Shown here piece after piece: positions 1 through 64,000 of a stretch of DNA of 64,000 bases (positions within the stretch are counted from its first letter, which is position 1; the number at the start of each line of letters is the position of its first letter). The stretch lies in contig DAOVCJ010000001.1 of the NCBI GenBank assembly GCA_030670085.1, positions 11,977 to 75,976 of the forward strand, given 5' to 3'. This stretch comes from Candidatus Aenigmatarchaeota archaeon (GTDB taxonomy: Archaea; Aenigmatarchaeota; Aenigmatarchaeia; QMZP01). The notes under the pieces were generated by a model. The model searched no databases, was not told the origin of the DNA, and saw only the letters and a list, made by a program, of their open reading frames with translations. The position numbers and the translations under genes were made by a program.

Positions 1-1
1 T

Positions 2-1531
2 GCTGATACTGTTAGGACCACACTTGGTCCTAAGGGAATGGACAAGATGCTTGTTGACAGCCTTGGTGACGTTGTCATAACGAATGACGGCGCTACGATA
101 CTGAATGAGATGCAGATAGAACATCCTTCTGCAAAGATGATGGTGGAAGTCGCAAAAACACAGGACAAAATCGTAGGAGACGGGACCACAACCGCAGTGG
201 TTCTTGCAGGTGAACTTCTTAAGAAGGCAGAGGAGCTGCTTGACCAGAATATACATCCCACTGTCATAACAAAGGGGTTCAGAATGGCAAAAACAAGGGC
301 ATTGGACATATTGAACAAGATTGCAAGGGAGGTTGACATAAAGGATGAGAAGGAGCTTCAGCAGATTGCAGAGACAGCGATGACAGGAAAATCTGCTGAA
401 AAGGCATCAAAGGAACTTGCAGAACTGTCTGTAAGGGCTATAAAGAAGATTGCAGAAACAAGGGGGAATGAGCTAATCATAGATACAGACAACATAAAGA
501 TAGAGAAGAAGGAGGGCGGATCGATAAACGATACCAAGCTGATAGACGGGATTCTTATAGACAAGGAGATCGTTCATTCTTCAATGCCGAAGAGGATTGA
601 TAATGCAAAGATAGCATTGATAGACTCTGCCTTGGAGGTCAAGGAACTGGAACATGATGCTAAAATAAGCATTGATTCTCCAGAGAAGATGCACGCATTC
701 CTTGAAGAAGAGGAAAAGATGCTCAGGGGAATGGTTGACAAGGTTATCAAGGCAGGTGCAACCGCTGTTTTTTGCCAGAAGGGAATAGATGACACTGCGC
801 AGCACTACCTTGCAAAATCCAAGATAATGGTAGCAAGAAGGGTCAAGAAATCTGATATGGAACTGTTGGCAAGGGCAACGGGGGCAAACATAGTAACCAA
901 CATAAAAGACTTGTCCAAGCAGGATCTGGGATATGCAGGCATAGTTGAGGAAAGGAAGATTTCAGGAGACCAGATGATATTTGTAGAGAGATGCAAGCAG
1001 CCAAAGGCAGTGACAATCCTGATCAGGGGAGGAACAGAGCATGTTGTGGATGAAGTCGAGAGGGCAATGGAAGACGCTGTCAAGGGGATAGCATCCGCAC
1101 TTGAACTTAATAGGGTAGTTGCGGGTGGTGGCGCTTCGGAAGTAGAGGTTGCAAAGGAGCTGAGGAAGCATGCAGAATCCTTCAAGGGTAGGGAGCAGTT
1201 GGCAGTTAACGCGTTTGCTGATGCAATGGAGATCATACCAAGGAGCCTTGCAGAGAACGCAGGCATGGACCCCATAGACAAGCTTACAAACCTAAGAGCA
1301 ATACATGACAAAAAACAAATGACATCCGGTCTGGATGTTTTCTCAGGAGATATAAGTGATATGGTAAAGCTAGGGGTCATAGAGCCGCTTAAGATAAAGC
1401 TGCAGGCAATAAAATCAGCAGCAGAGGCAGCGGAAATGATACTGAGAATAGATGACATGATCTCTGCAGGGACCTCTGAGAAAGGACTCCCAAAGATGCC
1501 TCCCGGAGGCGGTATGCCTCCTGAATACTAA
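2..1531 (+). CDS. ths: Thermosome (group II chaperonin) subunit, 5'-truncated by window edge
   Basis: The reading frame is open from nt 2. It translates [17 protein letters not shown]..., VGDGTTT and ...GGASEVE, with a GGGMPPEY C-terminal tail. These are classic group II chaperonin motifs. Confidence 0.95.
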
Positions 1532-1578
1532 TTCATACCAATTAAAATATTTATATACAGAGAAAGAAAGTATTATTT

Positions 1579-2043
1579 ATGGTAGAAGAGGAATACGAGG
1601 TAATACCAACATCCCCGTTGAGAAGGCTTGAAAAAAGAATAAGTAAGGTAGAGGCTTCAAGTTCAACTTCTCAGATACAAAAACTGATAGAGCAGATAAT
1701 AGAGCTGATAAAATCAAACCAGAGGATTATCGATGATGTTATAAAGGCAGACTCTGAGCTCAGAAACGAGATATCCAAGCTGCCCGGAAGGATTGACGTT
1801 CTCGTTTCAAGCATGAATGAATTCATAGAGTTACTCAAGGCCTCAGCAACCGAGGAAACGGTGGCAGGTGTATCAAAGGATGTGATGGAACCCCTTGTGA
1901 ATAAGATGGACGAACTTGTAAACCAGAACAAGAAGGGTCTTGAGACGAGTCAGGCTGTTTTGAACTCACTCGGGATGATAGATAACAGACTGAAGAGATT
2001 ATATTTGCAGTCTTCAACCGGCACAGCTTCATATAAGAGATAA
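1579..2043 (+). CDS. Hypothetical coiled-coil protein
   Basis: 154-aa ORF with heptad-like charged and leucine-rich composition. A TATA-like AT-rich box (aaaatatttatata) lies upstream. No family recognised. Confidence 0.5.
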   Translation: MVEEEYEVIPTSPLRRLEKRISKVEASSSTSQIQKLIEQIIELIKSNQRIIDDVIKADSELRNEISKLPGRIDVLVSSMNEFIELLKASATEETVAGVSKDVMEPLVNKMDELVNQNKKGLETSQAVLNSLGMIDNRLKRLYLQSSTGTASYKR

Positions 2044-2054
2044 GGAGGATTGGT

Positions 2055-2267
2055 GTGAAGCAATATCTAATCAAGCAGATATTTTCAATCGTGGTTACCA
2101 TAGTCCTGCTTATAACCTTTTACATAGTTTTAATGGCTGACCTTGCAACACCAGGAGATACCTTGATAACACCCCTGATACTCATAATAATCGCCGTTGT
2201 GTGTCTGGCGATATTCTCAGAGCTTGTAAAAATCGAATATTATATTAAGGGAGAAAGTAAAAAATAG
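2055..2267 (+). CDS. Small membrane protein (two hydrophobic helices), GTG start
   Basis: 70-aa ORF. A GGAGGA Shine-Dalgarno lies 5 nt upstream of the GTG. The product has two long hydrophobic stretches. It sits immediately before a pilin gene. Confidence 0.4.
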   Translation: MKQYLIKQIFSIVVTIVLLITFYIVLMADLATPGDTLITPLILIIIAVVCLAIFSELVKIEYYIKGESKK

Positions 2268-2277
2268 GAGGTTTCAG

Positions 2278-2697
2278 ATGAAAAAAGGAATAACACCAAT
2301 AATATCAATAATAATACTGTTACTGATAACCATAGCACTTGCAGGGGTAGCATACACATTCCTGATGGGACAGTTATACACGAGGATAGGCGGTTCGTTC
2401 GATGTACCAGTAGGCGGGGCATTCTGCACAAACGGTCTGATAACAATCCAGGTATCAAATACAGGAACAGCTGATTTACACAGTCACCCAACAGACACAG
2501 ATATTAACGACTTTATCACAGCTCAGGTTGATGGGGTAGATATTACGGCTTCTCTAGAGACTACAACCATACCACCCGGACAGGGGGGCACAATACTGAG
2601 AAATTATGATTGCACAACAAGCTGCGCTTCAGGTCCCCACACAATTGACTTAGGAACAGAATCCCTGGTCCTGCACCCAACTGTCTATTGTCCGTAA
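2278..2697 (+). CDS. Archaeal type IV pilin-like protein (class III signal peptide)
   Basis: The N-terminus MKKGITPIISIIILLLITIALAG matches the archaeal pilin N-terminal pattern: K-G, cleavage, then a hydrophobic helix. A GGAGGT SD lies upstream. Confidence 0.7.
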   Translation: MKKGITPIISIIILLLITIALAGVAYTFLMGQLYTRIGGSFDVPVGGAFCTNGLITIQVSNTGTADLHSHPTDTDINDFITAQVDGVDITASLETTTIPPGQGGTILRNYDCTTSCASGPHTIDLGTESLVLHPTVYCP

Positions 2698-2701
2698 TTC
2701 A

Positions 2702-3355
2702 CTAAACAATTCCAGTCAGGATGTAGGCGACGTAGATAATCAACCCGGAAAATAGTGGAATCAACCAGTTATCATCCACTATTCCTTTATTTTTCCAATT
2801 TCTGATTTTTCCAGCCTCGGGTATCAGTTCCACGAACGTTGCTGAGATCGAACCCAGGAACGCTATGAATGATACCAGGACAGGAGCAACTTCAACTAAC
2901 AGGTATCCCAGAAGTGCTGCTGTGATCAGAAAACTTGAAAGGAAGAAGGCAAGGGAACCCTCCAGGGATTTTCTTCCGAATATTTTATGCTCTCCATACC
3001 TTAAACCCACCATGGTGGACAGGGAATCCCCTATAGAGAGTATGAGACCTGATGCCATTGCTATTTCTAATGGAAATATGAGAAAGGTCAGACCCAGGGC
3101 GAAGTAGAACCAGAAAGCACCCATAAAGGGTCTTTTTATCCCATCCCTCTCCAGTTTAAAAAAAGCACTCCTAATATTGTATTCTAAACTCCCAAATATA
3201 CCTTTCTCTTTTCTTACAGACTCTGAGTAAATGAAGAATGCAAGAGCGATTATGAAGAATATAATGGATGCTATAAACCTTCCTGTGAACTGGGCAAGCA
3301 GAACAAAAACCAACCCGCCCAGATGAACGAACTGCCTCGAAATCTCGTATCCCAT
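2702..3355 (-). CDS. Polytopic membrane protein, dolichol/phytol kinase - CTP-transferase family
   Basis: The motif GDSLSTMVGLRYGEHKIFGRKSLEGSLAFF resembles the GDxxAxxxGxxxG...KSxEG motif of dolichol/phytol kinases. The protein is multi-TM. Confidence 0.55.
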   Translation of the reverse strand: MGYEISRQFVHLGGLVFVLLAQFTGRFIASIIFFIIALAFFIYSESVRKEKGIFGSLEYNIRSAFFKLERDGIKRPFMGAFWFYFALGLTFLIFPLEIAMASGLILSIGDSLSTMVGLRYGEHKIFGRKSLEGSLAFFLSSFLITAALLGYLLVEVAPVLVSFIAFLGSISATFVELIPEAGKIRNWKNKGIVDDNWLIPLFSGLIIYVAYILTGIV

Positions 3356-3388
3356 AGAATAATATTTGTTCTATTCAGAATAAAATCT

Positions 3389-4318
3389 TTAAATCGGGAG
3401 AAAACCCACCTTTGCAAGGAAAAGGAATATACCAAAGGCTGAAAAAACCATTATCAAGGAATGCTTGGTACCGGCTATAATCGATCCCTCTCCAAGCTGA
3501 CCTGTTATCAAACCTATGCACAACCCCTGTATTATTATAACTGAGAAGAACAGTGCAATGTAGTAGGAGGCCACGGCAGTGGGCGGAACACCGAACATGG
3601 AACCAATACCGGAAAATAAATCACATGGAAACATTTTCATCCCTTCACATGGATTGACAAAACTGAATCCTAACGCTCCTCCTTGGGCGGCCCCTGGCTG
3701 TGATTCTATCATTGGAACCATAACATTTACTATCATGACAGCTATACCAAGGAACATGAAGAATATTCCATACATAAGGAGTATGTGCTGCTTGACCATT
3801 GATGACCTTTCTGCTTCTGCCTCTTTAACCATAAGCATGTCCTTTGATACAGAGTCCAGTGTAGATGGGATGTCCCCGCCACTCTCATACGATTGTCTTA
3901 TTATCTTCAATTCCTCTGTTATAAGTTTCGAGTCCTTGAGTTTATCGCCAAATATCTCCAGAACCCTCAAAAAGGGCGTTCCCCATGAAAGCCTGTTATT
4001 CATCTTCTTGACCTCTTCTGTTAACTTTCCATAGTTCGCCCTAGTTGCTATTTTTATGGCCTCTGGCATGGACATTCCGGACCTTGCGGAGTCTGCAAGA
4101 TCTCTTACCAGATTAGGGAACTGGTTTTCTATCGCCTTCAACCAGAGGAATTTAGAGTATCTGTAGACAAAGTAGGGGGTAATGGTTATGAATATTGATA
4201 TTATTATCAGATTGCCAAGGACCCCCACATCCCCCAGAAACAGGCCTGATAGTATCAACGCTATGCTTACGCACGATGGGATTATGATTATCTTACGTTT
4301 TGTTTCCATGCTACTCAC
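3389..4318 (-). CDS. Type IV pilus platform protein, single T2SSF domain (TadC/FlaJ C-half-like)
   Basis: N-terminal TM helices are followed by a cytoplasmic helical domain (FPNLVRDLADSARSGMSMPEAI...GGDIPSTLDSV) and C-terminal TM helices. This is typical of the GspF/TadC/FlaJ family. Confidence 0.8.
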   Translation of the reverse strand: MSSMETKRKIIIIPSCVSIALILSGLFLGDVGVLGNLIIISIFITITPYFVYRYSKFLWLKAIENQFPNLVRDLADSARSGMSMPEAIKIATRANYGKLTEEVKKMNNRLSWGTPFLRVLEIFGDKLKDSKLITEELKIIRQSYESGGDIPSTLDSVSKDMLMVKEAEAERSSMVKQHILLMYGIFFMFLGIAVMIVNVMVPMIESQPGAAQGGALGFSFVNPCEGMKMFPCDLFSGIGSMFGVPPTAVASYYIALFFSVIIIQGLCIGLITGQLGEGSIIAGTKHSLIMVFSAFGIFLFLAKVGFLPI

Positions 4319-5183
4319 TTGGTGATATCGCCTTTAATAATACTATGAAACCAATAGAGACAAGCGGTGTGAAGAAAAACACCAAAAAGGTTTGCAACAT
4401 CAGGGTGCTTGCTCTACCCGCACTTGATCCACCGATAGGGGACATAACCGCCAGCAGGACTATGAAAAATAAAGATCCAACAATCATCAGGGTTATGTAG
4501 ATCTCTGTGTAGAATGATATCATTTTTGAGTACTCATCCAAAGACCTTCTGTAGAGACTCATGAAGGATTTGGCCTTTCCGGAAAGGTACTTGCCTAGGT
4601 CCCCACCTGTAGTAATTGTTGAGGACATTCCATAAAGTAGGTCAGCGAAGTGCCCGGATGGCGTTCTCTCCGCAACCTTTTGTATGGCATCATTAAGACT
4701 CATTCCCAGTGAGTTAACATTAGTGTAGATCTTTCCTGCCTCCTTCCCTATGACTCCCCCCTTTGTGGCCAGGAGCCTGAATATCTCTGTTGGTAATATA
4801 CCTGATGAGGCTGATGTTGCCATGTAGAAAACAGCAAACGGCAGGGTCCTGTTTATATGGGTTTCAATTGATCTTGATTTCATGGAAGGGTAGTAGTATC
4901 CCATGAAAAAAATCATCCCGGCAAATATAAAAGAAACTATTATGGATAGTGTGTAGGTGTAGAAAATGGTGGGTTCCAAAGGTAAGAGGAGTGTTATGAA
5001 TACGGAACCAAAGATTATGGAAACCAGTAGGGTTATGAATGAGAGAAAGATCATAGTGCATAAATATTCATGGAGAGATAAATCCATCATTGCCCTTTTC
5101 AGATTCCTGTTGAGTGTGTCGAAGTAATCCAGGTATGGTTTTGTCAGACTGCCAAACAATTTAAACGCTATTCCTTTTATCAT
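4311..5183 (-). CDS. Type IV pilus platform protein, single T2SSF domain (TadB/FlaJ N-half-like)
   Basis: Contains LPFAVFYMATSASSGILPTEIF...ITTGGDLGKYL flanked by TM helices. It overlaps the downstream platform gene by 8 nt. Confidence 0.8.
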   Translation of the reverse strand: MIKGIAFKLFGSLTKPYLDYFDTLNRNLKRAMMDLSLHEYLCTMIFLSFITLLVSIIFGSVFITLLLPLEPTIFYTYTLSIIVSFIFAGMIFFMGYYYPSMKSRSIETHINRTLPFAVFYMATSASSGILPTEIFRLLATKGGVIGKEAGKIYTNVNSLGMSLNDAIQKVAERTPSGHFADLLYGMSSTITTGGDLGKYLSGKAKSFMSLYRRSLDEYSKMISFYTEIYITLMIVGSLFFIVLLAVMSPIGGSSAGRASTLMLQTFLVFFFTPLVSIGFIVLLKAISPSE

Positions 5184-5217
5184 ACAATCCTCATGTTTTC
5201 ATGCGTAAATCGGATTT

Positions 5218-7005
5218 TCAGGTTACCTTGGAAATGAGATTCAGCACCCTCTGTGGATTACTGTAATAAATGTTTATCACCTTTGCTACATCCCTGTAAT
5301 CAAAAATCTCCTCCCTGAGCATCCATTCCAGAACGGATTTTCTTCTTATGAGCTCCTCCTTTATGGAGTCCTGTGTCAGTCCCAGCTTTACGGATATGTT
5401 ATGCAAGACCACGGATTTCCCACTACTCCCAAAACTATCATCCAGAGGTTTCCATTTGAATATCTCCTTTGTAACAGGAATTTTATCTTTAATTCCAGTA
5501 ACCTCAAGAATGGAATCAGACCTTCTTATATACCTCCCCCTTAACCTCGAGAACACAAGGAACACTATTATATTTATGTTTTCCAGCAGGCTTGGTGGGA
5601 GGGATATGGGTGGTGTTGTTAGCCTGTCCATCAACTGGCTTATGGATGCGGCATGGATGGTTGCGAGCGAAGGGTGTCCAGTAGCCATCTGCTGGAAAAG
5701 GACGAAGGCCTCCTTTCCCCTGACCTCACCCATAACAATGTAGTCAGGCCTCTGCCTCAGGGAGGACTTAAGCAGATCGAAAAGCGTAACCTCACCCTTG
5801 CTCCCCTTTATAGACAGGGGTGTTCTCGCGACTTCTGGTATCCAGTGGGGATGAGGAAGCCTCAACTCTGCGGTGTCCTCTATACTGACTACCTTTAGGT
5901 TGGGTCTGATGAAAAGGGATAATGCGTTAAGAAGTGATGTCTTCCCAGTGGCTGTTCCGCCTGATATTAAAATCGACTGCCCATTCTCTATTGCGAGCCA
6001 TAGGTATGCCAATTGCATTGAGTTCAGGGTTCCATATCTGAGCATGTGTGTCGGGGTCAGGGGTTGTTCTGTGAACCTCCTTATAGTGAAGTTTGAACCC
6101 TTCCTTGCTATATCCGTCCCAAGGGTTGCCTGGAGCCTGCTCCCGTCAGGGAGGGTTGCATCCAGAAGGGGTTCAGCGATGGATATGGATTTCTTGCACT
6201 TCTGCGCTATCTTTATAACAAACGTGTTTAATTCATCATCCTCCTTAAAGACTATGTTGGTTTTAAGGGATCCCAGCTTCGGGTCCCTGTGGTAAACGTA
6301 AACAGGAATATTTACCCCATCACACGATATATCCTCTATGTTCGGATCACTCATAAGGCTCTCTATCTTCCCTAGACCTATTATATCCCTCTCTATGTAA
6401 TAGCTGAGCGTTCCCTTTTTGCTTTCAGCAACCCCGGGCATGGAATCAACTATTTTTCTAATCTCATCCCTGAGGAGTCTCTTTGACCTTACCTCCCCCA
6501 GTTTTATGAAATCAATATCCAGTCTCTCCTCAAGAAGTCTCTTGACGTTTTCTATCGTTTCCAAATCAGCTTTTGTTATATTTGGCTCTATAATGTAGTA
6601 TACCACCCCACCCATCTTGGGATTCCATTTTATGTTTGCATAGGCAAGAACCTGCTCTCCCTTCCTTGGGGAGCGTGGTACCAGGTTGTAACTGATATTT
6701 ATATCCTTAAGGGATTCCGGTGTCTCACCAACCATCAAGGGAACACCACCTACGGTTATCGGTATTTTTGATATCTCTATTCCCTCTACCTCTTTCTTTC
6801 CCTCTTTTTCTTCCTTTTCAGGTTTCTTTTTTTCAGGTTTTTCTTCTTTGTATGGGATGGCAGGATAATAATATGGTCCCTCTTCTGGGACGAAGTATTT
6901 TTTCTCCCTCTCCCTTTTCGAAAGATAACCCCTTTTAAGCTTGCTTACAACGCTCCGTGCATAATTTCTCCCTGTTTTTGCTTTCGCCTGAGTTTTTGGT
7001 CCCAT
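5218..7005 (-). CDS. Type IV pilus/archaellum-type secretion ATPase (FlaI/TadA/GspE superfamily)
   Basis: Walker A is ISGGTATGKTSLLNAL. Also present are EDTAEL, MGEVRGKEA and the His-box region ATIHA. The N-terminal extension of about 90 aa is Lys/Glu-rich. Confidence 0.9.
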   Translation of the reverse strand: MGPKTQAKAKTGRNYARSVVSKLKRGYLSKREREKKYFVPEEGPYYYPAIPYKEEKPEKKKPEKEEKEGKKEVEGIEISKIPITVGGVPLMVGETPESLKDINISYNLVPRSPRKGEQVLAYANIKWNPKMGGVVYYIIEPNITKADLETIENVKRLLEERLDIDFIKLGEVRSKRLLRDEIRKIVDSMPGVAESKKGTLSYYIERDIIGLGKIESLMSDPNIEDISCDGVNIPVYVYHRDPKLGSLKTNIVFKEDDELNTFVIKIAQKCKKSISIAEPLLDATLPDGSRLQATLGTDIARKGSNFTIRRFTEQPLTPTHMLRYGTLNSMQLAYLWLAIENGQSILISGGTATGKTSLLNALSLFIRPNLKVVSIEDTAELRLPHPHWIPEVARTPLSIKGSKGEVTLFDLLKSSLRQRPDYIVMGEVRGKEAFVLFQQMATGHPSLATIHAASISQLMDRLTTPPISLPPSLLENINIIVFLVFSRLRGRYIRRSDSILEVTGIKDKIPVTKEIFKWKPLDDSFGSSGKSVVLHNISVKLGLTQDSIKEELIRRKSVLEWMLREEIFDYRDVAKVINIYYSNPQRVLNLISKVT

Positions 7006-7037
7006 ACAATCACCATCAAAAGCTAATCATGCAAGCC

Positions 7038-7460
7038 CTAAGATAATATAATTTTGTTTTCCTTCTTATAAATTATAATTCTGCCAAAGATACTCATAAC
7101 ACTCCCCGTTAGGTTGTAGGACTCGTTCAGTCCATAGAGGGATGAAGACTTTGAAACCCCTGTTAAAAGACTTGTCACATTCAAACCGTTGTTAGAGAGA
7201 ACAATCTCATAACCCTCATCACTTATTCTCCTCGGAATCTCCACAACCATGTGTGTAGTGACATTCTCTTTTTCAATAAGTTTTATTATTTTCAAAACAA
7301 CAACATCCTTTACCTCATCTAGCTGGTTGTGAAGGTTAACAGATGTAAAGTAATTTTGATATACTGTAAAAACGGCAAAGAGCGCAACAAATATACCAAC
7401 ACCGATTCCGAAGAGCAGAACCTGCTCAAAGATTAGAGACTGTCCCGAAAGTCTTCGCAT
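7038..7460 (-). CDS. Prepilin-like protein (class III signal peptide candidate)
   Basis: The N-terminus is MRRLSGQSLIFEQVLLFGIGVGIFVALFAV, with G|Q followed by a hydrophobic helix. It lies directly upstream of the ATPase in the same operon. Confidence 0.5.
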   Translation of the reverse strand: MRRLSGQSLIFEQVLLFGIGVGIFVALFAVFTVYQNYFTSVNLHNQLDEVKDVVVLKIIKLIEKENVTTHMVVEIPRRISDEGYEIVLSNNGLNVTSLLTGVSKSSSLYGLNESYNLTGSVMSIFGRIIIYKKENKIILS

Positions 7461-7487
7461 ATATTATATTTACCCTTATTATAATAA

Positions 7488-8096
7488 CTAGGTTAGCTCT
7501 ACATTGACATAGGTTAGAACCAGGTCTCCTCCATTGCTTGCGTTGCCCGGCTGTACCACGTTTTTATCAAAGCTCAACTTTACACTTTTTTCCCCTGTTG
7601 ATGTTATTGGTTTCAGTGCAATTTTATACCCCCTTGTTTCTGTGTCTAGCTCCCTGTAATGCAGTTTAATCTTCATTTTATAACCAGTTCCAAAACTCTC
7701 CCCAGTCAGGGTTATTATTCTGGGTTCTGACTCACCATATGTCCCAACCTCTCCAAAGGAGGTGGTCTTCAGTAAGACCTGTGATGCATTCATTATCATT
7801 GGCTGGTTTGTTATGAATTCCATGATTATTGAATTGTTGTCTGGATCCGAAGCACCATAATCAATTGCCCTCACAAAACCGCTTGGTATGTCCAATCTAA
7901 ACTCCCCTGCCCCGGAATTCACTATTTCGGTTATTTTGCTATCAAGACTTAGAATGAAGTTTTGGGCTGTTGAAAACTCTGTTATAGTGGTTCTTTTCTG
8001 TATCAGTGGCATGCCCCACGCATAAGCCAGACCGATCATGGCTATTACTATACCTGCTATGAGAACAAGCGAGAGGGCCTGTGTCTGAGCCTTCAT
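7488..8096 (-). CDS. Prepilin-like protein (class III signal peptide)
   Basis: The N-terminus MKAQTQALSLVLIAGIVIAMIGLAYAW has K-A|Q followed by a hydrophobic helix. It is the first gene of the minus-strand pilus operon. Confidence 0.6.
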   Translation of the reverse strand: MKAQTQALSLVLIAGIVIAMIGLAYAWGMPLIQKRTTITEFSTAQNFILSLDSKITEIVNSGAGEFRLDIPSGFVRAIDYGASDPDNNSIIMEFITNQPMIMNASQVLLKTTSFGEVGTYGESEPRIITLTGESFGTGYKMKIKLHYRELDTETRGYKIALKPITSTGEKSVKLSFDKNVVQPGNASNGGDLVLTYVNVELT

Positions 8097-8234
8097 AATT
8101 TATTATTGCCTTTGGTTGATAAATACTTTAATCCCCTTTGAAGCCTGAATATTCTTTGGCTGTGTTTATAAAGGTTTTGCTACGATAAGCTTTTTAAACA
8201 ATAATTTAATTGAAGCTACATAAGAGGGGTTGTA

Positions 8235-9152
8235 ATGGGACTGTGCATAATAGGCCAGGAGAAATCCGAGAGCAACATAAGGCTGCTTGAGGAGGCAAAG
8301 AAGAAGTTTGATTCCGTGTTCTTCGTTCCGATAAACTCCATAGGCATTGGCCTTAACACGGATTTTTCAATATCCTACAGGGCATCTGACATACTCAAGT
8401 TTGATGCCGTTCTACCCAGGATACCAAAATCCTACCACTCCTATGCTTATCAGCTTCTTTCTTTATTCCCTTCTGATACATTCATGCCGATAAAACCGAT
8501 ATCTTTTCTTCTAGTGGATGAAAGGTTTTTTCTGCTAACGGTTCTGAGAAAGAGGGGAATACCCACGCTTAACCTCCATCTCACGAGATCCAGCAGGGCT
8601 GCATCAAGGATAATAGACCAGATGGACTTCCCACTTATACTGAGAACACCCAACAAGAAAATAGGGGTTGTGGTGAAGAACAAGCTCGAGACAAAATCCA
8701 TTATAGATGCCCTGACTCATTTGCAGCAGCCCATACTTATAGAGAACATGATAAAAGATATGGTTTCGGTTTATGTTGCCGAGCCAGGGATTATAGCAAG
8801 CGTTAAGAAAAAGACCAAGGAACCCGACATCATATTCTCCCCAGGTGATCTCAAGAACAGTAAGATTGACCTGGGTGTTGAGCAGCTTGCCTTGGAGGCA
8901 GCGAGGGCGGTTGATGCGCAGGTTGCAAAGATTGATATAAGCCTCAACCCAGAACCCAAGATAGTTAACATTGATCTTAACCCAGAGCTTATGAGACCAA
9001 GCAAGGTTACAGGAACGGATATACCCAAGAGGATTATAGACTCTATTCACAAAAACTACAGTGCTCACAAGGAGAGGCCGCTGCTCATGAAGTTCTTTGA
9101 TGATGCAAAATCCGTTGTGAAGGACGTTCTGAAGACCAAGCAACTGTTATAA
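8235..9152 (+). CDS. RimK-like ATP-grasp fold protein (divergent, possibly degenerate active site)
   Basis: It is colinear with RimK blocks: FDAVLPRIP, ...RGIPT, PLILRTP..IGVVV, ILIENMI, ALEAARAVDAQVAKIDIS, IVNIDLNPEL. The glycine-rich loop and several catalytic positions look altered. Confidence 0.5.
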   Translation: MGLCIIGQEKSESNIRLLEEAKKKFDSVFFVPINSIGIGLNTDFSISYRASDILKFDAVLPRIPKSYHSYAYQLLSLFPSDTFMPIKPISFLLVDERFFLLTVLRKRGIPTLNLHLTRSSRAASRIIDQMDFPLILRTPNKKIGVVVKNKLETKSIIDALTHLQQPILIENMIKDMVSVYVAEPGIIASVKKKTKEPDIIFSPGDLKNSKIDLGVEQLALEAARAVDAQVAKIDISLNPEPKIVNIDLNPELMRPSKVTGTDIPKRIIDSIHKNYSAHKERPLLMKFFDDAKSVVKDVLKTKQLL

Positions 9153-9181
9153 ATTTAAAAAGAAACAATAAAGGAGGAAAG

Positions 9182-10021
9182 ATGACAAGCATAAACGAGA
9201 TCTTACAGGCTGTGTGGATTTGGATAACTGATTTCACAAGCAATATTATGCCCGTGTACGTCCTTCCAAACATACAGCTCATAATACAGATAGTAATCCT
9301 GCTCGTAGTCGGCTACATTGGGGGAAAGATAGGCAAGATAATAGTAGTAAAGATCCTTAGTGTAGCAGGTCTGAAGAAGATAACCATAAGAACATGGACA
9401 GAGGACATACTGAATGCAATGGGTTACAAGGGAACGATAGTGGGACTGATAGGCGATCTCGTAAAATGGTTTATCTACATCCTCGTTCTTGGCGTTATTA
9501 TAGATACTCTGGGACTGCCGGGTTTTGTAAACATATTCAACCAGATCGCTGGATTCGTTCCTAGGTTCATAGCCGCAATACTCATAATAGTTATTGGGTT
9601 TTTGATAGCGGATTTCCTTGGGAAGATATTCGAGGAGGCAGGGAGAAGGTTTATAGGAGAGGTTATAAGCTCTTTCTCAGGCGGTCTTGTTAAATACTCA
9701 ATCGCTCTAGTATCCATAATAATGGCCCTTGCCCTGATAGGCCTTGATACCACTCCGCTGAATATAATGTTCACTCTCATTCTCGCTGCTATTGTTGTGG
9801 TTCTGACGATAGGCATAAAGGACATGCTACCCAACGTCACAGCAGGCATGTATCTGAGGAAAACCCTGAGGCACGGCGAACACGTGAAGATCGGCCCTCA
9901 TTCTGGGATTGTTGAGAAGATAGAACCAATGGCTGTAACCCTGAGACAGGGAAGCAAACGAATTCTTATCCCGAACCACATCTTGGCAAAGAACCCAATA
10001 GAGAGAAGAATAAAGGGATGA
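9182..10021 (+). CDS. MscS-like mechanosensitive channel family membrane protein (short form)
   Basis: Several TM helices precede GEHVKIGPHSGIVEKIEPMAVTLRQGSKRILIPNHILAKNPIE, which fits the MscS beta-domain signature (...G.V..I....T.L......IPN). Confidence 0.55.
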   Translation: MTSINEILQAVWIWITDFTSNIMPVYVLPNIQLIIQIVILLVVGYIGGKIGKIIVVKILSVAGLKKITIRTWTEDILNAMGYKGTIVGLIGDLVKWFIYILVLGVIIDTLGLPGFVNIFNQIAGFVPRFIAAILIIVIGFLIADFLGKIFEEAGRRFIGEVISSFSGGLVKYSIALVSIIMALALIGLDTTPLNIMFTLILAAIVVVLTIGIKDMLPNVTAGMYLRKTLRHGEHVKIGPHSGIVEKIEPMAVTLRQGSKRILIPNHILAKNPIERRIKG

Positions 10022-10065
10022 CCATTCCCTTTGATTTAAAACAATAATCTGCCAAATATTATAAC

Positions 10066-11046
10066 ATGAACATCAAGTTCTATCCCGGTTTCGTGGTTTA
10101 CAGGAACGGTAGGGGTCCCACATACGTGACTCCCCACTCTGGACCTGCCTTGGAAATCACCACCTCCAGGGATGACAATTCGGAGACCGTCGCCTCCCTC
10201 TGCTGGCTGAAGACAGGTGGAACCCTTATCGTTTCAAACATTTCTAGGAAGAGATTGTTTGGGATTGATTTCAACAGGGATATTCCTCCCCCAGAAAAGG
10301 CATTGGGTTACTATGAAAAGTTCAAGGAGGATGAAGACCAGGAAGCACTTTATAAATTCAGAAAGAGATACGCATTCGTTGCGAAAGACAGGGAGGACTA
10401 CAGGAACAGGCTTAAAATGTACAGGGATTTCTGGAATGAGATCAGAAAAGGACACTTCATCGTTCTTGTCCACAGAGCATTCACAAGGCTGAAGGCTGTT
10501 CCATCCGTGATGGACCTCTCAACCTTTCAGGGCAAGGGAATAGACACCAGATTCTTGAAGAGGGTGGTGTCAGACATAAACATCAAGTATTCTGAATTCT
10601 TCGAACTCACGGATTTCGAGTACAAGAATGTTGCCTACCTGGAGCAGAAGAGGGCCATAAACAACATACTCAGGATATACGGGGATTTTGACCTGAAAAG
10701 AATCAAGGCAGACTTCTTGATCAACATAAAAAAGGATTTGAGGGTCATAAAGAGGTATGCGAATAAGAGACTGATAGAGAGGCTTGATGATGATTTCTCA
10801 CCACAGAACTTCCTGCTCGCAACCAGGAGCGCTTTGGAGAAGATCGGCAACCCAAAGATAACAGTTGAACATGTCTTCAGGGGTTCCCTTGCAACAGGCC
10901 CGAAAAGACAGCTTTTTCCAGCAAGGGACAAGATAATAATCCAGTTCGAGCCAACAACGTTTCTAAACTTCTGGTACCCAAATGAGGCATCAGACATGAT
11001 AATTGAGATTGTAAACAGGGTGACAGAGAGAAGCATCCACGAATGA
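10066..11046 (+). CDS. N-formylglutamate amidohydrolase (FGase)-like fold protein
   Basis: TPHSGPALE...DDNSETVAS...GGTLIVSNISRKRLFGIDFNRD matches the H-S/A-G ... D.gT ... SR..iD.NR pattern of the FGase family. Confidence 0.45.
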   Translation: MNIKFYPGFVVYRNGRGPTYVTPHSGPALEITTSRDDNSETVASLCWLKTGGTLIVSNISRKRLFGIDFNRDIPPPEKALGYYEKFKEDEDQEALYKFRKRYAFVAKDREDYRNRLKMYRDFWNEIRKGHFIVLVHRAFTRLKAVPSVMDLSTFQGKGIDTRFLKRVVSDINIKYSEFFELTDFEYKNVAYLEQKRAINNILRIYGDFDLKRIKADFLINIKKDLRVIKRYANKRLIERLDDDFSPQNFLLATRSALEKIGNPKITVEHVFRGSLATGPKRQLFPARDKIIIQFEPTTFLNFWYPNEASDMIIEIVNRVTERSIHE

Positions 11047-11112
11047 AAACCTTTAAATTAAAAGTGAATAACATCACATATATTCCCTTGAGAAGCGTAC
11101 GATGGCTTGGAT

Positions 11113-11122
11113 ATATTTAAAC
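11113..11122 (+). promoter_or_regulatory. TATA box candidate for the tRNA-Arg/tRNA-Pro transcription unit
   Basis: TATATTTAAA is centred about 26 nt upstream of tRNA nt 1 (11143). It is embedded between 9-nt inverted repeats GATGGCTTG/CAAGCCATC (11101-11130). Confidence 0.4.
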
Positions 11123-11142
11123 AAGCCATCTATCGAAAGTGT

Positions 11143-11257
11143 GGGCCCGTAGCTCAATGGATAGAGCGATGGTCTTCTATTCAAAATAGAAGATTCGAGG
11201 CATTTGCCTATGAGAGAAGAAAGCCATAGGTTGGGGGTTCGAGTCCCCTCGGGCCCG
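11143..11257 (+). tRNA. tRNA-Arg(UCU) with a 42-nt intron at canonical position 37/38
   Basis: Cloverleaf read by eye. Acceptor GGGCCCG/CGGGCCC. D-arm GCTC-AATGGATA-GAGC. Anticodon stem ATGGT/GCCAT. Loop CU-UCU-A, then an insertion at 11180-11221. T-arm GGGGG-TTCGAGT-CCCCT. Discriminator G. No CCA is encoded. Confidence 0.85.
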
Positions 11258-11270
11258 TGGAACATTTAAT

Positions 11271-11391
11271 GGGGCTATGGTGTAGCTTGGTCTAGCATTG
11301 GAGCATGGGGACACTTCGAGTGACATAATGCTTCAGACCCCGGTTCAAATGAACCCTTTTAAGAAAGGTTCGGAGATTCCGGGTAGCCCCA
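11271..11391 (+). tRNA. tRNA-Pro(GGG) with two introns (anticodon loop and T-arm)
   Basis: Acceptor GGGGCTA/TAGCCCC. D-stem GTGT/GCAT. Anticodon stem GGAGC/GCTTC. Loop AU-GGG-G plus an 18-nt insert (11311-11328). T-stem CCCGG plus loop TTCAAAT, then a 28-nt insert (about 11351-11378) before CCGGG. Discriminator A. Confidence 0.7.
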
Positions 11392-11411
11392 CCTTATCAG
11401 GGGTGGTTAGA

Positions 11412-12443
11412 ATGAAAATTATAATACACCATTTTGATCAGAATGCGCATGGCATAATAAGGTTCTCTGATCATGAGATTGTAGCCATATACGACGAGAG
11501 GACTGAACTCAATGGAAAAAGCGTAAGGGAACTACTTAATGTCAACAGGGATATCACGATAACAAGCAACTTCGATGAAGCATTGAAAAACAAGGCAGAT
11601 ATGCTGATTACAACAGGAGAGGGCCTTTATTTTACAAAACCAGAAAACGTGCAGGACTGGAAAAGGAATGTTAAAAAAGCAATAGAGCATAAGCTCAGCG
11701 TTTACAATATGAGCAAAATCCTTTACGGAGACAAGACAGGGGAATTCAAGGCACTGGCGAAAGAAAACAATGTGAAATTCGAGGAAGCGTCAGAAACCTT
11801 TGGGTTTGAAAAATTCTCTGAATTTGCAATAAGGGGTTTAGAACACCCTGTCAAAACCCCGGTAATTAACTTCACTGGAACAAGCATGAACAGCGGCAAA
11901 ATAACCGCGATGTTTGTCATGAAGCGAGAACTGGAATCGTTGGGAAAGAGGGTTGGTGTTGTGGGAACAGAACCAAGCAGTGTTTTTATGGGAGCAGATG
12001 AACAGGTCATACCAGAGGTCTACCCCACTATGAAGGGAGCTCCCACAATCTTTGGTGCAATAAAGAAGGTGGAGAGTGAGAAGCACCCGGACATCATCCT
12101 GATAGGCAATCAAACCGGCCTGAGGGCACCTGTACTTGATGTAAATGAGTCCAGGGCCGGTGCAATTGTGGCATGGCAGATACTGCTTGGATCAAACCCC
12201 ACAAGGATAGTTCTTTGCAGCAAGTGGAACATGATAGAGGAAATAGGTCCCCATCTTGAGCTCATCAAGAACAGCAGCATAAAGGCGCCTGTGGTTGCAA
12301 ACATAATAAACGGGCTTGGCTGCGATAAGAACAAGCTGCCGGGCATCCTCTCCGGGGTAGAGGAGAGATTTGGCCTTCCTACCTTAGATGTCATATCAAG
12401 CCCAGAGAAGCTGGGAGAGCTGGCCAAGATACTGCTAAGATAA
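11412..12443 (+). CDS. DUF1611-family (DgcN-like) P-loop-like protein
   Basis: The start was moved to MKIIIHH (ATG 11412) because the track start at 11298 lies inside tRNA-Pro. FTGTSMNSGKITAMF resembles the GTDxxxGKxTT motif of DUF1611. Confidence 0.45.
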   Translation: MKIIIHHFDQNAHGIIRFSDHEIVAIYDERTELNGKSVRELLNVNRDITITSNFDEALKNKADMLITTGEGLYFTKPENVQDWKRNVKKAIEHKLSVYNMSKILYGDKTGEFKALAKENNVKFEEASETFGFEKFSEFAIRGLEHPVKTPVINFTGTSMNSGKITAMFVMKRELESLGKRVGVVGTEPSSVFMGADEQVIPEVYPTMKGAPTIFGAIKKVESEKHPDIILIGNQTGLRAPVLDVNESRAGAIVAWQILLGSNPTRIVLCSKWNMIEEIGPHLELIKNSSIKAPVVANIINGLGCDKNKLPGILSGVEERFGLPTLDVISSPEKLGELAKILLR

Positions 12444-12474
12444 GAATTTAAATACTACTTATTAATAGCAAATC

Positions 12475-13584
12475 ATGAAAAAGGAAGAGATAAATCAAGG
12501 CCTTGAGGAACTCAACAAGATGGTTGGCTGGAACAAACTACTTAGCCTTACCAACCCTGAAAACCTCACAGAGGAAAGGAAGAAAGTTCTGGAGAAATCA
12601 TTATACAACCCCTGTTTTGTTTACCCTGCTTTCTCTCCAGACAAAGATGTTGAACAAGAGATATCCATTCTTAATGATAAAACAGGCAGTTACATGGAGG
12701 GTCTAGAAAGGGATGTTAATCTGGATCTGTTGGAGCAGTTCCAGCTTGGCAACAGATACCTCAAGTCCAGGGACACGCCTGACTTCCAGGATGCTTCAGC
12801 TGCCATTTTCTCAAGGCCAGAGCAGCGTGACATTGAATGGGCACAGAAAAACTACAAAATCAAGCCCCTGGAGGAAGACAAGACTATAACCCCTGAGATG
12901 GTAAGGAAATTCATGCTCCTTTACATGAATGGTATACCCCGGATAGAGAAAGAATACGAAATACTCATAGATCCCAACAGGGCAAACATCATGGTTAAAG
13001 AGGAAGAGGGAAAAATCCTCCTTCCTGTTCGGGATGTTTCTTGGGAAAAACTAGCAGGTGATCTTGTTCATGAGATAGGGACCCATGTTGCCCAGTATGA
13101 AATAGGCTGTAGACAACCCCTCCCTGCCTTCTGGCTCGGTTTTCCTTCCAGAGCCTTCACCTCCGAGGGCATGGCCCTATACAATGAAGACCTTGTTGTT
13201 CCGGACTATGCACCACGAACAAAGACAAGGGCAGGCAACATAGTAGCTATGGTCATGGCTGAGGAGCATCCCTTCAGCGAGATAAATAAAGAGCTTCTGA
13301 GTGCTGGCTTCATACCAGAAGAGGCCTTCAAGTGCACGCTAATGGCAAAGAGGGGGTTCTCTGACACGAGAAAGAAGGGAGCCAACTTCAACAGGAACCT
13401 CTACATCAGGGGTATCAATATGGTCAGGGAATACCTTGAGAACGGGGGTGAGGAGTGGGTTCTCTATACAGGAAGGATTTCCCTGGAATATGCAGACAGG
13501 ATAAAGGAGCTCGATGGTCTCTATAGGGTGTCTGATGATCTTCCAAAAAGACTTCGTGCTATGGCTAAGTCAGTTCTGGATTAG
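12475..13584 (+). CDS. DUF1704 / QEGLA-motif metallopeptidase-like protein (MATCAP-like carboxypeptidase family)
   Basis: The zinc motif LVHEIGTHV (HExxH) is followed by SEGMALYNE, a counterpart of QEGLA. The length of about 370 aa fits the family. Confidence 0.5.
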   Translation: MKKEEINQGLEELNKMVGWNKLLSLTNPENLTEERKKVLEKSLYNPCFVYPAFSPDKDVEQEISILNDKTGSYMEGLERDVNLDLLEQFQLGNRYLKSRDTPDFQDASAAIFSRPEQRDIEWAQKNYKIKPLEEDKTITPEMVRKFMLLYMNGIPRIEKEYEILIDPNRANIMVKEEEGKILLPVRDVSWEKLAGDLVHEIGTHVAQYEIGCRQPLPAFWLGFPSRAFTSEGMALYNEDLVVPDYAPRTKTRAGNIVAMVMAEEHPFSEINKELLSAGFIPEEAFKCTLMAKRGFSDTRKKGANFNRNLYIRGINMVREYLENGGEEWVLYTGRISLEYADRIKELDGLYRVSDDLPKRLRAMAKSVLD

Positions 13585-13595
13585 CATGGTATAAT

Positions 13596-14180
13596 TCAGT
13601 ATTCCTCGCATTTAATCTGGTAAAAGCTTCTAGGATGACTGCAGGAAGGGCATTCTTCTGGCGGCTCTTTTCCAAAATGGACATATCCACATTCCATGCA
13701 GACCCACCATACCTCTTTTTCCTTTTTGAAAACAGTTCCTGCCTCCACTTCCTCCAGGAGTTTCTGGTATCTTTCTTCGTGATGCTTTTCTGCTATAGCA
13801 ATCGCTTTTAACCTCTTTGCAATTTCAGGAAACCCCTCTTTCTCTGCAACGTCAGCAAACTCAGGATACATTTTTGTATGTTCATAATTTTCCCCTGCAA
13901 TCGCTACCTTCAGATTTCCTGCAGTATCACTGAGAATTGTTGGGGCTGCTGCTTCAACTATTATTTCATCCAAGCTTTCTTTACTTTTTTCTTTCAGTTG
14001 ACTGATTAGCCTGAAAAGCCATTTTGCATGTTCCTTCTCGTTCTCTGCTGTGATTAGGAAAATTTCTGCAATCTGTTCAAATCCCTCTTTTTTCGCAACC
14101 TTTGCATAGAAAGTGTAGCGGTTTCTTGCCTGGCTTTCGCCAATAAACGCCTTTGTCAGATTTTCGATTGTCTTTTCCAT
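13596..14180 (-). CDS. rbr: Rubrerythrin
   Basis: The N-terminal ferritin-like diiron domain contains ExxH pairs (ENEKEHA, AEKHHEE). The C-terminal rubredoxin-like motif is CMECGYV...CPSCSHP. The ATG at 14180 is preferred over the GTG at 14189 because GGTGAGGGG lies just upstream. Confidence 0.9.
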
Positions 14181-14233
14181 TCCCCTCACCTTGTTTCTTT
14201 TTGATAGATTCTGCTTTTTATTATTTAGTTAAA

Positions 14234-14254
14234 AAATATAACACTGTTATATTT
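14234..14254. promoter_or_regulatory. Palindromic operator candidate AAATATAAC-ACT-GTTATATTT overlapping the rubrerythrin TATA region
   Basis: It is a perfect 9-3-9 inverted repeat. A 19-nt core (AAATATAACACTGTTATAT) recurs identically at 63775-63793, upstream of the DUF1858-ferredoxin operon. Confidence 0.6.
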
Positions 14255-14330
14255 ATAAGCGTTTTGTTCGAAACATGTTCTTTGCCTTATACCAACATGA
14301 TTATTCTTATGTTACCACTGATATTCCTTG

Positions 14331-14340
14331 CGCTTATAAG
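14331..14340 (+). promoter_or_regulatory. BRE/TATA candidate for the metE operon
   Basis: CGCTTATAAG lies about 35 nt upstream of ATG 14372. The same 9-mer CGCTTATAA occurs on the opposite strand at 14253-14261, serving the divergent rubrerythrin gene. Confidence 0.35.
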
Positions 14341-14371
14341 ATTTACTCTTAATAATTCTAAGAGTGATTTC

Positions 14372-15355
14372 ATGAGATCAACTGTTGTGGGACCCTATCC
14401 AAGGGTTGGTTCTGAATACGGTAAGGGGTTAAGGAAAGAGCTGAACAGGTTTTACAAAGGGGAAGGAGACGAAGGTTTGATAAGACAGCTCAGAGAGAAT
14501 TTAACAAGGGAAGTTGTTCAGGAGATGACATCTGTTGGCATAGATCTCCCCAACTATGGACTGATAGACATTCATGATGAATTGACCTGGCCCCTAGAAA
14601 GCGTGGAAGGGGTTGATTTCGGTGGAATGAAAAAAACATTCCATACAAACATCCACTACAGGGAAGCCGTAGTGAATGGATTGATTGAAAGAACAAAAAG
14701 AATTGTCAGCCCCCTGTATGATGTGGCAGTGGGAGAATACACCAACACCAAGATAGAAATCCCAGGACCATACACAATGGCAAAACACTCTGTTCTAGGT
14801 GATGGAGCTCCGTATAAAAACATAGCAGAGCTTGCGATGGCTTACGCAACCTTGTTAAAAGAGGAGCTTTTGGATTTGAAAGATGTTCCCATGGTTCAGT
14901 TCAATGAACCCTCCATTATTGCACACGGTAAAGATCACAGTGACATAGGGATAGTTCCGGAACTGTATCAGGAGATGCTTCACGGTGTTGAGATACCGAC
15001 GGCTGTCTGGACGTTCTATGGTATTTACGTGCCCAATTCACTGAAGGTTGTTTTTTCTCTTCCGGTGGATCTTGTCGGCCTTGATTTCGTTTGGGATCCT
15101 AACGTAGCTGACTTACTTCAGGTTTTGTCACACGATAAGGGAATAGGTATTGGGATTATTGATTCAGGCGACAGAGGTTACATCGGCCTAGAAAACAAGG
15201 ACGATACTATCAGAAAACTTAACAAGCTTAAAGAACGGGTGAATTTTGATAAATCCTACATATCAAACAACGCCACCCTGGAGCATCTTCCAAGGGATGT
15301 TGCCAGACAAAAGGTGGCCCTGATAGGAGAAATAACAAGAGAGGTGAATGAATGA
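14372..15355 (+). CDS. Cobalamin-independent methionine synthase, N-terminal-domain-like protein (non-catalytic half)
   Basis: MRSTVVGPYPRVG... has MetE/UROD-like TIM-barrel blocks but lacks the HxC and PDCG zinc ligands. The track start at 14153 runs through the promoter, so ATG 14372 was chosen. Confidence 0.65.
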   Translation: MRSTVVGPYPRVGSEYGKGLRKELNRFYKGEGDEGLIRQLRENLTREVVQEMTSVGIDLPNYGLIDIHDELTWPLESVEGVDFGGMKKTFHTNIHYREAVVNGLIERTKRIVSPLYDVAVGEYTNTKIEIPGPYTMAKHSVLGDGAPYKNIAELAMAYATLLKEELLDLKDVPMVQFNEPSIIAHGKDHSDIGIVPELYQEMLHGVEIPTAVWTFYGIYVPNSLKVVFSLPVDLVGLDFVWDPNVADLLQVLSHDKGIGIGIIDSGDRGYIGLENKDDTIRKLNKLKERVNFDKSYISNNATLEHLPRDVARQKVALIGEITREVNE

Positions 15356-16335
15356 AGTTACCGCTGCTGTCCACTACTGGGGTAGGATCCTTCCCAAAAC
15401 CAGACTATGTCAAGGGGGCTAAAGGATATCTGGATGATGACAGTAAAGTGGCAACAGAGGAGTTTATCAGACGTCAGGAAGAGATAGGAATTGACATACT
15501 TGTAGACGGTGAACTGTACAGGGGAGACATGGCAACGGATTATGCCCGTGCACTGGGGCTCCCCTTATCTGACTGGACGAGATCCTATGACAACAGGTTC
15601 TGGAAGAGGGGTATAGTGGACGCGCCACTTGAAAGGAAAGAGCCTATACAGTTAGAACAGTTCAAGTATGCGCAGGGCCTGACAGATAAACCTGTAAAAG
15701 GCATGCTTACTGGTCCTACCACCCTTTCCAACTGGAACTATGACAAACACTATGGAGACAGGGAAAAACTGATTCTCGCATGGGCTGACATAGTGAATAA
15801 GGAGGCACTGGATCTTGAAGAAGCCGGCGCACGATTCATTCAGATAGATGAACCAGCTATTGCAGAAAGGCATTGGGAAGGCGAGCTTTTCAGAATGGGT
15901 CTTGATAAGGCAAGAGAAGGAGTTAATACATACATCATAACCCATATCTGCTACAGCGAGTTTCCTATGGTTTACTCCCGCCTAAGGGACCTGCCTGTTA
16001 ATCAGGTGGATATAGAGCTATCCAATGAACTCGATCTGGGACTGAAATCACGCCTGCTGGGTATGGTTAAAGAGGATCCCATTTCAAATTACATGGATGT
16101 TGCTGCTGGTGTTATTGATGTCAGGCCTGGCATACCTGTGGAGGATGTGGATACTGTTGTTAAGAGGATATATACAGCGTTGGAGGTTCTTGCTCCTAAA
16201 GATGAAATGTTACAACGGATATGGATAAAACCCGACTGTGGTTTCAGAACAACCAAGGACCCTGACATGGCATATAAAAAGATGGAAGTAATGGTAGATG
16301 CAGTCAGAAAGGTCAGGACAGAGTTGGGTGTGTAA
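15352..16335 (+). CDS. metE: Cobalamin-independent methionine synthase, catalytic domain
   Basis: Contains GVGSFPKP, IQIDEPA, the HICYSEF His-x-Cys zinc ligands, and PDCGF. The ATGA overlap with the upstream gene suggests translational coupling. Confidence 0.8.
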   Translation: MKLPLLSTTGVGSFPKPDYVKGAKGYLDDDSKVATEEFIRRQEEIGIDILVDGELYRGDMATDYARALGLPLSDWTRSYDNRFWKRGIVDAPLERKEPIQLEQFKYAQGLTDKPVKGMLTGPTTLSNWNYDKHYGDREKLILAWADIVNKEALDLEEAGARFIQIDEPAIAERHWEGELFRMGLDKAREGVNTYIITHICYSEFPMVYSRLRDLPVNQVDIELSNELDLGLKSRLLGMVKEDPISNYMDVAAGVIDVRPGIPVEDVDTVVKRIYTALEVLAPKDEMLQRIWIKPDCGFRTTKDPDMAYKKMEVMVDAVRKVRTELGV

Positions 16336-16340
16336 GTGAA

Positions 16341-17825
16341 TTATTTCTCAGGCCTCATGAACGGAAATAGTATAACATCACGTATGGAGCTGGAATCCAC
16401 CAAAACCATGGTCAATCTGTCTACACCAACCCCTAACCCGGATGTTGGTGGCATCCCATATTCCAATGCCTTCAAGAAATCCTCATCCATCCTCTGAGCT
16501 TCAACGTCTCCTCCCCTGAATTCCTTCTCTTCCCTGTCCCATTTTTTCTTCAGAACCTCGGGATCGTTCTGCTCACAATAGGAAAGACCAAGCTCCCACC
16601 CATTTATTATCGGTTCAAATGCCTCTGCAAACCTCTCATCCTCCCTGCTTACCTTCGCGAGTTCATACATCTCAATGGGGTAATCGTAAACAAGCGTGGG
16701 TTGTATAAGCTTTGGCTGAACAATATTCTCAAAAACCTCTATCATAACCTCTCCTATGCTGTCGCACTTTGCTGCATCAACACTCGCTTTCCTTGCTGCT
16801 TTTTTCGCTTCATCAAGGGTCTTTATCTTGTCAAAATCGAGCTTTGCATGCTTCTTTATGGCGTCTATGAATCTTATCCTCTCCCAAGGGGTTTTCAGGT
16901 CGATAACCTTACCTTGGTGTTTTACCTTGGTGGTTCCCAGAACCTTCTTTGCTATGTAGCTTATCATCTCCTCGCAGAACCTCATGTTGTCCTTGTAATC
17001 AGCATAAGCCCACATGGTCTCCATCTGCATGAACTCGGGGTTATGCGTTTTATCTATCCCCTCGTTTCTGAAGTCCTTTGAGAACTCGAATATCTTCTCA
17101 TAACCCCCAATCAGCAACCTCTTCAGGTAGAGTTCGTTTGAAATCCTCATGTACACAGGCATGTTAAGGGAATGCAGGTGGGATTTGAATGGTCTTGCAT
17201 GGGTTCCCCCATATATTGGCTGAAGCACAGGGGTCTCAACCTCTACAAACCCCCTCTTAACCAGAAACTCCCTCATTGCATATACGATCTTTGTTCTTTT
17301 TTCAAAAACATCCCTGACTTGAGGGTTCATCATGAGGTCAATGTACCTTTGTCTATATCTCAACTCAATATCCTTCAACCCATACCATTCAGCTGGAAGC
17401 GGTCTCAGGGATTTGGTGAGGAATTCCATCTTCTTGATCCATACTGAAAGCTCACCCTTAATGGTTTTGAAAACAAAACCATGAACCCCTATGAAATCCC
17501 CTGTGTTTATTTTATCAAAGAAATCAAACGCCTTCTTTCCAACCGTTCCGTATTCCAGACATACCTGTATCCTTCCCGAAGAATCCTCGATATGGGAAAA
17601 TATGAGTTTCCCGTGCTTTCTTATGGATCTTATCCTCCCTGCAATCGAAACCTTCTTGTTTTTCAGCTTCTTACCAGCCTTTATCTTCCCATGCTTCTCA
17701 AGAATTTCGTTTATTGGATGGGTTTTCCCAAACCTGTATGCATAGGGATTAATCCCCTCTTTAACAATCTCCCTGAGTTTTTTCTTCCTCTCTTCTATAG
17801 AGTCCTCAAGTCTCTTCATGGCCAT
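16341..17825 (-). CDS. lysS: Lysyl-tRNA synthetase, class II
   Basis: An OB anticodon-binding N-domain is followed by the class II core FVEVETPVLQ...FRNEGIDKTHNPEFMQMETMWAYADY...GLGVGVDRL. Confidence 0.95.
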   Translation of the reverse strand: MAMKRLEDSIEERKKKLREIVKEGINPYAYRFGKTHPINEILEKHGKIKAGKKLKNKKVSIAGRIRSIRKHGKLIFSHIEDSSGRIQVCLEYGTVGKKAFDFFDKINTGDFIGVHGFVFKTIKGELSVWIKKMEFLTKSLRPLPAEWYGLKDIELRYRQRYIDLMMNPQVRDVFEKRTKIVYAMREFLVKRGFVEVETPVLQPIYGGTHARPFKSHLHSLNMPVYMRISNELYLKRLLIGGYEKIFEFSKDFRNEGIDKTHNPEFMQMETMWAYADYKDNMRFCEEMISYIAKKVLGTTKVKHQGKVIDLKTPWERIRFIDAIKKHAKLDFDKIKTLDEAKKAARKASVDAAKCDSIGEVMIEVFENIVQPKLIQPTLVYDYPIEMYELAKVSREDERFAEAFEPIINGWELGLSYCEQNDPEVLKKKWDREEKEFRGGDVEAQRMDEDFLKALEYGMPPTSGLGVGVDRLTMVLVDSSSIRDVILFPFMRPEK

Positions 17826-17855
17826 AAGAATAAATTGTTCTGCAGATTTAATAAA

Positions 17856-18590
17856 TTACTCAATCTCTTCAAATGCATGTTCGTGTGAAGCCTTGATATC
17901 CTTTTCAACCCTTTTCGGTTCAGTCTTCTTCCCCTTACATTTCTTTGGTTTTCTTGTCTTAACCTCGGTTTTTTCATCCTTAACTTTTGTTCTTAAATCC
18001 TCTGGAACCTCGAACATCTTTTCTATCTTATCTATCCTTTCCTCAATGTCTTTTGCTTCCTCCTCTAATTTCTCCTCCACAGGCTTTTCGATCCTTTTCG
18101 GCTCCTTTATCATTCCCTTAAGCTGCTCCTTGATATTCTCTTTCTCATCCCCAAAGTATCTTTCAAACTCCTGAGTAAGCTTCAAGATCTTTGTGTGCCC
18201 GGATTTCTCAGCCTTAATCAAGTCCCTCTTCACGAGAGATTTTAGGTAAGAATATGCCTTGTTACCCTGCATCTTGATTATCTCTGACTGTTTCACAGGC
18301 TCCTTGTAGACAACCAACGCAAGGGTTCTTTTGCAACCCTCTGATAGATCATAGTACGGGGTCAGGTGAGCGACCCTCTCGAGCAAGTCCCCTCTGACCT
18401 GCATCATCCATCCATGTGGAGTCTTGACAACCTCCAACCCACGCTTTTCATAATCCTTCTGAAGACTCTCAATAATCTCCCTGACATAACCCAGGGAATT
18501 CACCCCAGATACCCTGCCAAGGTAGTCAAGGCTAAGTGGTCTGGTTGATATGAAGAGTGCAGCCTCAATTATCTTCTTTTGCTCTTTCAT
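17856..18590 (-). CDS. scpB: Segregation and condensation protein B with a long Lys/Glu-rich C-terminal extension
   Basis: IIEAALFISTRPLSLDYL... is the winged-helix ScpB signature. The last roughly 90 aa are low-complexity K/E-rich sequence. Confidence 0.85.
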   Translation of the reverse strand: MKEQKKIIEAALFISTRPLSLDYLGRVSGVNSLGYVREIIESLQKDYEKRGLEVVKTPHGWMMQVRGDLLERVAHLTPYYDLSEGCKRTLALVVYKEPVKQSEIIKMQGNKAYSYLKSLVKRDLIKAEKSGHTKILKLTQEFERYFGDEKENIKEQLKGMIKEPKRIEKPVEEKLEEEAKDIEERIDKIEKMFEVPEDLRTKVKDEKTEVKTRKPKKCKGKKTEPKRVEKDIKASHEHAFEEIE

Positions 18591-18595
18591 TGCCT

Positions 18596-19324
18596 CTATT
18601 TATCCCTCCTTCTTATATAAATCTCATCGAATATCTTTTCCTGTCTCACGTCTATTTTCTTGGCATGGTCAAGATAAACTATGGGTACGAACGTGTCAAT
18701 AACCTCTTCCCTTTTCCATTCCTTCACAAGATTCGAGAACTTCAACTCATCTTCTTTTAGGTTTTTCATTATCTCGTTTATTTTATGATAAAGACTGTCA
18801 ATCCTTTCTGTTAATTTATCCTCTTCTATATCAATACGACCCCTTCTTTTTTCCCTTCTGATCCTCCTCCTTCTATCCGTCCTTAGAACAGTTCTCAGTG
18901 CAGTTATCAGTTCTGTGATCATTATCTTCCTTCTGGGGTGCCTCTTGGGCGGAACAGTGACTGGTGTGACCTCGAATTTCTCAATCCCGTTTATCCCATC
19001 CAAGGAGTCCTCCATCGCGATATCCTCCGTGATTTCTTCATCCTCCTTCATATATTCAGAAACAATATCCCCTATATACTGTAAATGATCGGACTTCATC
19101 CTGAGCAGAACAGCGGCTATTATCAGATACTTTGCCGGGACCTTGAAGTCAAGCTCCTTTACCTTTACCAGATAATTGACAAAGGAATCAGACAGGGTTT
19201 TCAAATCAAGGTTCCAGGGGTCAAGACCCTCCCAGGCAATAATCTTGTATATAACCTGCTCCCACGAGTATTCAGATGTTATCAGCTCCATTATCTTTTT
19301 CTCATCCATAACAAAAACCCACAA
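18596..19324 (-). CDS. scpA: Segregation and condensation protein A (kleisin)
   Basis: Contains WEQVIYKII...LDPWNLDL..L...F..YL and lies adjacent to scpB. The true start may be MDEKK at 19309. Confidence 0.8.
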   Translation of the reverse strand: MWVFVMDEKKIMELITSEYSWEQVIYKIIAWEGLDPWNLDLKTLSDSFVNYLVKVKELDFKVPAKYLIIAAVLLRMKSDHLQYIGDIVSEYMKEDEEITEDIAMEDSLDGINGIEKFEVTPVTVPPKRHPRRKIMITELITALRTVLRTDRRRRIRREKRRGRIDIEEDKLTERIDSLYHKINEIMKNLKEDELKFSNLVKEWKREEVIDTFVPIVYLDHAKKIDVRQEKIFDEIYIRRRDK

Positions 19325-19380
19325 CTAATTAATATTATTACCACTAATCTTTTTTATTGCTTGGGGAGAGAATTAATCAT

Positions 19381-19695
19381 TTAACAGTTTGGAGTTGCTC
19401 TGGCTTTACATCCCCCAACCCTATCCTTACAGGCACATTCTCCTACCAAATCAGCACAGCTACACAGTCTAACCTCACCACTGATAGTAACATCTACTTT
19501 GACATTCCATGCAGGTGGCTCACTACCAGTAGCTGCGCAAATACTTACATACTCGGTCATGCATAAGCTTTGCTTGCTTGTCCAGTCAACTATAGGTGTC
19601 ATTCCACCACCAAAAATAGTCAGCACAACCAGCGCAGCAACCAGTATCACAATCGCTGTCACAATAATAACCAGTGTAGTTGAAATACCCTTCAT
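19381..19695 (-). CDS. Small cysteine-rich prepilin-like protein (class III signal peptide), paralog 1
   Basis: MKGISTTLVIIVTAIVILVAALVVLTIFGGG has K-G|I followed by a hydrophobic helix. The C-terminal 65 aa contain 8 Cys. Confidence 0.6.
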   Translation of the reverse strand: MKGISTTLVIIVTAIVILVAALVVLTIFGGGMTPIVDWTSKQSLCMTEYVSICAATGSEPPAWNVKVDVTISGEVRLCSCADLVGECACKDRVGGCKARATPNC

Positions 19696-19711
19696 AATTA
19701 ATCTATGGTTT
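19604..19711. repeat. 108-bp block, copy 1 of 2, identical to 19947-20054
   Basis: Base-by-base comparison shows the two copies are identical. The block covers 16 nt of 5' UTR plus the first roughly 31 codons (signal peptide and hydrophobic helix) of the mini-pilin genes. Confidence 0.9.
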
Positions 19712-19744
19712 AACTCCCTTAAAAATATAATTTATTATAAATTA

Positions 19745-20038
19745 CTAACAACCTTCAAGCTTATTATTTACACACTTACAAGAAGGACTAAGTAACTCGT
19801 AACAGGACATTGGCGTTCTCTCACTACCCACTGTTTTTGTTTGAGCATACCAAGTTGTTGGTAAATTTCCAGTTGAAGTGCATGCTATTGCACCCTCACT
19901 TACACACATACTCTTTGCTCGTGTCAAATCCACAATCGGTGTTATCCCACCACCAAAAATAGTCAGCACAACCAGCGCAGCAACCAGTATCACAATCGCT
20001 GTCACAATAATAACCAGTGTAGTTGAAATACCCTTCAT
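19745..20038 (-). CDS. Small cysteine-rich prepilin-like protein (class III signal peptide), paralog 2
   Basis: It has the same MKGISTT... N-terminus, and the start is set at 20038 by identity with paralog 1, including the 5' UTR. The C-terminus has 6 Cys in a related spacing. Confidence 0.6.
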   Translation of the reverse strand: MKGISTTLVIIVTAIVILVAALVVLTIFGGGITPIVDLTRAKSMCVSEGAIACTSTGNLPTTWYAQTKTVGSERTPMSCYELLSPSCKCVNNKLEGC

Positions 20039-20054
20039 AATTAATCTATGGTTT
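19947..20054. repeat. 108-bp block, copy 2 of 2, identical to 19604-19711
   Basis: See copy 1. Similarity decays sharply on both sides of the block. Confidence 0.9.
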
Positions 20055-20138
20055 TCCACCTTTAAAAAAATGCGCTTTTCTTTCGGGATGCTTGGGAAAG
20101 GTTAATAATCCCGAAATCCAATTAATTAAACGATTGGA

Positions 20139-20480
20139 ATGGTGAATATTGACGCGGTCAAGTTTGGGGAACTCGAGATTGACGGAAAGATATATTACTC
20201 TGATATGACTGTCTGGTGGGACGGGAAGATAGAGTTCAGGAAAAAATCACATGTTTTTGATATGCCTGAATTCAAGAAGGTGTTGAAAAGGAAACCAGAT
20301 TCGATAGTGATAGGCACGGGTCTTGCGGGGATCGTAAAGGTCCCGGATGATGTGAGAGAAATAGCCAAGATCAAAAAAATAAAGATTTTCGTTGACACAT
20401 CATCCAAAGCGATAGACATATTCAATGGCCTGGCGAAAATCGGGAAGAAGGCAGTCGCTATAATCCACACAACATGCTGA
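20139..20480 (+). CDS. MTH938-domain (DUF498/NDUFAF3-like) protein
   Basis: FGELEIDGKIYYSDMTVWWDGKI...DSIVIGTGLAGIVKVPDDV...IKIFVDTSSKAIDIFN matches the MTH938 family pattern. Confidence 0.55.
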   Translation: MVNIDAVKFGELEIDGKIYYSDMTVWWDGKIEFRKKSHVFDMPEFKKVLKRKPDSIVIGTGLAGIVKVPDDVREIAKIKKIKIFVDTSSKAIDIFNGLAKIGKKAVAIIHTTC

Positions 20481-20517
20481 ATTCATTAATTTTAAATCCT
20501 GAAAACAAAACCTTTAT

Positions 20518-21033
20518 ATGGTAATTCTGGTTTTAAGGCTGGGACACAGAATAGGCAGGGACAAGAGGATATCAACACACTGTGGTCTTGTCTCCCGTGC
20601 ATTCGGCGCAAAAGGAATGTTCTATTCAGGCGAAAAAGACAAAGTGTTGGAGAAATCAATAAAGAGCGTTGTAAGGGAATGGGGTGGTCCTTTCGAGATA
20701 AAGCATGTAAAGAACTGGAGAAAGTTTATCCAGGGGTTCAAGGGAAGGAAAACCCACCTCACCATGTACGGTTTGCCTGTACAGAAAAAAATGCCTGAGA
20801 TAAGAAAAACCAAGGAACTTCTGATAATCATAGGAGGTGAGAAGGTACCGGGGGACGTCTACCAACTCGCAGATTTCAACATATCCGTCACACCCCAACC
20901 ACACTCCGAAGTCGCAGCCCTTGCCCTATTTCTTCATGAATATATGAAGGGAAAGGAACTTAGCAAAAAATTCCAGAAAGCAAGAAGAAGGATCGTTCCA
21001 CAGGAGAGGGGAAAGAAGGTTATCCAAATTTAA
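20518..21033 (+). CDS. trm56: tRNA (cytidine56-2'-O)-methyltransferase
   Basis: VLRLGHRIGRDKRISTHCGLVSRAFGA...WGGPF...HLTMYG...IIGGEKVP...ADFNISVTPQPHSEVAALA is closely colinear with archaeal aTrm56 (SPOUT). Confidence 0.85.
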   Translation: MVILVLRLGHRIGRDKRISTHCGLVSRAFGAKGMFYSGEKDKVLEKSIKSVVREWGGPFEIKHVKNWRKFIQGFKGRKTHLTMYGLPVQKKMPEIRKTKELLIIIGGEKVPGDVYQLADFNISVTPQPHSEVAALALFLHEYMKGKELSKKFQKARRRIVPQERGKKVIQI

Positions 21034-21062
21034 ATCCTATTTTCATAACATAAAAGATTACG

Positions 21063-21305
21063 ATGAATGGAATATGTAAATTTCTTGACTATACACTTGT
21101 TGAGGATCCAGAGTTAATGGATATTTTCGGAGTAGGGGATGGACAATTTCTAATAACAGATTACAAATGTCAGCACAAAAAAAGGAAAATGGGAATATGC
21201 CCCCAAGTAGTTGAAAATGTAGAAAAAAGCGGTTTTGGAATAGTAAATCCCGAAGAAATGGAGAATTGTTCGTATCACCCAAAGAACAAATCACTTTCCG
21301 AGTAA
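21063..21305 (+). CDS. Hypothetical small protein (4 Cys)
   Basis: 80-aa ORF with a non-repetitive composition. No family was recognised and there is no clear SD, so coding status is uncertain. Confidence 0.25.
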   Translation: MNGICKFLDYTLVEDPELMDIFGVGDGQFLITDYKCQHKKRKMGICPQVVENVEKSGFGIVNPEEMENCSYHPKNKSLSE

Positions 21306-21313
21306 AAAAGCTG

Positions 21314-21342
21314 CTCTGGGCCTGCTCATTTCTGTAGGCGTA
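21314..21342 (-). pseudogene. Relic copy of the 3' end of taw1
   Basis: CTCTGGGCCTGCTCATTTCTGTAGGCGTA matches 22569-22597 (CTCTGGACCTGCTCATCTTTGTAGGCGTA) at 26 of 29 positions. On the minus strand it reads YAYRNEQAQS, compared with YAYKDEQVQS at the Taw1 C-terminus. Confidence 0.45.
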
Positions 21343-21388
21343 ATTATTTTCCAAGCAATTTAAAATCACAGACAAAGAATAATAAAAC

Positions 21389-22522
21389 ATGCTTGAAAGA
21401 AAGCTTGCGAAGATCTGCTCAATGAATTATCTATCAAAGCTATTTACCGGATTCCTTATGTATTTTATTCCTATATACCTGATAGACCTGGGATTTGACG
21501 GGCTTCAGATGGGAGTTCTGGTTTCTCTGCTAGCAATAACATCCCTTTTTATATCGCTTCCAGTAGGGATTATAAATGACAGATTGGATATACGTTACAC
21601 CATCCTCTTAGGCTATATATCCTCCTTCATCTTCTTTGTATCCATCGGGATTTTCAAGGAGTTCTGGGTTTTTGTTCCGCTCTTCTTTGTGGGAGGGATA
21701 GGATTCAATATTTTAGCGACATCCTACAGAAACTATGTTTTCAAGGACCGTGAGCCATGGCATGAGGGAAGGAAATATGGAATTTTCACGTTCGCGGAGT
21801 TTTTGGCATTTTTCTCAGGAGCGATTCTAGGGATGTTTTTTGTTTCTCTATTTGGCTTTTCAACAACCCTGATAATAATCGGAATCTACTTTTTGATTCT
21901 GATCCCCTTTCTCTTCTGGCTCGAACCGGTCAGTGTCAAACGAACAAAACTTATTCAATATGAGAAGGATTTTCTACATCCAAACAATATCCTACTTTCG
22001 ATTATACTATTCCTTTTTGCAAGCCACTGGGGAGCAGAGATGACGTCATATGGTCTGTTTCTGAAAAATGTCTTGAATCTCAGCGCAATTTCTATGGGCT
22101 TTTATACTGCTTTCGCGGTTCTGTTCCTAGGGATTGCTGCTCTAATCTTTGGCAATAAAATAGATCACAGAACCGATTTCAAAAAATTGTTCCTAATAGG
22201 TTTGATAATTTCTGGTTTTGCCCACATACTTATGACCATACCACACGTTTACATCTCCTTTGTTTTCAGGGCAATTCATGAGGTTGGTGATGGGATTGCA
22301 GGTGTATCCCTGCTTTTCTGGATAGGCAGAAAATTCAAGGAATCCAGACTTGGAGGGGATTCTGGAATATTCTACATTATCATGACTCTAGGGATGTTCG
22401 CCGGTTCCATAATCTATGGCCCTATTGGATTTGCATATGGATACTCCCTACCCTTGATTATATCAGGTGTAGTTACTGTAATCTGTGCTGGTCTTTTCCA
22501 GATTCTCAGAAGAAGGCTTTAA
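21389..22522 (+). CDS. Major facilitator superfamily transporter
   Basis: About 11-12 TM helices are present, with MFS-like loop motifs (GIINDRLDIRY after TM2). Confidence 0.75.
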   Translation: MLERKLAKICSMNYLSKLFTGFLMYFIPIYLIDLGFDGLQMGVLVSLLAITSLFISLPVGIINDRLDIRYTILLGYISSFIFFVSIGIFKEFWVFVPLFFVGGIGFNILATSYRNYVFKDREPWHEGRKYGIFTFAEFLAFFSGAILGMFFVSLFGFSTTLIIIGIYFLILIPFLFWLEPVSVKRTKLIQYEKDFLHPNNILLSIILFLFASHWGAEMTSYGLFLKNVLNLSAISMGFYTAFAVLFLGIAALIFGNKIDHRTDFKKLFLIGLIISGFAHILMTIPHVYISFVFRAIHEVGDGIAGVSLLFWIGRKFKESRLGGDSGIFYIIMTLGMFAGSIIYGPIGFAYGYSLPLIISGVVTVICAGLFQILRRRL

Positions 22523-22543
22523 TAATTAATAAATTGCATAAAT

Positions 22544-23443
22544 CTACTTTGAAAGCAAAACAACCCTACTCTGGACCTGCTCATCTTTGTAGGCGTATCC
22601 ACTTTCCTTCGATAGTTTCTCTGCGAATTCTCTGATCTCTTTATGGAGGGGCATGCAATCCCTGGCAAGTCTTTTCTGGGACTCCCCCACATGCATGTAC
22701 CCCTTGACCTCTATGAAATCCGGGTTCGCTCTCTTTATAAGCTCTGCGTATTTCTCAGGGGATTTCATGTTCCAGTTCTTGACCATGGTAAGTCTTATCA
22801 CCCTTTTTGAAGAGAATGAGTTCATGAGCTCCAGGCTCTCCACCAACCTCTTCCAGTAGTCAGGGAGGCTTGGTCTGTCCAGTTTCCTATATGTAACCCT
22901 GTCAGAAGCATCCAAGGATATGTAGAGATTCGTGGGTTCCTCTATCCCTTTCAGTCTCTCTGGGTGCTGTCCGTTGGTAACAAGGAAGGTTGTGAATTTC
23001 ATCCTGTGGAATTCTCTGATAAGCTCTGAGATTTTGGGGTACATCGTGGGTTCCCCTATAAGGGATATCGCCACTTGGTTCGGGTTCTGTGCTTCTTTCC
23101 ATTTCTTCTTGTTTGCCCTGTCAAGGCCCTTGAAACCTGTCAGAAGCAGTCTCTGCGCTTTTATGCAACACTGGATTATATCCTTTGGTTCATCTATTCT
23201 TTCGATTTTTATCGGGGTCTTCTCTATTATCCTCCAGCAGTAGAGGCATCTGTTAGAGCATAGTATCCACGGGGTCATCTGTAAACATCTATGGGACTGT
23301 ATTCCGTAAAACCTCTGCTTGTAACAGAATCCTTCATCCCTCATGGATCTTTTAAGCCAGAAGCATAGTTTCACAGCTGAATGGTTTCCAATGACCTTGT
23401 AGTGCTGATGCTCCATCGCTTTTCTTATCTCTGCAGGAATCAT
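22544..23443 (-). CDS. taw1: tRNA 4-demethylwyosine synthase (radical SAM, Taw1/TYW1)
   Basis: HYKVIGNHSAVKLCFWLKRS, QMTPWILCSNRCLYCWR (a CxxxCxxC-type cluster) and ISLIGEPTMYP are typical of Taw1. Confidence 0.9.
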   Translation of the reverse strand: MIPAEIRKAMEHQHYKVIGNHSAVKLCFWLKRSMRDEGFCYKQRFYGIQSHRCLQMTPWILCSNRCLYCWRIIEKTPIKIERIDEPKDIIQCCIKAQRLLLTGFKGLDRANKKKWKEAQNPNQVAISLIGEPTMYPKISELIREFHRMKFTTFLVTNGQHPERLKGIEEPTNLYISLDASDRVTYRKLDRPSLPDYWKRLVESLELMNSFSSKRVIRLTMVKNWNMKSPEKYAELIKRANPDFIEVKGYMHVGESQKRLARDCMPLHKEIREFAEKLSKESGYAYKDEQVQSRVVLLSK

Positions 23444-23462
23444 ATCTATTGATTAAGAGAAG

Positions 23463-24485
23463 TTATTTAAAAATCTCTCCGGTCTCCTCTGACCAGAGGA
23501 GCAGGTCGAGCTCTGCCAGGGGAATATCCATCCTCTTCGAGAACCTTCTCATCTTCTTCTCAATCTCGAGGTATTTTTTGGGCGTGAGGGTTTTCGGGAT
23601 ATCCTTTATGATTCCATACCTCAAAAGATTCTTGAGTATGTGCCTGTCAAGTATTGCAAGTTTCTCACCAAGTCCTATGTTTCTCAGGAAATGTGAGGCC
23701 TCTTTGTACCCCACCCCTTTGATATTCTTAACCAGCCAGTCCCTCACCCTTATCGGGTCAGCAAACCCTATCTTCCCCTTTAGGACAACATCACCCCTTC
23801 TTGTAAGGAAATTCCTGGCATTGACTATGTACCTTGCCTTGTTCCTGGGAAACCTCACACCGATAAGGTATCTTCTAATATCTTCTTCATCACCCCTGAA
23901 TAATATACCTATCCTCTTCATCCTTTCTATCGCATTGCTGCATACCCTTGCTCTGGATTGCGGTGTGCAGATACAGAAACACAGTTCTGCAAATATCCTC
24001 TCGTCAGGTTCCTTCCACATCTCCCTGAACTCGAGCAACCTCTTCTTTATGGCAATCTTTTTGCTGGCATAGGATTTCAGCAAATCTTCCAGTCTGGGCT
24101 TGAATATTCTTGAGAACCTTCTCAGCTTGAGTGGATTCTTTTTGAAGTACTGTAGATGGCTTGAACAGCCACAATCAGTGGAACCGAATCTCCTGATCTC
24201 ACCATCGCTTATCTTCCTTATCTGGTCAGCCAGCCAGCACTCCTCCCTGCTTGTCATTTCCAACGCTTTAAAACCGATTAACTTCGCATGATTCAGGAAG
24301 TAGTCTATGTGCCAGAACCTCTTTTTCTTTTTTGAGTAATGTCTTTCCACTCTCTTTTCCAGGTTTGTCATCGCAGAACCAATATAACAGTAGTAACCTC
24401 TCTTGAAGGGTATATAACCCAGCCTGGCAATTTTTATTCTCTCGCTTTTGTTTAGGTAGGTTACCAGGCAGTATATACCTTTCAT
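23463..24485 (-). CDS. Fusion protein: N-terminal DUF123 (GIY-YIG-like) domain plus C-terminal Ogg2-type 8-oxoguanine DNA glycosylase/AP lyase
   Basis: The N-terminus GIYCLV...IKIARLGYIPFKRGYYCYIGSAMTNLEKRVERHYSKKKKRFWHIDYF is the DUF123 signature. The C-terminus ELCFCICTPQSRA...KEASHFLRNIGLGEKLAILDRHILKNL is the archaeal Ogg (HhH-GPD) signature. Confidence 0.7.
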   Translation of the reverse strand: MKGIYCLVTYLNKSERIKIARLGYIPFKRGYYCYIGSAMTNLEKRVERHYSKKKKRFWHIDYFLNHAKLIGFKALEMTSREECWLADQIRKISDGEIRRFGSTDCGCSSHLQYFKKNPLKLRRFSRIFKPRLEDLLKSYASKKIAIKKRLLEFREMWKEPDERIFAELCFCICTPQSRARVCSNAIERMKRIGILFRGDEEDIRRYLIGVRFPRNKARYIVNARNFLTRRGDVVLKGKIGFADPIRVRDWLVKNIKGVGYKEASHFLRNIGLGEKLAILDRHILKNLLRYGIIKDIPKTLTPKKYLEIEKKMRRFSKRMDIPLAELDLLLWSEETGEIFK

Positions 24486-24509
24486 ATAAAAGATTTGAAT
24501 ACCAGATTT

Positions 24510-25139
24510 TTATTTTAAGTTTTTGTCTTCGTACTCACAAAGCCTTTCGATTGGACAGTTGTAACACAAAGGCTTGACTGGTTTGCAGATTCTCTGTCCG
24601 AACTTGACAAAGAGTTCATTGATTTTTATCCAATCCTTCTTGGGAACGATTCTCATCAGCTCAATTTCCGTTTGCTCAGGGTTTTTTGTTTTCACCAGTC
24701 CTATCCTATTTGGTATTCTGTGGCAATGTGTATCGACCGGGATACTCGGTTCCCTATGGGCATAAACCAGAACGCAATTGGCTGTTTTCCTTCCAACTCC
24801 CGGCAGTTTTAACAACCCATCCATATCCCTGGGAACCCTACCGTTATTCCTGGCCACAATTCTGCTTATCTCTCTTATTCTTTTCGCCTTTACTCTGTAG
24901 AAACCACTCGGTTTAATCAATGTCTCTATACCCTTGAGATTCGCTTTAGCCAGTTGTTTCGCGTTCCTGAATTTCGAGAAAAGCCTCCTGCTCGCAAGGT
25001 CTGTGTTTTCATCCCTTGTCCTCTGGGAGAGCAGGGTTTTTATCAGGACCTTGAATGGGTCCTGGTGTTTCAGAAACCAGTCTATCTCTATCTCCTTCTC
25101 CAGAATGGAAACTATCTTCAATGCCTTGTTCATACTCAT
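24510..25139 (-). CDS. nth: Endonuclease III (HhH-GPD with 4Fe-4S cluster loop)
   Basis: Contains LLSQRTRDENT, LPGVGRKTANCVL, VDTHCHRI and the C-terminal motif CKPVKPLCYNCPIERLC. Confidence 0.9.
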   Translation of the reverse strand: MSMNKALKIVSILEKEIEIDWFLKHQDPFKVLIKTLLSQRTRDENTDLASRRLFSKFRNAKQLAKANLKGIETLIKPSGFYRVKAKRIREISRIVARNNGRVPRDMDGLLKLPGVGRKTANCVLVYAHREPSIPVDTHCHRIPNRIGLVKTKNPEQTEIELMRIVPKKDWIKINELFVKFGQRICKPVKPLCYNCPIERLCEYEDKNLK

Positions 25140-25148
25140 TCAAGAAGC

Positions 25149-25898
25149 CTAGGACTCGACCCTGGGAGCGAGAACGAAGCTCAATTCCATCTTGTCCACG
25201 GATTTGAATCCCATCCTCACCGGGTAATCCGTTCCGAATTCCAGAATCATCTGTTGGGATATCTTCCCGGCCTTTATCATTTTTTTAAGGTATTCCAGCG
25301 GATACTGTGATTTTATGCTTCCCTCTGCCTTCAATTCCAGAACCCCCTTGTCCTTTTTGCTTATCTCCAGTTGTGCGGAAGAGATATCGCCCCTTGCATA
25401 CATCCTGAATACGTCCCCGTTTGCTTCGAAGAAGACGGAGTCTCCTATTATCTCTGCATCAGATATTCCTTCCTCAACTATATTCGATTCCAATTCAAGC
25501 CTTCCTGTGAAATTCAGCTTGTCTATCGGTGGCTTCTCTGTTTTTATGTCCAGCAGGGGAATCTCAAAGGTCCTTATACCATTACCCTTTATGGTCAGTC
25601 TGAGCCTGTTGTCCTTTTCAGGTAGCTCCAAGATAAGCTTGTCACCACTCTTTATCCTCTTCAGAACAGCTGCAAAGTTTGCAAGGTTCAGACCCATGTA
25701 CTCTTCCTTGGTGGCGTTGTATTCATCAAACGCTGTGGAGAGAATCTTGAGATCAACAACAGCAACCATTGCCCTGTCTGGTGACAGCAGGGATATGCCG
25801 TTCTGATTAACCTTGAAAACACCCTCATCGATTATCTCTGCTATTATGGGTATTGTGCCCTTGAGCAGATCCACATCAGATAAAACCGCTTTGAACAT
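25149..25898 (-). CDS. pcn: DNA polymerase sliding clamp PCNA
   Basis: MFKAVLSDVDLLKGTIPIIAEIIDEGVFKVNQNGISLLSPDRAMVAVVDL... is the typical archaeal PCNA N-terminus. The track start at 25916 adds 6 aa. Confidence 0.9.
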   Translation of the reverse strand: MFKAVLSDVDLLKGTIPIIAEIIDEGVFKVNQNGISLLSPDRAMVAVVDLKILSTAFDEYNATKEEYMGLNLANFAAVLKRIKSGDKLILELPEKDNRLRLTIKGNGIRTFEIPLLDIKTEKPPIDKLNFTGRLELESNIVEEGISDAEIIGDSVFFEANGDVFRMYARGDISSAQLEISKKDKGVLELKAEGSIKSQYPLEYLKKMIKAGKISQQMILEFGTDYPVRMGFKSVDKMELSFVLAPRVES

Positions 25899-25962
25899 AT
25901 CATGCACCTCCCGCATTTATCCAATCTATCCAGCACGGGTTTTTATTCCGCACCTAAATTTT

Positions 25963-26301
25963 TTAATCCTTATCTAACTTTAAGGAATTAACCTTTTTAT
26001 ATAAATCTTTATCGAGCCTTTCCATATCCTGAACAATCTCACCCCCTATCTCCAGTCCGTTCCCTGCCTGGATCACCCTTCCGAAAACCCTCACAAACTG
26101 GTTGGGTTTCACTTCAGGCGGTGATTCGAAATTCACATTAACCTTTCCGGAACCGTCATCCAGAACTATTCTGGTTTCCTGCTTGTCAATAACCGTTCCT
26201 ATCAGACTCACCCTCATGTCCCCGGAATGCAGTTCAGAAACCCTCCTCTCCAGAGAGGGCATCCTCCTTCTCACCTTATCATTTTCCAGGATATCAGGCA
26301 T
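25963..26301 (-). CDS. OB-fold nucleic-acid-binding protein
   Basis: The pattern RVSLIGTVIDKQETRIVLDDGSGKVNVNF...FVRVFGRV is characteristic of tRNA-anticodon/RPA-type OB folds. The subfamily could not be resolved. Confidence 0.5.
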   Translation of the reverse strand: MPDILENDKVRRRMPSLERRVSELHSGDMRVSLIGTVIDKQETRIVLDDGSGKVNVNFESPPEVKPNQFVRVFGRVIQAGNGLEIGGEIVQDMERLDKDLYKKVNSLKLDKD

Positions 26302-26381
26302 AGTAACCTATTGAAAATCATATATTTAAAACTTACAAAAAGACATAAAGGATGATAACAAATTATTAATGGTGATTCTCA

Positions 26382-27689
26382 ATGAAGCTTAAAAGAACCC
26401 CTACAAGCGAGCTGAAGGCAGGGAAGAACGTCTTGGTTAAGGGATGGGTTTCCCAGGTTAGAAACCTTGGAGGTCTGGTATTCTTTCTCCTCAGGGACGG
26501 TTATGGGGATATCCAAGTAACTGTTAAGAAGAAAGATGCAAAGAAAGGCATGCTGGATGCTGTCTCGAAACTGGCCAGGGAGAGCTGCGTCACTGTCCAG
26601 GGAACGGTCAAGAAGTCCAAGCAGATTTCAAAGGGGATCGAGATCATACCACAATCAATCGATATCCTTTGCAAGGCAGAGCCTCTGCCCATAGAACCCT
26701 CTGAAAGAATAAACACCAGTCTTGACAAGAGGCTTGACTGGCGTTCGCTTGATCTCAGGGATCCAAAGAACCTCGCGATTTTCAAGATAGAAGCCAAGCT
26801 TATCGAGGGCATGGAAGAGTATCTGAGGAGGCAGGGGTTCTTACAGGTTTTCACTCCATGTATAATGGGAGCTGCATCAGAGGGTGGGGCAGATGTGTTC
26901 AAGGTTGACTACTTCGGAAAGCCTGCTTTCCTGAGGCAGGACCCACAGCTTCACAGGCAACTTGCCCTTATCGGAGGTCTTGAAAGGATATTTGATATAG
27001 GTCCCAGCTGGAGGGCAGAGCCTCATCACACTGCAAGGCATCTTTGTGAGCACAGGGGAATTGCTGTTGAACTCTCGTTTATTGATGATGAAAGGGATGT
27101 TATTATGGTGGAGGAGAAGCTCATTCTCTCTGCCTTCAACAGGGTCAAGAAGGACTGCAAAGAAGAACTGAAGCTCCTGGGAAAGAAGGTAATCGTTCCC
27201 AAGACCCCATTCCCCCTTCTCGAGTTTCCCAAGATATATGACATACTAGAGAAGATGGGAAAAAAGATAGAGTTTGGGGAGGAGTACGACACAGAATCCG
27301 AGAAGCTTTTATGGGAATGGGTCAAGAAGAAGCATGAAAACGATTTCTACTTCGTGAACAGGTTCCCCTTCAAGGTAAAGCCATTCTATGTGATGCGGAT
27401 TGATGGTGATCCCCAGTGGGCAAGGAGCACTGACCTGCTTTACAGGGGAGTGGAGCAGAGCTCTGGAGGTCAGAGAGAGCACAGGTACGAAAAGATAATC
27501 GAGCAGGCCAAGATAAAGGGAATGAATCTCAAAAGCTTGGAGTGGTTCACCAAATTCTTCAAGTACGGTGCACCCCCACATGGAGGATTCTGTCTTGGTC
27601 TGGAGAGACTGACATGGATGATGCTGGATATAGGGAATATAAGGGAGACTTGTTTGTTCCCAAGGGCGCCAGAGAGGATTCTGCCCTAA
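26382..27689 (+). CDS. aspS: Aspartyl-tRNA synthetase, archaeal type
   Basis: An OB N-domain is followed by class II motifs FLQVFTP, FRAEPHHTARHLCE and GAPPHGGFCLGLERL. Confidence 0.95.
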   Translation: MKLKRTPTSELKAGKNVLVKGWVSQVRNLGGLVFFLLRDGYGDIQVTVKKKDAKKGMLDAVSKLARESCVTVQGTVKKSKQISKGIEIIPQSIDILCKAEPLPIEPSERINTSLDKRLDWRSLDLRDPKNLAIFKIEAKLIEGMEEYLRRQGFLQVFTPCIMGAASEGGADVFKVDYFGKPAFLRQDPQLHRQLALIGGLERIFDIGPSWRAEPHHTARHLCEHRGIAVELSFIDDERDVIMVEEKLILSAFNRVKKDCKEELKLLGKKVIVPKTPFPLLEFPKIYDILEKMGKKIEFGEEYDTESEKLLWEWVKKKHENDFYFVNRFPFKVKPFYVMRIDGDPQWARSTDLLYRGVEQSSGGQREHRYEKIIEQAKIKGMNLKSLEWFTKFFKYGAPPHGGFCLGLERLTWMMLDIGNIRETCLFPRAPERILP

Positions 27690-27696
27690 TGAAACA

Positions 27697-27704
27697 ATTT
27701 TTAA
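27697..27704 (+). promoter_or_regulatory. TATA-like box for the prepilin/adhesin operon (leaderless start candidate)
   Basis: ATTTTTAA is centred about 25 nt upstream of ATG 27725. No SD lies between them. Confidence 0.3.
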
Positions 27705-27724
27705 TCTGAAAACAAATTATTATT

Positions 27725-28120
27725 ATGAAAAAAGCTCAGATGTTTATTTTGACAATGGTTTTTCTCGTTGGTCTAGTTTTTGTCATACAGCAGGGGCTCG
27801 TAAACTGGTTCTCATACTCGATGGAGTTTTTTACTGATGTACAGAAGAACGACTATTACCTTTTAAATAATGTTAAGGCAATGACAGAGAAAACCATAGA
27901 AAACTCACAAAGCTGTGACGAAGCTAGAGAGAGTCTTAACGAACTCAGGAGTTTCCTGCAGAGCCATGTATTCAGTGGTTACTTCCTGGAGTTCAGATAC
28001 AGGCTGAATTGCGCTTACTGGAATAATGTTCCCCCCAATCCCAATCCGCTAAACGTGACAATCCATATAACAGGAGAAAATATAGATACCTCTGGAAATT
28101 TTTTCCTCTACAGGTTCTAG
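27725..28120 (+). CDS. Prepilin-like protein 1 of the 27.7-40.7 kb cluster
   Basis: MKKAQMFILTMVFLVGLVFVIQQG has K-A|Q followed by a hydrophobic helix. The body of the protein is unrecognised. Confidence 0.5.
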   Translation: MKKAQMFILTMVFLVGLVFVIQQGLVNWFSYSMEFFTDVQKNDYYLLNNVKAMTEKTIENSQSCDEARESLNELRSFLQSHVFSGYFLEFRYRLNCAYWNNVPPNPNPLNVTIHITGENIDTSGNFFLYRF

Positions 28121-28171
28121 CACCGAAGCAATTAAATAACTATATAAATGCCCTCAGACAAATTAAATAAT

Positions 28172-28735
28172 ATGAGGAAGGGTGCATTCCAGCTGAGTCT
28201 CAGTTTCATAATAGTGGTGGTTTTTGCTGTTATAGTTCTGTCCCTTGCAATAGCATGGATACAGGGGATATTCGAGGTTCTGAATCCGCTTACACACTCG
28301 GTTACGGATGTTGCGAGGCAGGAACTGCTGGACAGGATTGCAAGGAGCGATGCGAGGGTAGGTATTGCCGCGCCGGATGTTACAGCATGGAGGAGAGGAG
28401 AGACAGGCTCCTATTCGGTTGGTGTGAGGAACATTCACACAGACCAGGACAAGACATTCTCCATGAATGTCTATCTTGAGGAGATAGGGGGCGGTCTCCC
28501 AGGCACTGCAGCTCAGTATGAGTCTGAGGTTGGAGAATGGCTGACCTTCTTCAAAAAAACATTTGTGGAAAGTTCAGGATCAGCAACCACTGACATAGTT
28601 ATAAAACCACCAACAGATGCGGAAAGAGGCATATACATGTTCAGGATCATTGTGTGCGATGCAAGTTCTTGTACAAACCTAGGGTCCCCAAACCTTTACG
28701 GTTCCCAACAGTTCACGCTTGAGATAAAGGGATAG
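28172..28735 (+). CDS. Prepilin-like protein 2
   Basis: The start is set at MRKGAFQLSLSFIIVVVFAVIVLSLAIAW (K-G|A). The C-terminal half looks like a beta-sandwich (..TDIVIKPPTDAERGIYMFRIIVCD..). Confidence 0.55.
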   Translation: MRKGAFQLSLSFIIVVVFAVIVLSLAIAWIQGIFEVLNPLTHSVTDVARQELLDRIARSDARVGIAAPDVTAWRRGETGSYSVGVRNIHTDQDKTFSMNVYLEEIGGGLPGTAAQYESEVGEWLTFFKKTFVESSGSATTDIVIKPPTDAERGIYMFRIIVCDASSCTNLGSPNLYGSQQFTLEIKG

Positions 28736-28779
28736 ACCTATTCTTAAATCTTCATACCAAGAATTAAGCAGGTGTTTCT

Positions 28780-28926
28780 ATGGAGGTCTTCAGGTGTGAT
28801 TGCGAAAGGGGATTTGACCTTGTAATGGGCGGAAAAGAGAAAACCTTTGATTGTCCCCGCTGCAAAACCGTGTGGAAGGCAGAGGCTGTGAGGGGATACT
28901 ACAGGCTTCTCAAATGGGTGGAATAG
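28780..28926 (+). CDS. Unlisted 48-aa zinc-ribbon-like micro-ORF
   Basis: MEVFRCDCERGFDLVMGGKEKTFDCPRCKTVWKAEAVRGYYRLLKWVE carries CxC...CxxC. It is co-directional with the cluster and lies in an otherwise empty 290-nt gap. It falls below the ORF-track length cut-off. Confidence 0.35.
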   Translation: MEVFRCDCERGFDLVMGGKEKTFDCPRCKTVWKAEAVRGYYRLLKWVE

Positions 28927-29027
28927 CGAGACCCGCATTGGATAGATTTAACAAATGTGGGAGACGAGAGAAATAAGCAAATCCCTGCAAAAATATAACT
29001 GATTCTAGTTAATTATTAAAGGGTAGA

Positions 29028-29516
29028 ATGAAAGCTATGAGCGTTGGGATGATTTTTGGAATAATATTTGCTATTTTGGTTATGGTGATGATTCTCGTTT
29101 TCGGCTCAGATGTCATTGTTAGTATCTTTTGCATGGGGAACGATGCCCAGACCCAGAAGACCATACAAAACCTGCAGACCTTTGTGGATAACCTTTACCT
29201 CCTTCCATCTGGTTCAGGTGATTACTTTACCCTTAATCTCCCGAGGGATTCAAAAATATGCTTTGTGAATACAACATATCCAGGTCCTGTTTTTTACCCA
29301 GATCCCCTAAAGACCTGGGATCCTGACAAGGTCTACCAGAGGATAATAAAGGAAGAAGGATACAACATATGGTACCACCACTGCAGCGGACAGTCTGGCG
29401 GGAAGATAGATCACCTGTATATTGGCAAGGAAGATACAAAGAACTTCTGCGCAAAACCAGGGATGAAGTTATACCTTGAGAATGTGGGAAGGTGGGTTGC
29501 CATAATAGAGGATTAG
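29028..29516 (+). CDS. Prepilin-like protein 3
   Basis: MKAMSVGMIFGIIFAILVMVMILVFG has K-A|M followed by a hydrophobic helix. Confidence 0.45.
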   Translation: MKAMSVGMIFGIIFAILVMVMILVFGSDVIVSIFCMGNDAQTQKTIQNLQTFVDNLYLLPSGSGDYFTLNLPRDSKICFVNTTYPGPVFYPDPLKTWDPDKVYQRIIKEEGYNIWYHHCSGQSGGKIDHLYIGKEDTKNFCAKPGMKLYLENVGRWVAIIED

Positions 29517-29517
29517 T

Positions 29518-30633
29518 ATGATCAGCCTATACAGAATGTTTCAGATGATATTCGGAATTATTGTCTCGGTGTTTATTCTATACTTTCTGATACAGTACGC
29601 ATCGAATTACGCAGGATTCCAGAAGGATGTCCAGAAGGTAACCATTATCAAGAACCTGAAAATAACAGCAGAGAGTGTATACACGTATGGGAACCCTGTT
29701 GATTTTCCTGACACGTCTAGGTATGATTTTTCCTCATGTTATATGATTATTAACAAACCCGAACCGCCAAACATAAAATGCGATTTCGGGGAGGTAGGTT
29801 CTGTCCTGATACCAATGCTGTTATCAGCAGATGGTGAGGTTGTGGTTGACAGGGCTGACCTCAACTTTGGGTGGCATGTCATGCACTGGATTGAGGTGAT
29901 GCCGGAGAGTGTAATACTATTTACACCCATGGATTCCTCAGAAGTGACCTGGAACCTCATGAAAAACCTTACTGACGTCCTTCCCTCAACAGAGAACCTC
30001 GAAAACAATATAACCTATGATTTCTGTGATGGCAATACTTTGACTTATGCGTGTGGGGGACCGTGCGAGAAGTTTAGTTTTATGACTGTTCTGGATTCCG
30101 TCCGAGACTCAGCTTCAAGATGCACGAGGTCACTTTCGAAAAAATACAGGCTTATAACAATATCCAACAATTGTGGGCCTGGTTTTTCTAATTACGGGGT
30201 TTGTGTCAAGCCATCACAGGATGGGGTTGGTGTTGCGTATCTGGCGGGTTCTGGGGAAACCTATGTCTACAAGGACCCTTTGGATATAATAGCCCTTGTT
30301 ATTGGTGGGAGTGAGAAGGATGTTCTTGGGAAGACGTTTGGGGAGAAGCTCTACGATTACAAGAACGAGGTCTGGGGAGAGAGACTTTCCCTTGCAGCAA
30401 AGATAATGAAGCAAAGAATGCTCCTGGTTTCTAGCAGGTACCAGTATTTGGGTGAGAATCTGGAATGCATACCAATATATGCAAACCTTGCCGGTATGCT
30501 TGCTTCCATAACTGATATGGCAAAGGGAAATTACAAGAACGAGGCGGTTATGAGGAATCTTGCAACCAGGTTAAAGGAAGCGGAATCCCTGTACCAGGAC
30601 CTGGTTGATTTGGGATGTGAATATTATGTATAG
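29518..30633 (+). CDS. N-terminally membrane-anchored protein of unknown family (10 Cys)
   Basis: The YRMFQMIFGIIVSVFILYFLIQYA anchor has no clear K-G/A cleavage motif. The gene starts 1 nt after the upstream stop. Confidence 0.5.
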   Translation: MISLYRMFQMIFGIIVSVFILYFLIQYASNYAGFQKDVQKVTIIKNLKITAESVYTYGNPVDFPDTSRYDFSSCYMIINKPEPPNIKCDFGEVGSVLIPMLLSADGEVVVDRADLNFGWHVMHWIEVMPESVILFTPMDSSEVTWNLMKNLTDVLPSTENLENNITYDFCDGNTLTYACGGPCEKFSFMTVLDSVRDSASRCTRSLSKKYRLITISNNCGPGFSNYGVCVKPSQDGVGVAYLAGSGETYVYKDPLDIIALVIGGSEKDVLGKTFGEKLYDYKNEVWGERLSLAAKIMKQRMLLVSSRYQYLGENLECIPIYANLAGMLASITDMAKGNYKNEAVMRNLATRLKEAESLYQDLVDLGCEYYV

Positions 30634-31114
30634 AAAAAAAAGAGGACAGGTTAGCATAATGGAATATATTCTGCTAACCTTTTTCATACTCCTGGTTATC
30701 CTCGCCCTGCTCTTCTTCCTGAGCTGGTGGCAGTTTTCTCAACTCGGCATGCAGGAGCACAAACTTAAAATGGATAGAGTCCTCTTCCTTGCTAGGTACG
30801 TATCCAATTCACCGTATTTTGTAAAGGAAAACTCCATCTTTGACGATTCAAAGCTTACCGCGGCAGCAAGCCTCGGGAGCGGGATATGCAGGGATTTTGA
30901 GGCTGTATTTGGATATAACTGGTTTATCAAGTTCAGGGCTTTTGATGGTGATACGGAAACCCCGTGTACGTGGATGGGATACCCTGATTGCAATTCATGG
31001 GAGTTCTGTACGAAAAACCAGAAGAACATCTCCAGAATTTTACCAGTGAACATCTACAGAAAGATTTCAGAGGATAACGGTATAGGAATAATGGAGGTAG
31101 GGATATACATATGA
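30626..31114 (+). CDS. Prepilin-like protein 4
   Basis: MYRKKRGQVSIMEYILLTFFILLVILALLFF has R-G|Q. The start overlaps the upstream gene by 8 nt. Confidence 0.55.
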   Translation: MYRKKRGQVSIMEYILLTFFILLVILALLFFLSWWQFSQLGMQEHKLKMDRVLFLARYVSNSPYFVKENSIFDDSKLTAAASLGSGICRDFEAVFGYNWFIKFRAFDGDTETPCTWMGYPDCNSWEFCTKNQKNISRILPVNIYRKISEDNGIGIMEVGIYI

Positions 31115-31644
31115 AAATGAAAAAGAAGGCCCAAACATCAATGATACTGCTGGTAATAGTAATAATAATCTTTGCAGCCCTTGGTATTTTCCTGTTCTCC
31201 CTTGCTCAGACCGTTTCACCAAAGGACTACATGAATATGTACACCCACAATCTTCTCCTCTCCATCCTGAGAGCTGACACAGGATCCCATGATCCAGAAT
31301 GCAAATACGTATCCGACCTGATATCCTGCTCATTCTTCATGCCATCCACATATCAGTGTTCGGGATTGGATATGACTTGCCAGGAGCTTGCACAATCAAG
31401 AATAGACTATTACATGTCCAAGTATGCAGACCTGCAGAAAAGTTTCAGATACCTCCTTACAGTAAATCCAAAGGGGTTCCTGGCAAAGACACCGGAAGGG
31501 GAGGCCCTCAGAATCGAGTTTGGTGATTCCAGCCTCAAGGATGAAAAGGTTCAGAAATGGTCTGCAAACGAGCTCATACAGAGGGTTTCTGGCATGACAG
31601 AATATTATCTAACGGTTAACCTGCTCATATCTGTCAGGGAATAA
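31111..31644 (+). CDS. Prepilin-like protein 5
   Basis: MKMKKKAQTSMILLVIVIIIFAALGIFLF has K-A|Q. An ATGA-type overlap joins it to the upstream gene. Confidence 0.55.
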   Translation: MKMKKKAQTSMILLVIVIIIFAALGIFLFSLAQTVSPKDYMNMYTHNLLLSILRADTGSHDPECKYVSDLISCSFFMPSTYQCSGLDMTCQELAQSRIDYYMSKYADLQKSFRYLLTVNPKGFLAKTPEGEALRIEFGDSSLKDEKVQKWSANELIQRVSGMTEYYLTVNLLISVRE

Positions 31645-31678
31645 TATTATATAAATTAGTAACTGTAAATTATATTAT

Positions 31679-33523
31679 ATGGAAAGGAAGGGGCAGGTTG
31701 AGTTTATCGTTATTCTTGGGCTTCTGGTTGTTATCGCTGTGGTCATTTTCTATGCGTACCAGTCTGGTTTGCTTACTCCAGTTGTTTCCCCTGATGTTTC
31801 CCTCGCAGAGGACTCTGTGAGAAACCTAATAAGGGCCGGTGCCTATCAAACCCTCACAAACATGAGCCTTTACGGGGGATACCTGAATGCAGATTCCTTT
31901 CAGATGGGTTCCCTGACCTTTAACGGGAAGGAGGTTCCCTACTGGCAGAAAAACGGACAGATAACATACCCAGACTTGCATATGAACTTCAAGGAGGGTA
32001 TCAAGAGCTATCTTATCCAGAACAAGGACGGGTTTGCAAACGCATACACCGAGGAGTATGGTAAGGAGATTGTGATAGGTGAACCATCTGTTTCAGCAAA
32101 CTTTATGAACGACAAGATAGACCTGCTTGTGAACATGCCAACCACCCTTGACGGCAACGCAGTCCCACAGCCATACACAATATCCATCTCCACAAGATTC
32201 GAAGAGATACATGATTTCTCAACCGGTTTCCTAACCTTCTCAAGCACAAACAGGCCCCTGGAATACTTCACACTTGCCTCAATGCTCATGTCACCGATCA
32301 AGCAGGGCGTGCATGAGGTTCCGATATTTTTGTTCTTGACAGATTGTGGGGAGATGGTTTACAGGAGCTGGGGTGATGTAAAACCCGGGGCTGAATATGC
32401 GATAAAGACAACACTCGCTCACACGTATATGCCCGGGAAATATCCACAGAACGTTTTGCGCACAACAAGCCATCCGAAGTATTCCATACCTCCTATAAAC
32501 GGGAAAGAGTATGAGAATATAGATATAACCTTCCACCTACCTGATGATTTTGAGCTGACACAGAACAATCTACAGTTCGACCCAGATCCCATATTCCTGC
32601 TGGCAGAACCGGTTCTAATGACAAGCTCCTGCCAGTCAGAACCCGTCTTTGTAAAATACTTCATTCTGTACCCAACTGTTGTTAGGGTTAAGGATACCCT
32701 TACCGGGAATTCCTTCCACTTCGCAACAGAGGTCTTCATATTCAACAACACCCCTGGGGACTGGGCAGATATGGCAGGGTACATACCAAGCGAACTGAAA
32801 GCAATATGCGATAATCCGCTTTGCTCAGCCAGTCTCACTGTTCGTGACAGCAGCGGTAACCCCATCCCCTATGCATCAGTAAGCTTCATGAGATGTAATC
32901 TGGGAGCGACGAATTCTCAGGGAAGATTTGTGGGAACTGCTCCATGCGGTGTGGGTCCACTTGAGGTTTATAAGAATGGCTATGGACTGTACAGCGAGAT
33001 GAAGGCAGCGGATATCGAGGATTTACAGGTAACCCTGTTCAAGACACCGGTTATAAACCTGTATTTCCACGAAGTAATAGTCCAGAACCTTTCAATGAAC
33101 AAGCAATACATGATCAGGTCTGATGGAATAGACTGGATAAATGCAAGGCATCCTGAGATTGTTTACATGAACATGTTTTCATACACCATTGTCCAGTCTA
33201 ACCAGCTGATATTCAAGAACAAGATGGGAAGGCTGAGTTACATGCCACCGGATGATTATGTTATAGGAGCCAACATGATTAGCGATACAACTCTGGTGGG
33301 TGCATTCATTCTGAACTACACTATAACAGAAAACATGGATGGCAGGGATCTGCACATATATCTGCCATACATACCCGAGATTGCGAATGTAGAGAGTGAT
33401 GAAGAACTTGGAGCAGTCATGGTGGAGCTTACAAGCCTGCTCAAGAAATGTGGTCTTGGTCCGATAAGAGATACGCCGGTTGAGAACTTTGGAGGATGCA
33501 TAGTGGGATACAATGAACTTTAA
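31679..33523 (+). CDS. Large (614 aa) prepilin-like protein 6, candidate tip/adhesin pilin
   Basis: MERKGQVEFIVILGLLVVIAVVIFYAY has K-G|Q-V-E. The body of about 580 aa is unrecognised. Confidence 0.6.
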   Translation: MERKGQVEFIVILGLLVVIAVVIFYAYQSGLLTPVVSPDVSLAEDSVRNLIRAGAYQTLTNMSLYGGYLNADSFQMGSLTFNGKEVPYWQKNGQITYPDLHMNFKEGIKSYLIQNKDGFANAYTEEYGKEIVIGEPSVSANFMNDKIDLLVNMPTTLDGNAVPQPYTISISTRFEEIHDFSTGFLTFSSTNRPLEYFTLASMLMSPIKQGVHEVPIFLFLTDCGEMVYRSWGDVKPGAEYAIKTTLAHTYMPGKYPQNVLRTTSHPKYSIPPINGKEYENIDITFHLPDDFELTQNNLQFDPDPIFLLAEPVLMTSSCQSEPVFVKYFILYPTVVRVKDTLTGNSFHFATEVFIFNNTPGDWADMAGYIPSELKAICDNPLCSASLTVRDSSGNPIPYASVSFMRCNLGATNSQGRFVGTAPCGVGPLEVYKNGYGLYSEMKAADIEDLQVTLFKTPVINLYFHEVIVQNLSMNKQYMIRSDGIDWINARHPEIVYMNMFSYTIVQSNQLIFKNKMGRLSYMPPDDYVIGANMISDTTLVGAFILNYTITENMDGRDLHIYLPYIPEIANVESDEELGAVMVELTSLLKKCGLGPIRDTPVENFGGCIVGYNEL

Positions 33524-36500
33524 GATTGTGACACTGGAGATATTTGCAATTTTGATATCTGCATTAATATTCAGTATGCCCCTGGTCGCAGCAACGGACA
33601 TAAACATATTCTTCAACGGTGTGAAGAAAACAGAAGTAGAATACAAGACAGAGAATTTAATCAACAAGCAGATAGAGTTCATACACGAGGCCAAAGACAT
33701 ACTTTGGAAAAACGTTAAGGTAGCGGTTAAGGTAAACTCCGCGAGCCTGGCAAAGGAGATAAAGAAAATCTATCTCTACAAGTGCAAGAAGCTTTCTCCA
33801 GCGAACTGCATACAGTCTGAGCCACAGGTTTTTGAAAACTTCATTGATGTGGAGCTGTTATGGACTGATATCTCTGAAAGGGAGGGAGTATATGCATATC
33901 CACAGGTTGCAAACCTTCTGATTGTGATAAAGCTTGAGGACCTCAGCGGAACTGTAAGCTGGATTGGTCTGTGGAGCCAGATAAGGAGAAGCGCTTACAA
34001 CACATTCACAGAGTACGACCACGAGCTGAGCGAAATCGATCTGCATGCAAGCTCCCTTGACATAGTGAATCCCATAAAGATGTACATAGAAAACTACGGA
34101 ATGATACCCTTCAACTGGTTAACAAAAGCAGTGTTCAAAACCGCAAACACACTGTATGCGTTGGGAGCTGATGAAAGCGAAATAGAATCGTCCCCGCCGA
34201 GATTTTTGACAGCAACTCCACCCACAAACGAGATAGATACAATAAACAAGGATTTCTACCTCATCTTCTCCAACACAAGCTCGGGTATAGCTAATCCACT
34301 GACACTCAACCTGAACCCAACCTTTAGCTGCGGTGATGGGGCATGCGAGGCAGACCTTGGGGAAACCCCAGGAAGCTGCTGTTATGATTGTCCCTGCGGA
34401 GGAGGGCAGTACTGCGATGTTGACCCAACTGACCCAACAACCGGTGAATGCAAGGATTTGAGCCAAGTATCCCTTCAGGTTGTATCTACCTCATCTCCAC
34501 AGATCACTGACTGCTCCGGAACGTTTGATGTTAACATAACACTGAAGATAAACAACCCACCAAGTTCCCTACATTCAGACATCCCATCGGTTTTCAAGCT
34601 GGACGAAACTGTTTACTCAACAAGTTGTTATGGAGGACCACCAGAGTACTGGTGTGTGTTAACACTGAATTCCGATTATGTTGAGTGCGGTCAGGGGAGC
34701 TATAACATAGGCCCGAATGACGTGACAACAAGCATAATCTACACCGATGGCCCGAATGATATGAGCCTGACCCTGAACACAAGCTTCTCTCCAATAATAG
34801 TCAACTATGATTGCTCCTGTGATGATGGGTTCTACTGTGATATCGGGACAGATACATGCAAATCAGAAGACGCAATAACCCTGGGAATAACCTCACTTAC
34901 ATCATATCTGGATAATTACAATGAAGGAGACACAATAGATCTAACAGCCAAGATATTCAACCCACCAACTGGTCTGACCGTTATCTCAACCTCAGCGACC
35001 CTTAACCTGACAGGGGGGCAGGTTTCCCCTGGTTCACCAACCTGCACGGGACCGAGTGCTGATTATGAATACAGTTGCTCCATACCGTTCCAGATAGTTG
35101 GCTACAGCAGGAGCAATTCATACACCTTTGACCCGAACACCCTTATATTCACAATAACCTACAAAGACGGAACAATTGACAAGACAAAGGTTCTGGAAAC
35201 AAATTTCGGTCCGGTGAGCATTCCATCCCAGTACTGTGGGGACGGTGTGTGCAACATGGGGGAAACTCAGGAGTCATGTTGCATTGACTGTGATTGCTCA
35301 GAAGCGGAGGACTACTGTGATCCTGTAAGGGGTTGTGAATCAACAACAGGAGTAACTGTTAGCGTAGATTCTGCTACTCCAACAGAATTCACTGACTGCA
35401 GGCAACCGCACCTGGTAAACATAACGTTAAGGGTAGTCAACCCCCCAAGCACACTGACACTTGATCATTATTTCCATATAACAGGCAACTTACCGAGCGG
35501 GTGGGGCTTGCAGTGTGATGACTCTGGTTACGGAGGCGTTTACTACTGCCATCTAACCATACCTTCAATAGAGGGATGCTCTCTGCCTTACTATGAGATT
35601 GGAAACAATGAGCTTAATGTTTCAATAAGCTTTGATGACGGGGCACCAACATCCACGTTCTATTCAAGAATAACAAAGCAAATGAGCGCTCAATTCTCCA
35701 ACATAAAGGTTATTCCAATCTATGAATGCGGTGATGGGGTGTGCGAATCCAACCTTGGAGAGGGACCTGGAAACTGCTGCATAGATTGTCCATGCAGTTC
35801 AGGGCAGTACTGTGATGTTACTCCATCCAACACCGATGGCGTGTGCAGGTCAAAGGACGCGATAAGCCTGGTTATAGATTCCCCGAAGCAGACGGTGAGA
35901 TTCACGAGCTGTGAGCTACCCCACAACATAAACATAAAGGCCCACGTTAAGAACCAACCCTCAAATATGAAACCGGAATACTATTACGGAACCCTTAACG
36001 GAAGCAGTGCAGAACTCATGCACTGTGATGTGGAAGATTCCTACGGAGCAGCAAACTTCAGCTTTAACTGCACCATGACCGTGTCCCCAGAGTTCAAATG
36101 CGAAAAAGACAAAACCTACACGTACAGAGACAATTCCTTCTCCATATTCATAAGCTACATGAACGGGGACATAACAGAGACCAAAAGCCTTTCAGGAAAA
36201 CTGCCAAACGTTGTGGTAACCCAGACCATAAGATCAATGTACGAAATCATGCAGGAGGCGGAGAAAAAGATGAATGAGAGTCTGCAGAAGGTGAAGGAAA
36301 CAGCCGAGGATATGTTTGAGGAATACAAGAAATGCGTGGACAGGGTGAAGAAGTTAGCACAAATAATGTATATTGTAACCGTAGCCAGTCTGATGTTCGG
36401 AACCATAAAGTTCACAGGACTTGGTGATAAGATTGGCGGGATATTTAAAGGCAAATGGGATGGGCGTCAGTTCGGTGACTTCATATCACTTGTAAGCATG

Positions 36501-37589
36501 GCTGGTTCATCACTCATGCAGATGCTGACAAATCTGTGCAACCTTATAGCAAGCACTTACCAGATAGATCTGACAGTCCAAAGGATTCAGATGGATATGA
36601 TAAAGATGCAGATGTGCATGGAGATTAACCAACACATGCTGGATATAGGACAGTGCAGAGGAAGGGAAGAATCCTGCTTCAATGCGCTTATCAATTGCGT
36701 GAGCTTTGGTAACGTTAATTCCTGGATGAACGCCCTTAACAGCATAATGCAACAGGTACGGCAAACTGCACAGAATATGGGTAGTGCTTCCAACAGGTTC
36801 TGGTTTGGGTATGGGGGTTCAAGAGGAGGGTTTGGTACTCTCTTTGGCGCTGGCGGTCAATCCAGTTTCCATGTTGTGTGCAATCAGGGCGGAGGTGATA
36901 CATCTACTACAGGACCCTGCTGCTCCAAATACCTTCATGGAACCACCTGCATGGATAGCAAGATTAAGGTAATGAGACAGGGTGGGTACTGTAACTACCC
37001 TGTTGTTGAGATGGTGAAGCCGGATAATTCAAGAACCAGGATCTATGTAAACCAGTACTACGTCATAGAACCCACAATTATCTCTTCAGGTGCGGTTTCA
37101 GGGGATGAAGTTGAAGTAAAATATGAATTCTACTGTTTTGATTCTTCAGAAAATTATGTACCATTCAATCCAACGAAGAACGAATATTCAAAGGAAGGAG
37201 AAATACAACATAGATATGCGAAAGCCAACCCTGATTGTAAATGCCCGGGAATAAGCGGAACTACAACAACACAAACAACTGAAACCGAAGAGAACCACCT
37301 CGCAGATATAGTCGGTGAAATTGGCGCTTCAACTGAGGGGAAATATGTCAAATTGACAGCCAAGATAAAGGACGTTGATGGCGACACAGTTCACTACACA
37401 TGGTGGTATGTTATTGATGATGCTTTCTTTGTAGGACAAATGTCCGGTTGCGAAGATGGGTGTGATATAGTGGGAGAATACACATATCCAGAATCAGGAA
37501 CCTACACAGTAAAACTTGAGGTCAGTGATGATAGTTCATACCCACCAGAAAGAACCGTTAGTAGAACGAAAACAGTGACAGTTAGTTAA
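33513..37589 (+). CDS. Giant (1358 aa) modular cysteine-rich surface protein with an internal hydrophobic hairpin and a C-terminal PKD-like domain
   Basis: It has a Sec-type signal (…IFSMPLVAATD). Four tandem units follow, each a CGDGxC...CCxDCxC...YCD knot plus a beta-rich module. Two hydrophobic segments lie at aa 948-968 and 990-1014. The C-terminus HYTWWY...GEYTYPESGTYTVKLEVSDD is PKD-like. The gene overlaps the upstream gene by 11 nt. Confidence 0.75.
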   Translation: MNFKIVTLEIFAILISALIFSMPLVAATDINIFFNGVKKTEVEYKTENLINKQIEFIHEAKDILWKNVKVAVKVNSASLAKEIKKIYLYKCKKLSPANCIQSEPQVFENFIDVELLWTDISEREGVYAYPQVANLLIVIKLEDLSGTVSWIGLWSQIRRSAYNTFTEYDHELSEIDLHASSLDIVNPIKMYIENYGMIPFNWLTKAVFKTANTLYALGADESEIESSPPRFLTATPPTNEIDTINKDFYLIFSNTSSGIANPLTLNLNPTFSCGDGACEADLGETPGSCCYDCPCGGGQYCDVDPTDPTTGECKDLSQVSLQVVSTSSPQITDCSGTFDVNITLKINNPPSSLHSDIPSVFKLDETVYSTSCYGGPPEYWCVLTLNSDYVECGQGSYNIGPNDVTTSIIYTDGPNDMSLTLNTSFSPIIVNYDCSCDDGFYCDIGTDTCKSEDAITLGITSLTSYLDNYNEGDTIDLTAKIFNPPTGLTVISTSATLNLTGGQVSPGSPTCTGPSADYEYSCSIPFQIVGYSRSNSYTFDPNTLIFTITYKDGTIDKTKVLETNFGPVSIPSQYCGDGVCNMGETQESCCIDCDCSEAEDYCDPVRGCESTTGVTVSVDSATPTEFTDCRQPHLVNITLRVVNPPSTLTLDHYFHITGNLPSGWGLQCDDSGYGGVYYCHLTIPSIEGCSLPYYEIGNNELNVSISFDDGAPTSTFYSRITKQMSAQFSNIKVIPIYECGDGVCESNLGEGPGNCCIDCPCSSGQYCDVTPSNTDGVCRSKDAISLVIDSPKQTVRFTSCELPHNINIKAHVKNQPSNMKPEYYYGTLNGSSAELMHCDVEDSYGAANFSFNCTMTVSPEFKCEKDKTYTYRDNSFSIFISYMNGDITETKSLSGKLPNVVVTQTIRSMYEIMQEAEKKMNESLQKVKETAEDMFEEYKKCVDRVKKLAQIMYIVTVASLMFGTIKFTGLGDKIGGIFKGKWDGRQFGDFISLVSMAGSSLMQMLTNLCNLIASTYQIDLTVQRIQMDMIKMQMCMEINQHMLDIGQCRGREESCFNALINCVSFGNVNSWMNALNSIMQQVRQTAQNMGSASNRFWFGYGGSRGGFGTLFGAGGQSSFHVVCNQGGGDTSTTGPCCSKYLHGTTCMDSKIKVMRQGGYCNYPVVEMVKPDNSRTRIYVNQYYVIEPTIISSGAVSGDEVEVKYEFYCFDSSENYVPFNPTKNEYSKEGEIQHRYAKANPDCKCPGISGTTTTQTTETEENHLADIVGEIGASTEGKYVKLTAKIKDVDGDTVHYTWWYVIDDAFFVGQMSGCEDGCDIVGEYTYPESGTYTVKLEVSDDSSYPPERTVSRTKTVTVS
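34329..36212 (+). repeat. Four tandem protein-level repeat units (about 140-165 aa each) inside the giant ORF
   Basis: The Cys-knot heads lie at nt 34329-34451, 34812-34859 (degenerate), 35235-35336 and 35727-35846. Each is followed by a module containing an N-P-P-S/T-like motif (INNPPSSL, IFNPPTGL, VVNPPSTL, VKNQPSNM). Confidence 0.7.
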
Positions 37590-37650
37590 ACTTTCCCATT
37601 TTAGTTTTCTTTAAGATTGATTTTTATTGAAGCAAGGGAAATAAGATATT

Positions 37651-39093
37651 ATGAAGAGGGTACTGGTCTTTGCTTTTCTATTTTGCATGGTTTTGCTTGT
37701 TCGGTCTGGTCAGGGTTATCGATTGACAGACAACCTTTATTTTGCGATCCCGAACGATACCATAGGGTGCATAGATGTTATCCTACCTGGTGATTCGGGA
37801 TTTATGGGAATGGGGGAGTATGAGTATATACTGACATGCTCGAGCAACTGGAGCGATCTGACAGAGCAGATTATAAGGACCGATGAGAACAACACGGTCA
37901 GAATTCCCATATGCTTCTCGGGTTTTGGAAGAGCAGATGGGGACTGTTCACCACCCTTTACGATAGGGATTTCTTCTGCAAACCTGGGTATTAAGAATGA
38001 GTGGAATGGCGGGGTTTGCATATCAAAATACCCTGATTTCGATATTGTAGATGAAACTGCAGAGGATGAAGATGATGTCAGGGATATTCTGGACGGGAAC
38101 TTTGATCTCTTTGACATTGGGTTTTCCCTCGAGAGGATGTACTCAGAGCCTGATGAGAGCGTGATATACTCCTTGTTGGTTGAATCCTATGCGTCCCTTA
38201 CAATAGATTTAAATGCGAAAACAGGCCTTTCTGTCACCCCAACAAGCGAAACTGTCTACACGTCTTCCTTTTATCCATTTCACACAATCTACTTCACTGT
38301 ACAGGCCCCAAGCCAGAGTGGAGAATACGCATTTGATGTTGAGGCAAGGGTAAGGAACTGTGAGGGTATTTTCTGCAGTAAAACTGCAAGGGGAACCCTG
38401 GTTGTTAACGAGAGCTTGCCTGAGATCGGCTTTTCTGCTTATCTTTTCCCGAAGAGCATCAATGTTAAGAACCTTGAACCCGTCCTTTACACACTAACAA
38501 TCCAGAACCACGGAAAGGCAAAGATATTCTCAATAAGGATAGACATAGACCCGGTTACCACAACGGATTTTGAGTGGAGGGATGATGTGATTGTCTTTGA
38601 GGATAGCAAGGAAACCATAAACTTCACGGTTACCCCGGATAAGGTCTCATCCCTTTATGAAATAGGGGTTACTGTTATATACGAAGGATTGGAAAAGAAG
38701 GCCTCTGCATCGCTATCAACCAATGAGATGCTGACCGATGCAATGAGGGACGCGGATTCTATAAAGAATTCAAACTCTAACCTTGCAGGGGATGTCAATT
38801 CCGCTCTTGATGATTGGTATAACAGCTATAAGAACTCTGATTATGGAGCTGACCTGGACGATTACACGACACTGAAGGACAATTTTGCGGATTTGAGAAA
38901 CCAGACAGACGGCGCAGGACCACCCGGACCCTACATACCAGGAGAACCGGGAACAGACGGGGAAGATCAAGAGGGTATGGGATGGTTATGGATTGTACTG
39001 ATAATAATAATCATAGTTGTTGTAGTGATAATCTTGGTCATCTTTTTCAAAAAATCCAAAAAAACCGAGGAAACCGAGGAAGAATATTTTTAG
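37651..39093 (+). CDS. Secreted, C-terminally TM-anchored surface protein (480 aa) with an acidic tail ...EETEEEYF
   Basis: The signal peptide is MKRVLVFAFLFCMVLLVRSGQG. CARDB-like beta-sandwich segments are present (LEPVLYTLTIQNHGKAKIFSIRIDI). The TM segment is WLWIVLIIIIIVVVVIILVIFF, followed by KKSKKTEETEEEYF. Confidence 0.7.
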   Translation: MKRVLVFAFLFCMVLLVRSGQGYRLTDNLYFAIPNDTIGCIDVILPGDSGFMGMGEYEYILTCSSNWSDLTEQIIRTDENNTVRIPICFSGFGRADGDCSPPFTIGISSANLGIKNEWNGGVCISKYPDFDIVDETAEDEDDVRDILDGNFDLFDIGFSLERMYSEPDESVIYSLLVESYASLTIDLNAKTGLSVTPTSETVYTSSFYPFHTIYFTVQAPSQSGEYAFDVEARVRNCEGIFCSKTARGTLVVNESLPEIGFSAYLFPKSINVKNLEPVLYTLTIQNHGKAKIFSIRIDIDPVTTTDFEWRDDVIVFEDSKETINFTVTPDKVSSLYEIGVTVIYEGLEKKASASLSTNEMLTDAMRDADSIKNSNSNLAGDVNSALDDWYNSYKNSDYGADLDDYTTLKDNFADLRNQTDGAGPPGPYIPGEPGTDGEDQEGMGWLWIVLIIIIIVVVVIILVIFFKKSKKTEETEEEYF

Positions 39094-40742
39094 TAGAATT
39101 CCTCTTCAAACTCCTCTGTACCTTCCTCAAACTCCTCTTCCAGACCACCCTTCTTCCTGTATTTCTTCAAGTAGAGCCACACTCCAACCGCGGCAACAAC
39201 TATTATAACAATTATTATCAGAAGGGTGAAATCGAATTCAGGAACCTCTGGCTCTACACAATAATTGTATGAACATACCTCACCCTCAATACAATCCTCA
39301 TTATCACAGCATTCACCTGTTATGCAAGTCTCATCGCAGCATACACCATCCGTACAATACGTTCCGTTTAACTGACCCTCACATTCGTTCACCTCAACCT
39401 CGCAGCAGATACCATCCACACCATCCTCTCTGCATGTGCCTGTCCAGGTCTCGTCTGTGGGGCATGAGGTATAATCAGGGTAACAAGTCCCTGTTGTGCA
39501 TGGGATGTCTGGAGCAGGTCCTTCAGATTTCACACATATGTAATTCGTACACTCCTCATCAGAAGCACAATCACCCCCATCACAACAGTTTGATTTTTCT
39601 ATGCAAATCTCGTCGCAGCATATACCTCCGTAGCAGTAGCTCATATCAGATTTCCCTTCACATGTAATCATGGTTGTTCCTGACTCATTCTTGACACTGA
39701 TTGTCATATCAATTGGTATGTAACCTATCAGGCTGTTGTTTGATTTTAATTGGGCCTGGATTTTTATCTCCATGGAGTTTACCACATTCTCCAGAACAAC
39801 ACTGAAGAACATGGAGTCAAGCGGGCCAAGTGTGTTGTTGTCCAATTGTATGTCAAGGAAATCATTCACATCCACGGGTTCTGTAGGGGGTATGCGAACA
39901 GTCAGGGAGGTCAGGGTATTGTTCCTCAGGTTGGTTATCCTGTAATTGGATTTTTCGTATTTCTGGTTTTTGTTTATCAATATGTTGAGGCTTACGATAT
40001 CAACATCAACGAATCCTATCTCTCCGTTACCATCTCCCCCTGCTCCCAGACTCATGTCAATCCTCGCTACCGACCCCCCGTAGTCAGCACCGCTTGTAGG
40101 TGCACTGAAAGCGATGTAGTATTGCCCGATATCAAGGGTTATGTTGTCCCTGTACGCACCACTAGGGGCATCGTAAACCAGCCTACCATCCTTGTTCGGA
40201 ACCAGGCTCAGGTTGTTTGTGTAGTATGTTTCGTAGGAAATCCTAGTCACGATGTCTGGTACAGGCCAAACGTTTATGTAAGCGATTTTGTTGTCAATGT
40301 CTGTGGTGATCTTTGAGGTTAGCACTATACTCCCTACATACACATCCAGGATTTCGCCTCCAGTATTCCAGGAAGAATCCGTTGTGTTGACCTCGAATAT
40401 ATGCGGATCAACGCCGATATTCGATAACCTGAAAGGATTGGGTCCGCACGTGCTTTTTGCATCAGTATCAGAAAAGTAGCACATCCACTTATCCCCAATT
40501 TTTGGTATCTGCCCGGCTACCGGCTCCATCATTGTTCCGTATGTAAGCCAAGTCACCCTGACAGATTCACTAACTCCTGGGTCAACCACAAGAAGGAAAC
40601 TCGAGTTCACGGATATTTTTTCGGGTATGAACGTAACATCTGGTGTGGGAAGCTGTGCGGATGCGAACGGAACTAGTGATACTATCATTAAAAACAGGAA
40701 CGTCAGGTATACGAGTTTCATTCGCCTTGACAAATTTTTCAT
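39090..40742 (-). CDS. Secreted, C-terminally TM-anchored Cys-rich surface protein (550 aa) with an acidic tail ...EEFEEEFY
   Basis: The signal peptide is ...LVPFASAQ. A duplicated CC-rich module lies at aa 361-496. The TM segment is LLIIIVIIVVAAVGVWLYL, followed by KKYRKKGGLEEEFEEGTEEFEEEFY. Its stop overlaps the stop of the convergent gene at 37651-39093. Confidence 0.7.
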   Translation of the reverse strand: MKNLSRRMKLVYLTFLFLMIVSLVPFASAQLPTPDVTFIPEKISVNSSFLLVVDPGVSESVRVTWLTYGTMMEPVAGQIPKIGDKWMCYFSDTDAKSTCGPNPFRLSNIGVDPHIFEVNTTDSSWNTGGEILDVYVGSIVLTSKITTDIDNKIAYINVWPVPDIVTRISYETYYTNNLSLVPNKDGRLVYDAPSGAYRDNITLDIGQYYIAFSAPTSGADYGGSVARIDMSLGAGGDGNGEIGFVDVDIVSLNILINKNQKYEKSNYRITNLRNNTLTSLTVRIPPTEPVDVNDFLDIQLDNNTLGPLDSMFFSVVLENVVNSMEIKIQAQLKSNNSLIGYIPIDMTISVKNESGTTMITCEGKSDMSYCYGGICCDEICIEKSNCCDGGDCASDEECTNYICVKSEGPAPDIPCTTGTCYPDYTSCPTDETWTGTCREDGVDGICCEVEVNECEGQLNGTYCTDGVCCDETCITGECCDNEDCIEGEVCSYNYCVEPEVPEFDFTLLIIIVIIVVAAVGVWLYLKKYRKKGGLEEEFEEGTEEFEEEFY

Positions 40743-40846
40743 ATATAATAATTGTGCGGGTATATAAAAAAAGTTTTGAGGCCAGAACCTGAAATGTGAA
40801 AGGTTTCGACAACCTCATCCCGGATGTTAAACTATAAAAGCAATGA

Positions 40847-41182
40847 ATGCAAATAAGTTTTATGGTCAGTATTCAAGAGTTCCAAAAACTTGATATGAAG
40901 GTAGGAGAGATCATATCCACTGAGCACGTCCCGAACGCTGACAGGCTTTACGTTCTGAACGTGGATATCGGGGGAAAGCAGATACAGTTGCTGGCAGGCA
41001 TAAGACAGCAATATACCGAGGATGAGCTTAAGGGAAAGAAGATAGTTGTTGTAGCGAATCTGGACCCAGCAACGATCAAGGGAGTGACATCAGAGGGAAT
41101 GCTCCTGGCAGCGGAACACGAGGGAAACATAAGCCTGGTTACACTTGACAAGGATATACCGGTAGGTTCAAAGGTTTTATAG
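40847..41182 (+). CDS. tRNA-binding domain protein (Trbp111/CsaA-like OB fold)
   Basis: LDMKVGEIISTEHVPNADRLYVLNVDIGGKQIQLLAGIRQQY...GKKIVVVANLDPATIKGVTSEGMLLAAE is the canonical pattern. The start may instead be at 40862. Confidence 0.8.
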   Translation: MQISFMVSIQEFQKLDMKVGEIISTEHVPNADRLYVLNVDIGGKQIQLLAGIRQQYTEDELKGKKIVVVANLDPATIKGVTSEGMLLAAEHEGNISLVTLDKDIPVGSKVL

Positions 41183-41203
41183 CTGGCACTCGATATTATA
41201 TAC

Positions 41204-41887
41204 ATGAAAATCCAGAAAATTCTGCCAGATGAAAAGGTTACTGTGCTCGCTGATTCTAGGGAGAGGAATTCACCTGTTGTAAGACATCTGGAGGATTCAG
41301 GAATCCGGGTCAGGTCCAAGCAGCTAAAGGTTGGTGACTACATAGCCTCGGACAGGGTAGGGATAGAGAGGAAACAGATTCCAGATTTCCTACAATCCAT
41401 CACGAACCAGAGAATATTCAAGCAGCTGGCATCTCTCGCAGAATCCTACGAGAAACCCCTGCTCATTCTGGAGGGAAACCCAGAACTTCTTTTTTCGGAA
41501 AACAACATGCACCCGAATTCTATCAGAGGCGCTTTGGCATCACTATCGCTAGACTATGCAGTACCAATACTCTGGACCCCAGACAGCAGGGGAACAGCCG
41601 ACCAGATACAGAGGATTGCGTACAGGGAGCAGGTAAAGAAGAACAGGGAGTTGCAGATAAGGGTCAAACAAAAATCCCCGGATTTCGCAAGACAGCAGGA
41701 GTTCATAGTTGCGGGTTTACCACACATTTCAAATAAACTTAGCAAAAGGCTTTTGATGGAATTCAAAACAGTTAGAAGGATGTTCTCAAGCAAGAAGGAA
41801 AGATTTATGAAGGTTGACGGACTCGGAGAGAAGAAGGCGAAAAAAATATGGGAATTGCTCAACAAGGAATATGAATGCAAGGAATGA
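41204..41887 (+). CDS. XPF/Hef-type ERCC4 nuclease with C-terminal (HhH)2 and no helicase domain
   Basis: ADSRERNS...VGDYI...VGIERKQIPDFLQS...LLILEG is the ERCC4 signature (GDx..ERKxxxD). It is followed by GLPHIS...VDGLGEKKAKKI. Confidence 0.8.
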   Translation: MKIQKILPDEKVTVLADSRERNSPVVRHLEDSGIRVRSKQLKVGDYIASDRVGIERKQIPDFLQSITNQRIFKQLASLAESYEKPLLILEGNPELLFSENNMHPNSIRGALASLSLDYAVPILWTPDSRGTADQIQRIAYREQVKKNRELQIRVKQKSPDFARQQEFIVAGLPHISNKLSKRLLMEFKTVRRMFSSKKERFMKVDGLGEKKAKKIWELLNKEYECKE

Positions 41888-43606
41888 TCACTTTTTGGAT
41901 GCTTTGTGATCCAGAGCACTTCTTATTAATTCCCTGAAAAGGGGTCCTGGTTCCAGCGGTTTGGATGTTAATTCCTCATGATATTGTGTAGCAAAAAAGA
42001 AGGAATGCTTCGGAACCTCAAGTATCTGCATAATTCTCTTCTGTGGCGCAAACCCAGAGAAAACCATACCGTTTTTTTCAAGCACATCTATGTACTTAGT
42101 GTTGAGATTCCAGCGATGGCGGAATCTCCCTCTTATCTTGTTTTTACCATAAATCTTATGCGTTTTTGTCCCCTCTTTTATGAGAACATCATGTCCACCC
42201 AGTCTCATTGTTCCCCCAAGACCATCAATCTCCTCTTGCTCGGGGAGTATGCATATGACGGGTTCCTTTGTGTTGGGATCAATTTCTGTTGAGTTCGCTC
42301 CCTTCAGGCTGCAGACGTTCCTTGCGAACTCAATAACAGCTATCTGGAAACCAAAGCATAATCCAAGGAAAGGGATGTTGTTTTCCCTTGCGTACCTTAT
42401 GCACTCAATCTTCCCATCCACTCCTCTCACTCCAAATCCCCCTGGAACTATGAGACCGTCCAATTCCTCCATCTCTTTTTTCACATTGTTTTTGTTCACC
42501 CCAGTGGTCTCTATCCATTTGACATTCACTTTGGCATCCAGGTATGGAGCAGTGTGCTCCAACGCTTTGAGAATGGACATATAGGAATCATGGACGTTTG
42601 TATACTTACCTGCTATACCTATCATGACCTCCTTCTTTGCAGACCCTACCATATTAACAAGCTTTTTCCATTTCTCGAAATCAGGCACGGATTTTAATTT
42701 CCCTCTTATACTCAGAATCTCGAGAATGGCCTTGTCTATCTCCATACCCTTTAGCTCCAGTGGAACCTTGTATATGTTCCTGGTGTCATTGATGTTAACG
42801 ACCCTGGGAACAGGTATGTTTGAGACTATGCTTATCTTTTCCTTTATGTTCTCTGATATGGGGTTTTCGCTCCTGCACACAACTATATCCGGCTGTATTC
42901 CGAGTCCCATAAGGGTTCTCAGACCGAGCTGGGCGGCCTTGCTTTTCTGCTCACCAAGGGAACTGGGCTCCAGGATGTAGACAACGTTAACAAAGCAGAC
43001 GTTTTCTTTACCTTCCTCGTATCTCAGCTCCCTCATGGCCTCAAGATAATAGGAATTCTCTATATCCCCTACAGTCCCTCCAATCTCCACCAGAAGAACA
43101 TCAGCATTGGATTTCATTGCGAGCTCCCTGAGGAAGTTCTTGAGCTCCCCTGTAACATGTGGGATGAACTGGACGTCCCTTCCGAGGTATTTACCTTCCC
43201 TCTCCTTGTCTATGATGGTCTTGAACAGCCTCCCGGCTGTCAGGAAGTTATCCTTGGTAAGGTTCTGGTTAAGCATCCTTTCATAGGTTCCAAGATCCAG
43301 GTCACACTCGGTTCCATCATCCAGGACAAAGACCTCCCCGTGCCTGAAGGGGTTCAGGGTTCCGGAGTCATAGTTCAGATACCCCTCAAGTTTTATGGGA
43401 GCAACATTAAGGCCGTGTGCCAGCTTTAAAAGAGTTCCCAGGCATGACGTGAAGGTTCCTTTTCCAACACCGGATATAACAGAACCCGTAACGATAACGA
43501 ATTTCGTTTTCCCTCGCTTATAGCCTTTGGGCATATCAGAATAGAACTCATGCTCTTCTACCTTGTTTGCTATCTCCTTGAAGGTTTCCTTCGCATTCTT
43601 TCGCAT
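41888..43606 (-). CDS. pyrG: CTP synthase
   Basis: Contains KFVIVTGSVISGVGKG, the synthase domain, and a glutamine amidotransferase domain (GLCFGFQ, HRHRW). The start at 43606 (MRKNAK) is preferred because a TATA box lies about 24 nt upstream. Confidence 0.93.
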   Translation of the reverse strand: MRKNAKETFKEIANKVEEHEFYSDMPKGYKRGKTKFVIVTGSVISGVGKGTFTSCLGTLLKLAHGLNVAPIKLEGYLNYDSGTLNPFRHGEVFVLDDGTECDLDLGTYERMLNQNLTKDNFLTAGRLFKTIIDKEREGKYLGRDVQFIPHVTGELKNFLRELAMKSNADVLLVEIGGTVGDIENSYYLEAMRELRYEEGKENVCFVNVVYILEPSSLGEQKSKAAQLGLRTLMGLGIQPDIVVCRSENPISENIKEKISIVSNIPVPRVVNINDTRNIYKVPLELKGMEIDKAILEILSIRGKLKSVPDFEKWKKLVNMVGSAKKEVMIGIAGKYTNVHDSYMSILKALEHTAPYLDAKVNVKWIETTGVNKNNVKKEMEELDGLIVPGGFGVRGVDGKIECIRYARENNIPFLGLCFGFQIAVIEFARNVCSLKGANSTEIDPNTKEPVICILPEQEEIDGLGGTMRLGGHDVLIKEGTKTHKIYGKNKIRGRFRHRWNLNTKYIDVLEKNGMVFSGFAPQKRIMQILEVPKHSFFFATQYHEELTSKPLEPGPLFRELIRSALDHKASKK

Positions 43607-43625
43607 ATTATATATGAGTATGCAG

Positions 43626-43635
43626 ATTATAAAAA
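43626..43635 (-). promoter_or_regulatory. TATA box for pyrG (leaderless transcript candidate)
   Basis: The minus strand reads TTTTTATAAT, ending 20 nt upstream of ATG 43606. There is no SD. Confidence 0.35.
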
Positions 43636-43821
43636 CTTTCTCCACACAATAAAAAAATTTCAAACCAATCAACTTAAGGGGATATAAAGAGAACCGATAG
43701 CTTTATAAACCCCGTTTTCACTTATATAGTAATCTGCTTCTCTAGACAGAATAATCTGAATAGAAAATGCAAGACAAACATTATGTCATAGTTACATAAT
43801 TAAAGAAACAAAGGTGATAAT

Positions 43822-45657
43822 ATGAAAAAAATGAAAAGTGAAAAGAAGAAGAAAGAGGAGTTTTCAAAGGCCAGGGTCTTGGTACCTGATACCTCGATCC
43901 TGATTCACGGAAAACTTTCGGAATTGATAAAAGAGGGCAAGATAAGCCCGAAAAAGATAGTCATACCTAGAGCTGTTCTTGATGAACTGCAGGCCCAGGC
44001 CAGCAGGGGAAGAGAGGTTGGTTTTGATGGTCTTGAGGAGATAAAGAAGATAAGGAAAGTCGGCAAGGACAAGAAGATAGCCCTGGAGTTCACTGGTGAC
44101 AGGCCAACCTTTGAAGAGATCCAGCTGGCGAAGAAGGGAAGGATAGATGCCCTGATAAGGGACGCTGCATCAAAGGCAGGCGCTACTCTCATAACGTCGG
44201 ATTACGTTCAGGCCCTTGTAGGGGAAGCCGAGGACGTTTCTGTTGATTATGTGGAAAAGGACATCCTGAAAAAGCCACTGGAACTTGAGAGCTTATTCTC
44301 GAAAGATGTTCAGTCGGTCCACCTCAAGGCAGGTGTCACGCCTTACGTGAAGAGGGGCAAACCAGGGAATGTGGAGCTTGTCAAACTGAAAAGAAAACCA
44401 TTTGATGACAAGGAGTTGGAATCCATGATAGATCAGATTGTTTCAAAGGCAAGAAAGGACGAGGACTCGTTCATAGAGATAGGAAAGCGTGGTGCCCTGG
44501 TGATACAGCTGGGAAACTACAGAATATGCATAACAAGACCACCCTTTTCTGACAAGACAGAAATCACTGCAGTAAGACCTATAGTTAAACTAACCCTAGA
44601 AGACTACAAGATGCACAAGGAACTGGAGAAGAACATAGTTTCAGGTTACCATGGCATCATGATAGCAGGACCCCCGGGTTCTGGTAAATCAACCTTTGCT
44701 GCTTCAATAGCGGATTTCCTTGTTAAAAAGAACAAGATAGTCAAGACCTTTGAGCAGCCCAGAGATTTGCAAGTAGGCCCTGAGGTTACACAGTATGCTC
44801 CATTGGAAGGTGACTGGGAAAAGACAGCAGAGCTGCTTTTGCTGGTAAGACCTGACTACACAATATTCGATGAGGTCAGGAAAACCAGGGACTTCAGAGT
44901 GTTCGGTGACATGAGGCTTGCTGGCGTAGGCATGATTGGCGTAACCCACTCAACCGATACTGTGTCAGCGATACAGAGGTTCATAGGAAGGCTCGATCTT
45001 GGGGTTATACCACACGTGATAGACAAAGTGATATACATAAAGTCTGGAAAGATAGAGAAGGTTTACAATCTAAACCTTACAGTCAAAGTGCCGACAGGAA
45101 TGAAGGAGGCAGATCTCGCAAGACCCGTGGTTGAGGTCAGGAACTTCGATACCAAGGACTTGGAGTATGAGATATACACCTACGGAGAGGAGACTGTTAT
45201 AATGCCTGTGAAGAAGGAGAAGTCTCCACTAAAGAATCTCGCCAGGGAGAGGGTCTTGCAGGTGCTTAGAAAATGGGACCCAGACGCAGAGATAGAAATC
45301 CAAAACAACAGAATCATAGCAAGGGTCAAGGGCTCTGTTATCCCAAAGTTGATTGGAAAAAAGGGAAAGAACATAGAAGAACTGGAAAGGAAACTAGGCA
45401 TGGGAATATCTGTCGAACCCAAGGAGGGTTCTCTGAAGCAGGATGTATACTGGGATTACGATGAGACAGGAGCATACATAAACCTGAGGCTTGAGCCCGG
45501 ACTAGTCGGGGTTCAGGTTGATATCTACAGGGACAGGGACTACCTGTTCTCAGCCCATGTAGGCAAGGGTGGTATCATAAGGGTAAGGAAAACATCTAAT
45601 CTTGGAAGAAAGCTTCTGCAGGCGATTCTGGGAAAGAAGCTCAGGATCCTGATGTAA
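43822..45657 (+). CDS. PIN-domain / P-loop ATPase / KH-domain protein (PilT-family ATPase, PINA-like)
   Basis: The N-terminal PIN domain is VLVPDTSILIHG. Walker A is IAGPPGSGKSTFA. The C-terminal KH-like motif is KLIGKKGKNIEELERKLGM. Confidence 0.8.
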   Translation: MKKMKSEKKKKEEFSKARVLVPDTSILIHGKLSELIKEGKISPKKIVIPRAVLDELQAQASRGREVGFDGLEEIKKIRKVGKDKKIALEFTGDRPTFEEIQLAKKGRIDALIRDAASKAGATLITSDYVQALVGEAEDVSVDYVEKDILKKPLELESLFSKDVQSVHLKAGVTPYVKRGKPGNVELVKLKRKPFDDKELESMIDQIVSKARKDEDSFIEIGKRGALVIQLGNYRICITRPPFSDKTEITAVRPIVKLTLEDYKMHKELEKNIVSGYHGIMIAGPPGSGKSTFAASIADFLVKKNKIVKTFEQPRDLQVGPEVTQYAPLEGDWEKTAELLLLVRPDYTIFDEVRKTRDFRVFGDMRLAGVGMIGVTHSTDTVSAIQRFIGRLDLGVIPHVIDKVIYIKSGKIEKVYNLNLTVKVPTGMKEADLARPVVEVRNFDTKDLEYEIYTYGEETVIMPVKKEKSPLKNLARERVLQVLRKWDPDAEIEIQNNRIIARVKGSVIPKLIGKKGKNIEELERKLGMGISVEPKEGSLKQDVYWDYDETGAYINLRLEPGLVGVQVDIYRDRDYLFSAHVGKGGIIRVRKTSNLGRKLLQAILGKKLRILM

Positions 45658-45681
45658 CAAAATCAGCATCATAATAAGCAA

Positions 45682-46134
45682 TTACTTCACCATCAGCTTC
45701 GCCTTCCCCGGATCCCATTTCCAATCCTTGGGAAGCTGATTCTTCCTCTTGTAATACTTTGCTATTCTCCTTATCTTTGACTCGGTCAATTCAAGACCCC
45801 TTTTGGATATATAATCCTTTTTATTCTTCTCCATGTGTGCGATAAGATCCACTGCCCTCTTTATCAGGTTGTACATATCCTCAGGCAACTCAGGATAAAG
45901 ATTATGATTCTTTAGAATCTTGGATATCTTTTCCTTTGTCATAATTCTTGTGGATGGGATTCCGTACTGATCCCTCAAAACCAGGCCAATCCTTGCAGAG
46001 GAGTATCCCTTCTTCGCTAACTTGACTATTATTTCCTCTATCTCATTCGGTTTGTATTTAACCCAGGCAGCCTTTTTCACCATGGGTTTTTTACTCCCTG
46101 ACTTCCCTTTCCTCCTCGAATACATCCTTGCCAT
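45682..46134 (-). CDS. rps15: 30S ribosomal protein S15 (uS15)
   Basis: MARMYSRRKGKSGSKKP...EIEEIIVKLAKKGYSSARIGLVLRDQYGIP... is the typical archaeal S15P/S13e sequence. Confidence 0.95.
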   Translation of the reverse strand: MARMYSRRKGKSGSKKPMVKKAAWVKYKPNEIEEIIVKLAKKGYSSARIGLVLRDQYGIPSTRIMTKEKISKILKNHNLYPELPEDMYNLIKRAVDLIAHMEKNKKDYISKRGLELTESKIRRIAKYYKRKNQLPKDWKWDPGKAKLMVK

Positions 46135-46172
46135 ATTACAACTTATTGCGGTTAAAGGTTTAAAAACCTATT

Positions 46173-47345
46173 TCAGGCGCCAGAAAGACGTTTTGGAAAA
46201 GATTTCTTAACCTTTCCACTAACACCCGTCATCGGAGCTTTCAGGCCGTGACCTGTTACAAGACAAACTACCTTGCTTCCCTTCTCTATACTATCCCTCG
46301 CTTTTATGAGACCTGCTAGAGAAACAGCACCCGCGGGTTCTGCAAACAGACCCTCTTTTCTTGCAAGCAGATCTCTGGCCTTTAGTATATCCTTGTCACT
46401 TACCACTTCTGCAAAACCCCCAGATTCCTTTATAGATTTCAAGGCCCTTTTCCCGTCAATAGGATCTCCACACTCTATAGCGACTGCGACAGTATGTGGG
46501 TTCTTAATTGGTTTGATTTCCAACCTACTCGTATATGCCCTGGCCACTGTGCTGCACCCAGAAGCCTGAATTCCAATCATTCTTGGCCTGGTTTTTATGA
46601 TGTTCAGAATCTTGAATTCGTTTACTGCCTTCCAAGTCGCAGATATAAGGGTCCCGTTTCCTACAGGCGAGATTATGTAATCTATTCCCTTCAGTTGTTC
46701 ACACAACTCAAAACCTATGGACTTGGTTCCCTCCCTTCTATACAGATAATCTCCAAGAAGGTAAATATTATAATTTCTGTAAACCTCTTCAGCAATCCTA
46801 GCAGCTTTCACATAATCTCCATGAACCTTATACACGTTTGCTCCATAAGCCAACATCTGTTCGAGTTTTACAGTCTTGGTATCCATTGGAATAAAAACAG
46901 AACATTTGAGGTTCGCGATTCCAGAGTATGCTGCCAAGGATGCTCCCATATTTCCAGTCGATGCACATACCACTTCCTTCGCTTTGAACTCCAATGCCTT
47001 GGCAACCTCTACCGAAGATCCTCTATCCTTGAAGGATCCTGTAGGGTTCTGTGCTTCGTATTTGAAGTAGAGCTGGAATTTCATTCCGAAGAGTTTTTCT
47101 AGGTTCTTTGATCTTATCAAAGAGGTTCCCCCCTCCTGAATAGATACAAGTTTCTTTACAGGATAGAGTTCTATGTACCTTGCATGATTAAAATCTCTTT
47201 TTTCAATTCTTTCCCTGAAATTCTTCTTAATTTTTCTGTAATCGAAAATAATCTCTAATGTTTCTCCACATTCACACCTGAACATTTTCTTCCAAATCGG
47301 ATATTTTTTCCCGCAACCTGAACAAAAAACGAACCTTTCATGCAT
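46173..47345 (-). CDS. thrC: Threonine synthase-like PLP enzyme with an N-terminal zinc ribbon
   Basis: Contains CSGCGKKY...RCECGE, NPTGSFKDRGS (PLP lysine) and STGNMGASLA. The start was moved to MHERF (47345). Confidence 0.8.
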   Translation of the reverse strand: MHERFVFCSGCGKKYPIWKKMFRCECGETLEIIFDYRKIKKNFRERIEKRDFNHARYIELYPVKKLVSIQEGGTSLIRSKNLEKLFGMKFQLYFKYEAQNPTGSFKDRGSSVEVAKALEFKAKEVVCASTGNMGASLAAYSGIANLKCSVFIPMDTKTVKLEQMLAYGANVYKVHGDYVKAARIAEEVYRNYNIYLLGDYLYRREGTKSIGFELCEQLKGIDYIISPVGNGTLISATWKAVNEFKILNIIKTRPRMIGIQASGCSTVARAYTSRLEIKPIKNPHTVAVAIECGDPIDGKRALKSIKESGGFAEVVSDKDILKARDLLARKEGLFAEPAGAVSLAGLIKARDSIEKGSKVVCLVTGHGLKAPMTGVSGKVKKSFPKRLSGA

Positions 47346-47387
47346 ACTATTATTTAATTGGGCACAGCCAATAAAAAATAGAGAAGC

Positions 47388-48269
47388 ATGGCCATACCAG
47401 ACATATCGCAACTGATTCAGATTGCGCCAACCATGATGAGGGATTTGCCACAGATGTTGTCCGGGTTGCAGGTTATTTTCTATATAGTACTGATACTGGT
47501 TTTTGGTTCAATAATCATTAAGGGATACAGTGGTTACATGCATTTTGCACTAAGGCTTCTTCTCAGGCTGGGTTTTGGTTTCGTTGCGCTTGTTTGCGGT
47601 CTGGGGTTGTCCGGGATCATACCCATGTTCAGTGCTGATGCTTTCTACACACTGATACAGTCAATAATCATAAATCCCTTTATCGGGATTGTCATATCCA
47701 CAGCAGTCCTCATGGTTTCACTGTATCTGATATCCCACAACATATTCAATATCCCCGGCATTAAGAAACATATCGCAAAACTCCAGGAAAAATTAAAAAA
47801 GGCTGAGGAAGTAACATCCAAGACAGTGAAGAGAAAATTGGAACCGATAAGGATTGTTGGTATAGTGATACTTATTGTTTTTCTGGTTTTTTCCCTCCTC
47901 AACTTCCAGGGATTCCCATCTCTGAGTGAGGACCTGTTTTCATTTATAGGCATAACCCCTGAAGAAGTGGAGGAGCTTGGAGAATACATCGAGGGAATGG
48001 GTATAGGAAAAGAAATCCCTGAGGATTGTGTACCCATCCTTACACTTATAGATGAGAATCTTGATGACTTTTTGAACGACAGGCTGCCTGAATCCACGGA
48101 TCCGGGAATAAAATCCATGATTGAAAGCAATTCTGGCTTAACGATGACAAAGGTATATCAGGTTACACATGATCAGAGAAACTTTTTCCTAGGAATAGAG
48201 AAAGATAATGTATGCTCTGCAACAGCGACAGAATTTTGTGAATGTCTGGATTTGAAATCCGTTATGTAG
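47388..48269 (+). CDS. Hypothetical membrane protein
   Basis: Four to five TM helices are followed by an acidic soluble C-terminal region with 4 Cys. No family recognised. Confidence 0.5.
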   Translation: MAIPDISQLIQIAPTMMRDLPQMLSGLQVIFYIVLILVFGSIIIKGYSGYMHFALRLLLRLGFGFVALVCGLGLSGIIPMFSADAFYTLIQSIIINPFIGIVISTAVLMVSLYLISHNIFNIPGIKKHIAKLQEKLKKAEEVTSKTVKRKLEPIRIVGIVILIVFLVFSLLNFQGFPSLSEDLFSFIGITPEEVEELGEYIEGMGIGKEIPEDCVPILTLIDENLDDFLNDRLPESTDPGIKSMIESNSGLTMTKVYQVTHDQRNFFLGIEKDNVCSATATEFCECLDLKSVM

Positions 48270-48378
48270 TAACCCTAAAAACTTTAAAATTTTTTCTTTA
48301 AAAAATAGTTAACTTTAAATATGAATGCCCCAAATAAATCAATAAAATGAAAATAAATCTTTAAAGAGGGAGGTTGAA

Positions 48379-48432
48379 ATGGTAGCAAGAAAAAAAGCAA
48401 GAAAGAAGAAAGCAACAAGAAAGAAAAGGTAA
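48379..48432 (+). CDS. Candidate 17-aa ultra-basic micro-ORF (MVARKKARKKKATRKKR)
   Basis: GGAGGT lies 6 nt upstream of the ATG. The composition is reminiscent of L41e-type peptides, but the ORF is very short and unverified. Confidence 0.2.
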   Translation: MVARKKARKKKATRKKR

Positions 48433-48456
48433 ATTATATTGAGTGAGGTGGATCTG

Positions 48457-48543
48457 ATGAGGTTGTTTGAATGGGAGGATGAGGACGAAGAAACCGAGGA
48501 AGAACCTGAAGATTGGGATGTTGAAGAAGAGGAAGAAATGTGA
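48457..48543 (+). CDS. Candidate 28-aa ultra-acidic micro-ORF (MRLFEWEDEDEETEEEPEDWDVEEEEEM)
   Basis: GAGGTG lies 6 nt upstream of the ATG. A hairpin plus T-run follows. Unverified. Confidence 0.2.
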   Translation: MRLFEWEDEDEETEEEPEDWDVEEEEEM

Positions 48544-48579
48544 TTCAACACACCTCATTTTTTTGTTTTTCATACCATT

Positions 48580-48607
48580 AAGGGCACCAAGCCCTTTTTC
48601 ATTTTTT
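48580..48607 (+). terminator. Hairpin plus T-run terminator candidate
   Basis: The stem is AAGGGC-ACCAA-GCCCTT, followed by TTTCATTTTTT. An additional T7/T5 run lies at 48558-48570. Confidence 0.3.
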
Positions 48608-49000
48608 GTTTCTTAGTATCTTGCTTGAGCTATATTCTTTGAATTTTTCATTTATCCTTACTATACTGCAGTTTAAACCAGATTCTTTGATTCTTTTTTT
48701 AAAATCTTCATCAATTTTTTGGTCATACCCCAGAGCGATAATATCCGGCCTTTCTTTTTTAACGACATTGAAGCGATCCTCATCATCCCCAATAATCACC
48801 CTGTCAGCAATACCTGTTTTTTCAACCCCCAATTTCCTCTCTTTGGCTGTTCGCAGGAGAACCCCATTCTTTTTCAAGGCCGTTCTGTCGCTTGACACAA
48901 CAACAATCAGGAAATCCCCAAGGGATTTCGCCTTCCTTAGGAAAAACATATGCCCGGGATGTAAAACTGAAAAAACCCCACCAACCAAAATCCTTTTCAT
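48599..49000 (-). CDS. Cytidylyltransferase-fold nucleotidyltransferase (archaeal FAD synthase RibL-like)
   Basis: ILVGGVFSVLHPGHMFFLRKAKSLGDFLIVVVSSD carries the (H/T)xGH motif. The small size of 133 aa fits. Confidence 0.65.
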   Translation of the reverse strand: MKRILVGGVFSVLHPGHMFFLRKAKSLGDFLIVVVSSDRTALKKNGVLLRTAKERKLGVEKTGIADRVIIGDDEDRFNVVKKERPDIIALGYDQKIDEDFKKRIKESGLNCSIVRINEKFKEYSSSKILRNKK

Positions 49001-49044
49001 AAGATTAAACTGAATGTTGTTAATAAAAAGTTATTTGTGGTTGA

Positions 49045-49800
49045 TTATTCGATTATAACAGGGGCCGTGGACCTGGCTGTTGAAGAAATCCTGTCTTCAA
49101 TCTCCTTTATCAGTTCGTAAAGGGGCTCTATGTCAAGGTTTCCTACCTGCTGCTCTAACCATTTGCTCTTTTCCTTCAGGGATTCAATATCCCTCCTCAA
49201 ACCAGATATATCCAGGGTCTTAAAAGATGTGCTGACCTTCTTAAGTTCATCCACCTCTCTCTTCACACCCACTATATCCCCAGCAACCCTGTCTAACTCA
49301 CTCCTGGTTTTTGAAGCGCTATCCTTCAATGCAACATCCATTCTATCAAGCTGACTGGAAATCCTTTGGTCGATTGATTTTATGTCCACTTTGGGGGACT
49401 GAGCTTGGGCCGAACTAAGGTTCTTTACCATGTCCTCAATCTTTCTTATCCTTTCCCTGTTCTTGACAACTTCAGCAAACAGTTTACTCATTTCGGATTG
49501 TGTGAAAAGCAGATCCTTTTCATGCTTCTTCAACTCCGTCTGAAGTATTTTTGCATCAGAACTAACTGCGGTTTTCGGGACGGTTGCCCTGGATGGTTTT
49601 GGTGGTAGAGGCATTGGCGGAAGTTTTGCTATGACATTTTTCCTCTCCAACTCTATCTTTTTTAACTCACCCTCTTTAATCCCTTTCATCTTGTTGTAAT
49701 CGGCAGTAGAAATCTTCTTCCTTTTCATCTGCTTTTCAAGGTCACTCAGGGATTTACTTACCGCTCTTTCCCTTTTGTTCAGATCAGATATACTAACCAC
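49045..49800 (-). CDS. Hypothetical coiled-coil protein (GTG start)
   Basis: 251-aa ORF with long heptad-like charged segments and a Pro-rich linker (LPPMPLPPKP). No family recognised. Confidence 0.5.
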   Translation of the reverse strand: MVSISDLNKRERAVSKSLSDLEKQMKRKKISTADYNKMKGIKEGELKKIELERKNVIAKLPPMPLPPKPSRATVPKTAVSSDAKILQTELKKHEKDLLFTQSEMSKLFAEVVKNRERIRKIEDMVKNLSSAQAQSPKVDIKSIDQRISSQLDRMDVALKDSASKTRSELDRVAGDIVGVKREVDELKKVSTSFKTLDISGLRRDIESLKEKSKWLEQQVGNLDIEPLYELIKEIEDRISSTARSTAPVIIE

Positions 49801-49909
49801 AAGAATCTACCTATAATTATTTTGTTTTAATAAATTATTATTTCCCTACTATAAAAAATTTCTCGCTTGATAAGCCAAACTTTAAACCACCCGGAGATAA
49901 ATAATTATT

Positions 49910-50479
49910 ATGCCTGTTACAAGGTCTGTTTGGAGAATAGTTGAGGAGACCACACCTCTGGTCATAGGATTTGCTGTTTTGGAATTGATCGCGGGCGGAG
50001 TTCTTGGAGTCATGGTAATAGATATCGAGCTTCTCCCAGGACTGTTCATTCTTATACCTGCCCTGCTTGACATGAGAGGGGGCATTGGCTCTGCCCTAGG
50101 GGCAAGGCTGAACTCCGGTCTTCACCTCGGGTACATAAAGCCCGGCAAGGTGACAAAACTCCTAAGAACAAACATTTATTCTGCCCTGATACTTAGTGTT
50201 ATATTGTCTGTGGCATTATCGATATTTGCATGGTTAGCATCTTATTTATCCGGAATAGTGTCTATTACCTTCATACATTTCTTCCTTATCTCAATAATAG
50301 CAGGGGTCTCGTCAGGTGTAATACTCATCTTTTTGGCGATATTCATATCAAACTTCAGCTACGAAAAAGGTCTTGATCCGGATGACGTAACCTCACCAAC
50401 CATTGGAGCCATAGGGGATATAGTAACGGTTATCTGCCTCTTCCTGGCAGTTAAAATTGTGTTGGGTCTGGGAATATGA
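49910..50479 (+). CDS. MgtE-type divalent cation transporter membrane domain protein, half 1
   Basis: LIPALLDMRGGIGSALGARLNSGLHLG and a C-terminal DPDDVTSPTIGAIGD are typical of MgtE TM domains. Confidence 0.75.
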   Translation: MPVTRSVWRIVEETTPLVIGFAVLELIAGGVLGVMVIDIELLPGLFILIPALLDMRGGIGSALGARLNSGLHLGYIKPGKVTKLLRTNIYSALILSVILSVALSIFAWLASYLSGIVSITFIHFFLISIIAGVSSGVILIFLAIFISNFSYEKGLDPDDVTSPTIGAIGDIVTVICLFLAVKIVLGLGI

Positions 50480-51030
50480 TATACTCAATGAAAACCATAC
50501 TTGAGGAAAGCATTCCCGTACTTTTGTTAGCAGGAGCCCTTTCGATCTGCGCCGGGTTAATCCTACACAACAACAGCGATCTTCTCTTCACCCTCCCCGG
50601 GATACTGGTCATAATCCCATCCTTCAACAATATGGGAGGCAGTGTTACGTCGGTTTTGTGCTGCAGACTCTCCTCTGCCCTTCACATGGGAATGATTCGC
50701 CCAAAACTCAAGAAAACCAAGACGCTGGAGAGGAACATCTTTGCAACCCTTATAATAGCCATAATTTCATTTCTCGCCCTTGGACTTGCTGCCGGGGGAT
50801 TCAACATGATTCTGGGTTTGAAGAGCATTGATATATTGATATTCCCGTTCGTTACGCTGGCAGCAGGATTCGTAACCGTTTTAATACTGATGACAGTTTC
50901 CGTTCTATTCAGCTATATATCCTATAGCAGGGGCCTTGATCCTGACAACATGGTAATCCCTGTTTTAACGAGCTTGGGAGATATTGTAGGAGTTTTGCTC
51001 CTGTTCTTAATACTCACCTTGGTGATGTGA
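50476..51030 (+). CDS. MgtE-type divalent cation transporter membrane domain protein, half 2
   Basis: IIPSFNNMGGSVTSVLCCRLSSALHMG and DPDNMVIPVLTSLGD are present. A 4-nt overlap joins it to half 1. Confidence 0.75.
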   Translation: MIYSMKTILEESIPVLLLAGALSICAGLILHNNSDLLFTLPGILVIIPSFNNMGGSVTSVLCCRLSSALHMGMIRPKLKKTKTLERNIFATLIIAIISFLALGLAAGGFNMILGLKSIDILIFPFVTLAAGFVTVLILMTVSVLFSYISYSRGLDPDNMVIPVLTSLGDIVGVLLLFLILTLVM

Positions 51031-51073
51031 AAGGTTAATAACATGGAAATATAAAATAAAGGAGGGATGGAAA

Positions 51074-51670
51074 ATGCAGGTGTTCAAGAAGAAGGAGATC
51101 CTTAAAGACGTACTGGAGAAGAGGAGAAACGTGATAGATCTTATAGTGGAGATGAAGGATCTTTCAGGCCTGGCAGTAGACCTTGGTTTTTCAGCGCTGC
51201 TCCTACAGGACAAGAAGCTGGCAGATAAGATAACAGAGCTGAAGGAGGAGATGGACATAAAACAGTACGAGATAGAGATGGAGTGCATGCTGGCTGCATC
51301 CAACGTAGAGCAGGCACTGGGTCTCACATCTGTTATGAGGGTAGCCTCTGCAGTGGCAGACATCTCCGATGCAGTGAATGAGCTAATTGACAGTGTGTTG
51401 AGAGGAATTCCCCCACACCCAATCATAAAAGAGGCATTAAAGGCAGCAGCAGAAACAATCGACTATGTGAACATCAAGAAGGACTCAAAGGTTGCTGGTA
51501 AGACAATAGATGAAGTGACAAAGGGACTGGTGGATGTAATAGGACTGAAGAGGGAAGACGTTTGGTCCTATCAACCCGGCGGAGAAGAGAGAATAAAGGC
51601 AAAGGATTTTCTAATAATAAGCGGTGGCAAGAGAAGGGTCAGTGAAGTTATAAAGGGACTGAGAAAGTAA
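51074..51670 (+). CDS. PhoU-like helical domain plus TrkA-C (RCK-C) regulatory protein
   Basis: An N-terminal helical bundle is followed by KDSKVAGKTIDE...IGLKRED...GEERIKAKDFLIISG (TrkA-C). It is commonly adjacent to MgtE-like permease halves in archaea. Confidence 0.6.
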   Translation: MQVFKKKEILKDVLEKRRNVIDLIVEMKDLSGLAVDLGFSALLLQDKKLADKITELKEEMDIKQYEIEMECMLAASNVEQALGLTSVMRVASAVADISDAVNELIDSVLRGIPPHPIIKEALKAAAETIDYVNIKKDSKVAGKTIDEVTKGLVDVIGLKREDVWSYQPGGEERIKAKDFLIISGGKRRVSEVIKGLRK

Positions 51671-54271
51671 TTACCCATTCTTTATCTTTGCTTGTGCGGC
51701 TGCAAGCCGTGCAATGGGAACCCTGAAGGGAGAGCATGAAACATAGTCCAGTCCAATCAAATGACAGAACTCTATGGATTCTTTCTCCCCACCATGCTCA
51801 CCGCAGATACCTATTTCTATTCTGGGATTCGCTTTCCTAGCAAGTTCTACACAGATTTTCATCAGGGAACCAACTCCATCCCTGTCCACTACCTGAAACG
51901 GATCCTTTTTCAAAACGCCCTTTTCAATGTACTTCGGTATAAATCTCCCTGCATCGTCCCTGGAAAAACCGTAAACAGTCTGCGTGAGATCATTTGTTCC
52001 GAATGAGAAGAAATCAAGCGTTTTTGCGAGTTTATCGGCTGTTACACATGCCCTTGGCAGCTCTATCATTGTCCCTATCTTGTACTTAATCTTAACCCTG
52101 TTTTTTTCCATCAATTTCTTCGCTGTATTTTCGATAACCTTCCTTAAAAAGACCCCTTCCTCAACATCGCTCAGGACCGGTATCTCTATCTCAGGCAGGG
52201 CGTCACCACCGCCTTTGTTAACCTCGATTGCAGCGCTTATTATTGCATCAGTCTGCATCTCCGTTATCTCTGGATAAATAACCCCCAACCTACATCCCCT
52301 GAAACCCAACATAGGATTAAACTCTTCCAGTGAACTGATCTTGTTCCTTAGAACCCCAAACTTCACTCCCATTTCTCTGGCCAATTTTCTTATTTCCTTA
52401 TTTTCTTTTGGTAGGAATTCATGAAGAGGCGGATCGAGCAACCTTATCGTTACCGGTAAGCCATTCATGGCCTTGAATATACCTATGAAATCCTTTTTCT
52501 GCATGGGCAGGAGTTTTGTAAGCGCCTTTCTCCTTCCTTCGCTATCCCCTGCAATTATCATCTCCCTCATTGCACGAATCCTTTCGCCTTCGAAGAACAT
52601 GTGTTCCGTCCTTGCCAAACCAATCCCCTCTGCTCCGAAGTCTCTCGCCCTCTTCGCATCCTTTGGTGCGTCAGCATTGGTTCTTACACCAAGCTTCCTG
52701 ATACCATCAGCCCATTTCATGAGGATTTGGAATTCCCCCTTCATCTCGGGATCAATCAGTGTAAACCTCCCAAGAAAAACCTCACCCGTTCCCCCATCAA
52801 GTGTTACCCAGTCCCCCTCCTTTATTCTCAAATTCTTAACCATGAAAATCCGCTTCTCTTCATCTATGTTGATGTCTCCACATCCCACAACGCAACACTT
52901 GCCCATACCCCTTCCAACAACAGCCGCATGGCTCGTCATACCGCCTCTTGCCGTGAGGATACCTTGGGACACTGCCATGCCCTGTATGTCTTCAGGTGAG
53001 GTTTCGTTCCTAACAAGAATAACCTTCTGTTTCTTGGAGAGCTCTTCAGCCCTCTCTGCTGAGAAGCATACGACTCCTACACCCGCTCCTGGAGAGGCTG
53101 GTAAACCCTTGGCTATAACCTTTGCTTTTCCCTTTTCCTTCGGGTCAATCTGCTTGTGAAGAAGCTGGTTTATCTGGTCTGGATCTATCCTCATTATTGC
53201 CTCTTCTTTCTTTATCAACTTCTCATTGACCATATCCACAGCTATCTTCACCGCAGCCTGTGCGGTTCTCTTACCTGTCCTTGTCTGGAGAACGAAGAGC
53301 CTTTTCTCCTCTATCGTGAACTCGAAGTCCTGCATGTCTCTGTAGTGCTTGTCAAGTATTTTGTAAACCTTCATCAGTTCTTGGTAAACCACTGGAGCGT
53401 CTTTTTTCAAATCTTCTATGTTTTTTGGTGTTCTTATTCCAGCAACCACGTCCTCTCCCTGGGCATTCATTAGATACTCACCATAGGGTTTGTTCTCACC
53501 TGTTGAGGGGTTTCTTGTGAACCCTACCCCGGTCCCGGAATCCCATCCAAGGTTTCCAAAGACCATCACCTGAACATTGACAGCGGTTCCCATATCACCC
53601 GGTATTCCATGGAGTTTTCTGTAGATTTTCGCCCGTTTGTTGTTCCAGGAATTGAAAACAGCATCTATCGTCATCTTCAATTGCTCTCTTGGATATTCTG
53701 GGAATTTTTTCCCACCCCTCTTTATGAGTTTTTTGTGATCATTAACAATCTTCTTTAACTCTTCAACATTCAGATCAGTATCATTCCTACCCTTTTTGTA
53801 CCCCTCAAGGATTTTTTCGAATTTTGAATGCTCCACACCTAGGACAACGTCACCAAACATCTGTACGAACCTTCTGCAGGAATCCCATACAAACCTCGGG
53901 TCTCCGCTCTGCTTCTCAAGACCGTTTATTGTTTTATCGTTAAGACCAATGTTCAATACACTATCCATCATCCCTGGCATTGAGACAGGGGCGCCTGATC
54001 TTACAGACAAAAACAGGGGGTTCTTCTCATCCCCGAGCCTCTTCCCCATCTTTTTTTCAAGCTTTCTGAGATTCGAATCAATCTCTTTCTCCAGACCCCT
54101 TGGGTATTTCTTCTCCTTCAGAAAATCCATGCAGACCTGGGTGGAGATTGTAAAACCAGGGGGCACAGGTAAACCCATCTTTGTCATCTCACCCAGGTTT
54201 GATCCCTTTCCTCCTAAAAGTGGTTTGCTTTCTTTTCCCTTCTCTCCGAAAAAATAAACCATTTTGCCCAT
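51671..54271 (-). CDS. ppdK: Pyruvate, phosphate dikinase
   Basis: Contains LLGGKGSNLGEMTKMGLPVPPGFTIST, the phosphohistidine region GGMTSHAAVVGRGMGK, and the PEP-utilising TIM-barrel motifs GICGEHGG. Confidence 0.95.
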   Translation of the reverse strand: MGKMVYFFGEKGKESKPLLGGKGSNLGEMTKMGLPVPPGFTISTQVCMDFLKEKKYPRGLEKEIDSNLRKLEKKMGKRLGDEKNPLFLSVRSGAPVSMPGMMDSVLNIGLNDKTINGLEKQSGDPRFVWDSCRRFVQMFGDVVLGVEHSKFEKILEGYKKGRNDTDLNVEELKKIVNDHKKLIKRGGKKFPEYPREQLKMTIDAVFNSWNNKRAKIYRKLHGIPGDMGTAVNVQVMVFGNLGWDSGTGVGFTRNPSTGENKPYGEYLMNAQGEDVVAGIRTPKNIEDLKKDAPVVYQELMKVYKILDKHYRDMQDFEFTIEEKRLFVLQTRTGKRTAQAAVKIAVDMVNEKLIKKEEAIMRIDPDQINQLLHKQIDPKEKGKAKVIAKGLPASPGAGVGVVCFSAERAEELSKKQKVILVRNETSPEDIQGMAVSQGILTARGGMTSHAAVVGRGMGKCCVVGCGDINIDEEKRIFMVKNLRIKEGDWVTLDGGTGEVFLGRFTLIDPEMKGEFQILMKWADGIRKLGVRTNADAPKDAKRARDFGAEGIGLARTEHMFFEGERIRAMREMIIAGDSEGRRKALTKLLPMQKKDFIGIFKAMNGLPVTIRLLDPPLHEFLPKENKEIRKLAREMGVKFGVLRNKISSLEEFNPMLGFRGCRLGVIYPEITEMQTDAIISAAIEVNKGGGDALPEIEIPVLSDVEEGVFLRKVIENTAKKLMEKNRVKIKYKIGTMIELPRACVTADKLAKTLDFFSFGTNDLTQTVYGFSRDDAGRFIPKYIEKGVLKKDPFQVVDRDGVGSLMKICVELARKANPRIEIGICGEHGGEKESIEFCHLIGLDYVSCSPFRVPIARLAAAQAKIKNG

Positions 54272-54342
54272 TATTGAGATAAGTGTGACTGGTCCTTTAT
54301 AAAAGTTGCAGTATACAACACGTGCAAAAGAAGATTCCTTGT

Positions 54343-55344
54343 CTACGCTTCCTCTTCCTCTCTGACCCTTTCCTCAACCTCGTCCTTTATTCCAAGGGTC
54401 TCTACCATTTCTTTGTACCGGTTCCTTATCGTAACCTCTGTAACACCAATCGCATCAGCGACCTCTCTCTGCGTCTTCTTCTCCCCTTCCAGAACAGCAG
54501 CAATGTACAGGGCAGCTGCAGCGACCCCTATCGGTCCCTTACCAGAGGTTACATCATATTTCACAGCCTCATCCAAAACATCAACTGCGCGGACCTGAAC
54601 CTTCTCAGAAAGACCGAGCAAAGAACCAAATCTTGGAACATAATCCTGCGCCTTTGCTGGAAGAATCCTTATGTTGAGTTTCCTGGATATGTATCTATAC
54701 GTCTTGCCTATATCCCTCCTGCCGATTCCCGAAGCCTTTGATATTTCATCCAACGTCCTCGGAGCTCCCTCCTCTCTGCATGTGGTGTAAAGGAGAGCAG
54801 CTATGATGGATTCGGTTGACCTTCCTCTTACAAGACCCTTCTCAACAGCATGCTGGTAAAGCTTCGCGACCCTCTCATGAACAGCCCGGGAAAGGTGAAG
54901 ATAAGAAATCAATCTCTGCAGTTCTGAGAAAGCAAACGAGAGGTTCCTGTCCTTTGATTTTATAAGCCTCTTATGCCATTTGGTTAGTCTGTAATACTGG
55001 GCTCTCTTCTTTGAGGCAACCTTGAAAAGCTCTCCACGACCCTTTCCAATTTCCGTGGTTATGCCTTCATCATGTTTCGTTGGCGTCAGGGCAGCTCCTG
55101 TTCTGACCCTTCTTGATCTCTGGTCCTCATCAAAGGCTCGCCATTCCTGAGTCAGGTCAATCATGGATTCCCCTATAACAGTGCCACAGTTCTCACAAAC
55201 AGACTCTCCCCTGCCATGGTCAAACTTTATGTGCGTTGATCCGCATTCAGGACATGTTTGTCCACGAGCAGTCTTTACAGTCTTAGTTTTCTCAAGAATT
55301 TTCCTCTTCTTCTCAGGCATTTTCTCCCTTTTTTTACCAACCAT
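54343..55344 (-). CDS. tfb: Transcription initiation factor B (TFIIB homolog)
   Basis: The N-terminal Zn ribbon is CPECGS...CENCG. Two cyclin-like repeats follow (GRSTESIIAALLYTTCR..., GKGPIGVAAAALYIA). Confidence 0.95.
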   Translation of the reverse strand: MVGKKREKMPEKKRKILEKTKTVKTARGQTCPECGSTHIKFDHGRGESVCENCGTVIGESMIDLTQEWRAFDEDQRSRRVRTGAALTPTKHDEGITTEIGKGRGELFKVASKKRAQYYRLTKWHKRLIKSKDRNLSFAFSELQRLISYLHLSRAVHERVAKLYQHAVEKGLVRGRSTESIIAALLYTTCREEGAPRTLDEISKASGIGRRDIGKTYRYISRKLNIRILPAKAQDYVPRFGSLLGLSEKVQVRAVDVLDEAVKYDVTSGKGPIGVAAAALYIAAVLEGEKKTQREVADAIGVTEVTIRNRYKEMVETLGIKDEVEERVREEEEA

Positions 55345-55471
55345 ATTTGTTACCCCTTTACAGTGACATTACGAAAGAGCAATAATATATATAAAAATTA
55401 CCCCTTTATAAAGATTTCGCTACTCAAGTATGTATATTTATAAATAAATTCACTATTTCGTGGTGAAAAAA

Positions 55472-57001
55472 TCAGAAATCATTGATTTCGTACTGTTCCC
55501 CCTTCTTCATTCCATACAGGGTTCTGTGCATTGATTTTTCCTTATACCTCGCTGACCAGTAATAAGCTTCGTCCCTTGTTCCCTTGGTTATAAGAAGAAC
55601 GATTCTTCCTATTTTCTGTCTACCGACTCTCCCTCTCCTCTGTATGGATCTTATTCCAGAGGGAACGGGTTCATAGAAAACAGCCAAGTCCATCTCAGGT
55701 ATGTCCAGTCCTTCCTCACCAATAGATGTGCATACCAGAACATTGTATTTACCCTCTCTGAAATTTCTGAGCCTTTCATTCTGCTCCTTCTGGGTAATAC
55801 CCTCTCTCTGCCCAACGAACTCAACCGGCCTCGCGTTCTCTACATTTCCCAGGGAATTTACTATTTCCTTTACGGATTCCCTGTAGTTTGCAAAAACTAT
55901 TATCTTTGAATCTGGTTTTTCCCTGAGCTGCTGGTTCACTATAGAGCAAAGCTTTCCAATCTTCGGATGTTTTGAACCCTGCTCAAAAAGTGAATGTGTC
56001 AGCCACATGGCATTGGATACATTCTTGTTTTTTACCAGTCTTTCGTTTGACTTGGATTTTCCGTCCCTGAGTTTTTTCCAGTATTTCTCCAGAACCCTGA
56101 TACCCTGGGTTTCCAGAAGAGTCAGGACATACTCGAGCTTTATTGCCTGGGTCACAAAGCTCATTCCCAGTATAGCTTTCTTGTCACCTTCCTTGATTCC
56201 CTGATAGAGTCTGGACTGGAGGGATAGGAGATCCTTTTTGTATACCCTTCTGCTTCTGAGAAATCCGAATTTTTTCAATGTGTTCAGCTTCTTGGTATAC
56301 TCCTCATTAACGATACTCCTTATCTTCTTGAACGATTCAGGGAGTTCCACGTAAATCCACCGTGTCTCTTTTTTCTTTACCCATGGTGTTACATCCTCAT
56401 CTATCTCTGTCCTGACCTCCACTGCCTCTATCCCTATGTTCTTGCATATCTCCTTTATCTTTTCTCTCGTCCCTCCAGGAGAAGCCGTCAGACCGAGAAT
56501 CCTCTGGTGCTCTGCTGATTCCTTGTATTTCTTCGCAATGTATGGATAAGCATACTCCCCTACAGCATGGTGGGTCTCATCCAGGACGAGCAGGGAGAAA
56601 TCCTTCAGGGACAGTCTCTTCTCTATCAGATCGTTCTTTATGGTCTGCGGTGTTGCAAAGATTATCTGTTTTTCCTTGTATATCTCACCCCTCAGCTCTG
56701 GCTTTATCATTCCAGTCAGGATAGCGAACCTTTCCTTTTCGATGTTCACTGTCTTGAGAAAGAACTCATGGTGCTGATTGACAAGAGGTCTTGTGGGTGC
56801 AAGAACCAGAATCTTTGACTCCGGATACTCTTCAAGCCTTTTCACAGCTAGCAAAACCGATACCGGGGTCTTCCCCAGACCAGTTGGCAGGACACAGAGC
56901 GTATTTTTCTTCATTGCCGTTGCAAGGATATTCGCCTGATACGCTCTTGCTTGTATCGTATTTTCTTTAATCAACCTATGTTTTACAAAATCTTGTGCCA
57001 T
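55472..57001 (-). CDS. Hef/FANCM/Mph1-type SF2 helicase (no nuclease domain)
   Basis: Contains ARAYQ..., LPTGLGKT, LVLDETHH, LGLTASPG and QRRGRVGR. The start is taken at MAQDF (57001). Confidence 0.8.
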   Translation of the reverse strand: MAQDFVKHRLIKENTIQARAYQANILATAMKKNTLCVLPTGLGKTPVSVLLAVKRLEEYPESKILVLAPTRPLVNQHHEFFLKTVNIEKERFAILTGMIKPELRGEIYKEKQIIFATPQTIKNDLIEKRLSLKDFSLLVLDETHHAVGEYAYPYIAKKYKESAEHQRILGLTASPGGTREKIKEICKNIGIEAVEVRTEIDEDVTPWVKKKETRWIYVELPESFKKIRSIVNEEYTKKLNTLKKFGFLRSRRVYKKDLLSLQSRLYQGIKEGDKKAILGMSFVTQAIKLEYVLTLLETQGIRVLEKYWKKLRDGKSKSNERLVKNKNVSNAMWLTHSLFEQGSKHPKIGKLCSIVNQQLREKPDSKIIVFANYRESVKEIVNSLGNVENARPVEFVGQREGITQKEQNERLRNFREGKYNVLVCTSIGEEGLDIPEMDLAVFYEPVPSGIRSIQRRGRVGRQKIGRIVLLITKGTRDEAYYWSARYKEKSMHRTLYGMKKGEQYEINDF

Positions 57002-57036
57002 AATTTTATAATGAATGAAATGCAATTAATTAATAT

Positions 57037-57381
57037 ATGAAGAAAAAGTTCGTTGGCCTCGTTGAGAAGGTAGAGGTAATAGGACAGAAAAAAGTCGAGA
57101 CCCTGGCGTTATGTGATTCAGGAGCAAAGAATACATCCATCGATATAGGACTGGCTGCCAAGGCAAGGCTGGGACCTATAATCAAGACAACCAAAATAAA
57201 ATCCGCATCAGTAAGCAGGCAGATCAGGAGACCCGTTGTTAAGGCAAAGATAAGAATAAAAGGAAGAACCTTCAACACTGAGGTCAACGTCCAGGACCGC
57301 TCACACATGACCTTTCCTGTTATAATCGGAAGGAACATCCTATCCGGGAACTTCATAATAGACACGAAGAAGGGTGTTTGA
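57037..57381 (+). CDS. Retropepsin-like aspartic peptidase domain protein (DUF785, the 'ATP-dependent zinc protease' family often linked to RimK)
   Basis: ALCDSGAKNTSID carries the D-S/T-G-A motif, and FPVIIGRNIL is also present. The size of about 114 aa fits. Confidence 0.55.
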   Translation: MKKKFVGLVEKVEVIGQKKVETLALCDSGAKNTSIDIGLAAKARLGPIIKTTKIKSASVSRQIRRPVVKAKIRIKGRTFNTEVNVQDRSHMTFPVIIGRNILSGNFIIDTKKGV

Positions 57382-57454
57382 GAGATTGCTATTAAAGCTT
57401 TTTATTGAAAGAGTTCAAATAATATAGATATATTTTGTTGACAAAAGGATTTCT

Positions 57455-58063
57455 ATGTCGGAATTTCACATAAAGGTTGAGAACGTCGTGGCTTTTACTG
57501 CCTTGGGTAAAGACATATCCCTGACAGAGCTCGTTGAGAAGATTGAGGACGTGGAGTACGAACCAGAACAGTTCCCAGGCCTTGTTTACAGGATAAAGGA
57601 CCCCAGAGCAGCTGCCCTTATATTCTCTTCGGGTAAGATAGTCTGCACAGGAGCAAGGAGCATCGAAATGTCCAAGGAGGCGATGCACAAGATTGTGGAC
57701 AGGCTGAGAAAAGCAGGAATAAATCTTCCCAAAACATTCAAGATAAAGATAGAGAACATAGTTGCCTCATCAAAGATAAAGGCAAAGCTCAATCTGGAGG
57801 AGATCGCTTTTGCCCTTGAAGACGCGGAGTACGAGCCAGAACAGTTCCCAGGTCTTGTTTACAGAATCAGAGAACCAAGGGTAGCCTTCCTTCTCTTTTC
57901 TTCAGGAAAGATAATATGCACAGGAGCGCATGAAATAGAGGATATTCACACTGCCTTAAAAAAGCTCAAGAAAAAACTCGAGAGCATCGGGATAAAGGTC
58001 ACACCTGTCGCAGATGATAAACCCAGTGACAAGGTAGATAAGCCAAAAACAGCTGCGAAATAA
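57455..58063 (+). CDS. tbp: TATA-box binding protein
   Basis: A direct internal repeat is present: VEYEPEQFPGLVYRIKDPRAAALIFSSGKIVCTGA and AEYEPEQFPGLVYRIREPRVAFLLFSSGKIICTGA. Confidence 0.95.
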   Translation: MSEFHIKVENVVAFTALGKDISLTELVEKIEDVEYEPEQFPGLVYRIKDPRAAALIFSSGKIVCTGARSIEMSKEAMHKIVDRLRKAGINLPKTFKIKIENIVASSKIKAKLNLEEIAFALEDAEYEPEQFPGLVYRIREPRVAFLLFSSGKIICTGAHEIEDIHTALKKLKKKLESIGIKVTPVADDKPSDKVDKPKTAAK

Positions 58064-58076
58064 TACATGTAATGCT

Positions 58077-58268
58077 CTATTTTTTTCTGTTTCCCTTACC
58101 AAGCATGCCTTTCCACTGCCATGCGAATCTCTTTATCCTTTTTGATTTTCCAAATCCGCACGCAGAACAAATTTTCTTTCTGACATGATACGCCCTTTTT
58201 CCGCATCGCCTGCAGGCTATGTGGGTCTTCTTGTTCCTCTTTCCCATACTGGGCGTTCCCTTTGTCAT
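58077..58268 (-). CDS. rpl37e: 50S ribosomal protein L37e
   Basis: [40 protein letters not shown] carries the zinc ribbon. Confidence 0.95.
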
Positions 58269-58332
58269 ATAATCACTATCTTATCAGATGTATATATAAA
58301 TAATTCACACTTCTACAGGCCAAAAACAGAAT

Positions 58333-58548
58333 TCATTTCTCCGGTGATACGTAGACAATCGAGTCGCCACGGATCAGAACCTTACCGAGCTTTAACTCTT
58401 TCTCACCCTCTATGGTTGCCTCATCGAGCCATATGTTTATGTGGGAATCAAACGCTTTTAGGATTCCGACTATGTTGTCTCCGGATTTTGTCCTTATTAT
58501 TATCTTCTTGTCTGTTGAAGACCCCAAAACATCAAGTGGTCTTTGCAT
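58333..58548 (-). CDS. Sm-like archaeal protein (LSm)
   Basis: The Sm1/Sm2 motifs are RPLDVL...IIIRTKSGDNIVGILKAFDSHINIWLDEA...VLIRGDSIVYV. The conserved archaeal LSm-L37e gene pair is present. Confidence 0.9.
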   Translation of the reverse strand: MQRPLDVLGSSTDKKIIIRTKSGDNIVGILKAFDSHINIWLDEATIEGEKELKLGKVLIRGDSIVYVSPEK

Positions 58549-58608
58549 GAAATCACTTGAATATATTAATGCAGGGAACCTATTTAAAGATTCTTACAGA
58601 TTTTGTTT

Positions 58609-59691
58609 TTATTTTCCCTTATGTAGGTAAACCTTTCTGATTGGCCAAGCAATCTCTATCTTCTCCTTGTCATACCTCTTCTTAAGCTCTTTCATGAATT
58701 CGTGCTTGACAAAGAACTGGTCAGCATAGCGCTTGGCCCTCATTATAACCTTGAAGTTTATGTTCGAATCCCCGAATTCCTGATACCTCATAATGGACTT
58801 GAAACCCTCTGGTGCAACATCCAATCGCTTTAGCACCTTATCAGCCACGTCAAGGGTGACCTTCTCGACCCTTTCAAGGTCCTCTCCATACCCTACACCA
58901 CACGCCACTGTAAAACCTATCTCCTCCTTGGGGGAGTAGTAGTTTATTATCTTGCTGCTGGACAGCTTGGAATTCGGTATCACCACCATGTTGTTCTTGT
59001 AGTTCCTTATCTTGGTGCTCCTCCATCCAATATCAACCACGGTTCCCTTGTCTCCTGAGTCCAGCTCTATATAATCCCCTATCTTTATTGGCCTGTCCAG
59101 GATTATGTGAGCCCCTGCGAAAAACTCAGAGAGCGTATCTTGGAGAGCGAGTGCGAGTGCGAGGCCCCCAATACCCATTGCGGCCACAAGCGTTGTTATT
59201 TCAACCCCCATCTGACCCAGAAGCCAGAGAATTATAATAATCCCGACAACACCGTATGCAACCTTCTTGAATATGGGCAGGAACTGCTCATCTGCCTTGG
59301 TTTTTGTCTTCTCAGCCATCTCTATGGCATACCAGCTTATGATAGCGTTTATTATCCTCACTGCAAACCAGCCAACAAAAGCAGCGTATATGACAGTGAA
59401 TGCAAAGGTTATTTCATTTGCATACACTGACAGAACCGAAAGCATACCCACGGACATGTGGATACCAACCAGGAATATGCCTAGGAATATCGGCTTAGTG
59501 ATTGCCCCAAGCAAAAGGTCATCAAGCACGGTCTTGGTCTTTGCTGTAATGTGAAGAACGGATTTCTTTATTATGAAGTTCACGATCTTTGCTATTATCA
59601 GAGACAGAATAAGGATTATTATCACTGCCACATATTCTGTATATATCCCGGAGTAGGGCACCAGGAATTCAAACATAGTTTTAAATATCAA
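58609..59691 (-). CDS. Small-conductance mechanosensitive channel MscS
   Basis: TM helices precede RPIKIGDYIELDSGDKGTVVDIGWRSTKIRNYKNNMVVIPNSKL and the C-terminal alpha/beta domain. Confidence 0.85.
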   Translation of the reverse strand: MIFKTMFEFLVPYSGIYTEYVAVIIILILSLIIAKIVNFIIKKSVLHITAKTKTVLDDLLLGAITKPIFLGIFLVGIHMSVGMLSVLSVYANEITFAFTVIYAAFVGWFAVRIINAIISWYAIEMAEKTKTKADEQFLPIFKKVAYGVVGIIIILWLLGQMGVEITTLVAAMGIGGLALALALQDTLSEFFAGAHIILDRPIKIGDYIELDSGDKGTVVDIGWRSTKIRNYKNNMVVIPNSKLSSSKIINYYSPKEEIGFTVACGVGYGEDLERVEKVTLDVADKVLKRLDVAPEGFKSIMRYQEFGDSNINFKVIMRAKRYADQFFVKHEFMKELKKRYDKEKIEIAWPIRKVYLHKGK

Positions 59692-59772
59692 TTTCGCTAT
59701 TTAAAAGTTTGAGGCTCGAATGAAATTTATAAACCCATAAGTTCATACTTATCAAATATCCTAGGTGGAAGC

Positions 59773-60165
59773 ATGGGAACGACATGGCATCTTAGGTCCA
59801 AGAGAAAACCAACCGGAGGAAGGCTGGACAGGATAAGGAAGAAGAAAAAAAGTGACAGAGGTACCAGGTTCCTCGAGACAAGGATAGATAAAAGAAAAAC
59901 GAAATTATGCAAGGTTAGGGGCGGCAAGATTAAGGCAAAGCTTCTTTCTGCTGATTATGTCAATATTTCTAGCCCGGAAACCAGCAAGATGAGAAGGGCC
60001 AAGATAATTTCTGTAAAGGACAACGCCGCGAATCCCCACTATATAAGAAGAAACATCCTTACAAAAGGAGCGATAATAGAGACAGAGATCGGGCTGGCGA
60101 GGGTTACATCAAGACCCGGTCAGGACGGGATTATAAATGCAGTTCTGGTGGAGGAGAAAAAGTAA
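59773..60165 (+). CDS. rps8e: 30S ribosomal protein S8e
   Basis: MGTTWHLRSKRKPTGGR... is the typical S8e N-terminus. Confidence 0.95.
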   Translation: MGTTWHLRSKRKPTGGRLDRIRKKKKSDRGTRFLETRIDKRKTKLCKVRGGKIKAKLLSADYVNISSPETSKMRRAKIISVKDNAANPHYIRRNILTKGAIIETEIGLARVTSRPGQDGIINAVLVEEKK

Positions 60166-60203
60166 TTCACTCACTATTTTGCTGTTAATACCCTATAAAT
60201 ATT

Positions 60204-61298
60204 TTACATTTTTTCCAAGACCCTTTCCTTTGCGATTTCCAGTGCGGCATCCCTGGGTTTTATCTTCTTCTCCTCTGACCTCTCCAGAATCAACTTCGTA
60301 TTCTCTGTTATCTTTTTCTTGACCATCTCAAACATCTCTTTTTCTGTCCCACCTCTGTATTCCATGTAAGAGGATATCACACCACCCGCGTTTGCAACGA
60401 AGTCAGGAACAACCAGCACGCCTTTCTTGTGCAGAACCTCTTCCAGTTCAGGCGTCATTGGGATGTTTGAACCCTCTACTATGAGTTTTGCTTTTATCTT
60501 GTTAACATCACCTGACTGAATCAGATCAGGAATTGCAGCAGGCACAAGGATATCAACAGGAAGATCGATTATCTTTGAACAGGGAAACGGCTTTCCTGGT
60601 TTGTAGTTAACCACAGAACCTGTTTCTTTTTTCACCTTGGATAATTTTTCAAAGTCAAGTCCATCATCGTTATATATTGCACCCTTGGAATCTGATACAG
60701 CAACCACTTTTGCATTGTCATGCTCTTTCAGGAATTTGGCAACAAAACTACCAACGTTTCCGAAACCCTCTATACCTATCTTGGCAGAGCTAAGTTCAAG
60801 CCCAACCCTTTCAGCTGCGACGTGCATGGCACGGTGCACACCGAATCCAGTGGACCCGAGCTCATGGGGCAGACCACCCATTTCCTTTGGCTTCCCTGTA
60901 CAGGCCTTCATAGAACCGTTTGTCTCTGCAAAAACCCTCATCTCCTCTTGCGCCATGTTCATGTCAGGCCCAGCCACATATATACTTGGGCATATCTCCT
61001 TCAGTGCCTTGGAAAACGACCTGACAATCTTAAGTTTCTCCTCTTTTGAAATCTTTTTGTCATCAGCAACTATTCCTGATTTTGCTCCACCGAAAGGGAT
61101 CCCTGCCAACGCGTTTTTCCATGTCATGGTTCTTGCTAAAAGGGCGACCTCGTTCTTCGTGACAGATGGTGTCATTCTTATACCCCCTTTACTAACTCCA
61201 AGCGCTGTATTATCGATTACAACAATACCACGCATACCAACCTTTGGATCGTAAACCCTCATAACCTTCTCTGGTCCGAAATTATCGTACTCTGTCAT
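60204..61298 (-). CDS. Glu/Leu/Phe/Val dehydrogenase family enzyme (glutamate dehydrogenase-like, short form)
   Basis: GGIRMTP...MTWKNALAGIPFGGAKSGI carries the catalytic Lys motif. The Rossmann motif is GFGNVGS. Confidence 0.85.
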   Translation of the reverse strand: MTEYDNFGPEKVMRVYDPKVGMRGIVVIDNTALGVSKGGIRMTPSVTKNEVALLARTMTWKNALAGIPFGGAKSGIVADDKKISKEEKLKIVRSFSKALKEICPSIYVAGPDMNMAQEEMRVFAETNGSMKACTGKPKEMGGLPHELGSTGFGVHRAMHVAAERVGLELSSAKIGIEGFGNVGSFVAKFLKEHDNAKVVAVSDSKGAIYNDDGLDFEKLSKVKKETGSVVNYKPGKPFPCSKIIDLPVDILVPAAIPDLIQSGDVNKIKAKLIVEGSNIPMTPELEEVLHKKGVLVVPDFVANAGGVISSYMEYRGGTEKEMFEMVKKKITENTKLILERSEEKKIKPRDAALEIAKERVLEKM

Positions 61299-61302
61299 AA
61301 CA

Positions 61303-61710
61303 TCACCTCTTTTTATTTTTCCTGTAATCTTCTATGCTGTTTCTTAAAGCATCTACTGCCAGCACACTGCAGTGATATTTTATTGGGGGAAGCCCGTCAA
61401 GTTTTTTGACGATCTGATCTTTTGTAATACTCAATGCGTATTTTATTGTTTTACCCTTAACCATCTCTGTTAATATCGAAGATGAGCTCACAGCAGCCAC
61501 GCAACCGAACGTTTCAACCTTTATATCTTTTATAATCTCTTCTTTTTGTTTATTCTTCCCTACCCTTATGTAAAGCCACATCACATCCCCGCAGATAGGA
61601 TTTCCAATCTTTCCGACTCCGTCCGGGTTTTTCATCCCACCCATGTTCTTGGGATGCTGGAACAGCTCCATGACCTTCTTTGAGTACATACTCTCACTCT
61701 CTTTCACCAC
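61303..61710 (-). CDS. iscU: Fe-S cluster scaffold IscU/NifU N-terminal-type
   Basis: GNPICGDVM...FGCVAAVSSS...KYHCSVLAVDAL contains the three ligand cysteines. Confidence 0.85.
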   Translation of the reverse strand: MVKESESMYSKKVMELFQHPKNMGGMKNPDGVGKIGNPICGDVMWLYIRVGKNKQKEEIIKDIKVETFGCVAAVSSSSILTEMVKGKTIKYALSITKDQIVKKLDGLPPIKYHCSVLAVDALRNSIEDYRKNKKR

Positions 61711-62864
61711 TTACCTTTGAACGGACTTATCTCTCTCAGCTCACTCACAACCTCGGGCACGTTTTTCAGGACATAATCTATATCCTTTTCCTTCGTATAC
61801 CTTCCCATGGTTATTCTTAGTGAACCATGCGCTTGTTTAGGACTCAACCCTATTGATATTAGGACATGGGAGGCCTTGAGGTCCTTGGACGAGCATGCAG
61901 AACCTGTAGACGCTTCTATACCCACAATGTCCAGTTTCAGGATTAAGGCTTCACCCTCTATGAAATCGAACCTGAAGTTTGTGTTTCCTGGGAGTCTCTT
62001 TTCCGGATGCCCGTTAATGTAGGAATTTGGTACCTTCAAAAGACCCTTTACGAGCTTGTTTCTCATCCTGCTGAGCCTCTTTGCCTCTTTTGTCATCCCC
62101 TTGTTTGCAATTTCACAAGCCTTTGCAAACCCCACGATTCCCGCAACATTCTCTGTTCCTGATCTCCTTCCGGACTCGTGTCCACCACCATGCAGAAGAG
62201 GCTCTATCTTGACACCCGTTCTCACGTAGAGCAACCCTACCCCCTTCGGTCCATATATTTTATGGGAGCTTGCTGAGAGCATGTCTATCTTCATTTTTTT
62301 AACATCTATTGGAATCTTGCAAAAACTCTGAACAGCATCTGTGTGGAAGTATATGTCTTTCTCCCTGCAGATTTTTCCAACCTCTTCGATGGGTTCTAGG
62401 GTTCCGATTTCGTTGTTGGCATGCATTACTGAAACGAGGATGGTTTCCTTTTTTATGGATTTCTTAAGCTGTTCTAGGTCAATAATCCCATATTTGTCAA
62501 CATCCAGATATGTTATTTGGAATCCCTGCTTCTCCAAGAACTCGCACGTCTCCATGACTGCCTTGTGCTCAATCTTGCTGGTTATTATGTGGTTCCCCTT
62601 TTTCTTGTTTGCCATGGCAACACCGACCAGGGCTAGATTATCAGACTCTGTTCCGCCTGAGGTAAAAACAATCTCCTCTGGTTCAGAATTTATAATCTTT
62701 GCAATCCTTTTTCTGGAATTCTCCATTGCCAGTCTTGCCTGTTGCCCCATGCTGTAGAGTGAGGAAGCGTTGCCAAAATCCTCACTGAAATAGGGCTTCA
62801 TCGCTTTCAACACCCTGGGATCGACAGGGGTAGTTGCCGCATAATCAAGATATATCTTTCTCAT
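61704..62864 (-). CDS. iscS: Cysteine desulfurase (IscS/NifS class)
   Basis: Contains IYLDYAATTP, SSHKIYGPKG (PLP Lys) and ASTGSACSS (catalytic Cys). The start was moved to MRKIY (62864), directly after the stop of the upstream regulator gene. Confidence 0.9.
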   Translation of the reverse strand: MRKIYLDYAATTPVDPRVLKAMKPYFSEDFGNASSLYSMGQQARLAMENSRKRIAKIINSEPEEIVFTSGGTESDNLALVGVAMANKKKGNHIITSKIEHKAVMETCEFLEKQGFQITYLDVDKYGIIDLEQLKKSIKKETILVSVMHANNEIGTLEPIEEVGKICREKDIYFHTDAVQSFCKIPIDVKKMKIDMLSASSHKIYGPKGVGLLYVRTGVKIEPLLHGGGHESGRRSGTENVAGIVGFAKACEIANKGMTKEAKRLSRMRNKLVKGLLKVPNSYINGHPEKRLPGNTNFRFDFIEGEALILKLDIVGIEASTGSACSSKDLKASHVLISIGLSPKQAHGSLRITMGRYTKEKDIDYVLKNVPEVVSELREISPFKGKW

Positions 62865-62865
62865 T

Positions 62866-63231
62866 TCATCTACCTCGTTCAAAACACACCTCACAACCTT
62901 TGGGAACCTTCCCATACATTCTATGGATTTTGCACAGAGTTCTATCTTTTCTGCATATTTTACAGATTCTCTGCATTTCAACTATCATATTCCTCCCCTT
63001 TATCACTTTCTCAACAGATTTCTCAATTTCTTTTTTTGTGTTTTTTGGAAACCTTACGTTTTTTGCCCTCTTGGAGCTTATGTACTGGGAGACTGCAGCT
63101 TCTGTTATACCCATTTTCTTTGATATTTCCCTTTGCCTTATCCCATTCTTAACCATTACTCTTGTAAACTCCCTCCTTATTGCCGGGAGCAGGTACCATA
63201 CCTCTATCTCCTGGGGCATTCTGAGTTTCAT
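62866..63231 (-). CDS. HTH transcriptional regulator with a Cys-rich C-terminal module
   Basis: The helix-turn-helix is IRQREISKKMGITEAAVSQYIS. The C-terminus CKIC...C..H...CEVC provides 5 Cys plus His. It is the first gene upstream of iscS-iscU. Confidence 0.6.
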   Translation of the reverse strand: MKLRMPQEIEVWYLLPAIRREFTRVMVKNGIRQREISKKMGITEAAVSQYISSKRAKNVRFPKNTKKEIEKSVEKVIKGRNMIVEMQRICKICRKDRTLCKIHRMYGKVPKGCEVCFERGR

Positions 63232-63234
63232 AAA

Positions 63235-63248
63235 TTAACGATTGTTAA
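63235..63248. promoter_or_regulatory. Inverted repeat TTAAC-GATT-GTTAA between the TATA box and the start of the HTH regulator gene
   Basis: This is a perfect 5-4-5 palindrome lying 4 nt upstream of ATG 63231. On the minus strand the TATA box CTTTATATAT sits just upstream (63253-63262). Its half-sites (TAAC/GTTA) resemble those of the 14234/63775 operator. Confidence 0.35.
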
Positions 63249-63290
63249 AATAATATATAAAGTTATCGATGAAAAACCAAGAACAGGGTT

Positions 63291-63494
63291 TTATTTTGGT
63301 TTTACCAGTTTTATTGCAGATACCGAACAGTTCTCTACACAGGCCATGCACTCAATACAATCCTCTGGCTTTGCGACATCTGATTTTCCATCCTTAAGCT
63401 CAAAAACGTTCTGCGGACAGACAGAAACACATGCCCCACATCCTATGCATTTTTTCTTATCAACCACCGGAATCTTATGGTCTATCTTTGCCAT
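63291..63494 (-). CDS. 2x[4Fe-4S] ferredoxin
   Basis: Carries CIGCGACVSVCP and CIECMACVENC. Confidence 0.85.
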   Translation of the reverse strand: MAKIDHKIPVVDKKKCIGCGACVSVCPQNVFELKDGKSDVAKPEDCIECMACVENCSVSAIKLVKPK

Positions 63495-63506
63495 AAAATC
63501 ACTTTT

Positions 63507-63746
63507 TTATTTTTTGCTTTCCTCCTTTATATTTTTGACAACCCCATTCATCTCCTTGAGCATTGATTCTATGTCCTTATCTGACATTCCATGAGCCTTT
63601 GCTCCCTGCTCCAGTGTTTCCCATGCAGCAATATGGCAGCCAACACAGTGCAGGCCACGCTTAAGCATTACCTCTACAGTCTCAGGATACTCCTTTATAA
63701 TCTCTCCTAGTGTCATACCCCTTGTTATCTTTTCTTTCTTTCTCAT
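63507..63746 (-). CDS. DUF1858 (hybrid-cluster-protein-associated redox disulfide) domain protein
   Basis: ITRGMTLGEIIKEYPETVEVMLKRGLHCVGCHIAAWETLEQGAKAHG carries CxxC. The start was chosen at MRKKEK (63746), where a GGGGTGA SD lies 6 nt upstream. Confidence 0.6.
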   Translation of the reverse strand: MRKKEKITRGMTLGEIIKEYPETVEVMLKRGLHCVGCHIAAWETLEQGAKAHGMSDKDIESMLKEMNGVVKNIKEESKK

Positions 63747-63774
63747 GAACTCACCCCAATCAAAACATTTCTTT

Positions 63775-63795
63775 AAATATAACACTGTTATATAT
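63775..63795. promoter_or_regulatory. Second copy of the palindromic operator (AAATATAAC-ACT-GTTATATAT) at the DUF1858-ferredoxin promoter
   Basis: A 19-nt core is identical to 14234-14252. It directly abuts a TATA-like TTTATATAT on the minus strand, about 30 nt upstream of ATG 63746. Confidence 0.6.
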
Positions 63796-63847
63796 AAATA
63801 TTTAATACCACCCGACTTTGTCCAATCCATCAAAGTCAGGAGACGGG

Positions 63848-64000
63848 TTATACCCTGACCTCAACCCTATCGAAATACGGCTTTGCGACCTCTGCAAATT
63901 CCCTGAGTTTCTCCTCTGGGTATGCTTCCTCTTTCTGGTATGCCTTATCCAGGGTTGACAGCGGCCTGAACTGCTGGAGACAGTAAAGCTTCGATCCCTT
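63848..64000 (-). CDS. 3' end of a CDS truncated by the window edge (possibly a radical-SAM activase C-terminus)
   Basis: The minus frame is open from nt 64000 to the stop at 63848-63850: ...GSKLYCLQQFRPLSTLDKAYQKEEAYPEEKLREFAEVAKPYFDRVEVRV*. The Y.LQQFRP motif recalls anaerobic RNR-activase-like enzymes, but this link is weak. Confidence 0.35.
   Translation of the reverse strand, partial: KGSKLYCLQQFRPLSTLDKAYQKEEAYPEEKLREFAEVAKPYFDRVEVRV

Follow-up and report, generated by a model that had tools for sequence, protein, structure and literature searches.

A palindrome that stands at two promoters in the window (the whole 64-kb stretch of archaeal DNA that was analysed) is most likely, judging from its sequence and placement, the operator of a repressor that would govern an iron-sulfur, sulfur and oxidative-stress regulon. 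We give a probability of about 0.6 to a more specific reading, in which the operator would be bound by a dimeric, Cys-rich XRE-type HTH protein of a subfamily (A) whose members begin with MKPYCE, and in which this protein would repress the promoters of the gene for rubrerythrin, which detoxifies peroxide, and of the gene for a DUF1858 protein that heads an iron-sulfur cluster assembly operon. A preliminary description of this DNA had proposed a repressor operator at two redox promoters and, with it, a small redox or peroxide regulon. Comparative evidence supports the operator at these two promoters, but the regulon is not one of peroxide alone. The operator claim is backed by conservation at orthologous promoters, by the occurrence of the palindrome on the TATA boxes of genes of related function, and by its presence at or shortly before the start codons of subfamily A genes. 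Sequence comparison likewise supports a regulon that would be centred on iron-sulfur cluster and sulfur metabolism and would also take in oxidative defence.

The first copy of the palindrome, AAATATAAC-ACT-GTTATATTT at 14234-14254, is perfect over 21 bp, its 9-nt arms being exact reverse complements on either side of a 3-nt spacer (aaatataac-act-gttatattt). A search of the window placed exact matches to its 19-mer, AAATATAACACTGTTATAT, at 14234-14252 and 63775-63793, 49.5 kb apart. With up to three mismatches allowed, these remained the only two places in the window, where 0.03 would be expected and none of 100 shuffles equalled the count, and a scan of the same 64 kb with the relaxed core ATATAAC-N3-GTTATAT gave no further convincing copy. 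Both copies match exactly the definition used here for motif A, TATAAC-AnT-GTTATA (ATAAC half-sites with A at position -5, and a 3-nt spacer). The features concerned are as follows.

13596-14182, minus strand: rubrerythrin gene, predicted target (Pfam Rubrerythrin, 1.3e-38, and RUBY_RBDX; NCBIfam RuberyRbr, 3e-76)
14234-14254, no strand: putative motif A operator, copy 1 (ATAAC half-sites, 3-nt spacer)
14251-14261, minus strand: putative BRE/TATA for rubrerythrin (minus-strand sequence CGCTTATAAAT), read from the sequence
63507-63747, minus strand: DUF1858 protein, with a hybrid-cluster-protein-associated redox disulfide domain (Pfam DUF1858, 2e-17; TIGR03980, 1e-22)
63775-63795, no strand: putative motif A operator, copy 2 (core ATATAACACTGTTATAT at 63777-63793)
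63791-63806, minus strand: putative TATA region for DUF1858 (minus-strand sequence TTAAATATTTATATAT), read from the sequence

At both promoters the site lies in the same register to a minus-strand TATA box. At rubrerythrin it reads as CGCTTATAA followed by ATATAACAGTGTTATAT (also given as CGCTTATAA followed by ATATAAC), with the ATG at 14182, and the BRE/TATA shares 4 nt with the operator arm. At DUF1858 it reads as AAATATTTAT followed by ATATAACAGTGTTATAT (also given as TATTTAT followed by ATATAAC), with the ATG at 63747; here the putative TATA region overlaps the operator arm, with the nrdG stop codon about 50 nt before it. Copy 2 sits between that stop codon (just beyond about 63800) and the DUF1858 gene, the first gene after it. 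The perfect symmetry, the identical 19-mer, the lack of another copy in the intergenic regions of the window and the equal placement relative to the TATA boxes had all been claimed in the preliminary description, and all were borne out, the last of these by reading the sequence. The 9-mer CGCTTATAA, said there to be common to the divergent rubrerythrin and metE promoters, indeed occurs at 14253-14261 and 14331-14339, once on each strand. As we read these promoters, the operator arm (ATATAAC) is fused with the 3' part of the putative TATA box or overlaps it, so that a bound dimer would occlude TBP/TFB binding or the entry of RNA polymerase. Such a dimer would repress both rubrerythrin and the DUF1858-ferredoxin(-HTH-iscS-iscU) transcript.

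The second target had been described as a DUF1858-ferredoxin operon. Both of these genes do follow copy 2, but the gene of an HTH regulator, iscS and iscU also belong to the operon, and the HTH gene has a putative internal promoter with a palindrome of its own, here called motif B.

63291-63494, minus strand: 2x[4Fe-4S] ferredoxin (Pfam Fer4 families)
63253-63262, minus strand: putative TATA box (CTTTATATAT) of the internal promoter of the HTH gene, read from the sequence
63235-63248, no strand: putative motif B operator, TTAAC-AATC-GTTAA (TTAAC half-sites, 4-nt spacer)
62866-63231, minus strand: subfamily B regulator (XRE-type HTH, Cys/His domain at the C-terminus; Pfam HTH_3, weak)
61704-62864, minus strand: cysteine desulfurase IscS (Pfam Aminotran_5, 8.5e-94)
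61303-61689, minus strand: scaffold protein IscU (Pfam NifU_N, 3e-41; 128 aa in the gene call of L001)

With about 26 nt between the internal TATA box and the ATG, the transcript should be leaderless, and this layout recurs in most of 78 homologous loci. The HTH protein of the window belongs to a subfamily (B) with 886 homologues, in which C100, C113 and C116 are invariant and H103 is near-invariant, and in most of 80 loci the gene adjoins iscS-iscU or a SufS/U-like pair. The HTH protein encoded in GCA_023131415.1 is identical to that of the window. When its profile was run against the genome collection, the best identity among the matches listed was 56%. An AF2 model of the protein has a pLDDT of 86. 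Searches of PDB by sequence and by fold gave no informative relative for it (best fold E 0.7, not significant), its weak top structural matches being C.Esp1396I, Cop and DdrO, and Pfam gave only weak matches to HTH_3, HTH_26 and similar families for this protein and for subfamily A.

It was this HTH protein that had been named as the candidate binder of the palindrome at the outset. It is probably not the binder, since the operator found across its family is TTAAC-N4-GTTAA, as present at 63235-63248. Of the 78 loci, 50 have an exact TTAAC-N4-GTTAA in the 150 bp before the HTH gene, whereas spacers of 2, 3, 5 or 6 are found there in 0-3 loci. Over 1.09 Mb of HTH loci (80 subfamily B genes), TAAC-N4-GTTA occurs 74 times and the other spacers 8-16 times, the 9 sites with a 3-nt spacer being at background level. 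Of 102 motif B arms, 100 have T at position -5 of the half-site, and of 60 motif A arms, 59 have A there. Motif A and motif B are two discrete classes, separated by this base and by spacers of 3 and 4 nt, and on its sequence motif B is related to motif A yet distinct from it. The reported palindrome, with its ATAAC half-sites and 3-nt spacer, falls outside motif B, and on sequence grounds the HTH protein of the window is the likely binder of motif B and not of motif A.

A better candidate for motif A comes from subfamily A. These proteins are 27% identical to the HTH protein of the window, with the same Cys/His set, and hhalign shows the two subfamilies to be homologous from end to end (probability 99.8%), the residues of C-x2-C...C-x2-H...C-x2-C being aligned. 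In all seven distinct subfamily A genes examined (L229, L278, L279/280, L281-284, L285, L286 and L287/288), TATAAC-AnT-GTTATA lies between the TATA box and the ATG, and in six of them the palindrome overlaps the ATG. A palindrome at or shortly before the start codon of all seven genes is the usual sign of an autoregulated repressor, and this supports the view that a subfamily A protein would bind motif A and that binding would repress. Searches with tblastn (L001 included) found no subfamily A gene in the 64-kb window or in roughly 8 kb past its end, and a word-based protein search, look-ups of the encoding contigs and the cluster members gave none from the samples that hold this genome. We predict that the regulator of motif A is encoded outside the window, with a subfamily A gene presumably elsewhere in this genome.

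Conservation of the sites was followed in other archaea. Copy 1 is kept in L151-153, which counts as weak evidence given how close this relative is (its rubrerythrin is 94% identical). In L289, where the HTH protein is 70% identical and the gene order is the same, an N3 palindrome of the ATAAC type, ATAACAGCGTTAT, occupies the same place upstream of DUF1858, and 16 of 17 core positions are kept while the spacer around them is about 50% identical. Ahead of its HTH gene this locus also keeps a TTAAC-type site with the N4 spacer, in diverged flanks. The rubrerythrin promoters of L154-157 (where rubrerythrin is 80-81% identical) are without motif A, as are the DUF1858 promoters of the distant loci L009, L010, L014, L019 and L074, and the DUF1858 promoter of L086 has an N4 site in its place. 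The strong conservation of rubrerythrin and its frequent transfer between lineages make it unsuitable for tracking motif A.

Further sites came from metagenomes. Since a scan of viral contigs with the 16-nt core had given 62 matches, mostly phage or bacterial operators, and the short pattern was thus unspecific, an 18-nt pattern was used here; the sites were retrieved with motif A itself, and any functional enrichment among them is descriptive only. About half of the metagenome matches listed are operators of bacterial TetR genes with the same 15-mer, so the sequence is not unique to the motif A system. Among the matches listed, motif A also stands on TATA boxes in other, unrelated archaeal contigs of 30-56% GC. 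These include the TATA box of iscS-iscU in L205, L215, L235 and L270, the gene order in L215 and L235 being nrdD-nrdG-DUF1858-Fd-[motif A]-iscS-iscU, without an HTH gene. Within the same listed matches, the motif adjoins a SufS-like gene and cysteine synthase in L269 and a SufC-like gene in L253, and it is found at rubrerythrin-like or ferritin-like genes (L161, L188 and L234), glutaredoxin (L217), rhodanese (L183), ThiI (L229) and radical-SAM genes (L166 and L182). The fusion of TTATAAAT with ATAAC likewise recurs, among these matches, at iscS, copA, ferritin-like and other promoters elsewhere.

It might be argued that the HTH protein at 62866-63231 alone binds both the 3-nt and the 4-nt spacers and controls rubrerythrin, DUF1858-ferredoxin, its own gene and iscSU, which would require it to bind ATATAACACTGTTATAT as well as TTAACAATCGTTAA. 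The TAAC core is common to both half-sites, the recognition helices are similar (TEAAVSQY vs SQAAISQY), DPANN genomes have few regulators, and no subfamily A gene was found in the window. In addition, three subfamily B genes (L010, L048 and L065) have sites with a 3-nt spacer at their own promoters, so spacing alone is not absolute and cross-binding by the HTH protein of the window may occur, and in L048 a perfect motif A lies 130 bp upstream of the subfamily B gene. However, the three N3 sites retain TTAAC half-sites, not ATAAC, and N3 spacing is not enriched near the 80 subfamily B genes (9 sites vs 74 for N4). Both operator types are kept at separate promoters in the window and in L289, and motif A is present at iscSU in L215 and L235 without an adjacent subfamily B gene. 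Taken together, these observations make binding of both motifs by this one protein unlikely.

It is less probable again that some other, unrelated regulator (Fur/PerR-like, TrmB-like or Lrp-like, for instance) binds the palindrome, with the subfamily A genes being its targets and not autoregulators. Use of the 15-mer as a TetR-family operator in gut bacteria and its tandem arrays in phage contigs mean that several protein families can use the sequence, and in L278, L279 and L281-284 the subfamily A gene has a gene of the TrmB family nearby. Yet overlap with the ATG of a leaderless gene, as seen in six of the seven subfamily A genes, is a classic arrangement for autoregulation, one that motif B shares at the subfamily B paralogues, and related half-sites run parallel to related recognition helices; nor are the SurR, PerR/Fur and NrdR consensus sequences matched. 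The SurR consensus of Thermococcales is GTT-N3-AAC, and the PerR/Fur box is a 7-1-7 inverted repeat of the TTATAAT-N-ATTATAA type. Both were rejected, as the palindrome has the core AAC-N3-GTT and arms of ATATAAC about a 3-nt spacer. A NrdR box was also rejected: copy 2 comes just after nrdR-nrdD-nrdG, but the palindrome is unlike the 16-bp NrdR consensus acaCwAtATaTwGtgt, and L001 has a separate NrdR-type ACACAATATATTGTGG in front of nrdR, at a distance of about 3.4 kb from copy 2. Least probable of all, and only barely credible, is that no protein operator is involved and that we are dealing with a double TATA element of palindromic form, with a hairpin or terminator in the transcripts, or with a repeat that arose by chance in AT-rich spacer DNA. 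The arms ATATAA/TTATAT are themselves TATA-like, T6 follows the palindrome on the sense strand at rubrerythrin, and copy 2 lies just after nrdG. Against this, the non-TATA core AAC-AnT-GTT is conserved even in contigs of 53-56% GC, 0.03 copies would be expected by chance, and relatives keep the site at orthologous positions. The predicted hairpins (-4.3 and -4.4 kcal/mol, z -1.6 and -1.1; the folds as a whole range from -4.3 to -5.4 kcal/mol, with z between -1.1 and -1.6) are no better than shuffled sequence, and an Rfam scan of the window matched only a tRNA at 11143-11257 and not the palindrome; a hairpin, terminator or known RNA was rejected on account of these weak, non-significant folds and the lack of an Rfam match.

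The bacterial and phage sites deserve comparison in their own right. In gut bacteria an identical 15-mer, TATAACAnTGTTATA, often as a tandem duplicate, lies directly upstream of a TetR gene, and at least 52 of the proteins that flank sites of this type fall in one cluster. Unlike motif A, these are sites in sigma-70 promoters, with an unrelated protein family and ABC exporter neighbours, and the identity seems to reflect convergence on a sequence that suits HTH dimers, and not homology. The HTH_3-type core is shared with the Cro, CI and C-protein XRE repressors, which use palindromic operators of 15-19 bp, and tandem arrays of ATAACAnTGTTAT-like palindromes were seen in phage contigs. Those repressors differ in being without the conserved C-terminal Cys/His helical domain, and they are not known to be tied to iron-sulfur genes.

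If a subfamily A repressor does act at motif A, its Cys/His set may, by analogy, hold an iron-sulfur cluster or a redox-sensitive metal site; in subfamily B, the invariant C100, C113 and C116 with the near-invariant H103 would fit a cluster or a zinc site alike. Loss of the cluster under oxidative stress or high cluster demand would then release the DNA, as with IscR and SufR. The subfamily B protein, for its part, would autoregulate the internal promoter through its own operator, TTAAC-N4-GTTAA. With motif A upstream and motif B internal, we propose that the iron-sulfur assembly operon is under two related regulators. We would go further only tentatively, to a picture that seems to us possible but rather doubtful, in which the two Cys/His-rich XRE-type paralogues, both uncharacterised, (acting at ATAAC-N3-GTTAT and TTAAC-N4-GTTAA) would form an iron-sulfur-sensing circuit. 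In DPANN and other archaea this circuit would control the minimal IscS-IscU and the Suf-like machinery together with oxidative defence, and archaea would thus have their own equivalent of IscR and SufR with a different fold, in which three Cys and one His (subfamily B) or six Cys (subfamily A) would hold the sensing cluster and A would stand above B.

We found no paper on the control of archaeal iron-sulfur cluster assembly by a dedicated regulator, and a 2026 review of the field names bacterial sensors only (PMC13066941). The full-text literature gave nothing on this protein family or motif, and nothing relevant on COG2522, DPANN regulators, archaeal iron-sulfur or MIS/SMS regulators. Since DPANN genomes are tiny, have very few regulators and are mostly from uncultured organisms, their regulons must be read from sequence. 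The present analysis gives a concrete regulator family and operator pair that are open to testing, and links minimal IscS-IscU to enzymes of sulfur transfer and to oxygen defence of the rubrerythrin type. A natural experiment is also provided by the paralogous HTH dimers, which have diverged by one half-site base and one spacer base pair, and with proteins of about 120 residues and operators of 15-21 bp, biochemical tests would be straightforward.

Several archaeal redox regulators, namely SurR in Thermococcales, MsvR in methanogens and RosR and OxsR in haloarchaea, act as repressors or activators from sites which overlap the TATA box or TSS of oxidative-stress genes. MsvR controls a rubrerythrin-containing operon, and SurR uses a cysteine thiol switch. 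OxsR also uses a cysteine thiol switch (PMC9426492). Motif A resembles the sites of these regulators in overlapping the TATA box of an oxidative-stress gene, but the proteins are ArsR-type, V4R-containing or TrmB-type winged helix, their motifs are different (that of SurR being the inverse), and none of them is known to be linked to iscSU.

A further parallel is with IscR, the Rrf2-type [2Fe-2S] regulator at bacterial iscRSUA. As there, the regulator gene lies directly upstream of iscS-iscU and would be autoregulated by way of a palindrome at its own promoter, and the predicted regulon joins iron-sulfur cluster assembly with oxidative-stress genes. The ligands of the cluster site in IscR are three Cys and one His, a composition matched in subfamily B by C100, H103, C113 and C116, which are candidate ligands. 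The system differs from IscR in having an XRE-type HTH_3 domain and not an Rrf2 winged helix, archaeal TBP/TFB promoters, other motifs, and two paralogues with two operator types; no Rrf2 match was found for the HTH protein of the window in Pfam or in PDB by sequence or fold, and none in Pfam for subfamily A. SufR, the [4Fe-4S] repressor of sufBCDS in cyanobacteria and actinobacteria, is similar in being Cys-rich, encoded beside an iron-sulfur assembly operon, and in controlling its own gene by way of palindromic operators, but its DNA-binding domain is of another family, it is bacterial, and sequence comparison showed no similarity. From many subfamily B loci a SufS/SufU-like pair lies about 3 kb downstream. 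As a minor observation, made by eye from the sequences, L048 has SufB/D-like ORFs between the HTH gene and its SufS/SufU-like pair.

On the sequence evidence assembled here, the palindrome at the rubrerythrin promoter probably serves a family of regulators, so far uncharacterised, that is linked to iron-sulfur homeostasis in DPANN archaea. At 14234-14254 it reads AAATATAAC-ACT-GTTATATTT, with arms that are exact reverse complements, and is thus the perfect 9-3-9 palindrome of the preliminary description; its 19-mer AAATATAACACTGTTATAT is exactly repeated at 63775-63793. With up to three mismatches allowed, the 19-mer occurs at only these two places in the 64-kb window (GC ~43%), whereas the mean chance expectation from dinucleotide-preserving shuffles was 0.03 and the observed count was met by 0 of 100, so that the claim of a repeat with no further intergenic copy in the window holds. 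The relaxed core ATATAAC-N3-GTTATAT gave no other convincing copy in the same 64 kb. We refer to this element (TATAAC-AnT-GTTATA, with ATAAC half-sites and a 3-nt spacer) as motif A. Copy 1 is flanked by rubrerythrin and a split metE:

ATG at 14182, minus strand: rubrerythrin (Pfam Rubrerythrin 1e-38; NCBIfam RuberyRbr 3e-76)
ATG at 14372, plus strand: split metE, divergent from rubrerythrin
14372-15355, plus strand: Meth_synt_1-like, first gene of the split methionine synthase
15352-16335, plus strand: Meth_synt_2, second gene of the split methionine synthase

On the rubrerythrin strand the promoter runs AAAACGCTTATAA-ATATAACAGTGTTATAT-TTTTTAAC, with a BRE/TATA-like element whose 3' end is joined to copy 1. 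The palindrome lies ~54 nt 5' of the ATG, which is preceded by the ribosome-binding sequence GGTGAGGGG. It is exact in a close relative that has a 94% identical rubrerythrin and other downstream genes, where the TATA box CTTATAAAT has become CTTTTAAAT; motif A was not found at the more distant rubrerythrin promoters examined. A rubrerythrin homologue at 99% identity is labelled Candidatus Aenigmarchaeota. The 9-mer CGCTTATAA is present, as had been reported, at both 14253-14261 and 14331-14339, and the two adjoining, overlapping genes that make up the cobalamin-independent methionine synthase (14372-16335, plus strand) carry their own CGCTTATAA element.

Copy 2 (63775-63795) has the same register, AAATATTTAT-ATATAACAGTGTTATAT-TTAAAG, bearing out from the sequence the like placement of both copies relative to the TATA box, and lies 30 nt 5' of the DUF1858 ATG (63747). 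Behind it, on the minus strand, follow DUF1858, a 2x[4Fe-4S] ferredoxin, an HTH protein of 121 aa whose C-terminus is rich in cysteine, IscS and IscU. In L001, an identical contig of a public sequencing run, nrdR-nrdD-nrdG stand directly upstream, past the window end, and copy 2 therefore sits within the nrdG-DUF1858 spacer. We considered and rejected an NrdR box as the palindrome's identity, as the box-like ACACAATATATTGTGG upstream of nrdR differs in sequence. The source organism is a DPANN archaeon, and its nrdR-nrdD-nrdG cluster is bacterial in style; ACACAATATATTGTGG lies at L001 4985-5010, ~3.4 kb past the right end of the window, with a weaker second NrdR-box-like palindrome, CTGCATATTGTAG, ~30 nt before it.

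The HTH protein of this operon (62866-63231, minus strand) had been offered as an example regulator for the palindrome, but it is probably not the binder, since its own conserved predicted operator is a different palindrome, TTAAC-N4-GTTAA (motif B). We detected 886 homologues of ~120 aa (with the window protein, subfamily B), labelled Woesearchaeota, Nanoarchaeota or Aenigmatarchaeota, in which an N-terminal PQE-E motif and C100, C113 and C116 are invariant and H103 nearly so. Across 80 listed loci from species-representative genomes (1.09 Mb), the gene is nearly always directly 5' of iscS-iscU or ~3 kb 5' of a SufS/SufU-like pair, and in almost all loci TTAAC-nATn-GTTAA stands just 5' of it, behind a TATA box. 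In this 1.09 Mb TAAC-N4-GTTA occurs 74 times, compared with 8-16 times for spacers 0-3 and 5-8. Of 78 loci, 50 have exact motif B within 150 bp 5' of the gene; for spacers 2, 3, 5 and 6 the corresponding numbers of loci are 0, 2, 3 and 0. The window copy, TTAACAATCGTTAA at 63235-63248, follows CTTTATATAT and is separated by three bases from the ATG at 63231, which is the predicted layout of an autoregulated, leaderless gene.

Motifs A and B have a TAAC/GTTA core in common, with the arms 1 bp closer in motif A and the base before TAAC being A rather than T. A more plausible partner for motif A came from locus L229, where it overlaps the start codon of a gene whose 123-aa product (MKPYCEVAVQNLLP...) is 27% identical to the window HTH protein. 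In the relatives of this product (P0241-P0262, subfamily A) C5, C93, C96, C106 and C122 are invariant and C119 nearly so, and the two subfamilies align full-length (hhalign probability 99.8%) with C-x2-C...C-x2-H...C-x2-C in register. All seven distinct subfamily A genes whose surrounding DNA was examined carry motif A, and an N4 site was found at none of these seven loci:

L229, L278, L279/280, L286: ATATAACA(C/G)TGTTAT-ATG, upstream of the gene
L287/288: TTATAACACTGTTAT-ATG, upstream of the gene
L281-284: ATATAACAGTGTTATA-ATG, upstream of the gene
L285: TTATAACTCTGTTATAT, ~35 nt 5' of the ATG

Base frequencies separate the motifs into two discrete classes. At half-site position -5, 59 of 60 motif A arms have A and 100 of 102 motif B arms have T; at position -6, 57 of 60 motif A arms have T, a base almost absent there from motif B arms. 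Motif A has a 3-nt spacer and motif B a 4-nt one. The regulator of the palindrome is thus likely, as far as sequence can indicate, to be a subfamily A paralogue encoded outside the window; no subfamily A gene was found in the window or ~8 kb beyond. A TrmB-family regulator gene (L278, L279, L281-L284) and the ribosomal S12/S7 cluster recur near subfamily A genes, as does a ThiI/THUMP gene in L278 and L279, and this gene order could help to find the gene in other genomes.

The two subfamilies may nevertheless bind each other's sites, or A may control B. At the subfamily B promoters of L010, L048 and L065 the TTAAC-type half-sites are 3 nt apart, and in L048 a perfect motif A lies 130 bp 5' of the subfamily B gene, beside an antitoxin-PIN pair. 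Against this, the window and L289, whose HTH protein is 70% identical to the window's and whose nrdD-to-gdh gene order is identical, keep each operator type at its own promoter, as two regulators would predict and one sloppy regulator would not. In L289 the nrdG-DUF1858 spacer reads TTTTTATATTC-ATAACAGCGTTAT-ATTAAAG and the Fd-HTH spacer CTTTAAATAATATA-TTAACAATTGTTAA-TTTATG; each carries one operator type, and both types are therefore kept, at separate promoters. The palindrome block of the former is 16/17 identical to that of the window, compared with about half of the positions around it. The L289 site and the seven autoregulatory sites are free of selection bias because they were retrieved by protein homology, not by motif. 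In this genome the iron-sulfur operon appears to receive input at two promoters, one with motif A before DUF1858-Fd and one with motif B before HTH-iscSU. Motif A was not found at the more distant DUF1858 promoters examined; in L086 an N4 site precedes the DUF1858 gene, so target genes seem able to change between the two regulators.

The L048 region (9037-9908, an Aenigmatarchaeota MAG) places its motif A between the toxin-antitoxin pair, whose antitoxin reads as RHH-type, and the HTH gene. As at the rubrerythrin promoter, the site is fused to CTTATAAAT, and the two agree over 25 nt apart from one mismatch; SufB/D-like ORFs, a SufS-like gene and a SufU-like gene follow the HTH gene.

Scanning a metagenome collection with AAATATAACANTGTTATAT returned at least 120 loci. 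About half of the matches listed are human-gut bacterial contigs with the same 15-mer, TATAACAnTGTTATA, directly 5' of a TetR-family gene (L158, L173, L199, L204, L208, L228, L237 and ~45 others), apparently a convergent operator; it usually occurs as two overlapping or tandem copies, and some neighbouring genes encode ABC exporters. The other listed matches include archaeal-type promoters on contigs of 30-56% GC, with the palindrome joined to a TATA box (TTATAAATATAAC, TTTAAATATATAAC).

Genes adjoining motif A in other contigs
L205, L215, L235, L270: iscS-iscU
L269: SufS-like gene divergent from cysteine synthase, three motif A sites
L253: SufC-like ABC ATPase
L161, L188: rubredoxin-like rubrerythrin domain and rubrerythrin fragment
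L234: EncFtn/rubrerythrin-like protein
L217: glutaredoxin
L183: rhodanese
L166, L182: radical-SAM enzyme
L229: ThiI
L262: heavy-metal P-type ATPase, CopA type, identified from sequence

In L215 and L235 the order is nrdR-nrdD-nrdG-DUF1858-Fd-motif A-iscS-iscU, with no HTH gene.

These findings support the suggestion that the palindrome is a putative operator. At the target promoters, both window copies included, it overlaps the 3' end of the TATA box, where a bound dimer would hinder TBP/TFB binding or polymerase recruitment. Characterised archaeal repressors act in just these ways, and we infer, as the simplest interpretation of the overlap, that the palindrome serves to repress its target promoters. 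As a device, an archaeal promoter carrying a palindromic site for a repressor is familiar. At the regulator genes it lies between the TATA box and the leaderless start codon and so covers the predicted start site. The predicted targets comprise cysteine desulfurase and scaffold, Suf-like components, cysteine synthase, sulfurtransferases and iron-sulfur enzymes, and further rubrerythrin or ferritin-like proteins and glutaredoxin. The conserved Cys/His set suggests that the signal is sensed through either an iron-sulfur cluster or a thiol/metal redox switch, as in IscR, SufR or SurR. IscR binds its cluster through three Cys and one His, the composition of the invariant set in subfamily B, which is just as compatible with a structural zinc site.

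Both subfamilies match Pfam HTH_3 weakly; for the HTH protein NCBIfam offered nothing useful and a PDB sequence search only generic HTH matches. Its AlphaFold model is confident (pLDDT 86, six helices) and found no significant fold match in the PDB (best E-value 0.7, only the XRE/C-protein core aligning). An exhaustive profile search yielded 2002 representatives of the wider family at E <= 1e-3, 944 at <= 1e-10 and 34 at <= 1e-30, many of which begin MKPxCE. In openly accessible full-text literature we found nothing on the HTH family, the motif or a dedicated archaeal IscS-IscU regulator, and a prior description is possible; the cluster-sensing regulators named in a 2026 review are bacterial only (PMC13066941).

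Several further occurrences of palindromes of this kind were seen. In phage-like viral contigs (L096, L113, L114, L138, L142) two or three ATAACAnTGTTAT palindromes stand in tandem, an arrangement typical of Cro/CI-type operator clusters. One metagenome (Ga0209541) contains archaeal-looking contigs of 53-56% GC in which TATAACAnTGTTATATTTT is present two or three times within 90-250 bp (L159 471-662, L172 3563-3709, L182 894-995), 5' of scpB, an AsnC/Lrp-type regulator and a radical-SAM gene with an intein; that so AT-rich a 19-mer is repeated in GC-rich DNA suggests that this lineage has a larger regulon. Motif A also adjoins orc1/cdc6 genes (L219 1651, L220 1100, L222 8260) with TTCCATTGGAG immediately after it, which could be an origin-recognition-box-like element with a possible link to a replication origin. 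Elsewhere in the window, an Rfam tRNA match at 11143-11257 (plus strand) spans 115 nt although the model has 71 positions, pointing to an archaeal tRNA with an intron.

Follow-up and report, generated by a model that had tools for sequence, protein, structure and literature searches.

A conserved gene cluster of Aenigmatarchaeota for pilin-like proteins and large, apparently membrane-anchored surface proteins, probably involved in cell contact

We found in a Candidatus Aenigmatarchaeota MAG a cluster of 11 genes that probably encodes a cell-contact structure. Within the window (the whole stretch of DNA analysed, 64,000 nucleotides), the cluster includes five type-IV-pilin-like proteins (g1, g2, g5, g6, and g7) and three large surface proteins (g8, g9, and g10) that appear anchored in the membrane (Table 1). 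In the reading that we tentatively prefer, to which we give a little less than an even chance, a pilin-like scaffold is served by T4P-type machinery encoded 20 kb away and is combined with membrane-anchored Cys-knot/Ig spikes, the whole acting in cell contact.

ORF calling and sequence inspection placed all ORFs, overlaps, and N-termini where the original prediction had them, and the organism is, as it had supposed, a small-genome archaeon, one of the symbiont-type DPANN. The co-directional run with its convergent gene was also right; the genes, however, are 11 and not 12 (nine co-directional, a micro-ORF, and the convergent g10). Overlaps occur between g4 and g5 (30626/30633), g5 and g6 (31111/31114), and g7 and g8 (33513/33523), and the stops of g9 and g10 converge (TAG at 39091-93 versus TTA, reverse TAA, at 39090-92). 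For g2, the likely start is 28172 rather than 28148.

Table 1. Coordinates of the cluster genes and of the other features in the window.
Feature	Position	Strand	Remarks
g1, 131-aa pilin-like protein	27725-28120	+	MKKA-QMF...
g2, 187-aa pilin-like protein	28172-28735	+	MRKG-AFQLSLSF...; alternative start 28148 (195 aa)
Micro-ORF, 48 aa	28780-28926	+	CxC...CPxC zinc-ribbon-like
g3, 162 aa	29028-29516	+	hydrophobic N-terminal anchor
g4, 371 aa	29518-30633	+	N-terminally anchored, extracytoplasmic, conserved Cys residues
g5, 162-aa pilin-like protein	30626-31114	+	KRG-QVSIMEY...; alternative start 30605 (169 aa)
g6, 177-aa pilin-like protein	31111-31644	+	KKKA-QTSM...
g7, 614-aa pilin-like protein	31679-33523	+	overlaps g8 start
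g8, 1358-aa Cys-rich surface protein	33513-37589	+	
g8 residues ~945-1008, conserved hydrophobic hairpin tip	36345-36536	+	
PKD domain, variable C-terminal part of g8	37335-37535	+	Pfam PF00801
g9, 480-aa type I membrane protein	37651-39093	+	
g10, 550-aa type I membrane protein	39090-40742	-	convergent with g9
T2SSF platform gene 1	3389-4318	-	Pfam
T2SSF platform gene 2	4311-5183	-	Pfam
T2SSE ATPase with PilB3_C domain	5218-7005	-	Pfam
Two pilin-like genes, 140 and 202 aa, beside the ATPase	7038-8096	-	G-Q-type N-termini
Two tandem 104-aa pilin genes, candidate major pilins	19381-20059	-	MKG-ISTTLVIIV...; class-III scan

The original prediction had proposed gene-order conservation as a check. 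The order AspRS–g1…g10–tRNA-bind–Hef–CTP synthase is strongly kept in ~15 related genomes, at ~30-50% identity. Evolution is faster in the cluster proteins than in the housekeeping genes on either side, yet the proteins remain full-length, as expected for surface proteins. Wherever a locus offers enough sequence, g7 and g8 are neighbours, in most cases with a stop/start overlap; they are the sole pair retained in two distant loci (L005 and L024), and in two others (L025 and L026) two g7 paralogues are followed by a protein sharing only the g8 N-terminal domain. The micro-ORF, predicted as a gene in L001 and L002, is kept only in L021 (E 3.5e-12), and 13 other loci lack it between g2 and g3: it is clade-specific and outside the conserved core.

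The claim that the products belong to no recognisable family held. Pfam, NCBIfam, and PHROGs gave nothing above curated cut-offs except the PKD domain of g8 (E 1.3e-5, 25.5 bits against a cut-off of 23.5 bits), profile libraries and structure searches assigned no family, only single domains of the Ig-like, CarboxypepD_reg, and PKD kinds, and no known pilus, S-layer, or bindosome family was assignable to the cluster products. The body of g2 gave weak Ig-like hints only (DUF4625, E 0.02). The g4 family, with no PDB relative, comprises 28 matches including the window's own sequence; the few whose source is named are hypothetical proteins under the label Aenigmatarchaeota/Aenigmarchaeota.

Six products had been assigned class-III N-termini, and five of them keep the assignment. 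In g1, g2, g5, g6, and g7 a short basic leader and a [KR]-[GA] site, followed by Q/A, stand directly before a hydrophobic helix of ~20 residues, and this motif is kept across orthologues only 30-48% identical overall, which argues for the pilin-like scaffold. K-[AG]-QMF is invariant in 10 g1 orthologues, [KR][GA]-A-[IF]-[QE]-[LM]-S-L-G-F is conserved among those of g2, and G5, Q6, and E8 of g7 are invariant or nearly so in a 63-sequence alignment. The g5 motif, KGQ..IMEY (E and Y invariant among orthologues), resembles the minor pilin of the T4P locus (7038-7460, LSG-QSLIFE), and the g6 N-terminus is related to that of g5 (hhalign 82%). The class-III pattern is reportedly a small residue, G or A, after K/R, followed by cleavage, and Q at +1 is the mark of EppA-type substrates; we take the G-Q-type N-termini with a nearby Glu in the cluster to match Epd/EppA substrates. 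The sixth product, g3, lost its assignment: its orthologues open M-N/D-V-G-M-V-F and the 'MKA' leader is not kept. The N-terminal helices of g3 and g4 are related (cross-matches E ~2e-6), and the lack of a class-III motif in both proteins counts against the preferred reading. Scanning every ORF of the window for a simple class-III pattern gave 12 matches: six inside the cluster, four in other pilin-like genes (2278, 7488, 19381, and 19745), and two in 67-aa ORFs without other support (49882 and 55163).

Against PF04021 (Class_IIIsignal) and PF07790 (Pilin_N), every cluster protein stays below the curated cut-off, whether taken alone or with its family members; the matches of g5 to the former (E 0.08) and of g6 to Pilin_N (E 0.011) are weak. 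This counts against a pilin scaffold and favours a pilus-independent membrane complex with g8-g10, in which the N-termini would be ordinary signal anchors that remain uncleaved, their conserved residues serving to pack helix against helix. The same alternative gains from the conserved, leaderless anchor helix shared by g3 and g4 and from the linker that follows the g7 helix. We consider it quite unlikely: a G/A at a conserved position after K/R, followed by an invariant Q, fits a cleavage site, and the pilin-like genes next to the ATPase show this pattern too.

The ATPase and two platform genes (E 1.8e-17, 2.6e-14, and 2.3e-32 for the machinery genes at 3389-7005) are the only T4P-type motor in the window. 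The pilin-like genes beside them have weak DUF7266 and DUF7289 matches, and the G-Q-type N-termini that they have in common with the cluster count for the scaffold served by this motor. Two results count against it and for the pilus-independent complex: no prepilin peptidase was found within the window, and in none of the related loci is there a T4P ATPase 10 kb or less from the cluster. The original prediction was right that the nearest assembly machinery is 20 kb away, but wrong to treat this as unusual in itself. Archaeal pilin loci often lie apart from ATPase/TadC loci, and separate pilin loci are known for two-platform-gene archaeal TFF systems, DPANN included (PMC4858521; Sivabalasarma & Albers 2026 preprint); thus, this feature is not novel. 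These are the archaeal 'system 1' type IV filaments, the Epd-type pili of Methanococcus maripaludis and relatives, reported from DPANN too, whose loci include stand-alone pilin loci (Sivabalasarma & Albers 2026 preprint; PMC4858521). Like that system, the window has one ATPase, two platform genes, and many heterogeneous class-III-type proteins, some encoded away from the motor, and it has G-Q-type N-termini. Unlike it, g1-g7 match no Pfam pilin model or annotated family, the cluster includes three large membrane-anchored proteins, g1-g10 form a fixed block of 10 large genes between housekeeping genes, and no dedicated peptidase is seen.

The confident AF2 models of g7 (pLDDT 89) and g8 (residues 1-1100, pLDDT 84) show arrays of Ig-like and Cys-knot modules of the kind usual in surface proteins, which counts for the preferred reading. 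In g7, the predicted N-terminal helix is followed by a low-confidence proline-rich linker and a body with an alpha/beta domain and several beta-sandwiches, one CarboxypepD_reg-like; the model shows no unbroken pilin alpha-1 helix, which counts against the scaffold reading. Foldseek gave generic Ig-like matches only (TM-scores ~0.1), and the body (~580 aa), with no PDB relative, is a family of its own. The profile search recovered at least 150 near-full-length cluster representatives (307 at E<=1e-30). Some g7 relatives carry a C-terminal VWA domain; these are adhesin-type modular pilin-like proteins and count for the preferred reading. Modular type IV pilins with an adhesin module are known from Streptococcus sanguinis, whose PilB has a vWA module (PMC8179133). 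Like these, g7 joins a pilin-like N-terminus to a large multi-domain body, and some g1 orthologues gain Cys-rich modules (C-terminal extensions, 336 and 645 aa); unlike in PilB, the body has no PDB relative, and its processing and incorporation into a filament are predicted.

A Sec-type signal opens g8, followed by an N-terminal beta domain, a small Cys-knot and an Ig-like sandwich alternating four times (residues 270-903), a long helical hairpin, a Cys/Gly-rich region, and the PKD domain. Foldseek matched g8 best to the ectodomain of plexin A1 with its PSI/IPT arrays (E 3.7e-14); with a TM-score of ~0.09 and no sema domain in g8, the resemblance is architectural only and does not imply homology. 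The hairpin tip, modelled as the turn between helices 909-967 and 984-1045, is probably embedded in the membrane: its 19-residue Kyte-Doolittle mean is >=1.6 in 30/38 orthologues, at the same aligned position, and >=2.0 in 16/38, with a maximum of 3.04. A weaker G/A/S-rich segment follows ~40 residues past it. All three large products had been called Cys-rich, which is true of g8 (60 Cys, 4.4%) and g10 (28, 5.1%) but not of g9 (8, 1.7%).

Both g9 and g10 have a signal peptide, Ig-like domains, and a TM helix, and they share one domain (hhalign 92%). The C-terminal TM helix of g9 is followed by a short acidic tail ending ...EEEYF; g10 adds Cys-rich repeats and, on its C-terminal side, a KK-rich stop-transfer segment plus a long acidic tail that closes with ...EEEFY, a motif kept in 11 orthologues. 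Conservation of anchors and tails in both families counts for the membrane-anchored spikes. The original prediction had suggested a tip complex presenting giant adhesins, on the model of GspH-K or FimU-PilVWX plus PilY1. The parallel stands for gene organisation: a row of dissimilar pilin-like genes ends with the largest, g7, which is tightly coupled to the giant g8 with its Sec signal. The searches returned no similarity in sequence or fold, and the bacterial sets differ from the cluster in the g8 hairpin and the g9/g10 anchors. The large proteins thus probably stay in the membrane of the cell that makes them and do not ride on a pilus tip, which argues against a classical tip location and makes the tip-complex picture a poor fit.

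The same pairing, a large TM-less-looking protein with signal peptide–Ig–C-terminal TM proteins, could instead point to a cell-envelope or S-layer module, with g8 forming a lattice (SlaA-like role), g9/g10 as membrane-anchored stalks (SlaB-like role), and the small N-anchored proteins as envelope organisers whose 'pilin-like' termini are only anchors. We regard this as unlikely. Conserved [KR][GA]Q leaders, five of them here, are not a known trait of S-layers, g8 has its own conserved hydrophobic hairpin, and sequon density (0.7-1.8 per 100 aa) is low compared with archaeal S-layer proteins. No sequence match to any S-layer family was obtained; SlaB (8qox_B) and an S-layer protein (7ptp_A) are among the generic Foldseek Ig-array matches of g7/g8, which speaks for the module, with TM-scores of only ~0.1, which does not. 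Also in its favour, the locus is phylum-wide, vertically inherited, and set among housekeeping genes, and TATA-like boxes precede g7, g9, and g10 (TTTTTATATA, ~30 nt ahead of the g10 start). The pairing of g8 with g9/g10 mirrors the DPANN S-layer candidates described for Nanobdella (bioRxiv 10.1101/2023.10.27.564410).

The variable part of g8 is its C-terminus, where orthologues have PT-HINT, CARDB, Big_13, or nothing detectable instead of PKD. Close orthologues (61-62% identity) end in Pretoxin-HINT (PF07591; E 6e-19 and 5e-14), with ~190 further residues after it in one of them, as in a polymorphic-toxin-type contact-dependent effector whose delivery stalk would be g8 and whose C-terminal cassette would be released by HINT. 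This is very improbable: the window's g8 has only PKD, HINT is undetectable in most orthologues, what follows HINT in P0263 is a further Cys-rich module that matches no toxin family, and no candidate immunity gene lies downstream, where the next gene is always g9.

For the pilin-like scaffold with membrane-anchored spikes, a pseudopilus or bindosome-like base is a better fit than a pilus-tip adhesin. As in the Sulfolobus bindosome, where class-III-signal substrate-binding proteins are assembled by BasEF, class-III-type proteins would assemble close to the membrane instead of building a long pilus, and functional proteins are encoded apart from the motor; unlike there, the cluster has no substrate-binding-protein domains or ABC transporter genes. 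We propose that the five pilin-like proteins are processed by a prepilin peptidase of the PibD/EppA type whose gene lies outside the window, that the motor at 3.4-7.0 kb handles them, and that with the N-anchored g3 and g4 they may form a short pilus or pseudopilus-like scaffold. The translationally coupled g7 and g8 most likely form a complex, probably via the conserved g8 N-terminal domain. The spikes would be held in the archaeon's own membrane, g8 by its hairpin and g9 and g10 by their TM helices with the acidic tails in the cytoplasm, and the variable g8 C-terminal region would be the likely target-facing, diversifying part.

The cluster would thus be a conserved, vertically inherited cell-surface assembly of Aenigmatarchaeota, possibly for contact with or adhesion to other cells or surfaces; attachment to a host, as first suggested, would be pure conjecture. 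What the archaeon carries is an 11-gene block, its order kept across the phylum, in which five pilin-like proteins and three large, apparently membrane-anchored surface proteins belong to unannotated families.

The block is real, strongly conserved and unannotated. All the open reading frames, overlaps and N-termini quoted in the original prediction were found in the sequence, and its gene count was reduced from 12 to 11: nine co-directional genes (g1 to g9), a 48-aa micro-ORF between g2 and g3, and g10, which converges on g9. Here, g1 to g6 are the small N-anchored or pilin-like genes, g7 encodes a 614-aa protein, and g8, g9 and g10 encode large surface proteins of 1358, 480 and 550 aa. An exact-sequence look-up of g1 to g10 (micro-ORF left out) found public copies of 8 of the 10 proteins, the named ones being hypothetical proteins from Candidatus Aenigmarchaeota/Aenigmatarchaeota MAGs (DPANN lineage). 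The same block also lies on three near-identical contigs (L001-L003).

We gathered related loci through relatives of g7 and a genome scan, and mapped their genes by phmmer and HMMs. The gene order proved to be conserved, with AspRS-g1-g2-g3-g4-g5-g6-g7-g8-g9-(g10, convergent)-tRNA-binding protein-Hef-CTP synthase present in about 15 Aenigmatarchaeota contigs. Across these contigs, identity was 30-48% for the cluster proteins versus mostly 55-70% for the flanking Hef, CTP synthase and tRNA-binding proteins. The micro-ORF is confined to the window's own subclade. The block is modular: g7 and g8 stand alone in two loci (L005, L024), g7-g10 are found in a third (L022) and g3-g10 in a fourth (L023). 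In the complete Aenigmatarchaeota genome CP070801.1 (L007), only g6-g9 lie together and the g9 gene holds a masked N run; judging by locus tags, g3-g5 (JSW41_04185-04195) seem to lie apart from the stretch that runs from a g5 fragment to g8 (JSW41_02775-02790), a split that could be a rearrangement or an assembly artefact. In locus L021, the place of g1 is taken by a 1329-aa Cys-rich protein in divergent orientation, which shows a faint match to DUF4215. Source labels among the relatives include 'Nanoarchaeota archaeon' and 'Micrarchaeota archaeon', MAG labels being unreliable, and the genome-scan loci are titled Aenigmatarchaeota, 'archaeon' or 'uncultured archaeon' only.

No relatives of the block proteins were found on viral contigs, thus an origin from an integrated element was rejected; the conserved housekeeping flanks agree. 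PHROGs, NCBIfam and the BFVD viral fold library returned generic Ig arrays and nothing further. The window also encodes a thermosome, a tRNA and further archaeal housekeeping genes. The tRNA presumably contains an intron, given its 115-nt span; ARAGORN reported no tRNA in the window. Between 27.4 and 41.2 kb, a bacterial promoter and terminator scan, whose tool does not cover archaeal promoters, gave counts equal to the shuffled expectation, and TATA-like boxes were noted by eye in the block.

The mature parts of the prepilin-like products had been described as matching no recognised family. For the whole block this holds in that no protein was assigned by Pfam, NCBIfam or PHROGs above curated thresholds, except for a PKD domain (PF00801) at the C-terminus of g8 (residues 1275-1341, 25.5 bits against a cut-off of 23.5). 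Profile and structure searches likewise gave no assignment to minor pilins or PilY1, S-layer or bindosome families. The proposed likeness to GspH-K, FimU-PilVWX and PilY1 (beta-propeller, vWA) was not borne out by any Pfam, NCBIfam, PDB-profile or Foldseek match. Bindosome-type class-III substrate-binding proteins carry an SBP domain behind the signal, whereas g1-g7 have no such domain. Makarova et al. (2019, 2015) described a DPANN cluster with NEQ255 next to the 'S-layer-like' arCOG02487, and a MoxR/vWA/DUF4350 'secretion system'; the latter was rejected as the identity of the block, its AAA+ MoxR and vWA proteins being absent here. No description of the g1-g10 cluster was found in the literature.

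For class III signals, we considered a short basic leader at the extreme N-terminus, with K/R at -2 and G/A at -1, followed by a hydrophobic helix of about 20 residues. Five products (g1, g2, g5, g6 and g7) show this arrangement and conserve it in their orthologues, with the helix starting directly after the motif in each case (see the table). A pilin-like gene adjoining the window's secretion ATPase encodes an N-terminus of the same type (LSG/QSLIFE). Six such products had been proposed; five stand as conserved candidates and g3 does not, because its orthologues begin M-N/D-V-G, with no basic leader. The g4 anchor, conserved and uncleaved-looking, also falls outside the pattern. The g3 and g4 proteins have a related leaderless N-terminal helix (…F-G-I-I-x-S/T…, cross-HMM E ~2e-6), judged from sequence a further type of conserved anchor within the block. 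Paralogy between the globular regions of g1-g7 was considered as well and rejected, since hhalign similarity is limited to the N-terminal helices (g5-g6, g3-g4). A membrane complex working independently of any pilus machinery, with uncleaved anchors, is an unlikely reading of the set next to the five conserved class-III candidates.

Among g1-g7, neither PF04021 (Class_IIIsignal) nor PF07790 (Pilin_N) rose above its gathering score, the best scores for pilin models being 13.3 bits in g5 (cut-off 23.7) and 17.0 bits in g6 (cut-off 25.2); nor was there a pass among the 12, 13 and 63 family members scanned. Sub-threshold hints were seen of Class_IIIsignal in g5, Pilin_N in g6 and CarboxypepD_reg in g7. 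The Pfam pilin models were thus not reached, and the 64-kb window yielded no gene for a prepilin peptidase; processing of the five pilin-like proteins by such a peptidase is a prediction from their N-termini.

Positions in the window, or in the related locus named, and conserved N-terminal patterns of the features discussed
Feature	Position	Strand	Description
Pilin-like gene	2278-2697		found by class-III pattern scan
217-aa protein, 6 predicted TM segments	2702-3355	-	directly downstream of platform genes; no Pfam match
T4P-type motor	3389-7005	-	T2SSE ATPase with PilB3_C, two T2SSF platform genes
Two pilin-like genes	7038-8096		flank T4P-type motor
RimK-like ATP-grasp gene	8235-9152	+
tRNA	11143-11257	+	Rfam 58.5 bits, 115 nt
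DUF1611 P-loop gene	11298-12443	+
MATCAP-family tyrosine carboxypeptidase-like gene	12475-13584	+
Tandem near-identical 104-aa genes	19381-19695, 19745-20059	-	MKG/ISTTLVIIV... N-termini, Cys-rich C-terminal halves
Block under study	27725-40742		g1-g10 and micro-ORF
Micro-ORF	28780-28926		48 aa
g3/g4	29028-30633	+	related leaderless N-terminal helix
g1 pattern		+	K-[AG]-Q-M-F (orthologue alignment)
g2 pattern		+	[KR]-[GA]-A-[IF]-[QE]-[LM]-S-L-G-F (orthologue alignment)
g5 pattern		+	K-G-Q-x-x-I-M-E-Y (orthologue alignment)
g6 pattern		+	K-[AG]-Q-[TS]-S (orthologue alignment)
g7 pattern		+	[KR]-G-Q-x-E; G5, Q6, E8 (near-)invariant in 63 sequences
PIN-domain protein	43822-45657	+	611 aa; weak T2SSE-type ATPase match (E 1e-5)
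Pretoxin-HINT-bearing g8 orthologues	L021:10001-14659		P0263, P0265
Neighbours of g7 and g8 in L024	L024:13827-18386	-	class-III-like N-termini, MKKG/FLLSLDTMIAV..., ...RYG/QLYSLIAIL...

The same genome does encode a motor, 20.7 kb upstream of the block, and it is, as had been stated, the only T4P-type motor in the window. That the block itself contains none is true, but is ordinary for archaea: surveys of archaeal T4P report pilin loci separate from the ATPase/TadC loci, and uncharacterised DPANN pilins (PMC4858521; PMC6393860), and a 2026 preprint describes a TFF 'system 1' in DPANN with a single ATPase and a pair of platform genes, together with many pilins and pilin loci that stand alone. 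What is not ordinary is the content of the block. The tandem 104-aa genes probably encode the major pilins of the T4P system and are located apart from both motor and block. The 217-aa membrane protein was rejected as prepilin peptidase for want of a Pfam hit, a Peptidase_A24 match or a GxGD motif; on visual inspection, its GDS...G.RYG..K pattern rather resembles that of a dolichol or CTP-dependent kinase. With the PIN-domain protein, the window holds a second gene resembling a secretion ATPase; it lacks a platform partner and probably has nothing to do with pili.

The family of g7 is large and has neither a Pfam nor an NCBIfam model. A word index gave 69 relatives, almost all of about 610 aa, and a g7 profile searched against 1.84 billion cluster representatives gave 307 matches at E≤1e-30; the 150 matches listed are mostly near-full-length, with some shorter fragments. 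The AlphaFold2 model (63-sequence alignment, pLDDT 89) has an N-terminal helix (residues 5-28), a lower-confidence linker (pLDDT 64-68), a body helix (38-64), an alpha/beta domain and, among several beta-sandwiches, one that is CarboxypepD_reg-like. In a pilin fold, the N-terminal helix would run on into the globular domain and pack against it; among g1-g7, the model covers g7. Foldseek against the PDB returned generic Ig-array matches only, with TM-scores near 0.1, and PDB profile searches with six family alignments gave only noise, such as AI-designed TIM barrels; the g7 helix had a borderline match to a 70-aa fimbrial protein (E 0.1). On every contig that permits the comparison, g7 lies next to g8, and in most cases the stop of one overlaps the start of the other. 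In two loci (L025, L026), a tandem pair of g7 paralogues, of which one has a VWA domain at its C-terminus, is followed by a large protein sharing only the N-terminal ~290 residues of g8. In L024, unrelated genes with class-III-like N-termini lie beside g7 and g8, hence the association of the pair with pilin-like genes recurs with different families.

The model of g8 residues 1-1100 (38 sequences, pLDDT 84) comprises a signal peptide, a beta-rich N-domain (28-266), four Cys-knot plus Ig-like sandwich repeats (270-903) and long helices (909-967, 984-1045 and 1065-1098). Its best PDB match by Foldseek was the plexin A1 ectodomain (PSI/IPT arrays; E 3.7e-14), at a TM-score so low that the likeness is architectural only. 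S-layer chains, SlaB included, appeared only as low-TM Ig-array matches and no known S-layer family was matched; we consider it rather unlikely that the block is an S-layer or envelope module.

The g8 protein has no terminal anchor, and its hydrophobic segment lies at the turn of a helical hairpin: over 19 residues, the Kyte-Doolittle mean is ≥1.6 in 30/38 orthologues and ≥2.0 in 16, the highest value being 3.04. About 40 residues further on comes a weaker G/A/S-rich segment. Cys-rich, PKD, CARDB, Big_13 or HINT domains, typical of extracytoplasmic proteins, lie downstream of the hairpin, which favours an N-out/C-out hairpin in the archaeon's own membrane. The g9 and g10 proteins share one domain (hhalign). 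In both, a signal peptide is combined with a C-terminal TM helix and a Lys-rich stop-transfer stretch; the acidic, presumably cytoplasmic tails typically have acidic and aromatic residues at their ends (…EEEYF, …EEEFY), a pattern kept in all g10 and most g9 orthologues. The earlier suggestion of a pilus tip presenting the giant proteins is weakened by these TM anchors and by the g8 hairpin. A PEF-CTERM sorting signal in g10 was rejected: VPEF precedes the TM helix, but with an E of 0.29 and a 25-residue acidic tail after it. RimK-like, DUF1611 and MATCAP-family genes lie close together at 8235-13584 (+), and a C-terminal peptide-modifying system linked to the g9/g10 tails is pure speculation.

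Orthologues of g8 are collinear over the first ~1100-1245 residues and variable at the C-terminus. Two close orthologues, P0263 and P0265 (61-62% identity), carry a Pretoxin-HINT domain, followed in P0263 by a Cys-rich tail of about 190 aa, as would suit polymorphic-toxin-like delivery. However, the window's g8 has no HINT domain, the PT-HINT orthologues have no recognisable toxin fold, no immunity gene is evident, and the gene downstream of g8 is always g9; delivery of this kind is therefore very improbable.

We classed the block as an archaeal type-IV-pilin-like set with associated adhesin-type proteins, and infer its function from these features. Our preferred reading, held tentatively at somewhat below an even chance, is a conserved surface assembly. 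The five pilin-like proteins, with g3 and g4, would form a scaffold of the short-pilus or pseudopilus kind, which the distant T4P-type motor would serve; g7 would be coupled to g8, and g8-g10 would be membrane-anchored Cys-knot/Ig spikes with their variable parts toward the target. A bolder and quite improbable version takes the g7-g8 core as a DPANN-specific cell-to-cell contact machine. The scaffold would bring g8 up to the host, and the hairpin, with its flanking helices of about 60 residues, would insert into the membrane of the host as alpha-helical translocators or pore-formers do. The machine would then be a candidate for part of the cytoplasmic bridge between DPANN archaea and their hosts, which is yet to be identified, and the variable C-terminus of g8 (HINT in some lineages) would be a module that is released or specific to the host.

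DPANN archaea rely on physical contact with their hosts, yet the proteins behind this contact are largely unknown; the Aenigmatarchaeota are not known to have a cultured member. A fixed, phylum-wide set of 10 large genes, all from unannotated families, is now defined. Its core pair, g7-g8, also turns up by itself in more distantly related contigs, and in variant gene arrangements. Confident structural models and motifs ([KR][GA]Q leaders, the g8 hairpin, the acidic-aromatic tails of g9 and g10) make the proteins searchable, taggable and imageable. Should the pilin-like reading hold, the functions of archaeal type IV filaments would come to include a scaffold joined to giant spikes that are anchored in the membrane; otherwise, the locus would still be a strong candidate for the Aenigmatarchaeota envelope.
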